Assembly: GCA_050575255.1 (NCBI GenBank)
Contig: JBNZDD010013638.1
Coordinates: forward strand, 1,991,767 to 2,055,766
DNA from: Harriotta raleighana
Taxonomy: Eukaryota
Direction of reading: 5' to 3'
Length of the DNA stretch: 64,000 nt
The stretch's first letter is position 1; every line of letters begins with the position of its first letter. The translations under genes were made by a program, and so were the position numbers. Below are positions 1-64,000 of this stretch, in pieces. The notes beneath the pieces are model-generated. The model was not told the origin of the DNA, made no database searches, and saw nothing but the letters and a program-made list of their open reading frames with translations.

Positions 1-689
1 ATTTGTTAAGTTACTTGAATCCTGAGACTGATTTACTGCCTGCAATCTTGTACCACCCAACCAGTATCAACAACAACAATAACTTGGAATTTTTATAGAC
101 CCTTCATGGCATCAGTGAGCGCTATCATTTGTATTAAATGTGTTTCACTCTATTTGCTGGAGCCATCGATTTTTGTCTACCACTAATGCTGACGTACAAA
201 ACACACAGCACTGATAGCAGTAAATTATGTGAAATGCTGAGGTATCCATCAAAATGAAAAGCACTATATCAAATGCAAGTTATTATTACAGGAAAATCTT
301 GATAATCTGACATGGCTGGGCAGACTCATATCCCGGATTTTGGAGTTTGTCGGTATTGAGAACCTACCTAGAAATGACTGGGCAAGCCCAACCCCATACA
401 CCACATGTGCTGTAAACACAGCACTGAAGCCCCCAAACTGCTCGAGCTCCAACCACAGCTCCAACCACAGTGGCCAAGCCAGGAACTGTAAGCAGCTGTT
501 TTGAATTTGGGGGATTCGCCGGACATCGTAAAAAAATTAATGCTGTTTGTATTTTGAAATCTTACCGGTTTTAGGGAGTTGCTAACTTTCAGGAATGTTG
601 GATTATCAAGATTTTACTGTATTATACTATCAACAATAACAACAAAATTACATTTATAGAGCCCCTTTGATGTCGGGAGGACGTCCCAA

Positions 690-1638
690 CCTCCATCCTT
701 GGCTCCAGGATCACGACTGTCTTGACAGAAAGTCTGTCAGACATCAAGTCCTGAATGAGAACTAACTTACTACAATTGAACATCAACAAAACTGAAGCCT
801 TTCCTGATTGGCTCACGTCAGCGTCTCCACACCTCAGTTGCTGACAGGATCACCATCCATGGAGCATATTCCATCTCACCAAGCCAGTCCGAAACCTTGC
901 CGTCTTCTTTGACCCTTATTTCTATCCAACATCCATGTCATGACCTGCTCTGCCTTCTTCCACCTCCACAAGATTGTCCAGCTCCACAATGCAGGCCACT
1001 GAAACTCTCATATGTGCATTCATTACATCCAGGCTTGGCCTTACAAACTTCTTGCTTGTCGGCCTTCCCAACTCCTTCCTCCACATGTTGCAGATCATCC
1101 AGGACTCTGTAGCCTGTGTTCTCTTCCCCCACTAGGCACCGTGAACATATCATCCCCACACTCGCCCGCCTCCACTGGCTTCCCATCATACAGAGGGTAC
1201 AGGTAAAGATCCTGGTTTTCACCTTCAAAACCCTCTTCAAAACCCTCCATGGCCTTGCACCTTCCTACTTGTGCGACTTCCTAACCGCCTACCAACCTGC
1301 CTGCTCCCTCTACTCAGCAGGAACCGACCTGCTTCATGTCCCCCTCCTCTCCCACTCCACCACTGGTGGGCAGGTCTTCAGCCACTCTGCCACCACCATC
1401 TGGAATTCCATCCTGCAATCCCTCCACCTCGCCCCATCCCTTGCCTCTTTCATGACCCATAGCGAGACCCTCCTCTTACACCGTGCTTTTGATCAAACTT
1501 CTTCGACTCTGTGCTTCATGCTCCCCAATCCCTATTTATTCCCTGCTTGGGTCCAAAATGTTGCCTCTCCAGCACCTTGGGACGTCATCCCGATGTGAAA
1601 ATGTGCTATATAAATGTAATTATATTGTTATATTATTA
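690..1638 (+). mobile_element. L2-clade LINE, 5'-truncated, frameshifted
   Basis: Remnant ORF2 C-terminus ([32 protein letters not shown]) followed by the L2 3' tail (cttgggacgtc...gctatataaatgtaattatattgtt). Confidence 0.88.
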
Positions 1639-1645
1639 GGCAATA

Positions 1646-2425
1646 CAGTTAACCCTCGTCGAACGCGACTCTATCGATTATGAATTCAAGTATACGCGAC
1701 GAAACAAAAGCATCACTTTTTTGTGCAGCCGCGTAAAACTTGTGTATATGCGCTGGCTGGACCCCGCGCACATACGCATGGGTGAGGACGCCGGCAGATC
1801 CCGACTAAAGACGATGATTCCTCGGCTGGCTGGCCCCGCGCACAATGCATTCTTGGGTAAATATAATAACTCTTTTGCCTCGGAGGGTCCTATGGCATAA
1901 TAAACAGAAGAGACAGAGAGAGAGTCTCCTAATAGTAATTTAGCCTAGCTGTTGTTTTATTGCTTTTTTTTATTGCTTTACTGCTTTGTTATCGCTTTAT
2001 ATAACAAAGCCGGCTGTAACCTTTCTGCGTCTCCCGTCCCGACCGCCAGTGGCTTTCTGCCCCCTGCCCGCCCCCGAGCGGCTCTCTGCTCCCCCACCCC
2101 CTCCCGCCCGCCGCTCTCCCCGATTTCTCTCTGCCTCCCTCCCAGGCTCCTCCTGATATGCCCACGTCCCGGGTGGTAGGAGAGACGAGAGGAAGAGGGG
2201 GAGGGGGAGCAACAAGAGCGGGGAGAGGCGGGCAGAGCGAGGTGCGAGCCAGCCACTTGCAGCCCGCCTCAGTATGTACCTTGCATTCGGATGTGCCTGG
2301 AGGCTTGAGATGTGTAGCCTGCGACTGGATTCCCCTAACCCCACTTTTTCCATTACTTGTTAAGCTTATCCAACTCAATTTTATTGAGTGCACAGTTTTC
2401 CAGGAACGTAACCCCCACGATTGCA
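1646..2425. mobile_element. Tc1/mariner (pogo/Tigger-like) non-autonomous DNA transposon
   Basis: TA followed by CAGTTAACCCTCGTCGAACGCG left end. Tigger-like right subterminal ccaggaacgtaacccccacga near 2400-2420. CpG-rich, internal direct repeat gctggctgg(a)ccccgcgcaca. The terminal part of the right TIR is missing. Confidence 0.6.
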
Positions 2426-3227
2426 AAATAACATTAGATGACATAGAACAGTATGTGATCTTTAGAGGGAAAATGGTACTTAAACGCTATTCTAGTTTAT
2501 TATATCCAGTTCAGAATTGAGTAGAACAAACGTTTTGACTGAATAATAAAAAAACTGAATTGTTAATATTCTATTCAATTCCAAAGTCTGCCCATTTGAT
2601 TTCATCAGTCAATGCTTCCCCCCCACCATTCCTCCCCCATTATTTTTCTTTTCCTGAAGGTAGTATTTCATGCTGGCAACCTAGCAGCACTCTGAAACCT
2701 CAGATATTGGCAAGTTAGTTGCCTCCAATGGTGTGAGTGGATAGACATGGAATCACAGCCAAGGCACAATCCTGTCCAACACCAAACTAATACAGACACA
2801 CACGCAAGCCTACCAAGAAACACACAGACACACGCACAGACGCACAAGCACACATACTCAGACATAGACAAGGACATATGCACAAACAACAACAAATTAC
2901 ATTTGTATTTTGCCTTTCACGTCAGGAAGATGTACCTTAGTGATGGGCACACAGACACACAAACAAATCTGCCCTACAAAATCTGGACTAAAATCACAGA
3001 CCTAGGGACACCCATGCCAAAGATTGAACCTGAAGCATTCCTAATCTATTTTGGTGGTTGGGGGGGTTGGGATCAGGGTCGATGGAGTGCAGAAAGAGTA
3101 GGAGAGTTGCTGAAGGCACGGTCAAAGAGGAGGGTCGTCTGGCATGTTTTGAAGGAGCTATGGGAAGGAGCAAGATGATGGGAATGTGGAAAGCTACAAA
3201 TGGTAGCTGTTACATTAAGATTATATT

Positions 3228-4205
3228 AACCACAACAACTTTGATTTATATAGCACCCTCCACGCCAGACGGCGTCTCTGAGCGCTTCACAATAGCAGAT
3301 CACAGGACCGAGCCTGGGGCAGGGGTAGAAAGATGACCAAAGGCGCGGTCGAAGAGAAAGGTATTCAGCTGGGACTTAAAACTGGAAAAAGAGGGGGCGA
3401 AGCGGAGGGAGTGAGGAAGGGAATTCCAGAGCCTCGGGGCATAGTGGCTGAAAGCACGGCCGCTGAGGGTGAAGTGGAGGATTCGGGGGACATGGAGGAG
3501 GCCAGACCTGGTGGAGCGAAGGCAACGGGTGCTGATTTGAGGACAGAGGAGGTCAGAGATAGGGGGATGCAGAGGAGTGGAGGGATTAGAAGATAAGGGT
3601 GAGGATCTTGAAATCAATCCTCTCTGGGATAGGGAGCCAGTGAAGTCTGGCAAGGACTGGGGTACTGGGAGCAAAGTTTGATGCAGGTGAGAATGGAAGC
3701 GGCAGAGTTTTGGATAAGTTGGACTCTGTGGATTGTGGAGGAGGTGAGACTGGTGAGGAGGGCATTGCAATAGTCCAGCCGAGAGGTGATAAAGGCGTGA
3801 ACAAGGTTTCAGCAGCTTTTGGGGTGAGGTATTGGCGGAGATAGGTGATCCGTCGAAGAAGACAGTGCTGGTGAGCGACCGGATGTGAGGGAGGAAGGAC
3901 AGTTGGGGGTCGAACCTGATACCTAGGTTGCGCACAGGTTCGGAGAGTTTTAGGGGCATACCGGGAAAGTGGAGGAGGTGAGAGCGAATGGAGACGTTGT
4001 CGAGAGCCAAAGAGTATGGGCTCCATCTTGTCAACATTCAACTGCAAGAAATTTGCACTCATCCAGCTCCTGATATCTGACAGGCAGGCTGACAGAACAT
4101 TAGGGGATTGGGGGTCGCAAAGTGAAATGGAGAAACAGAGCTGGATGTCATCCATACATAAGTGGAAGTGTGCTCCATGTGTGAGGATGACATTTCCAAG
4201 AGGAA
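3228..4205 (-). mobile_element. L2-clade LINE 3' portion
   Basis: RT motif remnant (Y)[77 protein letters not shown]; (TTG)n-type tail. Confidence 0.9.
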
Positions 4206-5741
4206 GTATATAGGATATATTGAGGTTAAAGACTTGCCCCTCTCATGTTTTCTGCCGCAGAACATTATTATAATGGAAGCATCTGTGGACAGGCTAGCGT
4301 TAGGGCAACTACTAAGCTGTATGAGCGGGCCAGCCCACAGCCAGAAGAAGTAACAGCTAGCAGCACCAGGTGCAACATAAGGCGATTATTTACCTTGCTC
4401 TTTCTAGAGGCAGGAGATAAACTTGTGCACACTACTTGGTGCCTCCGGAAATAGTGCCATTGTTGTCTCATTTACACTACACCATTACACTATAAACATG
4501 GCCTGAGTCCTATTTCCACCTCACAGAAAGTGGCCTTTGCCCAGAAGTTTATATCCAACGACCTGAATATCTTACAGCTACCCTGTAATGTTGCTGCATT
4601 CCATGATCATTGGCTGCTTGCACTGTGACTGCTGTTTAATACAGAGAAGTGAGCCAGACCATAACAACAACCTCTTATGTCCCTTTGCCAGATGGCCCTG
4701 CAGCGTTTGGTCTAAAAGAGGTAGAAAGCTTATGCCCTCATTCAATATTTGACATAAGCCATAAAAACCTCAGATTTACTAAGCAAAGAAAAATTCTAGG
4801 AAATGTAAATCTTGAGATTTAAACCCAAAATGACTCAAGGTTTTGTCAGTGCTCATTTTTCATTTCTCCTAATTAAGCAAACCATTCAATAAATCTCGAC
4901 ATAAGGAAACGCTCCTTCCGTTTCCTGAAAAAACAAAGTTTTTTGGATGCCTTTGGATGCCGTTAGAATGGATTGCAGTGTCAATAAATACAGCTCGATA
5001 GCAAGACATCTTGACATTTCCTAGATAGCCTAAACCAGTACATCACTGCACAGGAATGCACTGATTCACTCTTTTATAGGCACTTTCAGGAAACTATTCA
5101 TTGCAATGATGTTGAACCCTCGCCTCCCTTCACTAAATACTTATTAGCTATAGGGATCCTGATTAGTGTGACTTACAAAGCTGGTATGTACAATACATGA
5201 CAAATGAACAAAGGAGCATATGTAGGAGAAGCAGCCTGAAGCAACAGGTCTTCTCAGCAGGACAATGAATGAGCATAGGACTGAAGTTGGACAGCAAACT
5301 AAACCCTGTGAAGAAAGCAACAATTCTTAGGACCTTACTGCATTGGTGTTTTTTCCAAATCAAGCGACAACTCAACAACACAAGAACTTTGTTTTGGCAA
5401 CATAAAATGGATAAAATAATCTAAAGAATTGTGGCTGGAGATGAAAAAAAATGTAGATACTCAAAATCCTTTGAAGTGCTTCGTAGACGGATTTTATGTC
5501 TGTACGTTTCAGTGATTCAAACGGTGAAGGGTTGTGTGAAATGTGAATTGACAGAGACAGAGCCAGGGGATAGCAGGGGGCAGAGGAGGGAATGAATGGC
5601 CTATGGCAAAGGCTAATCATTCGCTGCCCAGCAGTTTGAATCATAGCTATTGGACACATTATATTGATTTAATAGCCTCTACAAAATGACTCTTTCCACC
5701 TTAAGTGTGTCCTCCCCATATTTTGCAAATATCCCAGAACC

Positions 5742-5983
5742 AAAAACACAAAATACTGCAGATGCTGGAAATCTGAAATAAAACAGAAATTGCTGGGAAC
5801 ACTCAGCAGATTAGACATCATCTATAGAGAAAGGAAATCGAGTCGATGTTTTGAGTCCATGACCCTTCATCAGAATTGGGGCATGTTGGAAGGACAAAGT
5901 ACTGATGAAGGGTCATGGATTCAAAGCTTTGATTCACTTTCCTTTCTCCATAGATACTGCCGGACCTGCTGATTTCTGTTTTA
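5742..5983. mobile_element. Foldback element, probably Penelope-like terminal-repeat derived, with hammerhead remnants
   Basis: Inverted arms around 5878-5897, each carrying CTGATGAAGGGTCATGGA. Same family as 14606-14817. Confidence 0.7.
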
Positions 5984-7075
5984 CCTCAATGACCCAGTTT
6001 GGAAGAAATTCCACCAGGATCTAGATTTACTCTTAAATACAAATGTAATTTTGTTGTTGTTGTTAAAAGTCTTATCTCTAAAGCAGTTTTTTGAAGTTGT
6101 TGAAAGAACTCACAGAAAACCAACTACAAAATGATGGCTGCATTTAAGAATTTGTCAAATTCTAGATGGTGTAAAATGCTACGTTAATAACGTAAATCTA
6201 GATCTGTGTTTTTTTTAATTTAATTCCCTGAAAAATCTTCTCTGATCACAATAATTCTTGCAAGTTTTCTTTTGTTACTAGCATATTCTGAGGTGAAACA
6301 AAACTGGTTTTGTGCAGAAATGCCAATAACTGAGAAAAGTACATGTAGGGTCAATGTCCACTACACACACTACCACTAAGGGTAAAGTGTTATCACAACA
6401 GATCTCTAGAGATAATTTTACTGCCATATTGTCATTGGCATTTCATACTGTCAATCCTGCTGGGCAAGTGCAAGTTGTTGTTGTTTCTCTAAAATTAATC
6501 CTTCTCGGTCTAGTATAAAGGCCTCTATTACTTCCACTGGTTATTGTGACCTTGTAGAATTTGGAAAAGAACAAAGAAAAGAAGGTTTGTTCCTCCTGGT
6601 GCTTTTTATCCAAACTACAAAAATTCAGCCCAAGGGAATTTATTTAATAAAATTACATTCTCCCACTCTGTGTCTCTGTCTGGATTTAAAAAGCAAAGCG
6701 GTGCGGGCAGAGCACACTTGTCTTTAAATCTGAAGACACAGTTGATAATGAATAGTATCAGCTAAAGCTGTTAATTACCCACTATGTAAAAGATACTTCC
6801 TGATCTCTGTCCTAAAATTGTACTGAACTAAATGCCATTTTGCTCTAGTGCCTTGACACAACTGAAAGTCCTGTTCATTTTTTCCGCCGCAATAGGACAT
6901 GGCCTTCAGCTGGAGACAGAATCACAAAGTACATCAGTAAATCTTCTCCAGTGGAGAACCCAACACATAGCACCTCCAAGAGCGGTTTTTGCACCAGGTA
7001 AAGGTAGAAGTTTTGACTAAAGATTTCACATACAAACACTTACATGAACCCAATGAGGAAAGGAAATAGGCTTGA

Positions 7076-7557
7076 GTCAGACTGGCTGAGTTGTTAGCAC
7101 TCCCACCTCAGTGAGAAGGTTACAGGTTCAAGCTTCATAATAATAATAATAATAATCCTTGCATTTGATATAGCGCTTTTCACATCTTATCAACGTCCCA
7201 AAGCGCTTCACAGAATATACTGTAACGTGAATTGACTGTATATTTGTGGGCAGAATGTTGGGAGTCTGAACCCATATCGTCAAGGCTGAGGCTCCTGACG
7301 CTCTCGTCAGCAAGTTGCGAGTTCAACCGCACAATGGGAATTTGAGCTCAACAATCCAGTGCAATGCATTGTTGAAGGTGATGGCCTTTGGATGAGACAT
7401 TAAATTGTCATCCGTGGGACTTTGCTGTGCATAAATTGGCTGCTACACTCACCTAGAAAACACAAAGTCACTACACCCTACAGTAAATTCCTGTAAAGCT
7501 CCTAGGAGATGTCATGACAATGTGATAAGAATTTATATCAGATATAAAGATTATTAA
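7076..7557 (+). mobile_element. Deu/Nin-domain tRNA-SINE interrupted by an antisense SINE tail (7137-7257)
   Basis: tRNA-like head, gaaggtg..ctttggatgagacattaaa core, L2-like tail. Confidence 0.7.
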
Positions 7558-8519
7558 TCATTCTTCATAATGTCTGCCACTCCTTCAATAGTGATAAGGA
7601 CAGATATTTTAAATTAGGAAACTCGCTCCAAATCAGGAATTAATCATCCTGTCTACTTCACATATCAAATAAAGCAACCACCATGCCCAATTCCCTATAA
7701 TCAATTTGATAATAATGAGGGGATTGTAAGAATGCCATGGAGAGACATTTGTATGTGAAAATAAGGATTAGGATTAGGCATGCACTGTGTTCACATCTCA
7801 AGCTTTCAAGAGGTCCCATTTATTCTCTGTTAAAAAAAATTCCTTTAAAATTCCCAATTTATAGTTCACGATAAAGCAATGACCTATCTAGGCCACAAAT
7901 GATCTTACATCCAACAATTAACTCTTTCCTGAGATGAGAGATTTCCAAACTAAAGATCACTGGAGTGGGAAGATCTGATCAGACTTTAGTATTAACATCA
8001 GTGCTTATATGATTTGGAAGTATGCATTGTGACTTGTGAAGAAAATAATACACATTATTTCCGAACGTTAGATTTTTCTAAATAAAGTCTCATGAAGCAG
8101 TGAGGCATGCTAATATACCACATATTGTGCACCACCTATAACTCGGGAAAGGGAACAACAAGAGCGTTGAAATCTGATACATCACTTTATTGCATTTCAG
8201 TCAGCCATGTGCCTGACACATGGGGAAACCCATCAGAGTCTCCAAACCAAACCTGACAGATCCATGTATCACATCGAAATTCCAAAGATATTTATTGGAA
8301 TGGAATGTGCACTGTCTCCTTGGAGGGAGGCATCCTGTTTACCTAATTCCGCAGAGTATTGGGCACAGGTTGGCAAGAACTGTGCCCTGAGGACCCCAGA
8401 GTGTGCGATAGGGCACGACTGAAGTCTATCTAACGGAAACTGCATAGATACCCATTGAAATGAGTCTGCATGCCCTCTTATCCTGCAGCTGCTTCCCATA
8501 TTCTCTATGTAGTTTTATT

Positions 8520-8960
8520 AGAACTTTACAGCTCCAAAGTAAGCCATTCACCCCATCGTATCTGTGCTGGATCTTTGAAAGAGCAATCTATTTGATTGTA
8601 TTTACATGCATTTTCCCCATCTCCCTGTAAATTATTCCACTTAAATATATATCTAGTTCGCTCTTGAAAACTAATGTGGATCCTGCATCGACTATTACTT
8701 CAAACAGGGCATTCTGCATATGTGTGTAAAACAATCCTTCTGGTGTCTTCCTTTGCTTATTATTTTAAATTGATGCCATCTAATCAATAATCCATTAACT
8801 TAGTGTAAATAATTTCTCCCTATCAAAACTATTAAATCCCCTCATAATTTTAAAGAGTTCAAGCAGAACTCCTCTCTATGTTCTCCATTCTCTGAAAAGA
8901 TTCTCCATTCTAATTTCTTCTCGTCTCTGCTCACAGGTTAAAACACTCATCCCTCGTTTC
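8520..8960 (-). mobile_element. CR1-like LINE 3' fragment, old
   Basis: Antisense of the CR1 tail motif (gccattc..ccatcgtatctgtgctgg..ctttgaaagagc) seen in sense at 12475-12600. Confidence 0.55.
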
Positions 8961-11095
8961 AGGGGTGAAACTGGGTTTTCAAAAGATTGAATTGTGTTTT
9001 TCTAGGAGAATGCCCTGAAAATATTTGAGTTAGGATTTTCTGTTTGTATTGGTGCTCACTCCTGCTATAAGTCTAACAAGATCTACATCTGCACCACAAT
9101 GTGGTAAGGATGAGCAAGCAGGTCAGGCTACACTCACCCTCCTAAAGTCCAAGTCTTTAATGTGGTTTCTTTGAGTCACTCACACACTCTGCTATTATCA
9201 TTTCACTTGCTGCAGTCTGCATCCGCTATGCACAGCTGCAATAGAGACGCCATCTGCCGTCTTCCTCAGGCCAGGAAATGCACTGGGATTGATGCCAAAA
9301 GCATCTTTGGTAACATGGAGTTATGATTTTTTCCATTTTTTGGAGGGTGGGAGAAGACCAAAGACTGCGAACTACAACGCTATTGTATTTTAAAAATGTC
9401 TTTACATTGCTTTCTTTTGATAATACAAAGCTATTGTTGCAAAGAAGTGAAAATAAATGCTATGTCTGGCTTTGAAATCCAAACCAAGGAAAACATGAAA
9501 GAAAGCACATCAAAGAACTTGCCCACCCCCACCACCACTTTCAAATTAAACCTGAGCACTCATGCTGAGAATGGTGTTTTCTTGTCTTGTCTCTATGACC
9601 AAATGGGTCCTTTATTTCAGTACAGCGACACTGACTGTTTTGAGTTATATCACCATCAACTTTTAGAAACACTGCGTAAGGGAGCAATTCTTACGAATTC
9701 TAGGGGGTTGATAAACCTAATATAGGGGAGTAAATCACACATCAGTTTAACATTAATAGGTCAAGCTTTTCCTGGCATTTTGTGATACTTACATATTCTG
9801 GCAAAGAAACAGATGAGCTGAAGCTTTCCAGTTTCAGAGAAATAATGGTCGTGCTTATGTCATAATGCAGCTTTGTTGTAATAGTCCAAGAATAAAACAT
9901 ATCAATCCAATTTGAGCTTCTGACCCTAACTGCGTCACAAATATTACATAATCCACATCATTGTAATAATGTCTGATTACTTGTATGCTAAGTTCAAGTA
10001 AAAAAAACCAACAAAGAAATTGCTTTGTGCAGTTTTTATGTTGATGCACAAGTAATTATTTTATTCAAAACTGAGATACTGAGGTAAAGGGGCCAAGACC
10101 CACACGGCTGAGCACCATCCCATTATGCAATTGGTTTAGCATTTGTGTACATAGTTGTCAGTAAAGTCATGGATTCACATGTCCAGTCTCTTTTAGCATT
10201 GAGTAAAGTACTTATTCAGCAATAATAATAATACTAATAATCCTTGCATTTGATACAGTGCTTTTCATATCTTCTAGACATCTCAAAATACTTCACAGAA
10301 TAGACTGGAAAGTGAATTGACTGTATATACTGTGTGTGGGTGAAACGATGATTCTAAAGGACTTCCACAGCATTTGTCTTAGATGTGAAGGTTTTCCATT
10401 TACAACGAAAGTCGGAGTTGAAGACAATGGGTTTCTAAATACATTTACAGAAGCCTTGCCATTCTCCCTTGTCTTGATTTTTAGATGGCATTGCAGAAAT
10501 GCCACTCACAGACAAGCCAGCATTAACAGCTTGAATGAGTACCTTGAATACTCGAGTACCGAGTACCTTGAGCAAATATCAGTACCTTACCAGAAAAAGA
10601 TGAGGGCAAAAGGAATGTACCAGATCAGACTGCAAAAATAACAGTTAATTCACAAATATGAGCATTAAATATTTAATTCGATGCTTGAGGTCCAAGTCCT
10701 TGGTCCCCTTTTCTACCTGACACTTATAAAAATTGTTGAGCATTTTAAGGCATTCAACTGGAAATATGTTATGCAGGTCAAATCATTATTAAGGTACCTG
10801 GTAATTCTTACAAGTGGCACTTTTTTTGATGAGGTTTAATGCTATAGCAACGCTCATGTCTTCATGTGAATCATAGGGAACTGCAATGCGCATTACATTA
10901 CATTACATTTGATCTTGTATGCCTAGTAACACCAACATTGAGTATATGCCTCTAAAATAGCCGAATGTGTCCATTCCCAGATTTCCATATCATCACTTGA
11001 TCTCAGAAAATCACTCTGCACAGTCTTTCAATTACTTTTCCTAATTACTGCACTTATTGTATATACCTAAAGAAAAGGCAATGGAAATGTTTTAC

Positions 11096-11191
11096 CTCTT
11101 TCGCACTGTGGGCCAGTAAATCCATACACACAGGCACAACGGTTAGGCCCAATGCACCGGCCACCATTCTGGCACCCATTTTCACAGACAG
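11096..11191 (-). CDS. fbn2: Fibrillin coding exon 5 (EGF-like 3); gene continues beyond the left edge
   Basis: 96 nt, gttgcAG|...|GTAAAA. Encodes [32 protein letters not shown]. The next expected exon (DYRTGPC, hybrid domain) was not found in 1-11095. Confidence 0.97.
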
Positions 11192-12474
11192 CTGCAACAC
11201 AAAGAGAAGTGTAAGTGCTTCACCATGACAAACAGTTAGGTCTGTAACACAATAATATTAATAATCCTTACATTTGATATAGCACCTTGTCACTTTTGTT
11301 GAGATGTCTCAAAGCGCTTCACGGGATACACTGTAAAGGTGGATTGACTGTGCATTGGGAGGAATGGTAGTTTCTAAACAGTGAAGGAGAGTAGAAAAGT
11401 CGGCTGAGGGAAGCACTTGGCACAGTGACAAAATATTCCGGAAAATGCCTCTGTGGGCTCCGCAGATGTTCACCTGCATCTAATTTTGTTAAAAGTGCTC
11501 CACTGAATCTACTGCACTGAAGTTTGTTTCCTTAGAATGGGTTTTATTGCAGAACCACACCATGCAATGTGTAACGACTATGGAGAATGAAATGGTTCTC
11601 TTGGAACCCCCAAGATACTAGGGTAATAGGAAAATTAAGTCAACTGAGGACAATATAAAACCACACGATAGTGGAATGTACTGTATATTTCCCAGTTGTT
11701 AGTTCTGAATTTCTGGATACCAGACAGGAGGAAACTATGGAGTGAAAATTACATTCAATGTAATATTTATCACATCAAATGGGTTGAAGCCAGTCCAGCT
11801 CCCTCTCCTCCAACCCCATCACCCATTCTCAGTTAGAAGGCAGAGTCTTCAGGATTTGTATAGCCTGCGGTATTTGGGCTATTGGCTCACAGATTGTGGC
11901 CTTTTATTATCGGTCAGCCGAACATAGGCTTTGAGAGCTTACTCAGAAGTGGAGATTCTGCTTACTCAGAAGTGAAGGTCCTGAGAAAGGCCACAGCCGA
12001 TGGCCACAAATCGAAGCCTGGCAGTCCAATCCCATGGACCAAGTTTCTCCAACTTCAGCAGTGAGACCCAGCTTCTTTCAGAATGCTCTCGGGGAGCATG
12101 GGAGTGGCTACCTTCAGCTCATTTAGGAGCGCGGGGGGGGGNGGGGGGGGGGGGGGGGGATTGCTATAGAAGCGTTAAGAGCAAATAAGATGATGCAAGG
12201 AGAAAAGTGGCAAATGCTCTTTGTTTTAGATATAAAGGTAAACACTATATCCCATTAGTGCTGAAATCATCAGCGGTCAATGCAGATTACGCTCACAAAC
12301 AGAATCATCTCAGTCTCTACGATTCTCATATTCAGCCATAGACTAGCACACAGCAACTGGGTTCATCGTATTTTTGGGTTAGGGAAGGGAAATGTAAGAT
12401 AAGATCTCATTCCTCACAGCTATTCAATGCCTTATTCTAGTATATGTGCATAGACAGTGTGACACCAACAGACA

Positions 12475-12600
12475 AGGCTATGGGGAGAGAGCAGCGGAGA
12501 GGGATTGATTTGGTCAGCTCTTTTCAAAGAGTCGGCACAGACTCGATGGGCCAAATGGCCTCCTTTTGCGCTGTATAATTGTATGGTTCTATGATTCTAA
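12475..12600 (+). mobile_element. CR1-like LINE 3' tail
   Basis: gatgggccaaatggcctcct...ctgtataattgtatggTTCTATGATTCTA, the CR1-type octamer terminus. Confidence 0.75.
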
Positions 12601-13073
12601 GTTAATAATAGCCGTTTGAAATTCAAAATTCCTTATGGTTTTAGCCTGCAGACCATTGTCCTAAGACATAAGATCATGCAAAATATTCGAAAATTCAATA
12701 AAGAGAGCATGTTAACACAGAATGTTGCAGGATATATTTTGAAAACATGGTTTACTCCATTGTTTTTTCCACAAACACCGTTCTAAGATTTTTAATAATG
12801 GAAATATTGAAATGAAATCATTAACTTATCCAAACAACTTTCATTCGTATAGTGCCCTTCATATAGGATAACATCTCAGAGTGCTCCCTAGACACGGCAG
12901 GGCCGTAGAGATAGACTTGGTGTTTCCAGGCATCATTTATAGACAGATTGAGACGGAGAGGTTGAGGAAGGCAGCGTGGTGTTGATGTGGGAAATATATG
13001 TATGGTGAATATACAAAAAGTCTGCATTTGCTGCACAGAGGAGCTGTGCAAGAGCTGAGGCTGGAGAAAGTCC

Positions 13074-13366
13074 TAATAATCCTTTTGATATTTTGATGTA
13101 GCACTTTTCATATCTTCTAGACATCTCAAAGCGCTTCACAGAATATACTGTAAAGTGAATTGACTTTATATGTGGGCAAAACACTGCAGCCAATTGTGCA
13201 CAGCAGTATCCCACAAACAGTCATGGTTGAAATGACCAATTTATTATTGGGGGTTTTTGAGGGATTATTATTAGGTGTGGAGTTAGGAAACTTGCCCAAG
13301 GTTTCACTCTGTCTGAGTTGAACCCAAGTCTTTCACTTGAGAGGCAAGTGCACTAACCATTGAGCG
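13074..13366 (-). mobile_element. tRNA-derived SINE (CORE-like body, L2 tail), adjacent to old L2 fragments 12830-13073
   Basis: Matches the abundant ~310 bp SINE in this window: head gctcaatggttagtgcac, cttgggcaagtttcc, (ATT)n tail. Confidence 0.8.
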
Positions 13367-13520
13367 ATTGTTAAGATTGTATTACAGGACGTCACGTCAT
13401 AAATATAAGGAGCAGGGTTTTATAAGTGAGGATCTACAAATGGATCTACTGGGAGACAGGGAGGCGGAGGAGGACACAGATGATGGACTAGCAAAGTTTA
13501 GTGCAGTAAAGTGTACTCAC

Positions 13521-13616
13521 GTTGTCCACAATGTGTTCCAATATATCCTTTCTGGCACTGGCACTGGTCCTCTGCGCAGCTCCCTCCATTCATGCATCTG
13601 ATGTTACATTGTTGAA
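13521..13616 (-). CDS. fbn2: Fibrillin coding exon 4 (EGF-like 2)
   Basis: 96 nt, ttttacAG|...|GTGAG. Encodes [32 protein letters not shown]. Not in the ORF track; read manually. Confidence 0.97.
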
Positions 13617-14605
13617 CTGTAAAAGAAACAAGCCAGTCATATTTACAGCAGTAACAACAACAAGAAAATTACATTTGTATATAGCTATCATGTCGGGAGG
13701 ATGTACCAATGCGCTGGACAGTCAATGTTTCAGACCTGAGCTGTGATCAGGATCAGAGAGAGTGGAGGGAAAGTAAGAGATTTGGGATGACCAATGGGAT
13801 TATCAAAGAGGAGGGTTGGAAGTGGGATTTAAAGGAGGCTATGGAGGTGGGCGAGGTAGAGGGACTGCAGATAGACAGTTGTAGCCATAAATACGCTGAG
13901 AGAAAAAAAGCAATAATTTTAGTTTGATAAAAAGCAACATTGTGGGCATTATCTTAAAATGTGAACCAGATAACAGTACAAGATATCCCCATCATGACAC
14001 AGCTGGGGGTCCATAAAGTTAATAATCTTTGTTATCCTCAGCGCTCATGATACAGAGGCTGTTCCCGGGTTTCCAAGCTCACCACTGATGTAACTGATCC
14101 CTTTCGTTTGATCAGCAGGGTGTGCGACACATGCAGAAACCATTCAACATCCTTAAAGAGTGTCCAAATCAGATGAGAACTTCCATGTGTGTATGATACC
14201 TTCATATGGAAATGTCCCCTTGTCTGAAATGGAATTTGCATTCTCTCCCCTGCTTACCCACTTCAAGAGGACTATTAGGTACAAGCTAGCAAGAGCCAAA
14301 GCTTGGGGACCCCAAAGTCCATATTGGGGTACTGCTAGAGTTCAACCAGCGAAAACTGCATAGTTTGTCTTTGAGAGCACTCTCTGGCCTGCTTGAATAC
14401 CTAGGACCATGCTGACTGTTATTGTTGGCTTCCAGGGATTAGATGTCAATTTGCATAGTGCCCTTTGCATGGGGCAGCATCTTGCTGCAAGGAGCCAAGT
14501 GGAGCCCTGGGTAGTTTACACACGCTATCAAGCTGGGAAGCTCACCTCCACCTCTAACTCACCATGTTATCATGTTATATCTGAACCCATGGTATACTTT
14601 GGTGT

Positions 14606-14817
14606 AACAAAAACAGAAGTTGCTGGGAAAACTCAGCAGGTCAGGCAGCATCCATGGAAAAAGGAAAATGAGTCAACGTTTCAGGTCCACATCCCTTCGC
14701 AGTTCTGACGAACTGACTCACTTTCCTTTCTCCATGGATGCTGCCTGACCTGCTGAGTTTTCCCAGCAACTTCTGTTTTTGTTTCAGATTTCCAGCATCT
14801 GTAGTATTTTGTGTTTT
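14606..14817. mobile_element. Foldback element with 70 bp inverted repeat (Penelope-like end, hammerhead remnant)
   Basis: Arms 14606-14675 and 14714-14783 differ at 2 positions. Flanked by GTATACTTT at 14592-14600 and 14818-14826. Confidence 0.8.
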
Positions 14818-14999
14818 GTATACTTTAGCGCGTTGCCACAAGGCTGGATTGCACTAATTGTTTAATTCAATGTAATCCTGTTATTACAGAAGATTTAGGA
14901 TTGCACATTTTCAAATTCACAAATCTTTAGGTTCATTAATAAGATAAAGGAACCTTGGAGTTTTGTTTCACCCTCAACTGTCCTTTCTCCCCACATCTG

Positions 15000-15272
15000 T
15001 GTCGTGACTGGCTCTGACATCCCCCACCTCCATAACATCGCTCAGCTCTGCCACTTTCTCCTGATTCAGACCCTCATCCACACGTTAATCAAAACCACAC
15101 CAATTCTCTACTTGTCAACCTTCCCAACCCTTTCCCCCTCAACCTGCAAGTCATCCAGAACTCTGCAGCTTGTATCCTCTCCCACACTAAGCTCTGTGAC
15201 CCCCATTAGCCCTACTCTCTTCCGGCTCCACGGGCTCCCCATCCCCCAGAGGATATATTTCAAAATACTTTG
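15000..15272 (+). mobile_element. L2 LINE internal fragment ~60 bp from the exon 3 donor
   Basis: ctgcaagtcatccagaactctgcagct...ctccacgggctccccatcccccagaggata, homologous to the other L2 copies. Confidence 0.75.
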
Positions 15273-15329
15273 CCATGGCAGCAACAGAAATTCCAGCTGA
15301 TAAAGAGTTGACTTGTTCTGCAAACTTAC

Positions 15330-15428
15330 TGGATTTAGTTCCACAAGTAGGTGAGATATGTCCATTGGAGCAAGTGCACATGTTGGGACGTGAACAGAAT
15401 CCATCACCACAGATATTGCGGCAAATAG
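15330..15428 (-). CDS. fbn2: Fibrillin coding exon 3 (EGF-like 1)
   Basis: 99 nt, ctgcAG|...|GTAAG. Encodes [33 protein letters not shown]. Confidence 0.97.
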
Positions 15429-17855
15429 CTGCAGGCAAAAAACAGGATTGTCCATTATCAACAGAGTATAAAATAGGTTTCATTTATTTTCAGTGAGAAG
15501 AGTTATTAAGTCTGATCAGGTCATTAATCTCTACCATGCCCCATTAACAGAAGTGCTCTAAGAATTATAGACTCCTAGAAATTACAGCATAAGAGGATGC
15601 CATTCTGCCTTATGAGATAATGGCATGGAACATTTAGAGCCAACCTCAGTTTAACATTTTATTCGAATGATGGCATTTCCGAGAATGCATACAAAAGGAT
15701 ATTGGGAATAGGCATAAGAATTGGACTAAATCGATAGTTCTTTCAAAGAGCCAACACAGGGATGGTGACCAAATGACCTCCTACAGTGCCTTTGTTTCAT
15801 GTTTCTAGTTCCTCTATCAAGGTATCAGTTTGGATTTTGAGATGAATCCTCACTGATGTGTGGCTTGAATGCACAAGCTTCTGGTACAAAGGCAAGAAGG
15901 CTATCAACTGAGCTAAGCTTACACCGTTCAACAAATAGTCATCATTTGGACTTGTTGAATGGAACACTGTTATTCTCTTCCACCTGGATTGGATGTTATT
16001 AAAGTAAAAAACTGAAATATTCACAGGAAATTAAAAGAAAAAAACAGAAAATGTTCACTCTCCAAACACAGAGCATATATAATGAAAAGCCCTCTGACTT
16101 TGAGCTGAACTCTGCACTTCAAACCAACACCTTCCACTGCCCTGGTGGGATTTTTTCATTTCCTCTCTCCCTCGCTCAGTGACCTTGATGATAATTTAGC
16201 ACCAATTCTATGGTTTTCTCTACGGACCTAGGCAAACTCTGAGCTGGAATGAGCATTTTCAAACTTGCTTCAAACCCACAAACATCAGAGAGACAAGTAT
16301 CTTATATTTCATCTGCCTCAACTGCATTGGCAATACGCAGCATATAATACATTGGCCCAGTGCCCTCTTTCCCCACTAGTTAAGTGTTTATATCATTTTT
16401 ATTTATTATAATAATATTTCCTTTACAGTGTTTTTTAAACATAGTATCCGTTTATTTCCAAACGTAAACAGAAAAGGTCATAGAGTGAAGAGAAAGTTTA
16501 GGCTGCAACTTTATAAATTGTCGAAAATAACTTCCTTCAGATACAATGTTAAAATTGAGGTCCTGTCTGCCTGTTTCTCATGTGAGCTACAAAAAACCTC
16601 TTGTACCTTTTTTTGAAAGGGCGAGGGAATTTCTCCCAGTGGAGTGGTCAATAATCCTGCAGAATAATTGAGCGGACACCTCATTAGAGTTTGTTGTGAA
16701 GCCTTGGGTGATCCAAATAGCTGTGATAACTGTGAAGCGCTCTTCAACAAGATTCAAAATTTAACTACTAATCTTGGCATTGTGCTTTCTGCTGCAACAT
16801 CTCTATTTTGCTCAATATTGCTGTACAGCTGGAAAGGAAGGAGTTTTGCTCCCACTGGTACAAACATAGATCGGCTTCAAACTGATTCCAAAGAATGTTT
16901 TCTAGCCAGTTGAGTCTTTTGTCTTTTTCAACCTGGTGAAATCATTGAAAGTCCAGGTCAACTTTTTTTTTGACAAGTGAATATTGAAAAATATTCAGTG
17001 AATGTCAGTGGCCAATGGAACGACCCACCTTGTTGCTACACAGTAAGGATTGATACAAACAGAAAATACCGTAATAATCTTTCCGGTTTTTTTTAGCACG
17101 TCTCACATCGGGAAGACATCTCACCACGCTTTATAGGATGTACTGTAATGTGTGTTTGGGCCAGCAAAATTAGGTATTCTTATCAGGTATTTAACTTATT
17201 CAGGTCTGATGTTTCTACAGTTTACAATGGAGATTTATTCTGGAACCTGTAGAACACATGTTATATAGAGAAGCTTGTAATGAGAGAACTTGTATTAATG
17301 AAGATGCATTGTATTTCTCCTTTAATATTTATTAAGCTCACAGTAATAAGGTTGGACTTTAACACCAGTCAAGTGAGAAACGCTCATGGGGTTTGCACTT
17401 CCACTGAACAGCATTCCATCTCCTCGCTTAACATAGTTTGCTAATGAGATTCACAATCTGATGCCTCAGTGTTCAGATTTCAGTCTGGGTTGTCAGTCAT
17501 TGGTCCTTCCTTTGATTCTGATTGACTTTGGTAATGAAAGAGAAAATTTGCTTGCGGCTGCTAGAGCTACAAACAATTTTCCGCCTCCGGCAAGAACTGA
17601 AATTCAAGCCCTGCGGTGAAAATAATGGCTCAAAAAAAATGAAAGCCTTATGCCCGAAAAGATAATATACGGCTTATTTCCCATAACACTTTAAGGTTTC
17701 TTATGTCCAGATGTTTTCTCTCATACAGCCAGCAGCATATGATATTTTATATAAAACATTACCATATGTCTGAATATCATATCACATCACATATTATCAT
17801 ACCCTGCCACACAACCTTAAGACCACATACAGTAATCAAGAGCAATGGCACTTAC

Positions 17856-17938
17856 GGACAATGCATTGGTTTCCACCAGGTAATGTTTTCCAACCTGGGC
17901 AGCAGTATGAATGAAATCGAGATCCACAGACATTTGGC
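17856..17938 (-). CDS. fbn2: Fibrillin coding exon 2 (N-terminal 4-Cys/FUN domain)
   Basis: 83 nt, cattacAG|...|GTAAG. Encodes (G)[27 protein letters not shown], the canonical fibrillin-2 type sequence. Confidence 0.97.
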
Positions 17939-18169
17939 CTGTAATGCACAGATTTCAAATCATAACCATTCAGCAATGATAATACTAGAACAAGAGCAGA
18001 ATAAAATAAGACATTTCTCACATATTAAGTCAAACAAAGGGTCATTGCCAAACACAGTACTTGTTCAGCGCAGATCTCTTTATCTGTTCAAGCATTGGGT
18101 GGAAGGGTTGAAGACATGTCTACACATTTTATTGATATGCCAGCATCTCTATGGATCTACTTGTCTTTG

Positions 18170-18475
18170 CCAAATCCTCTGCTCCACCATCAATGGTCAT
18201 GCTTTCAGACACTACACTTGTCCCCTGAACCCTCCACTCCACCATAGGCGGCCATGCTTTCAGCCACTAAACCCCAAACTTTGGAAATCCCTTCCACAAC
18301 CCCTTCTCCTCACCCCCTCCTTTCCCATCTTCAGGTCGCACCTGAAGTACTTTCTCTTTGACTGCGCTTACGGTCAACTTGCCCCTCCCCCTGGCTCGGC
18401 CTCTGCCATTGTGAAGTACTTTAAGACACCGCCCAGCGAGGGGGGCGCTAAATAAATGCAAGTTGTTGTTGTTTG
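18170..18475 (+). mobile_element. L2 LINE 3' end
   Basis: KLWKSLPQPL..FRSHLKYFLF remnant and gcgctaaataaatgcaagttgttgttgtt tail. Confidence 0.8.
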
Positions 18476-19823
18476 CCATCCTTGGCTACTTGGGAGTTAA
18501 TCCAACCTCACGGAGTAACCAATTAGCTACCCCACCCCAATCCAACTCCAGGGACAAACTGCTTATCTACCCCACCCATTCACCACGGGGGAAAATTTCA
18601 GTCTGGGTACTCATTTGATCAAAACAGAAGGGATTTGATAGTGAGATTTGATAGGAGGACTGAGTGGGCCCACCCATTGCGACGTGAATCCGAAACTTTC
18701 TCATCCAAAACTGGTGTTCAACTGACCGATCTGCCCAGGATGTAGATTAAGTAAAACAAACTTCCAATTTAATTATAAAATCCCCATAAAATTAGCACAG
18801 TCTGAGTATATAGACAGATATAGTTACTCACAAATTGCTTTCTATGGCACAGGCAACGTGCTCAACAAATGGAAACTTGCCCCTTTAATGCATCAGGGAA
18901 TAGTTATCAATACCTATTTTCTGACAAATCTCTAACCGTGTGACCCTCCTGCAATCTGTATGCAGGAGATGCTAACTTATTTGTCCTTATTTAAAATAAA
19001 AATACTAAAGTTAATAAATTTTCCTCTGGAGGGATTCTACGAAATAGACTTTTTTTTCCAAAAAAACTTTGGAAAGTTTTTCCTTCCTAGCAGCCCCCCT
19101 CCACACCACCACAACACACACACCCACTCTTCCCCCAACTCTGAAGTTAGCTCAAACCTATCTAGTGCAGTTGTGCAGTATATTCTGCATTACACTCTCG
19201 ATTAGACACAGGTTCAAATTGCTCGCCTTTTTTCACACAGTATAAGGTTAGTTGCACTGTTAGTTAAAACTGGACTGCTGCTTACTGATAACCATCTCTG
19301 CTTGCTGAAATCACAGCTTTAACTGATCTACTCCAGGTTTTTTGGGGGAGACCCCCACTTAAAGATTTCATTGAAATCACTCGTAAATCTTAGTCTGCAA
19401 CTTTAAGCCACGTTCAAAGTGAATCTTAATTCTTGCTCTGATAAATCCTGCTATAGTATGTCTGCAGGTGATGATCTTAACACCAGAACATTTCTAGACA
19501 AACGTTCTCTCTTTATAAACATTACTCACTCAAATAAAAAAAAGTTTAGTCTCATAAAAAAGGTCTCTTTTACAGTAAAAAATGAAATATTTTACAAATT
19601 GGACTTCACCGTGTGCTCACTGAGTCTGAAAGGGGTGACAGGTCAGCTCGACAATGGAGACATGAACCACTAGAGTTAGGTCAATAATTTCAAGCAGTAG
19701 AATTGACCTAGCTATACAATAGCATAGCACAGATTCAATTCCTCTTCCCTCCAGCACTGAGGAAACTTACACAGCTTGCATGTTAACACTGCACAGAGTA
19801 AAGAGTCTGAGGTTATAATTTGT

Positions 19824-20070
19824 ATAATGATGATGATCCTTGCATTTGATAAGAGCGCCTCATCAGTCAGGCTCCGCCACTGTTAAGCGCTCCGAGACGC
19901 TGCCCTGCGTGGAGGGCGCTAGATAAATGCAAGTTTTCATCGTTCCTATCATGTCTTCGAGACATCTCACAGCGCTCGGCAGAATATACTGTAAAGTGAA
20001 TCGGCTGTATAGTTTGTGGGCGAAACCCAGCAGCCGTCAAAGATAGCGCAGGGCAACGATTTGAAATAAA
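19824..20070 (-). mobile_element. SINE 3' half with a sense L2 tail nested at ~19860-19945
   Basis: atccttgcatttgat...cagaatatactgtaaagtgaa split by gagacgctgccctgcgtggagggcgctagataaatgcaagtt. Confidence 0.7.
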
Positions 20071-20153
20071 TCAAAATGAAAAGCGATGATTTTTTGCTCG
20101 ATGTGGATATGGAAATGGAAATGGGAAGAGATCGATATAAAATCCATAGATAC

Positions 20154-20332
20154 CCTCTCAGCGTGTCATGTCCTCGTCTCCGCACTCTGTTGGTTAAGTC
20201 CCTCAGTTCATCTGGGCTGAATCTTTGGGTTTCAAAGCCTCTAGGATGCTGCTGTCCCATGGATTTCTCCACTACGAACCCCGTTAGTGCCATACATCCC
20301 AGCAGCAACTTCCAACACCACTGTATCCCCAT
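20154..20332 (-). CDS. fbn2: Fibrillin (FBN2/FBN3 clade) coding exon 1: signal peptide and furin propeptide
   Basis: ATG at 20332 in strong Kozak context (aggATGG). Encodes MGIQWCWKLLLGCMALTGFVV...NRVRRRGHDTLRG with a hydrophobic leader and an R-X-R-R furin site. Phase-2 donor GG|GTATCT joins exon 2 in frame. Paralog label (FBN2 vs FBN3) is uncertain. Confidence 0.9.
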
Positions 20333-20950
20333 CCTGGGAAACTCGCTCCTTGCTTGTTTGGCTTGTTTTTTTTTCTCTTTCTCTCTTTCTGTGCAGCTTT
20401 TCTTTCCCCACCCAGATCAGTCCAAAAAGTCTTCAATCACAGCTCAAGACGCCGATCAGCTCAAAGATAGGATTTCTAACTGCATTTGTTCCTGGGAATC
20501 AACTTTTTTTGGGGGGGTTGGGAGGTGAGGAGGGGTGGGAGAGGGGGTGGAAAGGGTGGGGGGGGGAGGGGGGGGTGTGTGGGGGGGGGAAGAAAAGTTT
20601 TGCTCAGTAAAAGTTTTTTGTTTCTTTTCAAGTTTTGTCCCACAGCAGCAAATGAAGTGTGCGTCTCAGTTGTACGTGTGTGGGTATGTGGAGGGAGGGA
20701 GAATGTGCTTTGCAACTAGGGTGTCCTGTGGGGAAGTGGTTAAAGAACAGAGGGGGAGGGAGAGAGGAGATCTGCTGTGAAAGTCTGCTGGACTATATGT
20801 GTGTGTGTGTGTGTATAAAGAGCTGGCGAGCTGACTGATAGAGTGTGGAGCTGCAGGGGGTTTGACTGGCTGCTGTCAGTGGGCAGAGAGCTAGAGAGAC
20901 CAGAGGACCTGCAACACGTAGGGTTAGAGGGGGTGGACTCAACCCTGAGA
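20333..20950 (-). promoter_or_regulatory. Probable fibrillin 5' UTR / proximal promoter
   Basis: TE-free, purine/pyrimidine-skewed sequence directly upstream of the ATG, with G-run cluster 20511-20589 and (TG)n. TSS not determinable. Confidence 0.5.
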
Positions 20951-21184
20951 GGAGGTGCCCAGATCCTTCACTCCAATCATCTCACACCCAGGCATCCCCT
21001 GAGCTCCACTGGGTGGTGGAAAGCAAACAGAGCAACTGAGGATCAATAGCTCAGTGGGGCTCTCTCCTGTTCCTGCTCTGTCTCTCTGCTTCCATTCCAA
21101 GCAAGATTGCTTTACTTGAATGGTTGTGTTTGTGTATATATATATATGTGTGTGTGTGTGAGTGTGTGGATGGGGTAAGGTGAG

Positions 21185-21323
21185 TAATCTCAAATCTCGT
21201 CTGTATCGATGGAAAACTTTTTTTCCTATAAAATTTCTATCTTGATGATAATANTAATCTCAAATCTCGTCTGTATCGATGGAAAACTTTTTTTCCTATA
21301 AAAGTTCTATCTTGATGATAATA
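21185..21323. repeat. 69 bp direct duplication across a single N (21254)
   Basis: 21185-21253 equals 21255-21323 with one mismatch. Confidence 0.9.
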
Positions 21324-21749
21324 ATGATAATAATAATAATAATAAACTGGATGACCACATGCCTGGGTCTCTGGGCATTGTATGAATACCAACCTCTTCA
21401 AACACTTACTGGGTGTTCTGAATAATCCCACTTAAAGTCCCTTTGTAATGGATTGAACTGTATTGCTCTTATTTGTATGCTTTGGTTATTGGTGTACCAG
21501 TACCCACTTACTCGTTTGAAAGCAAGGGATGATTCCCCAAACGTCAGCAAATAATTGATTCTGGCGAGTGAGCACATCCAAATCTCTGCTGTACTGTATT
21601 GTAATGTTACTGACAGCTAAAAACCTCTTCCTCCTCCCCCCAATCCTCCCCCACCAAGATTCGAAACGAAAATGGGGTGAAACTGATTTCCAATTACAGT
21701 ACTCACACTTTACAGAGTCTTTCTTTTCCCCTTTCCCCTCTCGTCCAGG

Positions 21750-22655
21750 GATCAGTGGCTAGAACATTCGCTTTACAAGCCAGAGACCTGGGTTTGATTC
21801 CAGGCAGGGTGAAACCTTGAGCAAGTTTCCTTACTCCACACGCCTAATAATAATCCCTTGGGGGGGAAAAACACAATAATAAATTGGTCATTTTCAATCC
21901 ACGACTATTTGTGGGACACTGCTCTGCGCAATTGGCTGCCGTATGTCATCCACAAATACACAGTCAATTCACTTTGCGGTATATTCTGTCAAGCGCTTTG
22001 AGACATCCAGAAGACGTGAAAAGCGCTAGATCAAATGCAAGGATTATTATCATTAAGAAATTATTAGCAAACTCAGGTCCCTCATCTGCAAGCCGAGTGC
22101 TATTCCTATTGAGCTACAGGACTTCACAAGCAAACCTAATAAAAACCTTGGGCAAATTTTCTCTCTCCGCAAACCTCTACTTGTCAAGCAGTAAGTAGGA
22201 ATCCGGTTGTTAGTCGATTGGCAGATCTCTTTCTCGGGGTAATAGTCCCTCCAAGAAAAATGTGACTCAATCCACGACTGTTTGTGGAATACTGCTGTGC
22301 GCAACTGCCTGCTGCGTTTTCGCCCACAAAATACATAGTCCTGTAGCTCAATCGTTAGAGCACTCGCCGTACAAGCGTGAGACAAGCGTGTGTTTGAATC
22401 TAGGCAGATCAGGGCAAAAACTTGGACAAGTTTCCTTACTCCACACGCCTGATCATAATCCCTCCCAAAAAAACTACAATGATAAAATTGATCATTTTTC
22501 AATCAACGACTGTTTGTTGGACACTGCTGTGTGCAATTGGCTGCTGCGTTTTGCTCACAAATATACAGCAATTCACTTTACAGCATATTCTGTGAAACAC
22601 TTTGAGACGTCTAGAAGACTTGAAAAGCTTTAAATCAAAATTCAAGGATTATTAC
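21750..22655 (+). mobile_element. Three tandem tRNA-SINE copies (21750-22055, 22075-22335 longer variant, 22336-22655)
   Basis: Pol III A/B box-like heads (tagctcaatcgttagagc..gtttgaatc), cttgggcaagtttccttactcc body, tgcaaggattatt tails. Confidence 0.85.
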
Positions 22656-22836
22656 AGTCAAACCACTTTACAATATATTCTGTGATGTGCTTTAAGACGT
22701 CTCAATTTTATTTTCTAAAATTCCATCTTTAGAAATATTCGTTAAAAAGTGCTTTTCTTTCAGCGTTCCGACCTGGGTGTTCTGCTTGCAGTGTGCCACA
22801 CAAATACGAGTTGTTGTTAAAACTAAAAGTACAGGA

Positions 22837-23972
22837 TTATAATAATAATCCTTGCATTTGCAGAATATACTGTAAAATGAATTGACTGTATATTTGTTGG
22901 CAAAACACAGCAGCCAACTGCGCAAGGCACAAACAGTCGTGGATTCAAATGACCAATTTCTTATACAGTAAAACCTTGTTTATCCATGACTTGAATAATC
23001 AGAAAACCCGTTCAACCACCATCTCAAAAAAAAGTCCTGATCCGACTAACCGGACATTATCCGGCGACACTTTGAATGTTGGGTCTAAACTTGTTCCAGG
23101 TCCTTTTAAAAGTCACGCTTTTTTACATTGTTCGAGTTTAGACCCGACATTCAACGCGTCGCTGGATAATTTCTGCCTGTCGTTGGGAAGTTAAGTACTG
23201 TATACATAATAAATACTGCTGCAGGTAGCAGCCAGAGAGAAGGGGTGGGGGGGGGCGCAGGATGGAGGGGAGGAAACGGAGAGAGAGGCGAGGGAATGGA
23301 GAGAAAGAGAGAGGGTGGGGGTAATGAGATATGGGGAAAGAGAGAGAGAGATAGGGGAAAGCATAATGGAGTGAGAGAGAGAGAGAAATGGCAAGTAGGT
23401 TGATGCAAAGAGAGAGAGAGGGAGGGAGAGAGAGGAAAGAGGCAGAGTGAGATTTGTAGACAGAATTTATATGATGGATTTAGACTGAATATCTTTGAGG
23501 GTCTGTGTATGTGTATGTCTGTCTGTCTGTCTGTGTGTGTGTGTGTCTGTCTGTGTGTGTGTGTCTGTGTGTGTGCTGGCCGTTAGGTCTAACTCGTTGC
23601 TTTTTAAAGTCATGTTTTTTACCTCCCGTCAAATCAGTGCGATTGCGAAGTTAAGTACAAATAATAGAATATTCTGTTATTATTTAGTCCATTATTAATA
23701 TAGTATGTGTTAAAATAAATGTAATTTATTTTTGAAAACATTATATTTAGAAAAAAAAATTAAAAATCTGTTCAATCGGAAAAAACGTTTAACCGCCACT
23801 GGCCAGGTCCCATGGGTGCCGGATAAATGGGGTTTTACTGTAGTTCTTTTGGTGGATTATTATTAGGCATGTGGAGTAGGAAACTTGCCCAAGTTTTCGC
23901 CCTGACTGGATTTGAACATAGGTCTCACAAGATCTTGTAAGGCGAGTGCTCTAACCACTGAGCTACAGGACT
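22837..23972 (-). mobile_element. tRNA-SINE split by a MITE (SINE parts 22837-22965 and 23841-23972)
   Basis: The two parts join into one colinear SINE ending in head gagtcctgtagctcagtggttagagcactcgccttacaag. Confidence 0.85.
22966..23840. mobile_element. Tc1/mariner (pogo/Tigger-like) MITE, 875 bp
   Basis: TIRs CAGTAAAACCTTGTTTATCC / GGATAAATGGGGTTTTACTG, TA on both sides, no ORF, internal (GA)n/(GT)n. Confidence 0.88.
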
Positions 23973-24519
23973 CCACTTGTGCGATGCAGTATTATCAAAC
24001 AACAATACCTGAAATGTTACATACTACAGTATATTATTCTTTGCATTTGGCACATTTATTATTCAGTTACACAGTAAAAGATCATATCTATTCCTTTGTT
24101 AGCATTACAATTTGCTATTGATGTTTTAGAGAGCGAATTACATCAGTGGCGTTTTGGGGAAGGCTGATTGATTCTCTAGAAAAGAGCACTTTTCATGGAA
24201 CCTATGTCATTTGCAGGTAGTGGGTGCTTGTTCAAGAAATTGCCCTTCCCCCACTACCCTAAACAGGAAAATAGGATTGAAACAATGTGTAAAGCACATG
24301 TGGCTTGTTATATCAACACAGAAAATCTGCTGTCCTGACCATAAAACACTTCTATTACACTACAGAAAAAATAACAAGAGCTGTCAATAACACTTCGACC
24401 ACCCTCACCTTTACTTTAACAGATTTTTTCCCCGCATGCCGTTCCATGCTAGTCTGCACAACCCTGTCTGACTCAAACCTTCCTTTCCCTCCACTCACTT
24501 TACAGATAAGCTCAACTGT

Positions 24520-24905
24520 ATAGGCACAGCCTGGCCCATCAGCAGGCCGGGGCAGAGCAGTCAATGGGGGCAGGGAATCCTCCCACAAAGCTGCTGTTAA
24601 CCATGCAAGCCCCCAATTTCTCCTCTGGACTTCCCAAGCCTAGGCTCTTGCCAACCTATGCCTAATACTTTCCGGAATTAAGTAAGCAGAATGCACCCCT
24701 CCAGGGAGATAATGCCCATTCCAACAACCTAGCTCTGGAATTTCCATGTGTAGGTGGGATGCATGGAAATATAAGCTTGGTTTGAATACTCTTATTCCAA
24801 GTTATACTTTACATCTATTATGAAATATCACAAATTTTACCCAATCTTAAACTAAGTGATGAATGCGTTTCTGCATGTGTCAGACACCTGGCTGAGCAAA
24901 AAATA
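24520..24905 (+). repeat. Unclassified ~450 bp interspersed repeat (representative copy)
   Basis: Homologous copies at ~8200-8405, 14110-14400, 25246-25540, 32260-32610, 40500-40920, 48840-49075, 50725-50830 and 58195-58625. Confidence 0.75.
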
Positions 24906-26159
24906 AACTCAAATGTAACCAACCTGCCAGAAGGAAAGCGTGACATTAGTTATGAATGTGAAGGTGAACCTCAGATTCAATCAAATTTGAGAGGGATCTT
25001 TGACCTCTGTTCTTTGGCCCTCAGGTTATGATTCTATAATTGGATGATGCTCAGGAGTGACAGCTGTGGGATATAAGTGGCAATGTGCAGATCACAAATT
25101 TTTGTGGAAATAAATCTTTAACAATGCCATCGAAAGTGCTGGAACAACCCTAAAAATACACCAGGAGTTGAGAAGGTTGATCCTTTGGCAGAGAGCTGGC
25201 ATGAATAGCCCACTTTCGGAGCTGTAAATACTATGGAATTTGTTCTTGATTCTCCAGGTGTCTGACACATGCAGAACCTCATCATACTTAAGAGTACCCA
25301 AACCAGACAGAGAGTTTCACATACACATGCTGCTTTACACATGGAAATCTCCCCGTGTTTGCAATGGAATGTGCACTCTCTTCCTGGGGGTGGACACACC
25401 CAACTTACTTAATTCCAGAGAGTATTAGGCTCAGGTTGGCAACCGCTTAGACTTGGGGGAACACAAAGCTTGTGTTAGGGTATTGCTGGAATACAACCAG
25501 CCAAAATAGCAAAGCTTGCCATTGAGAGCACTGCCTAACAAGGATTTTTATTGTAAATTGTAGCGACTGCGTAGGAGGTGAACGCAATGGCCAATTTGAG
25601 TACAGCAATGTCCCACAACCAGCTGTGAAGTGAATTACCAATATTATCTAAGGGATATTTATCACTCATTGGGGATGAAGAGGGAGTTGTTTTATAACAG
25701 ATTCCAAGTTATACTTTACATCTAGTATAAAATATCACAAATTTTACCCAATTTTTACCTCCAAAATATGTCTTGATATCTTCTCCAAATTCACTTTCAC
25801 TCATTTCCATCCTCTGGTCTTACATTCTCCATTAGCTTTGAAGTAAAAGACTGGTTTATCTTATCTGTGCTACAGTAATAACCTTCAGAGCAATACTGAT
25901 ATGTATTTAACCCAGGGAGCAATTCTGCATGCCACAGATGTGCACTCATGTCCTAACAATTCTAGGTTGGAGATTGATGGAGCCTATTCAATCGTCCTGA
26001 CAATCTCCAAATTGGGTTTTCATACCAGACTATCATCTCAGTTTTGAGGCAATGTAGATGAGATAACCATAGGAGCAAAAAGAAGAAAAGTAAAAAGCAA
26101 ATCCATAGAAAAGTTAGACATTTTAAAAGCATAATGTTAAAATGAAACAAGACATAGAA

Positions 26160-26892
26160 AAACATAGTAATCCTTGATTTTGATATTCTGCTTTTCACAT
26201 CAGGAGGATGTCTCAAAGCTCTGCACACAATATTCAGTAACGTGTACTGACTGGATATTTTATAGGCAAACATCGTAGCACATAGCTATGTACTATAAAC
26301 AGCCAATGAAATGAATGACTGATGTTATTTGGAAGATTGTTGCCCAGAACAAGAGATAATACTCTGTTCTCTTTGAAAAATTACCATAGGATCTTTAGCA
26401 TGTATTTGAACGTGCAGACGTTCAATAGTTTAATATCCTACCTGAACGACAGCAGCTCCAATGATCCAGTGTACCCCAGTACTGGAGTGGAGTCCGATAG
26501 CTCAGTGGTGAGAGCATCCACAAACATAAGACCTGTGTGTCGTATCCAGACAGGTCAAAGCGAAACCTTCGGCAAGTTTCCTTCCTCCACATGCCTAATA
26601 ATATTCTCTCCAAAAAAAACAATAATAAATTGGTCATTTCAATCCACGACGGTTTGTGGGACGCTGCTGTGTGCAATTAGCTGCTGCGTTTCGCCTACCA
26701 ATATACAGTCAATTCGCTTTACAGTATATTCTGTGAAGCGCTTTGAGACATCAAGAAGATGTGAAAAAGTGCTATTTCAATATGCAAGGATCACTGTAAT
26801 GGAGTGTCAGCCTTGAACATATCGGTTCAAACTCCCCAAGTGAAGTTTTCTGACTCAGAGATGAGAGTGCTTTCAACTGAGCCAGGCTGACA
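26160..26892 (-). mobile_element. Deu-domain SINE interrupted by a sense CORE-like SINE at 26490-26795
   Basis: Tail/body at 26160-26490 and tRNA head at 26800-26892 (ctttcaactgagccaggctgac) flank an intact younger SINE. Confidence 0.7.
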
Positions 26893-27387
26893 AACATAAA
26901 AACAAATAAAAGTAGTAACAGAGTGAATACTGGCAAGTTTTTCAAATGTTTCATGTACTGTATATTTAAATTGTGTTTCATATTTAATGGGTTGGGGTAA
27001 ATAGTGCAGTAATAACTTTATTACAGATATTTGAGGAGTTTTATTATTATAATAGTGTTACTTTTCAAAGTCACAGTGTGTGAGCTGGAAGCATACGGAA
27101 CCTATTGGCACATTGGCTTCAATATTTTCTATATTCTGGTGAGGTCATCTCTCAACAGCATTCTTTCCAGATTATAAATGCAAAATTTCTCTCATCTGTC
27201 TTTCGAATCTGTCCCCTTTACACTCAAACACACGGCTAACCAAAAAACGTACTACTCTTGTTCCTTTCTGCTGTTTTTCTAATGCAAGTATATACAAAGT
27301 ATAGAAATAGAGGATATACAGCGGTCTTATACATGTGTACACGCATACAATCATATAAATGGATAATAAAAACAACTTACATTTATA

Positions 27388-27640
27388 TATAATAATAATA
27401 ATAAACCTTGCATTTGATATAGCTTTCACATCTTACCGATGTCTCAAAGCGGCAGCCAATTGTGCATAGCAGTGTCCCACAAACAACTGTGGATTGAAAT
27501 GACCAATTTTATTATTGAGTTTTTTTGAAGGGACTATTATTAGGCTAAACCTGCCCAAGGTTTCACCCTGATCTGCCTGGAAACAAACACAAATCTCACG
27601 CTTGTAAGGCGAGTGCTCTAACCACTGACCTCAGGAGCTC
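27388..27640 (-). mobile_element. tRNA-SINE with internal deletion
   Basis: Tail and head (cttgtaaggcgagtgctctaaccactga) of the common family. Confidence 0.8.
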
Positions 27641-30600
27641 CATAGTACTCTTCATATAGCACTCTTCACACAGAATAGCATCTCGGAAAACTGCAGAACA
27701 TGTATATGCTGCAGTTTGGTGTTTAATATTGATTGAAATCTCCTAAGTGCATTCTGATCTGTGCATTGAACACTTACTTATGGAAGTACGCCAGATGTAG
27801 CTTACAATGCTATCTCACCTTCAACTACATTGCTATAAGGTAAACCAGTTGGCACTGTTGCCCCAGAGGTCGGGGAGGGGGTTGGAGGGGGTTGAGGAAG
27901 AGAGACATTCCAACACATTCCCAAGGTACCTATTTATCCCATTTCTGAAGGCAACCACAGCTGTCATGGAGTTCAGTGGTTGCCTCCAGTGAATTTGAAA
28001 AATTCTTTGATTGGGAAAACTCCCCAAAGGAAAATAGCACCAAGTATGGCAAGACATGAGATGTGTTTTTGTGCAGGGAATGCAATCTGTACCAAACCAA
28101 CATGCAAAACCTCTGCTTCAAACCAAGATTGCCTTGAAGCAGAGGGTTCACAGGTTCGTGTAATGTACACAAGGTTCTAATTTCCTTTACAAAGAATCCA
28201 CAACCCACCCCCTCCTCCCTCTCCATGGTTCATGAGAGGGAATTCCACATTCCAGCCTTCTACTATGTAAATAACTTTTTTTTTCCAACCTTCCATCCAA
28301 TTCCTTTTATAATTAACCTAAATTTCTGCCATTGAGTCAGTCAATCCTACCTCTTCCATAGATCTTGCAAACCTGGTTTACCATGGACCTTATACCACCC
28401 ACTGCACATCTCGCGGGAATGTATGTGTTAGGCCCCATATATTGTGGTCAGCAGGGTCCAAAATGTCTATTACAGCACATCAGGAGAGAGCGCATAAAAC
28501 TGGCCAACTCACCATCCACTTCCTACATGTTGTGCCCATCTGAATTTGACATAGTACATCATATTTCCTGCCATAGCGGCAAGCAAGATATTCTGTTGGT
28601 TGCACTTCCTATACAAAGCACCTCTCGGAGTAAGTTATAGGATAGCTGAGAAGAGTGATTGCTCTATTTGATGCATAAAGTTAGGGTGACCATTTTTGTA
28701 AAATGAATCCAGGGACAAATGTATATAAAAAAATGAACTCACTGCCATTCCTGATGTTGGCAGTTACTGGACAAACTTATTGGATGAGTGACTGTATTTC
28801 TCTGCTGAGTGTATCTGTATGATGATAATAATAATAATAATACTGGCATTTTGATATAGCACCTTATCACAGCTTTGAAATGTCACAAAGTGTTTCACAG
28901 AATATACTACAGTACAAAGTGAATTGACTGTATATTTTGTAGGCGAAATACAGCAGCCAATTGTGCACAACAGTGTCCCATCCACAGTTTTAGATTGAGT
29001 TCTTCCTTAACTTGTTGCTGAACTCAAGACAGGGCCAAATTTGGACCCAGAGACACAATAAATCATCCATGGCCTCTCTCTGGACATTTGGCCATTTTAA
29101 AATTATTCTACCCAGAGTCCTTAAGGCAAGTTAGAAAAAAATCCTGAATACTGTGTTTACCAAAATCCACGCTTTAACCTAGATTTCCCTCTCTCCAGCA
29201 TTTCCCCCTCCCCAATAGTACTGAAATCATTGTTATATAAATAATAATAATAATCCTTGCATTCGATATAGTGCTTTTCACATCTTTTCAATGTCTCAAA
29301 GCGCTTCATAGAATATACTGTAAAGTGAATTGACTGTATATTTGTAGGCAAAATTGTTTATCTTAGCCTGCATGTTCCATTCTCAAATAGACACTTAATC
29401 AGTTTTCTTTTTGAAGGAACTAATTGATGCAGCATAATCTGCTTTTGTTCCACTTTATCTGTAACATTCTCAAAAAATCAGAACATTTTGTCAGACATGA
29501 ATCTTCCCTTTTAAATCTGTCTGTTTTTTTATTAAGTTACTGCTATCCTGGTACTCCTTTGGCCTAGCCTTTGAATGGATATTATTTTACAGGTTACTGA
29601 TGTTAAGCTAATGGGCCTGTAATTGCCTGGGTCACTTTGATACTCTTTTTAAATATGGGTCCTATGTTTCTCTACTTGAAGCAATATGGAATCTCACTAG
29701 TGCTTATCAATTCTTCCAACATGTGAGCTGGTAACCCATGAATATCCACCCTGGTTTCCTTCAACACCATGTGATATACAGTATATATCAGCGCCTTGGG
29801 ACGTCCTCCTGACGTGAAACGCGCTCTATAAATGTAATTTTGTTGTTGTTGTTGTTGTTGTATATAGGACTGGTGGAAGTCAATTTTGTGTCCGTTTTTC
29901 ACTTGATTTTGTTGATTTTTTTTCTCTCCATTTTTAAATGATTTGTGTTCATTTATTTCAAGGTCTTCTGGGTCACTCTCTGTATGTTGGGCATGCGCAT
30001 AATGCATAAAAAGCTGCACTAATGTTCCTTTTCATAGTAAAACCAGCCGCCAGCTTCTTATGATGCATCATAGCATGCATGTGCAGTAAGTGGCAGTTAA
30101 GACAGACCTGAGGATCTGGAAATTGTTTTTAAACAAATATTTACTTGTCAATGAAAATGCATTTTTGTTGGATAATGGAACATCAATATTATTCTTCATT
30201 AATTTTTAGCGAATCCAGAGAAACCGGGAAATATATTAACTGATCCAGGGTATTTATTTACTTTATGTCCCCTTATGTATCAAATACTGGTTGACATTGA
30301 CTGTAAAATCAGGACAATCGATTACTGCAGAAACTGATGCCACGTCAAAACCACGTTCGCTCCTCTCTAGTGAACCCTTTCTAGAAAATATTTAGGCATA
30401 TTTAGACAATATAGCTATTGTATATTTATTATTAATAATAAAAATAATGCGAAGTGTAGTGACTGTGTATTTGAAAGTGAAGTTTGACTTTTAGAGTTTC
30501 TGCTTCACTCTCACCATTCATTTACTTTTTGATATGGCAAGAACATTTTCGCCTGATGCTAAGTATATTTGGCTATGCTGATCTGTAGGACTGTACTTCT

Positions 30601-33089
30601 GGAGACCCTTTTTAAAACTTTTTTTTTTTTTAGCAATTTCCTAAATAATTCCGGATCAATCGTTCTTTGTTTCGTTCAGGGTGTAAAACAAGCTACTTTT
30701 CCTATTTATTCCCATTTGTCTTGACCTTGTTTTGCCCAATTTAGAACAACAACAAAACAAAAACAAATTTAGAAACACAAGTGCAATTTACAGCTTTTGT
30801 TGGTATACAGTTGACAGTCACCTTAGTGTACTGAATGTTCAGTAGGATGGTCTATGCCAATTACTAGTACTGTTTGTCAGAAAGGGTGCTTAATTAGCAA
30901 GAATCATAACCTGTAACAGTATACAAATAATAAACTATTTCACTGATCTGATTCTATTGGGTTACATTTGAGGCAACACAATATATTTGAGCATATCTAT
31001 AACTGGACTATAAAATCAATGATATTACTGCCCAGAGTATGCTCTGACTAACCCATGGATATGTCACTCTAACGTTACTCCCTGTAAATTATTTCCAGTA
31101 AGAAAGCCAATTAATCAAACATAGATTATTTTGGCACTAAAACAGCAACAAAACTTACATTCATATAGTACCCTTCACACAGGTTAGTGTCCCGCTATTT
31201 ACCAGGATTAATAATAATAAGAAAAATAATGATTCATGCATATAATAATAGCGCCTCTCACGTCGGACGAATGTCTCGAAGTACTTCACAAGAATTACTG
31301 TAGAGTGAAATTACTGTAGAGTGTAATTTGTAGAATTAATTTCTACCACTGATAAAAAGTGATAAAAGAGTCTAAAAAATAAACATTACAATGTGGAAAG
31401 AAGTAAGGAACAGAAGAGTGCCAACCCTTGTGCTCAAAGTACCTGTGAAGGTTTCAGACGAGACACAAGTTACACTGGAACGCACACAGAGTGGGACCAG
31501 CCTAATTGCACAAGATTGAACAGAATTAGTGCACAATCGTATTAAAGTAAATGTTCCATAAGCAATATTCTATGGATGAAAATGTTCTCAATTTGTAGTA
31601 AGGTGCTGAAGGGGACCAGGGATTAACTTTGTAGGGCACTGGATATCGTCATGGAAGAATTGTAAAGACGTTATGTTTAAATCAAAAATAGTGAACAAAG
31701 CTGCTGCTTTTCAACAAATAATGACATTTTTCTGAATTGTTTCCAAGGAAATGATCTCACTGCAATTGATTTAATGAATAAGATGTATGTTTTAAAAGGG
31801 AGGGGAGCAGACATTGTAGTAGAATATCCATTGGTTAGTTCGAGTGTACCCAAGAGAGTAATATCTCATGCCAAATTCTGCAAATACTGGCAAAGAAACA
31901 GGTTCATTTATAGCATATTTATTGTTTTATAATCCAGATATGATTAAATATATTACGTTGACTCAAGTAACTCCATGACTTAGAAAGACTAGCTTTTTAT
32001 TAGTTGGTCTGATTCTCTGGGTTTAATCCACAGAAAAATGATTTTGTTTTAACTTGTAACTCACCCAAGGACACATTTTCAATTCCTGTCTATCATTTGG
32101 TTTGTGGTGTCAGTAGTGCTGTTTCTGAGATCTGTTAGTTTTGTACCAGCCAATCTGGTAACGCATTACGATTATCCCAGTGAAGCAATATAAATCACAG
32201 TGTTGACAGAGCAGGTAATGGATTATTCTCACACTTTCAATCCAGACATAGGTCACCAGTTGCCCATAATAGCTCCTATTAACCCTGCAAGCCAAAGCCC
32301 CAACAAATATGATGGACAAGCAGTGGGAAAGGTTGCTGGACAGCTACATCAATGGAAAACTATGCAGTTTGGGCTGGTTGGACTCAGCAGTACCCCAAAT
32401 GCTCTTGCCAAGCTACACCAAATAGTTTCCAGAATTTAGTAAGCAGAATACGTCTCTTTCCAGGGCAAGAGTGCAGATTCTATTCCAACAATCTATCTCT
32501 GCATTTTCCATGTGTAGGTAGGATGCATGAAAATCTCTGTTTGGTTTGGATACTCTTAAGCATGGTGATGGGTTTTTGCATGTGTTAGACACCCGACTGA
32601 ACAAAGAAAAACTTTCTCGCAAATACGGAGTCAGTCGGCTTTGCAGTGAATTGTGTGAAACATTTTGGAATGTGCTTCAGACGCGAAAGGCTCAACGCCA
32701 AACATAAGGATTAAACTAAATGTTTTAGTTGTGATACAAGAGTTCAAAGAAACAGCTAAATGCAATGGTGAACAATATAAATATTTAAAATATTTTAAGA
32801 TGGGAATTGTTCTGGTTTTGCACCATGTTAGAAAATAGTAAAATATCTGTGCCAAATAGTCTAGGCTGATACTCCAGTGCTGTGTTGGGTCTGTATGAAA
32901 TTGTTTGAATTATTGTCCTTTAGATCTGGCATTGAACTTTTTCAGATGGATGTTAAATATCGCATGATCTCATTCGAAAAGAGAAAGGCATTTCTTCCAG
33001 TAACTTGGTTAACCATCCTCCAGATAAAATGGTTGTGTGTGAGACATTGCTGTATGCAAATTTTCTGCCGTGTTTGATTTCAAATACAT

Positions 33090-33900
33090 AGAATTGTTCC
33101 TACTAAAGTGAATCACTTTACATTTCTTAACATTAAATTTCCTCTGTCAACTCTCTGCCTGTTCTGCAAGCCTGTATTTTTTGCCAATCCTTTACATTAT
33201 CTACCATGTTCCCTCAGTTTGGTGTCATCTACAAACTTCAATCCCATTCTTCCCTATCTGAGACCAAATAAATTATATATATATATATATGTGTATATGG
33301 TAATCAGTAGCTGTCTTTTAACTGCTCTTCAACGCTACCCTACATGGAGGGCACTACATAAGTGCAAGTTGTTGGTGTTGTCTTAATATGGAACATTACT
33401 TCCTATAACTTGCTAGTCTGTGAAGTTGCCCTTTACGCATTCTCCTTATATACTATTGATAACCATATACTGAAGCACGCTGAGACGCCACCCGGCATGG
33501 AGGTCACTATATAAATCAAAGTTGTTGTTGTTGTTATCAATCCATTTTGCTACTTCTCCAATGACTCTACATGCACTGATTTTAACCAGGCGTCTCTTAC
33601 TTGGTATCTTATCAAAGGGCTTCTCAACTTTCATATACGCCACATCCAATGCTTTTCCCTTATCTACTTTGTTACTTCTTCAAAGAATTCAATAAGGTTG
33701 GTCAAGCGTGATCTTCCTTTCATAAATCCTTGCTGGCTGCTTTTAATTATACAGTACTCTCTGAGAAGCTCTTGGTTATTTGAACATTTATTATATACTC
33801 CAATACCTTCCCCAAAACTGATTTAAAACTAACCAGCCTGTAGTTTTCAGGATTAGCTCTATCCAAAAATGTGTAATGGCTATGCCACTATTCAGTTCTC
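33090..33900 (-). mobile_element. CR1 LINE reverse-transcriptase fragment with two nested L2 tails
   Basis: Translates to SQQGFMKGRSRLTNLIEFFEEVT, LDVAYM..PFDKIP, KFVDDTKL and FNVKKCKVIHF, all CR1 RT motifs. A related fragment lies at ~29370-29670. Confidence 0.8.
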
Positions 33901-34159
33901 TGGCTTGATTAATTTCTCTAGAAAGTTCTCCTACACTGTATATACATATACTTATGTCTCAGCCTTCTCGACTATTTTGTGGATTCAAGTGTCGCAGTGG
34001 GACTTTGAACTCACAGTTCAGGCTTCAGTATAGTGTTGGGGATGCATAACATTCCTGGAAGTGCCATCATTTGGATAAGATGTTAAACCAACTTTCTGAC
34101 TGCTTGTTCAGGTGGACATTAAAGAGCCATGGCACTATTTGAAAAAAGAAAGGCATTTA

Positions 34160-34470
34160 ACAATAAGAATTCTTGAATTTGATATAGCTCTTTTCACGTC
34201 TTCTAGATGTCTCAAAGCGCTTCACAGAATATACTGTAAAGTGAATTGACTGTTTATTTGTGGGCGAAATGCGGCAGCCAATTGCACACAGCAGTGTCTC
34301 ACAAACAGTCGTGGATTGAAATGACTAATTTTATTATTATGGTTTCTTTGGAGGGATTATATTCGGCATGTGGAGTAAGGAAACTTTCCGAAGGTTTCAC
34401 CCTGACCCGCCTGGATTCGAACAAGGGTCTCACACTTGTAAGTCGAGTGCTTTAACCACTGAACTGCATT
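34160..34470 (-). mobile_element. Full-length tRNA-SINE inserted into a sense Deu-SINE (33985-34600)
   Basis: Complete head-body-tail. Flanks show the ttggataagatgttaaacca..caggtggacattaaagagccatggcactatttg core. Confidence 0.8.
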
Positions 34471-37400
34471 CTCTTGGTGTCCCAACAAACGATCCCCCAA
34501 ATAAAATTAATAATTTGCTTCATAGTCGATTATGGGAAGAATGCTGTGCACAAGTACAAATTACCACCTACAAATTACAGTCAATCCACTTTACACTTAA
34601 TTAACATTAATAATAATCCTTGTATTTAATATAGCGTCTTATCACATTCTTCTAGACATCTCAAAGTGTTTCATAAAATATACTGTAAAGTGAATTGGCA
34701 ATATTTCCTGTGATGTGCTTGCAGACATCCACCAAATGTGAAAGGCATGTGTGGTATGTGTGAGAATTATTTTTATTACCATTAAGATCTCCTCACTAGT
34801 TTCTATAAGGATTCTTGGTTGCAGTCACAAGCCTGGTGCTTTGTTCTCTTTAAGTTTGCTTAATTTATCTTGTATCTCTTTTCCCTGTGTCTTATCTGCT
34901 ATGATTTAATTTCCTGCACCATTTTTATTGGGATGTCCTCCTGACCTGAAAAGGGCGATAAAAGTGTAATTTTGTTGTTATTATGGTTCCTCCATTTTCT
35001 TTGTCAGTTCTCCTTTGTGAACACTGAACACTGAAATTAACTGTTCATTTTGTATTCCAGTTATTTCTTTATTATCTCCTGTGAGTTTATCCAGCACCTC
35101 TTGGTCCTATTCCTACCTCAGCTATTCTTTTATTAATTAATATGATCCAAATTGACACCAAGGGGTGGATTGATCTGTTGTTCGAAAGGATTTGGTGGTG
35201 TGTGCTCTCATGGTTAAGGAAATAGGAACATTGGACAATTTCATTCAGCTGTCATGCATTCTCCTCATCCAGAGATTGGGGTAAACATTTTGTTGGTCAA
35301 TCAAATTACCAATCTAGGTGGCATCCATTTATAAAAAATGAATCTAATCTACATTCTGCCAAGGCAGTAATTTTACTGACCAGCAGAATTTCTCTTCTCA
35401 CTTGAAAAGCCTGCTGATAGCTTTTGCCTGAATTCATATACAATTGACAATTCAAGGTAGCAGAGTTAGGTGCTGGTTCCTCTGCAGTTATATCCCAATA
35501 TAAGACAACATCTTTTGGAAAGGAAAAATTAATATTGGTGGTGGGGGAGGGAAGATACCACCAAAGTTGGAAACACACTTACCTCAAGGTCAAAAGGTGG
35601 ATTCAAATGTAAAATCGGTGATATTGTCTTGGTTGACATTCCAGTACAGTGCAGCTGCATTGCTGAAGGTGATGTCCTTCATATAACTTGAAGTCCTGCC
35701 TATCTATTTAGATGTTAACGAATCCACAAAGCTTTTGTGGCTATCATTGCTAATAATCCTGGCCAACAATTTTCTAGATAAATCAACTAATTACCTTCTG
35801 CCTGTTTGTCTGAACACAAATTGGATCTCATGTTTTGCCTATGCATTCAAGATCACTACACTTAATAGTAATTATTGTAAACATTTTTGAAATGTTCTAA
35901 TGTTATGGGCGCTATATCATAGGCAAGAATTATTATTATTAATGTTGGCAAGTAAATGTAATCTTGAGATTATTCAAAGTTTCCATCGCAAATTTTGGTT
36001 CTGATAAGACATTGAAAACCTTACCTGGTTTACAGAGTAATATTAATCAAATGCTTTAATATATAGAATAAAGAAATCAGATATTCAGGACAAGTTCCTG
36101 AATTCTTGAGAATAGAATTGCTTTGGATCTTTAACCCTGGTGTTGGATGAATAACCTCTGACAGATGAAAACAAGTTAAAAGGAGATGGGTTTGTCAATG
36201 GATAAGATTCCGAAACTCTCTTAATTGGTCCAGTATGTGAATTACAGTTGAAATATTCTGCCAAATGTACAAACAGTGGGAAATCTTTCCCAGGGCTGGC
36301 AATAAAGGATGTGGTAATAGGAATGCTAAGTCTTGGAGACTTACTGTTCAGGTTTTTCGGAGAATTGCTTCCTCTTGCAACAGCCTTTCAGCTGAACCCA
36401 TAAACAGATGTTCTCATCCCTTACTATCTGACCTCGGCTGCTAGTGTCTGGAATCTGACCCTGCAAATGACCAAGGTCAGCAATAGTATATTATATGTTC
36501 TCCCCTTATTATGTAAGGCAGATATTACAATGCAGTTTATACTCCAAAATAAATCCCTTACTGGGTTGGAAATTCCAAACAATTCTATGTACTGTACATG
36601 TTAATAAAATGCTTATAGAATTATATACAGTTACAGCACCCAAACAGGTAATTTGGTCCATTAAGTCTGTGCAGATGTTTTTCTTCACACAAACCATCAA
36701 ATGTAATCCTACTCTCCTGCTTGCTGCCATACGTCCTTAATATTTATCATGTTCAAGTAAGTACTGTATTCCTAAATACTTTATACACTCTACCTCAACA
36801 ACAGTTTGCAACCATCTGCACTCTATGTGACCATTCTATCTGTTGATAATTAGAAGCAAGGCTTCTGAGATGCTACCCAGTGTGAATAATAATAATATTA
36901 ATAATCCTTGCATTTGATATAGCGCTTTTCACATCTTCTAGACGATTCAAAGCGCTTCACAGAATATACTGTAAAGTGAATGAATTGACTCAATATTTGT
37001 GGGCGAAAAGCAGCAGCCCATTGCACACAGCAATGTCCCACAAACTATCGTGGATTGGAATGTCAAATTTATTATTTATTTATTTTTATTTGTGAAGGGT
37101 GCTATATAAATGAAAATTGTTGTTGCTGCAAAGGCACAAAGCTAACCAAAGAGTATTTATCTTTTGGGAAAAGTGGAAAGGGATTTGAGTGGATTTCAGC
37201 AGTGGGGTATCACACTATATTTTATAAATTGAACACCAATCTGATTCTATCCCTGTTATTGATGGAAGAAGTGTTTAAAAATTCATCAATGACAGATCTC
37301 TCACAATGGAAATTAATGTTGAAGAACTCTACAGCTGGAAGAAGATACACGGATAATAATAACAGTAATAATACTTGTATTTGATATACTGTAAAAGTAT

Positions 37401-39029
37401 TATATGAACTACAGGAGTCCTGTAGCTCAGTGTTCAGAGCACTCGTCTTGAGATCTATGCAGCCATTTGCACACAGCAGATTCCCACAAACAGTCCTGCA
37501 TTTAGTGGCCAAAGTATTTTTATCATTTATTTTTTAATTTTGGAGGGATTATTACCAACGGAAAAATGATCCACCAATCAACCACCATCTGGAGTAAGGA
37601 AACTTGCCCAAAGTTTTGTCTTGTCGGAAATCGAAGCCAGGTCCTCTCGCTTGGATGGAGAGTACTCTAACCACTGAGCTATAGGACTCTAGATAATCCA
37701 ATGTAAAATGGAGAGACAGTCTCATAAGGACAGATCCAGAGAAAATTAATGTCTGACTTGAAAACATGTTATGTGGTTTTGATGAAATATATATATACTG
37801 TATATATATATGATAGAGATGAATGAGATATATACAAATATAAAGTTATTTTAGCAAAAAGTATTTACCATAGTATATGTGAGAAACAAATTTGGGTTTA
37901 CAGTGCACACTTGGTAAATACAAGCATCTCAATTCCACAGTCCATGTATCATTTGTTCTATGAAGTTCCATATGCATAGAGCATATGGATGCTGTAAAAT
38001 GGGTTAATTGGAATAGCGTTAGTAGAGAGTGGAACAATCAATGTCAGTAACACAACACCATTATTCATTTGTATAATGCCTCATATAATAGGGGATAATG
38101 CAATGTTTCGTAACACTAACTTGCATTTATAGAGGAACTTTCACTTAGGTAAAATGTTCAAAGTGCTTTACAGCGATAGGCTGGATTATTGAACAAGGTA
38201 GGAAGGAAAAAAGGTAACAGTGTGTTGACCAAATGTATGATCAAAGAGTTCAGCAGTGCTTTAAAGGTAGAGAAAGGATTTGGGGAAAGAATTCCAAAGG
38301 GGAGAGGGATGGACTGATGGCAGGATGGAGGGAGCATATAGTGGTCTCATATAATGAAGCAGGGTGTGAGTAGGAGATTCATCAAATCTGTTTGTTAAAC
38401 ATCATATTTTCACTGCCAAGTTTCTTGTATAAATGATGTACGCCTTTTGTATATACTCTCATTTAATGCATGCTGGTCTTATCTGTTTCACTCTACCGTG
38501 CATCATTGCACACATTTTGCTTTCAAACCTGAAAACACACTTTGGTCGTTGAAGTATAATGAGTAACATATTTCTGTAACTATTGCACCTAGCGTGTTCT
38601 GAACATACTGTATAAGGTTTCTCTCGTACTGTGGAATGAGAGAAATCTGTAGATCAAGCTGATGCAGACACATGGATATTGTAATTCTTCAGGGAGACAT
38701 GCCAGAATAATTTCTTGCAGATGTGCTGTTGGATTGCTGCAAATTACTAGACTAGAGAGGAAATGCTGGCCACAACCTCTGACGCACAAGAAGCACTATA
38801 CAGTACAGCAGCACATTGTGCATTAATGTGCAAGGCATTCTTTTTGCACAAGCAATTGCTACCTTGGATCAAAATGCATTATTTTAGATGGTAATGAGGC
38901 AGTATTGTATGAAATGTGTTCAGTAGTACTGAAACCTCAAAATTGGTAAAAGCTGTTAAGGACTTTTAGCCCCTTCAGAAAACAAATCTGGGTAAATATC
39001 TGGGTCAGAGTGGCATTGAAGATTCTAGT

Positions 39030-39450
39030 AAAATAATCTTTGCTTTTAATATAGCGACTTATCACATTGTTGAGACCTCTCAAAACACTTCACAGGATAA
39101 AGTACAGTGGTTTGACTGTATATTTGTGGGTGAAATGTGACAGCCAGATGAGCAAGGCAATGTCCCACAAACAGCCATGGAGTGAGTGACCAATTTTATC
39201 TGGGGCTTGTTGGCCAGTACACCGGGAGAAACTCCCTTCTCTTTTCAAATATTATATTGGGATCTTTAACATCTACCTGAACAAACAGATGGGATCTGGG
39301 TTTAACATCTCATCCGAAGGACAGCATCACCTACAATGCATCACCCCCCATGCTGCATTGGAATTAGCTCAGACTATGTGATACCAAGTGATTCCAAGCC
39401 AGAATCTTTTGACTCAGAGGTGAGAGTGCTATCACTGAGCCAGGCTGACA
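39030..39450 (-). mobile_element. Near full-length Deu/Nin-domain SINE
   Basis: Reverse strand: gtcagcctggctcagtgatagcactctc head, gtccttcggatgagatgttaaacc core, gtactggccaac, L2-like tail. Confidence 0.8.
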
Positions 39451-42400
39451 TGTGCAGGCAAATAAGCCTTTCATCTCAGGAGGATAGTCTCTAATGACAT
39501 TGCAAAGGGGTGGTTGTCATATGATCAGAGGTGCTGTTTTTCATACGAGATATTACACTGAAGGCTCTGTCTGTCTAACCAAACAGAGGTTGCAGCTGGT
39601 ATCCTGCTCACCAACCTACCAATTAAAAAAAAGACCATTCACTAAATGGCCATTGTGGGATACTACCGCCTGCAAAATCATTTTGTTATTAAAATAATTC
39701 AAGGAGAATCACGCTCCAGAGACTGTGGGCAACTTGATGGTTCCTAAGCCATTGGGACTGAGAATATAACAGAGGAAAGTACATAATCAGTCAACGAGGG
39801 AGGTGAAAGGATGCATTGCTTATGGAGAAACTTTGCAGCACTCTTCACCTTAAGAAAGGGTTAGTGTCTTTGGTACATTGTTCATTGAAGTAGTGGTTTT
39901 ACTGGGTTGCATGTTACATGTTTTCTTATACTGTATTAGGAACAAATGAGCTACAGATTTTCTTTCTGGCAAACGGAACATAATTTGTTTTAATACTGAC
40001 TGTCCAGTGCCTTGGGACATCCTCCTGACGTGAAAGGCGCAATACAAATTTAATTTTGTCAATGTTGTTTTAAGAAATCATTCTGTGCACAAGAGTGGGA
40101 TTTTATTTACAATCTTTGAATCTACTAGATTTAAGATTAGATCTTTATAATGCTGAGAGCAAAATTTTTGTGGATGCAAGCCGGGTTGTGGATTTGAGTG
40201 CAGAGAGACACACGGTTAAAATTAACAAGTGAGCGATTAGAAAAATGTAGGTTCACCCACTGAGTAAGGGACATGTGGAACTGATTCTCAATAAAAGCAG
40301 CTGACATCATCTTGATCAACGCCTTCGAAAACAAGATGACTAAATATCTGTTCAAATTTGAGATTAAAGGTTATATGAATAGGTATAGACTGAGATCATT
40401 AAACAATCTCTACTGACAAAGATTTTTTTGGGTGGAACGATGGTAACTGTGGAGAATGTTGAACAATGCAAATATAAAGATGATTATTCGTTATTTGATT
40501 TTTTTTGTCAGCCAAGTGTCCGACACACATGGATACCCATCACATGCTTTAAGAGCATCCACATCAAACTACTGAGAGTTTCACATATGTATGGTTTTAG
40601 TTTGTCTGACGTAGAGTATGTGTGCACCCGATCCTCAAAAGGATGTTCTCTACTTTTCTAATCCTGAATAGTTTAGGTGCACATTGTCAAGAGACAAGAT
40701 TTAGAGATCCCAGAGTATGTATTAGTTTATTGCTGGAATTTAATCAGCTAAACACATGCAGCTTTTCATTACGCACACTGGGACGCTTTCTGCAGTTTAT
40801 CAATGATAGTAACATCCTACTCATTAGGCTTTGGCATGCAGGATTAACATAGTTAAGTGCAAAGAATCCCATAGCCCAGTGATTGTTCTGCTCCCCCAAG
40901 CGAATTAGCCAGACTGTCTCCTCCACCATCAATAATTGTATTCAATTACCAAGTAGGATTGGAGCGAATTTACACAGCATTTTCTATCAGGAGATAGAAT
41001 TGCTCCTTCACTTCATGATTGTGGGAAATTGCCGTTTGCAAATTAGCTGCCTACAAATATACCACACAAACTATCCTTCATAATAAAATCCTGTGAAGAG
41101 TTTTGATGACATACACTGCATCAAATGCAACAATTATTATAATAAATGGGTACAGTAAGTGAGATAGGTTGCACATGGTCTATGTTTTATATAGCTCTAT
41201 ATGTTCCTATTCAGATTTGCTGTTTCAATATTCTTACACTAGTAGCTTTCTTTAGTTTTCTTTAACTTTATTGAGATTCATTATTGTAGAAGGAAGTGCC
41301 CCAGTATTAATTTTGATTAAACATAGAATTCAAGTTAATTTCTATTTACAGTAATTTATGTAAAAATTTCCAAAATACTGGACAATCTTAAATCCACTCT
41401 TAATTGAAAGCTGGTTTCATGCTATTCTTCTTAATTGTGGTACTGTATAAGAAATGTGAAAAACTGACTTCAGATTTAAAACTCAATTTAAGATATTTCA
41501 GAACTCAAATTTTAAGATAATCGCTTTAAGGCTAAGACAATTTGTGTTCCTTAGATCATGAACATGAAGTAATTTTGATTGGTTTCATGATGAAAAAAAA
41601 ATTCCAAATCAAAACTTGCTGAGTATCCAAACCCAATGGTTGACTTCTGTTGTGATAACATAGATAACATCAAGTTTCAATCAAGAAAATAGTTGTGTTT
41701 TACATTGAGAGGAGGTTTGGGAATAATTTTGGTTCTCAGAATAGATAAGACAAATTGCTTCAAAGTTCTGCTGTGATAAATACTGGGAACATGTCACATT
41801 GCAGCAAACATGCATCAACTGCAGTTTAAACTTCTTATTAAAGCTGTTTGCCAGTAGCCTCCAGAATATACACGTTAAATCTATTAAAATGTACTTTGAC
41901 TTTTACTGTCCACATGAATGCATTTCTGAGTCCAATTCTCTATATCGTGAGTAATTAGAATTTGAAACAAAAATGCCTCTATGTGTGCTGGGCGGGAACC
42001 ACCATCATATGTGTTTGCTGTATAACTGAAAACCTCTTAGAAGCTGACAAACAGCCAGCATAGTGTGAGTGAATTGGAGAAGTTGTACAGAGCAGACAAA
42101 AGTGCAATGCAGCAATATAGACTCTCGTGAGGAAACTAAATGTTTTGAAAGTGGGAAGAAACAAATTTGGTTTGCACTGCACTATTTGAAAAGAAAAGGG
42201 ATTTTCCAGATGAAGATAGTCTTTCACTTAGCGGTTGTGTTCAGGCACAGCTCTGTGCAAATTGACTGCTGCATTCACCCACAAATATAAAGTCACCACA
42301 CTTTATAAAAGGTCCTTGAGTCATTTCGCCTCCGTCAAATATTATTGTTACTATTATGATTTAAAATAAAGTAATACTTATGATTGGTATCGTGCCTTCC

Positions 42401-43671
42401 ATGTCGGGTTATTCACAGGATATACTGTAAGTATATTGACTCGGTGTTTTGTGGGAGAACGTGGCAGATATCGAACACAGCAGTTTCCCCAAAACAGCCA
42501 TGAAATGTGTAATTAATTTTATTTGGGGAACTGTTGGCCAGCACAAGGGGAGAAATTCCCTTTTCTTTTCGAACAATGCTATGGGATCTTTAACATCCAC
42601 TTGATCAGGCAGACAGGACCACAGTTTAACGTTTCAGGCAAAGGGCACACCTCTGACAATAAATACAAAGAATCACAAACATATTTACAATGTAACAGTA
42701 AAAAGATAAAATGGATGAAAAGGTGAATCAGGATCATAAAGACTAAGATAGATGGATGATTGCACACAATTTACATAACCCCTTTGTGGACTGAGAGAGC
42801 TCCCTCTATGGGAGAAGAGGAAGGACGATCAAGACAAGAAACAACAGAAATTACTAAATTATTAGATCACACAAGACATGATCGATCCTTTGCATCTTCT
42901 TTGATATACACTCTACCTTTTTCCTTTAACAGCTTCAAGCTGTGTCTGAAAGGATTTCAGCATCCTGGCTTCTAACACCCACCCTGCTAACCAACTATTG
43001 ATATTCCTCTATGTAAAGAAATAGTTCCCAGTCATAAAATTGCCATCTGGAGGGATCTTGACTGGCTATTAACAGATAGTTAAACATTGGGAGGGGTGGG
43101 CGGTGGGTGGGGGAGGGGGCAGGTGGGGGAAAGAGAAATGAAAACAGATGAGAGAGCAGCAAGAAGACGTGAAATTCCAGTGCATCTTAGGGGGCACGAC
43201 AGCATATGAAAAAACACAATTTGAACAATTTAGTGGAAGAACGAAGGAGACAGCTGAGGTATTAAAGGAAACATTTCAGCCGAAAATCCAAGCAATCCTA
43301 GGAAGATAACATCTCATTCCTGAAGTTTACGTTCAGCTTGGTTAAAGCAATGTAGGAGGTTAAAGAGTTCAGCAAGAGAGCAGAGGGCAGTTCAAGACTC
43401 TGAACTTCTGTTCTGTAAAAGTGCTGTTTATGATACCTGAAAATATTTTATTAGCTCTGAGCTGTGCAAAAGGAAGCAACAAAACAATGGGGGGAAACAG
43501 TGGCAGAGCAACATTTGGGGTCAGCAGTCACTTCATCCTGGATGGGTGAAGTGACTGCTCAGTATGTCCGATCAACTACTTCCAGCCTTCAGCTTGTCTA
43601 CTCCAAGACAATCTTAGAGGACAAGGTCAACCCCAGGCCCCTCTCCTCCATCACCAACAGGCTCCTCCACC

Positions 43672-46600
43672 CACACTCATTCATGCCTTGCCCATCGGGA
43701 TATTGCCTCCCTTTTCTCTCTTACTTCCCTCTTACCCCCTTTCTCCCCATTTATCCCTGCTTTTGCCCCCCAGCCACCTTTCCCTCACTATTCCCCCTTG
43801 ACCCCCTTTCTCCCCCTTTTCTTCCCTGATTTTACCCCACCCACCTTTCCCTCCATCTCCCACCTTACCCTCTTTTCCCACTTTCTCCCCCAGCCCCACT
43901 TCCGTGACTGTTTGTAGGACACTGCTGTGCGCAATTTGGCTGCTGCGTTTCGCCCAAAATATACAGTCAATTTTTCCTACTTTCCTTCCCCCGACCCCTC
44001 CTCCACTGCTCTAGTTCCTACTTGATTGTACAGCACCTTGGGACGTCCTCCTGATGCTATATAAAGGCGCTATATAAATTTAATTTTGATTGATTGATTG
44101 TCTCCTCCAACACAGAGGTGATTTTCTTCCAACCCCCACACCGCCTTGTGCGGTGTTCCTCATGGGTCTGTCCTTGGTCCCCTCTTCTTCACCCTCTACA
44201 TGCTCCCTCTTGGTGACGACATCTGCAGACATGGGGTAAATTTCCACTTGTATGTGGATGACACCCAACTCTACCTTTCCGCTTCCACACTCAACTCCAG
44301 GACTTCTGGCATCCTGACAGCCTGCCTGTCTGACATTGAGTCCTGGACAAGAGACAACTTTCTCTAGTTGAACGTCAGTAAGACTGAGGCCCTGCTGATT
44401 GGCTTGTGTCAGCGCCTCCACACCTCAGGCACTGGCAGCATCAGAATCCATGGCTGCACACTCCACCTCATGAAGCCAGTCAGGAACCTGGGTGTCTTAT
44501 TTGACCCTGAACTATACTTTCTTCCGCACATCTGCTCCATGACTAGTACTGCCCTCTACCACCTCAGTAACATTGCCAAACTGCGATACTGCCTCATCCC
44601 TCAGCCTTGTCCATGCATTTGTCACATCAAGGCTTGACTGCAGAAACTCCCTCCTCATTGGCCTTCCTAGCTCTTCGCTCCACAAGCTGCAGATCATCCA
44701 AAACTCTGCAGCTCATGTCCTCCCCCACACTAGGCTCCGTGACCCCATCATTCCCACCCTCACCCAGCTCCATTGGCTCCCCATCCCCCCAGAGGATTGA
44801 ATTCAAGATCTTCGGCCTCACTTTCAAGGCCATCCACGGCCTTGCCTCTTCCTATCTCTTCAACCTGCTGACTCCCTACCAACCTGCCTGCCCCACTCCA
44901 TTCAGCGGGCTCCGGTCTGCTCCATGTCTCCCATCTGACCCGTCCTATCATTGGTGGCTGGACTTTTAGTCTCTCTGCCCAAACATTCTGGAAATCCATC
45001 CCACAGTCCCTTCACCTTGTTTCCTTCCTTGCCTCCTTCAAGACTGATCTCAAGACCCTCCTTTTCGATCATGCCTTCTGCCACCCTCCCACCTCTCTGC
45101 CTACCCCATACACTGTTCCTCCCCCATGCTTGGGTCCTGATCCCTGATTGTTCAGCGACTTGGGACGTGCTCCTGACGTGAAAGGCGCTCTATAAATGCA
45201 ATTTTGTGTTGTTGTTTGCTGTTGTGATGCTGGACTTCTTTGAAACTAAAGTCGAGGACATCTGCTCAGTTGCTTCTGCCGTTCTGACCACCAACTCCTC
45301 CCCATCTCCCCCTCACACCCCAGCCTCAACCATCCCTTCCTTCATACCTTTGACCCTCTCCTCTCTCATCACTACCATAACCCATTTCAAACCCACCAGC
45401 TGCACCTTCAATGTCACCCTTACCCCCCTCCTTACCTCACAGTTCCACCTCCTTTTTCCCTGTACTCATAGACATCATAAACCTCTCCCTGTCCACTGGC
45501 ACTGTTCCCACCTCTTTNCACACTCATTCATGCCTTGCCCATCGGGATATTGCCTCCCTTTTCTCTCTTACTTCCCTCTTACCCCCTTTCTCCCCATTTA
45601 TCCCTGCTTTTGCCCCCCAGCCACCTTTCCCTCACTATTCCCCCTTGACCCCCTTTCTCCCCCTTTTCTTCCCTGATTTTACCCCACCCACCTTTCCCTC
45701 CATCTCCCACCTTACCCTCTTTTCCCACTTTCTCCCCCGGCCCCACTTCCGTGACTGTTTGTAGGACACTGCTGTGCGCAATTTGGCTGCTGCGTTTCGC
45801 CCAAAATATACAGTCAATTTTTCCTACTTTCCTTCCCCCGACCCCTCCTCCACTGCTCTAGTTCCTACTTGATTGTACAGCACCTTGGGACGTCCTCCTG
45901 ATGCTATATAAAGGCGCTATATAAATTTAATTTTGATTGATTGATTGTCTCCTCCAACACAGAGGTGATTTTCTTCCAACCCCCACACCGCCTTGTGCGG
46001 TGTTCCTCATGGGTCTGTCCTTGGTCCCCTCTTCTTCACCCTCTACATGCTCCCTCTTGGTGACGACATCTGCAGACATGGGGTAAATTTCCACTTGTAT
46101 GTGGATGACACCCAACTCTACCTTTCCGCTTCCACACTCAACTCCAGGACTTCTGGCATCCTGACAGCCTGCCTGTCTGACATTGAGTCCTGGACAAGAG
46201 ACAACTTTCTCTAGTTGAACGTCAGTAAGACTGAGGCCCTGCTGATTGGCTTGTGTCAGCGCCTCCACACCTCAGGCACTGGCAGCATCAGAATCCATGG
46301 CTGCACACTCCACCTCATGAAGCCAGTCAGGAACCTGGGTGTCTTATTTGACCCTGAACTATACTTTCTTCCGCACATCTGCTCCATGACTAGTACTGCC
46401 CTCTACCACCTCAGTAACATTGCCAAACTGCGATACTGCCTCATCCCTCAGCCTTGTCCATGCATTTGTCACATCAAGGCTTGACTGCAGAAACTCCCTC
46501 CTCATTGGCCTTCCTAGCTCTTCGCTCCACAAGCTGCAGATCATCCAAAACTCTGCAGCTCATGTCCTCCCCCACACTAGGCTCCGTGACCCCATCATTC

Positions 46601-47364
46601 CCACCCTCACCCAGCTCCATTGGCTCCCCATCCCCCCAGAGGATTGAATTCAAGATCTTCGGCCTCACTTTCAAGGCCATCCACGGCCTTGCCTCTTCCT
46701 ATCTCTTCAACCTGCTGACTCCCTACCAACCTGCCTGCCCCACTCCATTCAGCGGGCTCCGGTCTGCTCCATGTCTCCCATCTGACCCGTCCTATCATTG
46801 GTGGCTGGACTTTTAGTCTCTCTGCCCAAACATTCTGGAAATCCATCCCACAGTCCCTTCACCTTGTTTCCTTCCTTGCCTCCTTCAAGACTGATCTCAA
46901 GACCCTCCTTTTCGATCATGCCTTCTGCCACCCTCCCACCTCTCTGCCTACCCCATACACTGTTCCTCCCCCATGCTTGGGTCCTGATCCCTGATTGTTC
47001 AGCGACTTGGGACGTGCTCCTGACGTGAAAGGCGCTCTATAAATGCAATTTTGTGTTGTTGTTTGCTGTTGTGATGCTGGACTTCTTTGAAACTAAAGTC
47101 GAGGACATCTGCTCAGTTGCTTCTGCCGTTCTGACCACCAACTCCTCCCCATCTCCCCCTCACACCCCAGCCTCAACCATCCCTTCCTTCATACCTTTGA
47201 CCCTCTCCTCTCTCATCACTACCATAACCCATTTCAAACCCACCAGCTGCACCTTCAATGTCACCCTTACCCCCCTCCTTACCTCACAGTTCCACCTCCT
47301 TTTTCCCTGTACTCATAGACATCATAAACCTCTCCCTGTCCACTGGCACTGTTCCCACCTCTTT
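43672..47364. repeat. 1846 bp near-identical tandem duplication across a single N (45518)
   Basis: 43672-45517 equals 45519-47364 at offset 1847, with identical ORF sets. One A/G difference noticed (43892 vs 45739). Confidence 0.95.
44100..45225 (+). mobile_element. L2 LINE RT C-terminal part and tail (second copy 45947-47072)
   Basis: GVPHGSVLGPLFFTLYMLPLG..FHLYVDDTQLYLS, VRNLGVLFD, AFVTSRLDCRNSLLIGLP, LHWLP; stops and frameshifts present. Confidence 0.92.
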
Positions 47365-48250
47365 AAAAATGGCTTTCATTACTCCTATATTTAAAACACT
47401 CTCATGTCCAACATCTCTTTCCATTCTAAGGTCCTGGAATACTTCCCTACTTCAGCCCTTCCCTCCTGTGAAATATGCCTTCAATAGGGTTTCCATGCAC
47501 CAACATCATTGGAACAGCTTTAGTTAAAGGGATGAATGCCAATTTGTCCATCTGCAACCAGGATTCCCTCTGCCTCCTCATCCTCCATGAACTCTCTGCC
47601 TCCTTTAATATCATTGATCACTCTATCCTCTTCCCCCACTTCTTCTCTCACCTCAAACTTCATGGTTCTGCCCTTGAAAGGTTCTCGCCCCCGCACTATC
47701 TTCTGTAGATTTTCTCAGGGTTCTGCTCTACTTTTCAACATCTAGATGCTCCCTCTTGGTGAGAGAAGTCAATTTCCACATGTATGTGGATGGCCCCCTA
47801 CTCTTTCTGTTTGCCTCCAACCTCCACTCCAGGATCACAACTGAAATGACAGAATGCCTGTCAGTCATCAAGTCCTGGATGAGAACTAACTTTCTAAGTT
47901 GAATATCAACAAGACCAAGGTCCTCCTGATTATCCAGTGCCTTGGGACATCCTCCAGGCATGATAGGCACTTTACAAATAGAATTTTGTTGCTGTTGTAG
48001 TCCCTTGTGCCACTATCGATGGCTGCACTTTCAGCTGCTGAAACTCTGGAATACTCTTCCTCTATCCCTTCCTTCACTATCTTCAGGTCATGCCTGAAGA
48101 CCTTCCTCTTCAACCGTGCCTACAGTCATCCCTCCTCCCTCAGAGTCACCTCCCCACCATTCAAGCTCAGTGGTCCACCACTGTCAAACAATCTAGGATT
48201 GTATCCTGCGTGAGGGGTGTTATATAAATGCAAGTTGTTTTTGTTGTTGC
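47073..48250 (+). mobile_element. Degenerate L2 LINE fragments (RT N-terminal part, then 3' tails)
   Basis: DIINLSLSTGTVPTSLKMAFITPIFK, LSASFNIIDHSIL; tails at ~47935-48000 and 48190-48250. Confidence 0.8.
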
Positions 48251-48409
48251 TCTACTGAATTGACATGCCTGGCAATGTCATAATTAAACCAGCCCTCTGT
48301 GGTGGTTTTGGTAGTCTGGCTTCCGAGCCAAGTGAATCTGCAGTATTCCAGGGCACTCCTAATGAATGCACAGCTGGTCTGGCTCAACGGGAGGATCTGG
48401 AAGCCACTG

Positions 48410-48800
48410 CAACAACAGCAGCTTTGATTTATAAAGCGCCCTCCATGCTGGACGGCGTCTCAGAGTGCTTCACAGATCCCGAGCCCGAGCCGTGGACACG
48501 AGGAAAAAGGTGACCGAAGGTGCAGTCAAAAAGAAAGGTCTTCAGCTGAGACCTGAAACTAGGAAGAGAGGGGGCGAGGTGAAGCAAGTGAGGAAAGGAG
48601 TTCTAGAGCTTTGGGGTGTAGTGGCTGAAAGCACGGCCGCCGATGGTGAAGCGGAGGATTCGGGGGGGCAAGAAGGAGACCAGAACTGGAGGAGTAAAGG
48701 CAAAGGGGTGCTGTGTTGGGGAGAGAGGAGGTCAGAGAGGTAGAGGGGTGCAGAGGAGTGGAGAGATTTGAAAACAAGAGTGAGGATCTTGAAGTCAAGG
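48410..48800 (-). mobile_element. L2 LINE 3' end, tail-to-tail with 48000-48250
   Basis: Closely homologous to 3228-3620. Confidence 0.8.
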
Positions 48801-50334
48801 GGCAGGAAGACATCCCACGCAGCTTTTCAGATTGTGATATCAATGGCAAGCTATACAATTTTAGTTGGTTAAATTCTAGCAGTACTGCAACTGTGGTGTC
48901 CCCCAAGATTTGGGTTTTGTCAACCTGCGTACAATACTTTCTGGAATTAGGTAAGCATGAATAGGAGTAGTCTCTCTATGGAGGGAATGTGCATTCCATT
49001 CCAACAATCTCTCTGGATTTTCCATGTGTAGATAGGATGCTTGGAAATTTCAGCTTGGTTTGGATACATGTAAGAAAATGAATCTGAAGAAAAACAAATT
49101 CTATTCAAAGGTTCCATTCACTAAGAATACTTTGAAGCAGCCTATGTTCTTGTTGGAATACGTCACACTTCACAGAGTGCAGAGAAGAGCAATACTGAGG
49201 TTAAAAATATGACATTAACTAAACAAAAATAAGTCACCAACATGGTGAAATGTTGATCATGGGCTGTTTCTCAGTTGAGAAAGGCAGAGGCTCGCTGACA
49301 GAAGATCAGAAAGCAAATCTCCTGCAGATAAATCCTTTGCCATCTTTCAGATTTGTGATGCATCTCTTTTTTAAGGAGATTTACTATTCAAATTTGTAAA
49401 CAAATCAAACAATTTCAGTCATAAAACATAATAATAATCTTTGCATTTGACACAACACCTTATCAGGTTGTCAAGATGTCCCAAAAAGCGCTTTCCAGAA
49501 TTCGACTATAAAGTCCAGTGAATATCTATTGTATTTTAGGTGAATACAGCAGTCAACTTGCATTTGGCAATATGTGTATGCCACACATATCCATCAACAA
49601 GCAGCACAGAGTGACTTACCCATTTCAACCTCAATAGTACTACTGGATTACCAACTCTCTCCACATCACATTCTTTAATCGTTACATATTAAAAAATTTA
49701 AGTATCTTTAAATTGAGTGCTGCTCCTTTCTTCCCAAACATAGAACATTACTGAGTTGCACTCGATATGGATTGGTCGCATGAAAAAGACATCTGATATT
49801 TTTATTTTGCGATGTGATTAACAGAATTTATGGAGACTCAAAAAGGTTTTTCAGGGGTGCTCCTGGGACTAGATTTACCAGCAAACATGAACTCATCTTA
49901 AAGTCTCATCAAAAAGACTGCAATGCAGGTTTTCTCCAATGTCTTAAGTGGATCTAAAGCCCACAAGCTTCTAAAGCCCACAGGCAAAGTGTGCTGGTAA
50001 CTGAGCCAAACTGACAAGCTAATCTCAAAATTTATGCATAACTACGAACCGTACCCTCAACTAGAAACTTATGCAAACAGTTAGCCTTAACAAATCCTCT
50101 TTCACAAGATGCACAGCCATTGACTAAACATGAACAGAGACATCACAACCCCCGCAGTCTCTGCACACAACTCCTTCTCAAGGCATCTCTGTATTTGCTA
50201 TGATTCTGGAAAAAAAATTGCATCAGCACATCTTCCAGGCAGTTTGTAACTCAAGAGTAAAATGAGATCTAGTGCTCTTTCAATGAAATAGCAAATTATT
50301 CGTGGGAATGTGAAGTAATGTTATTATTCTTGTA

Positions 50335-50610
50335 CTAATAATACCTTGCATTTAATATAGCGCTTTTCACATCTTCTAGACGTCTCGAAATGCTTCACAG
50401 AATATATTGTAAACTGAATTGACTGTACAGTATATTTGTGGGCGAAACGCGGCAGCCATTTGCGCACAAATGACCAATTGTTTTTTTGAGAGTTTATTAT
50501 TAGGCATGTGGAGTAAGGAAACTTGGCAAGGTTTTTCCCTGACCAGCCTGGATTCAAATACAGGTCTCACGCTTGTAAGCCAAGTGATCTAACCACTGAG
50601 CTACAGTACC
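50335..50610 (-). mobile_element. tRNA-SINE, near full length
   Basis: Head, cttgccaagtttccttactcc body and tail all present. Confidence 0.82.
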
Positions 50611-51959
50611 TGCTTTTTGGAACATTTTTAAATGATAAAACTCATATATAAACATAATTCCCCCTTTCCAATTTTTGGTAGCATGAGATAATTCTGCACA
50701 AAGTGTCAGCATGATTTTCTTTTGGTCAGTCAGGTATATGACCCATTGCCATGCTTAATAGCATCCAAACCAAACACTGAGTTCCATGAATCCCACCTAA
50801 GCATGGAAATCCAGAAATATTTATTTTGAATTTGTTTGTTAGGATATTTTTCGTTAGGATTTTATATTATAACAGCCATTACCACATAACCCAACGACAC
50901 CCTCAACTGGAATCTGCAGACTTTTCCGGTAAGAATAACTATCAGTAAGAGGTACCCAAGGCAAGATGTCTACTCTGTATCTTGGAGACATTGAAGCCAA
51001 TTATAGCTAAAATAATCTAACTAAACAAAGACCAGAGATTAAAATGAAAAGTAATTCTTGCATTTGAGATGTCTCAAAGCGGTTTATAGAATATATTGTA
51101 AAGTTGATATTGTGGGCAAAACGTGACAGCCAATTGCACACAACAGTGTCCCACACAGAATTGAGGACTGAGTTTTTTTTGAACGAATATTACCCCTGGA
51201 ATGCGACCCACCAATCGATAGCAGGGATGTTTCAAAGTTTTGGTTCATATGATTCAGTATTGTATCATGTGAGCCAGTAGGGAATATGAGCTGCACATAA
51301 TATTGGATTGGATATTTTTTGAATTATAAAGAGTCTCGTTGTAGTAGCTGAATCCTAATAGGGATCAATACTTACTGGCCAGAGACAAATATGGTCTAAG
51401 TGGGATTTAGTTTTGGATTTATTTCTCACCAGACATAATAGACTCTATTGGAGGCATTGACCCCACCCTAACCACCAGATCATGTGAAATTCTTTCATTT
51501 AGATGGTGAAGTGCTCTGAGACGCTGCTCCACTGAAATGAATGCAAGTAGTTTAACCTAAGTACTTCCAACGCACATAATTTCAATTGTGGATCTGTTAT
51601 GAAGATTACACGATGACCTTACATGTTTGACTTTTATATAAGAAACACACATATCCCAAAGAAAGTTTCAGGCTTGTTGCTTCTAAACAATCTGTCCTAC
51701 TCTGCAACATTACTTTATCATTGAGAAATGCAAAATAAATCAACACTTTTCTCACATAAAACAAGGCACAAAGCAGAAATTGAATCCAGACTTTTTAAAG
51801 TTGCTTTTATTAAATGGAAAATTTATTTTTGATATCTTAATCTATGCACAAGTAATCCTAATCCATATAGGGTAATAGACGTTTGCAGCAAATCAATCAG
51901 ACAATTTGTCTGAAATCATGAACTGTTAGAAATTTGCTATGACCTTTAATACCGATTCT

Positions 51960-52440
51960 AAACTCTACATGCTACCTCTTGGGGATGACACCCAACTCTA
52001 TCTCTCTGCCTCCAACTCCGACTCCAGAACCACAACTCCAGAATGTCGGTCAGATAACAAGTCCTGGATGAGAGCTAACTTTCTACATTTAAATGTCGAC
52101 AAGACCGAGGCCCTTCAGTGGCTCTCCCACTGCCTCTATCTTAAGGCCACCAAAATCCACACCCCTGCATTTATTTCATTTACGCTTGACTATGCCATCA
52201 CCTTGCTTGTTGGGATTCCCATCTCTTCCCTCCACAAGCTGTAAGTCATCCAGGACTCTGGCTCCACTGGCTCCCCATTCCCCAGAGGATAGACTTCAAA
52301 TTTTTGTCCTTGCCTTCAAATCCCTCCATGGCCTTGTCCTTCCTTCCTCTGTTACCTGCTCACGAAATATCAATCTTTCTGCTCCCTCCATTCAGCAGGC
52401 TCTGGCTTGCTCCACATCCCTGCCCTGTCTGCCCCACCAT
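51960..52440 (+). mobile_element. L2 LINE fragment with internal deletions
   Basis: LYMLPLGDDTQLYLS..SWMRANFLHLNVDKTEAL. Confidence 0.8.
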
Positions 52441-54359
52441 CAAAATAGGAAGACTTTGCTAACTGTGATTATGTCATATATAAATGTACTCTATGCTCTA
52501 AAATCGTAAAATATTACCAACTACTACCAACATAACAGGGATTAAAAGCAAGCACATTGTTAATGGGAAGCAAGCAATAAACAGTCTGATCTAATGCTTA
52601 CAGAATAGGATTTCAAACATGTCCAAAGTCACAGTTAAAAACACTCTCACAGTCAATCTTTGTCCTTGATCTCCAGTCAGGTTCTCTCAGAAAGCCAAGC
52701 ATTTTGTGAAAGATGATGTATGTTTTGAAAGTGTAATTTTGTTAAATATTTTGGAAAATGGATATGTTAGAAGGATTACTTCACTGATTGAACTTTTAGC
52801 ACCACTGCTGAAGTCATTGCAAAATTCCGAGCTACTTCCACCTATCCTGCCTCAAAAGTTTCTGAAAAAAAAACATGAAGGGAATATAGCACAACGCTTT
52901 AAGTGTGCAATTTAATTACAGTGTTAGATTATAAAATAATAATCCTTGGATTTGATATAGATTATCACATTGTTGAGATGTCTCATCGTGCTTCACTGAA
53001 TATACTGTAAAGCAAATTGACTGTATATTTTGTGGGTGAAGTACAAGAAATGTTATGTCCAGCATGTTTCAGGGGGTTATACTACTACAACATTATTGAA
53101 CATTAGAATGCTATTTATGAACTATTTGGAGGGCACGTGAGGTAAAAAGTGTGAAGACTTAAAAACCATCAATCGTCTTTCTATGTTCTCCACATGAAAC
53201 AATTGACAGACAATAAACACAAACAGGGACATGAGGGGGAAATTGAAGCTGACTGTCTTTTACTATAACACATCATGTAATGGAGAACAGATGCTAACAT
53301 CTTTAATACCAAACACAAGAAGGTCAACCTCTCGCTAAAGCTTTACAATGATAAGAAATGCTGTAAAACGCTTGAGAATGGAAAGTCCCACAACACATAA
53401 ATCCTCTTTCTAGAACTTTGCAGCCTGCAGTAAACCAGTTTATTTTTTCGACAGGAACAATCAATACACTTTACTGGAAAGCAGCGAGTTTTTCAAGCCA
53501 ATAAGTTAATCAATTGGCTATTGATGTCACAAATCACAAAAGCAAATCGCCCGTCTTATCTAAATAGTTTCTCTGTCTTATAACTCACTCCTACTGTAAC
53601 CATGTATAATGTTATCATTTGTTTTTCATCAAATATACAACAGCAGCTTGCATTTATATAGCACTCTTCACTTCGGATAACATCTCAAAGCAATTTACAA
53701 TGATTCGGGCGGATGGCAAACAGGAAAGAGAGGGGAGGGGGCAAGGAAAAATGACTGTAGGAGCAGTTGTAGAGTAAGTTTTTATGATGGTACTTAAAGA
53801 ATGATGACGTGCAGGTGAGACAGTGGCGTAGAAGGAGGAAGTTCCAGACAGTAGGGTCGTAGAATCCTTTGAGAGTATTTTGTCCACAAAACACAGTCAA
53901 AAACACACTACATTATATTCTATGAATCACATTGAGAAGCCTCAATGGCGTGATAAGATGCTATATCAAATGCAAGGATTATTATCAATATTATCTAAAG
54001 CTTGGTGTCCGTGCGGAGAAGGTGGAACAGATGTGCAACAGATCTGAGGAGCAAGCAGAGCAGTGGTGAAGCTGAGGACCCTTGGAATCAATCCACTCAG
54101 AGAAAGATGGAGCCTGGTGTGGACTAGGGTGATGGACATGTGGAGATCTGTGCAGGTGCAGACGCAGGCAGTGGAGGTTTGGATGAATTGGAGATAATGG
54201 ATGCATGTAATTATGTGCACAAAATGAATTGTTTGCATATAATCTGAATACAATTTTTTTTCTCACAAGGGAAAACACTGAGGTTGGAAATGTAGCAGTC
54301 ACAATCTGGATATGCAGAGGATTGCAAATATTAAATCATGTCAATATCCGGATATGCAT

Positions 54360-54812
54360 ATAATAATAATCCTTACACGTCTCAGAGCTTCACAGGATAT
54401 ACTGTAAAATGGATTGCCTGGGTATTTTGTAGACTAAACACGGCAACCAGTTGTGCACAACAGGATCCCATAAACAGCCATGGAGTGAGTGACCAATGGT
54501 TGACATAACGCCCCAGCAGGGCGAAATATTTGGCAAGTTTCCTTACTCCACAAGCCTCTGAAAGTAGGAACCCGGTTGTTTGTCGATTGGCAGATTGCTG
54601 TTCTGGGAATATTAATTGCTTCAAAATAATAAGAAATAGGTCACTCAATCCACAACTGTTTGTGGGACACTGTTGTGTGCCATTGGCTGCCGCGTTTTTC
54701 CCACAAAATGTACAGTCATTACACTTTACAATTTATTCTGTGAAGCCCTTCGAGACGTCTCAAACACATAAGGCTCTATATGAAATGCAAGGATTATTAT
54801 TATTATTATTAT
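54360..54812. mobile_element. Antisense SINE tail (54360-54497) fused to a sense long-variant SINE (54500-54812)
   Basis: Two copies of the SINE 3' half in opposite orientation. Confidence 0.7.
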
Positions 54813-56094
54813 TAGGACTCCAACAAGTGGGAATTCTACTTCAATGCGCTTGGAAGATAATCACAGCAGAGCAATGTTCCCGCAGGTCAGCATGACCGAT
54901 AGTCAGTTGCCATGATGATACCAATATGACCATTATGGTTACCATTTACGATTCTTTATTAACCCAGTCTGGGAATATCACATTTTCATCACAAGTGTTT
55001 AAATTCCTGTTATCTATGGGTTTCAGATAGCTGTTCTCTATATGGGAATCCCATGGTCCTGATCTCTATTGCTACAGATATCAGGGGGTTTATAATGTTC
55101 GACATTTTGGAATTAAAACAAGAACATTGAGATAAAATTTAGAGTCACTTTCTTTTCAGTGGGGCCCCCCTGAAACATACTTTGCAGCTGGACCTAAAAT
55201 TCCTTAGTAATCGTTCAATATGTAGTTTATAGAAATCCAGATGCAAGCATAAGCCCGATCCAAGCATAATATTTCCTGGCAGACTAGCTATGTGCTTTTC
55301 ACAATTCAATTGTAAACTGCTGAATGCATTGCTTTCAAGATAATGAATGCTGCTGCCCATTTCAATGCATTTGAAGCCAGAACATTAGTGCTAATGCAGG
55401 AAGCTGGTTTTAACAATGCTTATCACTCCTAAAATAAATATTTGCATTTTGATATAGAGCTTTATTAAGTCAAAACATGTTGAAATCCTTCACTCAACTT
55501 TAGAAGTGTTGTTATGTTGGCAAATGTGGCAGTTGCTCCATGCCAGCAATATCCCAGAATCAGCAAAGAGATCAATGACCAATCTTTCAGCTGCTTGAGT
55601 AAGAGAGGAAGATTGACTAGATTGGAAAAACTGATTACTCTGTAGCCAAGGGCAGAGTCGACCTCAGTTTAACATCTCATCTAAAATAATCTAAATCACC
55701 TCTAACTGTACTGTATCCCTTCAACATTATAATAAATGTAAGCCTGTATATGGATCTCAAGTCCTGCGAACAGGATTTGAGATCCATATAAAGAACCTAC
55801 AGACTCTGAGAAAGAGAGCCACAATTCCTGAATTGTCATTCAATCCTCCAAATCGGGGTAATAGAAGACTGGTGAGGAAGGGTGAGACATTAAACCATGG
55901 CCCCATTCCCCTATTCTGACATGACATGATTCAAAAATAAGTTATTCCATTATCCTGGCCAATACAACAACAACAACTACAAAATTACATTAGTATAGCG
56001 CCTTTCACATCGGAAGGACGTCCCAAGGTGCTGAATACTTCCCATGTGAAGTGCTGTAGCTATACAAGTGTAATTTTGTTGTTGTTATTGTTGT

Positions 56095-56432
56095 AGTAGT
56101 GCATTGGTTACAGCACTTGCCTCTTCAGCGAGTGGTCCTGGGTTTGATTCCCAGGCGGGACAAACATTAGACAAGTTTCCCAGCAGTAAGTAGGAACATG
56201 GTTGCTAGTCAATTGATGGATCGCTTTTCCGGGGGTAATGATTCCTTTAAAAAACATAATAATTTGGTGACTCAATCCACGGGTGTTTGTGCAATACTGC
56301 TGTGTAGAATTAGCTACTGTGTTTAGCCTACAAAATACACAACCAGTTTACTTTACAGTATATTCTCTGAAGCGCTTTGAGAGTCTCAAAGAGGTGATAA
56401 GGCACTATATAAAATGCAAGAATTATTATTTT
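56095..56432 (+). mobile_element. tRNA-SINE, long CORE-like variant
   Basis: Head ggttacagcacttgcc..gggtttgattccc, cagcagtaagtaggaacatggttgctagtc segment, standard tail. Confidence 0.75.
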
Positions 56433-59159
56433 ATTCTGTGCTCTTTAAGATGTTTCAAATTACCGCTCCATTTCCAACCTTTCTTCCCCAAGGTCCTGGA
56501 ATGTTGTTGCTTCCCTGATTCACTCTTCTGCGACTTTTGAGAATTTTACTTGTTGAGCAGACATCTCTACTTGCCATCAATAACTAATGCCAGGGATTTG
56601 CTCACTTTCACACAGCTGACAGTGTTTGTGTATGCAACTCGAAAAACTGTATGATTAAGGGATCTTCTGAAAAGGGTCTGGGAAGACAGAAGTAAATGCT
56701 TGCTTGAAGCCATAAATACTGTGTGAACGCCTGGACGTTTTTGAGTGCCTGCCTGAAAGGTCCAATTGAGATGAACAATAGATCAACTTTTATGAAACTT
56801 ATGGAAGTTGTTGTTGTTGTTTTAGTAATTTGATTGGTTTTGTCACTATTTGGTTATTGCACACAGATTTTTGTTTGAAAGAGGTAAGTCATGGAGAACT
56901 GCTTCCTCAGTTTCCCAGGCCCTCCAAATAATAGCATTTATTTTAGAGGCCTAAAAGCTCTGAAATGCTCTGCTAAATACTATGTGATACAAGTTGCCAA
57001 TGGCTACAATTAGGATAAAATCAAGGAATTCTAAATAAATGTACAGTTGGGAAAATTGTGATCTTCTTAACATAAATAACCCTTGGGTCTTAGTGCAGAA
57101 TGCGGTTTCAGTGAAATGTGTCACTGGTGTTTGCACTTACTGTGTTACCCACTCAGATTGGCTGTGTTTTTCTTTTAACTTTAACTGGAAAACAAGCAGC
57201 CCTTCAGCTCCCAAATAATCAAAACCATTTGTGATCCAGACTTGATTACCAAGATATCAGATGAAACAGCTGCAGTCGGGGACTGGGGTCATTCTAGGGC
57301 TATTGTGTCTCAACAGAATCAAGATTGGCTTCACATTTGTGATGGTGCCAGATTCAGTTGTGTATTTGTTAAAAAAAAAGAAGGGGCTTCATGGTGGGAC
57401 TTTCGTTGCTGAACACATTTTGGCAAAGGCTTCTTCTGAGACTCCTATTGTTGCACTCTTACTAAGTTGACCATTGGGTACATTAATGGGGCAAAAGGTG
57501 TGTCGTGTCAAGGATGAACTTTTACAAGATTGTTAATGTCTTCTCAGGTTCTATTGGAACAAATTATGGAACTGCCTTTTTTTCTCAATGATGGATTTCA
57601 ATGACAATCTGATGACAGTAGGCCCCAAATCATGCCCCTGGATCAGAAGAGTGTGCATCCAAGCCCCCATTCCTGGCACCTATGATCTTATTGTATTACT
57701 GGTTTGGGGAAAGGGCAGGTAAATGAGATCAAAGATTATTTTTTAAATCTGGTGGGCCAAATGGCCTTTAACTGTGATGTGAAGTTCTATGGTGAAGCTT
57801 GTGGCATATAAGACCCATGTCCAAACATTCCTCTGGCCTAATTATGAACTCCAGGCCCTCCAGCAGTGCAGTGGAGTTGGATAAACAAGGGAATTGGCTG
57901 GTACAATACAAAATTATGCTTGTATAGTGCCTTTCATATCAGGAGGAAGTCCCAAGGGACTGAGCCAAGTAGGTCCACAGTACTCTATTCGAGGCCCTGC
58001 AAGTAGCATACTAGTTATTGCACACAGATTGATCATCCGATTTGAAAGAGAAAAGGAATGATGAGCTGCTTCCTGAGTTTCCCAGGCGCCACAAATAACA
58101 GCATAATTGACCCTAAAGATGAAATGCTCTGCTACATACAATGTGATACCAGTTTCCAATTTTGTAATTAGGATAAGATCAGGAATTCTAACGTTGTAGA
58201 TAACAGCCCAGGCTCATCAGCAGGACTTGGAAGTGCAGACCAGTCACTGGGGGCAAGACTCTTCCCACTCAGCTCCTGTTAATCCTGTGAGCCAAAGCTC
58301 TAAAGGGTAACAAGCAGTGGGACAGCTTGCCAGTTAGTGCTTTCAATGGGACATTGTAGAGTTTTAGCTGATCAGACAGCAGCAGTGTCCCCAAGACATA
58401 CTCGGGAGTTCTCATGGCTCTTGTCAACCTGTACTAATACTCCCTGCAATTTGCTAAGCAGGATGCATCCCTCCAGGGAGAGAATGCGCATTCTGGGAGC
58501 CTACCCTGTGTGAAGGGAGCTATATAAATGCAAATTGTTGTTGTTATTATTCCAATCCAATACACAGGAATTTCCAAGTGTAGGTGGAACTCTCAGTTTG
58601 GTTTGGATGCTCTTAAGCATGAGGGACTAAAGTAAATGGTTGTATGTTTCCATGATATGAGGGAGCACTTTATTTTTTTCCAGAGGTGTTCTTCTTTGGA
58701 AAAGATATTAAGGTTCAAAATCCATAAGATCACAATGAGTTTCAGATAAAGAAAATATTTCATTTGATCTCACACTTCTAGAATATCCACGCTTCTATCC
58801 TTCCATCACAACCAGATCTCACAACTCTTCCTTGATATCCATTCCAGCTGTTAATTATTCACTGGGTAATTAGATCCTGGTGTGTGTCTGTCCTGAAATT
58901 GCCCTTTACATCCCTAAATGTCTTCTGCTGTCTTGGGATATCCGAAAATATTATTCTTGGTTTATTTTCTCAAGTCCACTTAAAATCAAGGTCCCACCTG
59001 CCTGTTCTTAAGGTGGAGTTTAATGATCCCATGATGACAATTGAGAAGAGAGGGGAAATTAATCCTTTACTTAAATTGGCTTTTCATCTTATGGTAGACT
59101 GTTTGGAAGCATTCGTATCTGGTGTATTTACCCACAATATCTACTGTACCTATAATATC

Positions 59160-59790
59160 TCCACCACTGCCTAACCACTCAGGCTGCCGAAACCCTCATC
59201 CATGCATTTGTTAGATCAAGCTTTGAGTATGGAAACTCCCTCCTCATCGGCCTTCAAGGCTTTTTCCTTCACAAGCTGCATCCAGAATCCTGAAGCCCAT
59301 GTCCTCTCCTGCACTAGGCTCTGCGACCCCATCACTCCCATCCTCGCCCAGCTCCAGATAGGATCGAATTAAAGATCCTCATCCTCACTTTCAAGGTCAT
59401 TAACGGCCTTCCCCATTCTTATCTCTCCTACCTGTTGACTCCCTATCAACCTGCCATCCCACTCCTTTCAGCAGGTTCCAGTCTGCTCCATGTCTCCCGC
59501 CTGACCCGCTCTACCATCGGTGGCCAGGCTTTCAGCCTCTCCACCCAAACATTCTGGAATTCCATCCCACAGTTCCTTCTCCTCGCATCCACCCTTGCCC
59601 CCTTCAAGGCCGGTCTCAAGACTCCCCTTTTCAATCGTGCCTTCTGCTGCCCTCCCACCTCTCTCCCTTCCCTCGCCTCCCATCTTCCCTTCCCCTGCTA
59701 CATGCTCAGGTCTCGACCCCTGACTGTTCAGCACCTTGGGACGTCCTCCCAACATGAAAGGCGCTCTATAAATGTAATTTTGTTGTTTGT
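59160..59790 (+). mobile_element. L2 LINE 3' portion
   Basis: GGQAFSLSTQTFWNSIP..FKAGLKTPLF and ggcgctctataaatgtaattttgttg tail. Confidence 0.85.
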
Positions 59791-61644
59791 TGTTCAGTAC
59801 TTTGAGATGTTCCCACATGACAAGGCATCAACTTGGTTGCACAGTGCTATATTCACACCATGTGGCTGCCTCTACCTCCAGAATGACATATTCCAGAGCT
59901 CTTCCTCCCTCCAGCTGTTTTCCCTTAGTGAAAAGAAGAATCTCAATGTAAATTTAATGAGACTCACAAACATTGTTTAATTACCTCAGGTTGATCCCTG
60001 TGGCAAATCATTGGAATAATTGAGGATCTTGTGGTACATCTCACGAAGAAAAGGAAAAAAAGATTTTGACAAATTGTTTTGAAAAACAGTGCATTGAAGC
60101 TAGTCCTTCTGTGAAATAAGTCGATCATTCCGAATTCACTTTTGGAAACATGAGTGGTATCTTCATTCTATGTGAACATGACAGTATCATTGGGTATTCA
60201 CATGCAAAGAATCCACATTTAGAATGAGAGAGTACCTTATTGGATTTAGGTAATGTTATAGTTTTGTCAGATATGAACATTTTAATTTCATTTAAATCTA
60301 CAGCTTTTCTACAGATATTTTCTACAACTTGGAAAGTTTAACTATAATCATCCGTGAAAAAGAAGACTGATTTCAAGAACATAGGTCTTTGAGGCACTGA
60401 CAAGATTGTCTCCTGAAATTCATAGCACAGAAGAAGTCCATTTGACCCATTGTATCTATGCTGGTTCTTTTGAAGAGCAATCATTTCAGTCTCATATACC
60501 TCTTGTTTCCCCTCAGTCCTGTAATTTACATGATGAAGACTACTACAGAATATTGATTCACCAGTACATCTTGAGCTGAATAACAGATAAATTTTGTTTA
60601 AGAAAAATTGGATGTATGTTTCTCCGTTAAAACCGCAGTGAAAATAGATATGTACTGCTGACACTGAAGCAAAAGAAAATGGATAAGCCTGCTCACTGAA
60701 TATGAAGCAAATGAGAAAACATGATTACCTAGTTTTCAACAACAGATACCAGATGCAATGAAGGAATAGAAGAATAATGGGACATTCAGACCTCAGTGTC
60801 ATGACAGAGGTTTATTCTGCACATGCACAATATGAGTTTTTATTCTCTTCAACACTTCAAGCAAATTTGAATGAATCCAAAGCATTAATCCTAATGGATC
60901 AATTTAAATCACTATCGATTCTGAATTTCAGTTGTTGCTCTTCCAAACCTCATTCCGAAACTCAAACAAATGGTACTTTTCTCCTGAATTCCATGTTCTT
61001 TTGAACCATTTTTTTCTCTTCCGATTTGCTCCCTTCCCATTCCTTCTCTCCTGAAGATGTTTAATTCCTCTATTTTCTACCAGTGGAATACAGTTCTTCC
61101 AGCACTTCAATTAAACAGTCCCTTGCTCAAGTTCCCATATTTATAGCTGCAGATGTTGGATTGTCACACTAACCCTAACCTAATTCTGTCCTTACCCACT
61201 GTTCACCTTCCAGCATGGGTCTCTAGATAGTGATCTGCTGTGGGTATCCTAGCCTGATTGTTCCATTTCTAACCCCAAAGGATTTTAAAATTGGGATTTA
61301 ATTTTAGTCTACTGTCTAAACATTGCCTACAAAATGCAGTCACTACCGTTTACAGTACATCTTGTAAAGCGCTTTGAGACGGCTTCCTGTTATTTCAAAT
61401 GGAAGGTTTATTATTATTATTGCAAATTGACGAATATACCAGGCCTTTCATCTTCTCCCTTTTCAAGTTCTACCTGGTCCAAAGATTATATATGCCTCCA
61501 CAAACCGGTTCTTTTTAATATTTGAAACTCTAGAAATATCCTCCGACCTTTGTCTTCTTTTTTCTATTACATATCGTCTTTTGAAGTCTGATCCTCAGGT
61601 CACAATTATTTTGAGTGTTCAGCTATTATAACAATGTCTGCTGT

Positions 61645-62110
61645 GTCAGTCTGGCTCACTGGTAACACTCTCGCTTCTTAGACAGAAGGTTGTCGGTTCA
61701 AGCCATGAGTCAGGACTTGGAATCACATACTCTAAACTGACATGCCAATGAAGTTCTGAGGGGATATTAATTTGTCGGAGGAACTGCCCTTCAGATGAGA
61801 TGTTAAACCGAGCTCCTGTCTGCTTATTCAGGTGGATGTTAAGGATCTTGTGGCACAATTCAAAAATAGAAGAGAGTTTCTCCTCGCCATCAAATCCCTA
61901 GATAAAATCGATTATTCACTCTAAGGTTATTTGAGGGATATTGCTGTGTTCAAACTAAGTTTTGTATCTTGACCACAAAATACACAGTGAATCCATTTTA
62001 CAGTATATACTGTGAAATGTAAATTATACTGTACTGCACATGGTCACCCAGTTATTTGTATAAAGAGCTGTGAGACATACTCCAGATGTGAAAGATGCTA
62101 CACAAATATA
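61645..62110 (+). mobile_element. Near full-length Deu/Nin-domain SINE
   Basis: tRNA head (gtcagtctggctcactggtaacactc..ggttcaagcc), then cttcagatgagatgttaaaccgag..caggtggatgttaaggatcttgtggcac core like AmnSINE1/SacSINE1, then L2 tail. Confidence 0.8.
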
Positions 62111-64000
62111 AATTATACTGTACTGCATTTGGTCACCTTCCCCCTGGCTCTGCATCACACACCACTATCACTAAGCGTTCTGGGATGCCACCCAGTGTGG
62201 AGTACACTATATAAATTCAAGTTGTTGTTGTTATATCAAATGCAAGTATTATTATTAATAATAATAATAATGATTCCCTATTTCATTTGGTTGATAGGTC
62301 TCCAGGCCCCATTCCCCTTGCATCATTCCCTCCCACTGTATTCCTGTTTAAGGCCAATTTTTATGCTCCTTGAAGTACTGTGAAAAATCTCTGCTGTTTC
62401 TGAGAAAGCAGAGAATCTGCTGTGATTCAGTGAGAGGTCATGGCTGGTCTCCTGATTACTCTGAGAGAATGGTTTCATTTGGTTCCTGCTGTTTAATGGG
62501 GTCATGCACAATGTTAATTGAGTAGATATTTGGGGCCATTCCTTCATCAGTTAAGGAGACAGACAAATCCAGATCCAGGCTAACATTTCGTTGAAATAGT
62601 TTATTGAAATAATAATATTGAAATATTTTTATATTTAAATTTAGTGGCATCATTTTGATTATAGTACATAAATTTGACAATTTGCAATTTGCAGCATTCT
62701 GCCTCTGCAACTGTATCCCAGTATCCTTCCAATTCATCCTCTCTTTCCCATAAAAATTATCTCTTTGACCTTGATTTCAATCAGCTTTCCCTCTTACCCT
62801 GGCACTCCCCGCAGTTGCTTTGTGTACAGTCTTTTATGTAAAGTGCTTTGAGACATCATCCTGGTGTGAAAGATGCTACATTAATGTAAATTATACTGTA
62901 CTGCATATTGAAATATTTTAATGTTTCATTGTTGGTGGAATCGTTATAATTATACTGCAGAATAATTTGCAAAACATTTATTCTTTAAAAAAAGTCAATA
63001 TTAAACTTAGAGTAGAATTCTCTATAAACCTGGGATGAGATCTATCACACTCACTGCTGTATCCGACCTGTATTCAGGGTAGAGGGAGGAATGAATAGTT
63101 TACTTTAATGAAACAAATATCCTTGAGAAGCCCTCCCAACCTGAAAGATGCTCTACAAACGTAATTTTGTTGTTACTTGTTGTTGTGAAGTACTGAGGAG
63201 CATTAAACTTACAGTTCACAAAGCTACACTTTAAAAATGTAAGCAAAATGCTGCTTTCTAAAGGGGTTATTTGACTGTAATATCATAATCAAATGTTTGA
63301 CTGTGTTGTGTATTAATGTGCTTCTTCATTCTCTTCTATGATAACACCCTGAACTGTGGTAAAAAAAATTGCTGAGCTATGCTGAAAATGGTACCCTATA
63401 GCTTCCCTTATATGGAGCCACTACCATGACCTGCTGCAGACTGGGTGTAATATTATGGCTGGGAAGGAATGAGCTGCATATTTCCTAGGAATTGTACTGA
63501 TGCATTTTTAGTCCTACACTTAAAATCATGTTTAGATTTGCCTCATCTTGATGGCATTAGAATGAGACTGAAGACTGAAGCTATATATTGAAAGAGCTTG
63601 TTTAATGCCATGGAATTTCAGGCCACTAAGGATGTAATAGAGGGAGCTTTATTACAGTTAGCAGAGGAGCTCAAACTTTGATAAAATAAACCCCATTTGA
63701 AGATTTGTGGGATAACGTGAGCCCTAAATTAGCCCAATAACACATTGTGGAACAGAGATACTCAAGGCTATTAGCATGTCAGACACAAGAACCACTTGTC
63801 CTTCAGTTACAGTGACAAATATTTTTCCCTAATCCAAATTCAATCGAACAATTCACATTGAAGTGACTGCTTTTTATTGATGTTGCCTGTAAAGCAAATT
63901 ACTGTAGATTGTTTTGTGTACATAACAATTTTTGTTTTGTTCAAAATGATTCCGATTTTTTAAAGTACTTTGAGATATTCATTTAAATGGAAGGTGCATT

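Follow-up and report, generated by a model that had tools for sequence, protein, structure and literature searches.

The window, by which we mean the whole stretch of 64,000 nucleotides analysed here (Harriotta raleighana, contig JBNZDD010013638.1), carries on its minus strand a fibrillin gene (Pfam EGF_FBN_1st, E = 8.4e-14), presumably FBN2-like, five coding exons of which lie near positions 20332, 17930, 15400, 13600, and 11180; the motif of a sixth fibrillin coding exon was not found in the window. Beyond the fifth exon, in the direction of transcription, lies a foldback element at 5743-5988, hereafter copy A, with a length of ~246-251 bp depending on whether its left end is placed at 5743 or possibly at 5738. 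The placement of this element in fibrillin intron 5, proposed in an earlier interpretation made from the letters of the DNA (hereafter the sequence-only reading), is borne out by the count of coding exons, five of them upstream of copy A and none found after it in the window. A second member of the same family, a foldback of 215 bp hereafter called copy B, was found by BLAST and nhmmer searches of the window (87% over 103 nt) and is placed in the intron after fibrillin coding exon 3. The coordinates of the features are collected in Table 1.

Table 1. Features of the two foldback copies and of the neighbouring fibrillin exon (positions are those of the window).
Feature	Position	Strand	Remark
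Candidate target-site duplication, left, copy A	5728..5737	+	8/10 match to 5988-5997; weak
One-sided tail, 31 nt, copy A	5743..5773	-	may reach 5738; not on other arm
Left arm, copy A	5774..5897	-	inverted, 5'-truncated, pLTR-like terminal repeat; sense = fibrillin-transcribed strand
Decayed minimal hammerhead 1, copy A	5841..5877	-	7 changes vs read majority: 5845, 5847, 5852, 5854, 5860, 5869, 5876
Right arm, copy A	5898..5988	+	starts at hammerhead stem I 5' strand; no tail
Decayed minimal hammerhead 2, copy A	5898..5934	+	9 changes vs read majority: 5901, 5906, 5915, 5920, 5921, 5923, 5926, 5928, 5933
Candidate target-site duplication, right, copy A	5988..5997	+	
Reading frame with fibrillin coding exon 5 (EGF domain)	11070..11219	-	last fibrillin exon found upstream of copy A
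Target-site duplication, left, copy B	14592..14602	+	10/11 match to 14818-14828
Copy B	14603..14817	.	arms 14603-14702 and 14705-14786; 2-nt loop 14703-14704; tail 14787-14817
Target-site duplication, right, copy B	14818..14828	+	

The inverted arms of copy A pair over 71 nt with 80% complementarity (5803-5873 with 5902-5972) and over a further 17 nt at their outer ends (5774-5790 with 5972-5988), the complementarity of the arms overall being ~73-80%. The foldback described by the sequence-only reading is thus present, with inverted arms and a significant fold, and only its limits have to be moved, to 5743 (possibly 5738) on the left and to 5988 on the right; its inverted architecture also stands as far as the head-to-head arms are concerned, the foldback being asymmetric and bearing its 31-nt tail on one side. 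At the centre, the left arm continues ~20 nt beyond the hammerhead, and what looks like a spacer at 5878-5893 is family sequence, as three contig pieces from other copies, among those listed, continue to 5889-5893. The right arm shows a private deletion of ~14 nt after 5972, and its junction with the flank is not an assembly error, since a contig of run X1 spans 5931-6063 with 0 differences. The candidate target-site duplication of copy A, whose boundaries were picked after looking, is equalled by 1.9% of 20,000 random position pairs at a slop of +-1 and by 12.7% at wide slop. Run X5 includes a contig, from another organism, that matches the intron flank at 5501-5735 with 21 differences, its fit ending at 5735, just before copy A.

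The end of the arm, 5814-5773 on the minus strand, resembles a 3' splice site, with CAG at 5775-5773, a pyrimidine tract and a branch-like motif at 5814-5810. In both copies the tail-less arm ends one base short of the last G of this splice-like site, the tail coinciding with the would-be exon, and in copy A the site faces the fibrillin transcript; this arm end may be the terminus of a pLTR intron.

Each arm of copy A carries the remains of a minimal hammerhead ribozyme. The minus-strand reading of 5841-5877 given previously is correct to the letter, and the second core announced for the right arm is present, with nine changes compared to the seven of the first. A relaxed minimal-hammerhead descriptor (at most two core mismatches, stem II of at least 5 bp) has 5841-5877 as its single match in the window; of 200 first-order Markov sequences of equal size, 4 contain a match, a chance rate of 2% that is optimistic because the descriptor was written after the site had been seen; the exact core pattern has 0 matches in the window, as expected of decayed copies. 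The Rfam hammerhead models, which had been suggested as a check, were run on the window copies and returned nothing at E <= 10 in 4000-8000 or 5825-5895, and nothing at gathering score across the window. Hammerhead 1 is broken by G12>A and G16.2>A. The two CpG sites that the sequence-only reading had restored by reversing G>A changes were restored rightly, as is confirmed within the window by the halves of copy B and by the read majority described below; the decay is more extensive than the two changes then recognised, all four CpG sites being hit in each arm, G12 among them. G12 is described as the general base of the hammerhead (PMC6155905), and the cores of copy A are regarded as dead because G12>A is found in both arms, which agrees with the earlier view of this copy as inactive; all four cores of the window, those of copies A and B together, are broken.

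Copy B is also a foldback (fold z = -17.7), whose left arm retains the 3' half of the core at 14682-14671 on the minus strand (GAAAC, GUU and the stem I strand) and whose right arm retains the 5' half at 14701-14712 (CUGACGA plus A), stem II being deleted. The 31-nt tail is the same as in copy A and is again found at one end only; the tail-less end point is identical in the two copies (5988 in A, 14603 in B), and the other arm is 31 nt longer (to 5743 and to 14817, respectively). The centres differ, copy B having its arms joined by a 2-nt loop located at the stem I 5' strand and copy A being asymmetric by 20 nt. The target-site duplication of copy B is 11 bp long with one mismatch, and 0.025% of 20,000 random pairs are as good. 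At 14734-14793 (+) a 10-bp stem formed by the tail of copy B with the arm encloses two small hairpins (z = -1.9; 13/200 shuffles as good), a possible, if weak, candidate for a cis signal.

The extent of the family was assessed in four public runs aligned on 5500-6250 at 80% likeness, namely X7 and X8, which come from one sample, and the contig sets X1 and X5. The depth in X7 rises from ~2.6 in the left flank to 1,290-11,370 over the element; relative to the flank, the depth of the element is 500-4,411x in X7 and 126-1,065x in X8, ratios that depend on noisy flank baselines (2.6 and 5.4) and that count only reads within 80% of the decayed copy A. The copy number of the family can safely be put at hundreds to thousands. 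Along the element, the depth in X7 drops from ~11,400 at the outer end to ~1,300-1,500 at the centre, partly owing to the divergence of copy A there. The family end at 5743 is sharp, 3,647 X7 reads continuing from it into dissimilar, A-rich sequence (agreement 0.41); a read break at 5780 was set aside as a tail boundary, copy A having a 1-nt indel there, and joints to 5972 were discarded as family junctions, being explained by the private deletion of copy A. The contigs show many arm lengths and differing junctions; many of the read joints sit at private mutations of copy A and are possibly alignment drop-offs. Two other repeated pieces lie to the right of copy A, at 6020-6071 and 6124-6201, with raised X7 depth (up to ~940 and 145).

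Two sets of reads, those whose alignment breaks off before 5929 (2,541 in X7; 1,168 in X8), with a consensus colinear with 5899-5928, and those whose alignment breaks off after 5837 (2,127; 1,005), have majorities that match and are mutually complementary. The read majority is an intact minimal hammerhead, comprising CUGACGA, an extra A9.1, a Watson-Crick stem II of 5 bp, GAAA, C-G, U17, and a stem I of 4 bp; in the family, stem II is GGGUC/GACCC with a 3-nt loop, closed by G10.1-C11.1, stem I is AGUU/GACU, and the C-G at 15.2-16.2 is palindromic. At single sites in X7, with the strands summed, the reads depart from copy A at 5845 (G>A, 2362/2453), 5854 (A>G, 1954/2277), and 5876 (T>C, 817/1013) in the left core, and at 5901 (A>T, 722/754), 5926 (G>A, 2587/2769), and 5933 (T>C, 5774/6498) in the right core; the change at 5845 gives the family a GUU triplet in place of the GUC cleavage triplet that had been read from copy A. 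The CpG sites are not among the single-site rows listed, and their restoration rests on the loose-end majorities (agreement 0.58-0.69) together with copy B; the change at 5869 in hammerhead 1 was derived from the read consensus of the other arm. Stem variants across the four arms and the majority letters are those of decay, with no compensatory pair seen.

The RNA of copy A folds at -109.6 kcal/mol (z = -10.2; 0/200 shuffles as good), and, taken singly, the arms show no advantage over shuffles (z +1.0, -1.9, +0.1, +0.6). On the transcribed strand, the probability of stem II in the foldback of copy A is 0.00000, and with the sense core forced to form the energy is -72.5 instead of -104.0 kcal/mol, a cost of 31.5 kcal/mol; the foldback hairpin is therefore predicted to hide the sense core. 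The opposed cores cannot dimerise in cis, because a given transcript contains just one of them in ribozyme sense, and this one is paired with the other arm, so that the dimer cleavage suggested previously does not apply between them. With its core buried in the predicted hairpin and deprived of a cis partner, the insertion would have spared the fibrillin pre-mRNA even when new.

No open reading frame combining reverse transcriptase (RT) and GIY-YIG was found by Pfam in the window among 129 + 6 of the 155 open stretches of at least 78 aa, the scan leaving out 10 duplicate stretches in a doubled block and the 10 shortest; in the 129, two matches were obtained and no GIY-YIG, with one RVT_1 fragment far off in another repeat. 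This fragment, at 45969-46211 (+) with a duplicate at 44122-44364 (E = 2.2e-8), belongs to a dispersed LINE-like repeat, which we take to be of the L2/CR1 type, and is not linked to the foldback. The doubled block itself, 1,846 bp at 99.95% identity (43672-45517 and 45519-47364), flanks a single N at 45518 and is probably an assembly join artefact, as is, probably, a 74-bp near-duplicate (96%; 21185-21258 and 21255-21328) around an N at 21254. The window further contains more than 20 pieces of an abundant SINE-like family of ~300 bp (e.g., 7129-7258, 13070-13365, 21744-22067, 34158-34468, and 50332-50609), one of which is overlapped by a marginal Rfam tRNA match at 23897-23972 (29.9 bits) where ARAGORN finds none, and two more small inverted repeats at 55744-55793 and 55963-56095 (84% over 50 nt; 73% over 137 nt), neither of which matches the foldback family.

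Among the collections searched, viral_contigs gave 0 pattern matches and 0 protein-guided loci, and genome_contigs, phages, and plasmids gave no match; six loci in metagenome_contigs, all GC-rich and matching over 21-23 nt only, were rejected as chance. Protein searches for a Penelope-like element (PLE) reading frame with a read-through of 80 aa, and with longer and near lengths, returned 0 matches; with a read-through of 34 aa, 1.84 billion representatives yielded a single match, to an unnamed JGI/IMG product of 71 aa, which has the look of a related repeat translated spuriously and was discarded.

Copy A is likely to be an old, inactive PLE insertion, in which only the 3' end of the pLTR is present, twice and head to head, the RT having stopped near the hammerhead and then folded back. 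There is good support for the repeat behaving as a PLE terminal repeat does: both copies in the window (2/2) are head-to-head and 5'-truncated, both (2/2) carry the 31-nt tail at one end, and the duplication is strong in copy B and weak in copy A; that it is such a repeat is probable, on the grounds of its anatomy and motif. In the proposed sequence of events, an autonomous partner would supply the RT and the GIY-YIG endonuclease to nick the intron and copy an RNA ending in the pLTR; synthesis would halt at or just past the hammerhead and fold back or switch strand, giving two 5'-truncated arms; resolution would leave the 31-nt tail on one arm and a target-site duplication of 10-11 bp; finally, CpG decay plus other changes would break both cores. 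The parent element would be a PLE whose hammerhead, a core that we infer to be catalytically active in its family form, processes tandem sense transcripts as a dimer, according to the published model; in the foldback copy, the hammerhead would be left with no cis partner and buried in the hairpin.

We favour inversions that arise separately with every insertion, rather than a palindromic master of fixed form, because the junctions of copies A and B differ, keeping in mind that nearly equal arms ending at the hammerhead in both copies would also be expected of such a master. The family proposed by the sequence-only reading is accordingly accepted as high-copy and non-coding, with a type I minimal hammerhead intact in the read majority, and doubted as to its one fixed inverted architecture, since the A and B junctions differ and the contig arms vary in length. 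The account nearest to that earlier reading supposes a self-propagating, non-autonomous PLE derivative, whose foldbacks are transcribed from palindromic masters and re-inserted in trans, the antisense arm silencing the ribozyme and keeping the RNA whole. It would explain why the arms of both copies in the window (2/2), each of them a foldback, end at the hammerhead or close to it, and it has precedents in Adineta, where pLTR sequence is reported to be enough by itself for trans-mobilisation (PMC3846280), and in the pLTR-derived non-autonomous retrozymes described in vertebrates (10.64898/2026.07.22.740005). We nevertheless rate it as unlikely: the two junctions are unlike, the read depth falls from the outer end to the centre (partly through the divergence of copy A), the contig arms are of many lengths, and a near-perfect duplex of 100 bp would make a poor template.

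The size of ~250 bp, the palindromic arrangement, the lack of coding capacity and the high copy number would suit a palindromic MITE moved by a cut-and-paste DNA transposon, the hammerhead likeness being then accidental or that of a passenger, and palindromic DNA-class repeats of such size are known from frog Harbinger (PMC5625713); this origin is very unlikely, in that the ends are not mirror images, the 31-nt tail being one-sided in both copies, the lengths are not uniform (~246-251 and 215 bp) and come with different centres and varied arms, and the read majority conforms to the PLE minimal-hammerhead consensus in all its boxes, stem II being perfect. Domestication by the host, as a regulatory hairpin, small-RNA precursor or splicing element of the fibrillin pre-mRNA, to which one might be led by the stable hairpin on the transcribed strand, by weak Rfam miRNA-precursor matches and by the acceptor-like sequence on the sense strand at 5775-5773, is hardly credible for a copy that has drifted from its family at CpG and other sites and whose arms are ~73-80% complementary, the miRNA matches being all far under gathering score and generic to long hairpins.

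A further and rather doubtful proposal is that the fold-back point is not random and is set by the 5' boundary of the ribozyme. Three cases are at hand of an arm starting at the stem I 5' strand, namely copy A (5898), copy B (where the fold-back on the loop at 14703-14704 is perfect) and one X5 contig (joint 5765 to 5929). If such a hotspot held over thousands of copies, the hammerhead fold or a hairpin at its edge would be both the stop site of the RT and the site of self-priming; the family would amount to an extensive natural archive of self-priming in Penelope retrotransposition, a step proposed and undemonstrated, and might possibly spread in the form of foldback units, in each of which the antisense arm keeps the ribozyme silent.

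As it stands, the locus is a piece of ordinary genome archaeology, a probable dead PLE-type insertion devoid of an ORF. The minimal-hammerhead family is extended to a lineage that is not among the examined rows of the 2014 survey (PMC4209133), and a ribozyme proves recoverable from copies that are decayed and escape Rfam. With inversion junctions numbering in the thousands, the self-priming model of PLE integration could be put to a direct test. Intronic foldbacks are, moreover, ready-made long double-stranded RNA; by analogy with the frog, where palindromic repeats are reported as heavy ADAR targets, and with the lizard, where Penelope is given as the most edited LINE-class repeat (PMC5625713), the family may supply substrates for A-to-I editing in its host.

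The kind of element and its arrangement are already known for PLEs, and the literature searched contains no account of this particular repeat family, which, itself or through relatives, may be contained in Repbase/Dfam or in the supplements of the 2026 preprint. The PLE minimal hammerheads are described by Cervera & de la Pena 2014 as having no real stem III and a short stem I and as occurring in thousands of mostly solitary copies (PMC4209133), their consensus showing CUGANGAH, an extra base before stem II, G10.1-C11.1, a palindromic 15.2-16.2 and a common U17 (PMC4209133, Fig. S3). The read majority of the family agrees with it in the core boxes, A9.1, G10.1-C11.1, the palindromic 15.2-16.2, U17 and the short stem I, so that, with its PLE-like anatomy, the likeness to PLE hammerheads perceived at the outset is upheld; copy B shows the core boxes by halves and both cores of copy A depart from them (G12>A). 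The Rfam hammerhead families have the same catalytic boxes, but the window copies give no Rfam match. Cartilaginous fish are absent among the rows of Fig. S3 examined (PMC4209133). The same survey notes pairs of minimal hammerheads on opposite strands, 100-700 bp apart, such pairs being reported in Schistosoma and Cotesia PLEs, whereas the opposed cores described here are only ~20 nt (copy A) or 2 nt (copy B) apart; sense-tandem PLE hammerheads are reported to cleave as dimers, weakly in vitro (PMC4209133, PMC6765202).

The closest structural parallel is provided by inverted pLTR insertions of EN+ PLEs, for which an inverted 5'-truncated copy and a tail of 30-40 bp at one end (Craig et al. 2021, PMC8557442), and a 31-bp tail, duplications of 8-10 bp and palindromic head-to-head junctions that were interpreted as self-priming (Arkhipova, Yushenova & Rodriguez 2013, PMC3846280), have been described; inverted pLTRs are elsewhere treated as peculiarities of individual PLE copies (PMC8969392). 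The foldbacks resemble these insertions in the head-to-head pLTR, the one-end tail, the short duplication, and the palindromic junction (PMC3846280, PMC8557442); in the EN+ PLE examples drawn there, the ORF persists in whole or in part between the repeats, whereas here both arms are cut within ~100-125 bp of the 3' end and nothing of an ORF is left. With the non-LTR retrozymes (Li, Clavereau & Pollet 2026, 10.64898/2026.07.22.740005; Cervera & de la Pena 2020), tandems of which are reported in one chondrichthyan (10.64898/2026.07.22.740005), the family shares its non-coding nature, a type I hammerhead and the relation to pLTRs; those retrozymes are head-to-tail tandems whose hammerheads can dimerise, whereas both copies in the window are dispersed head-to-head foldbacks with opposed cores.
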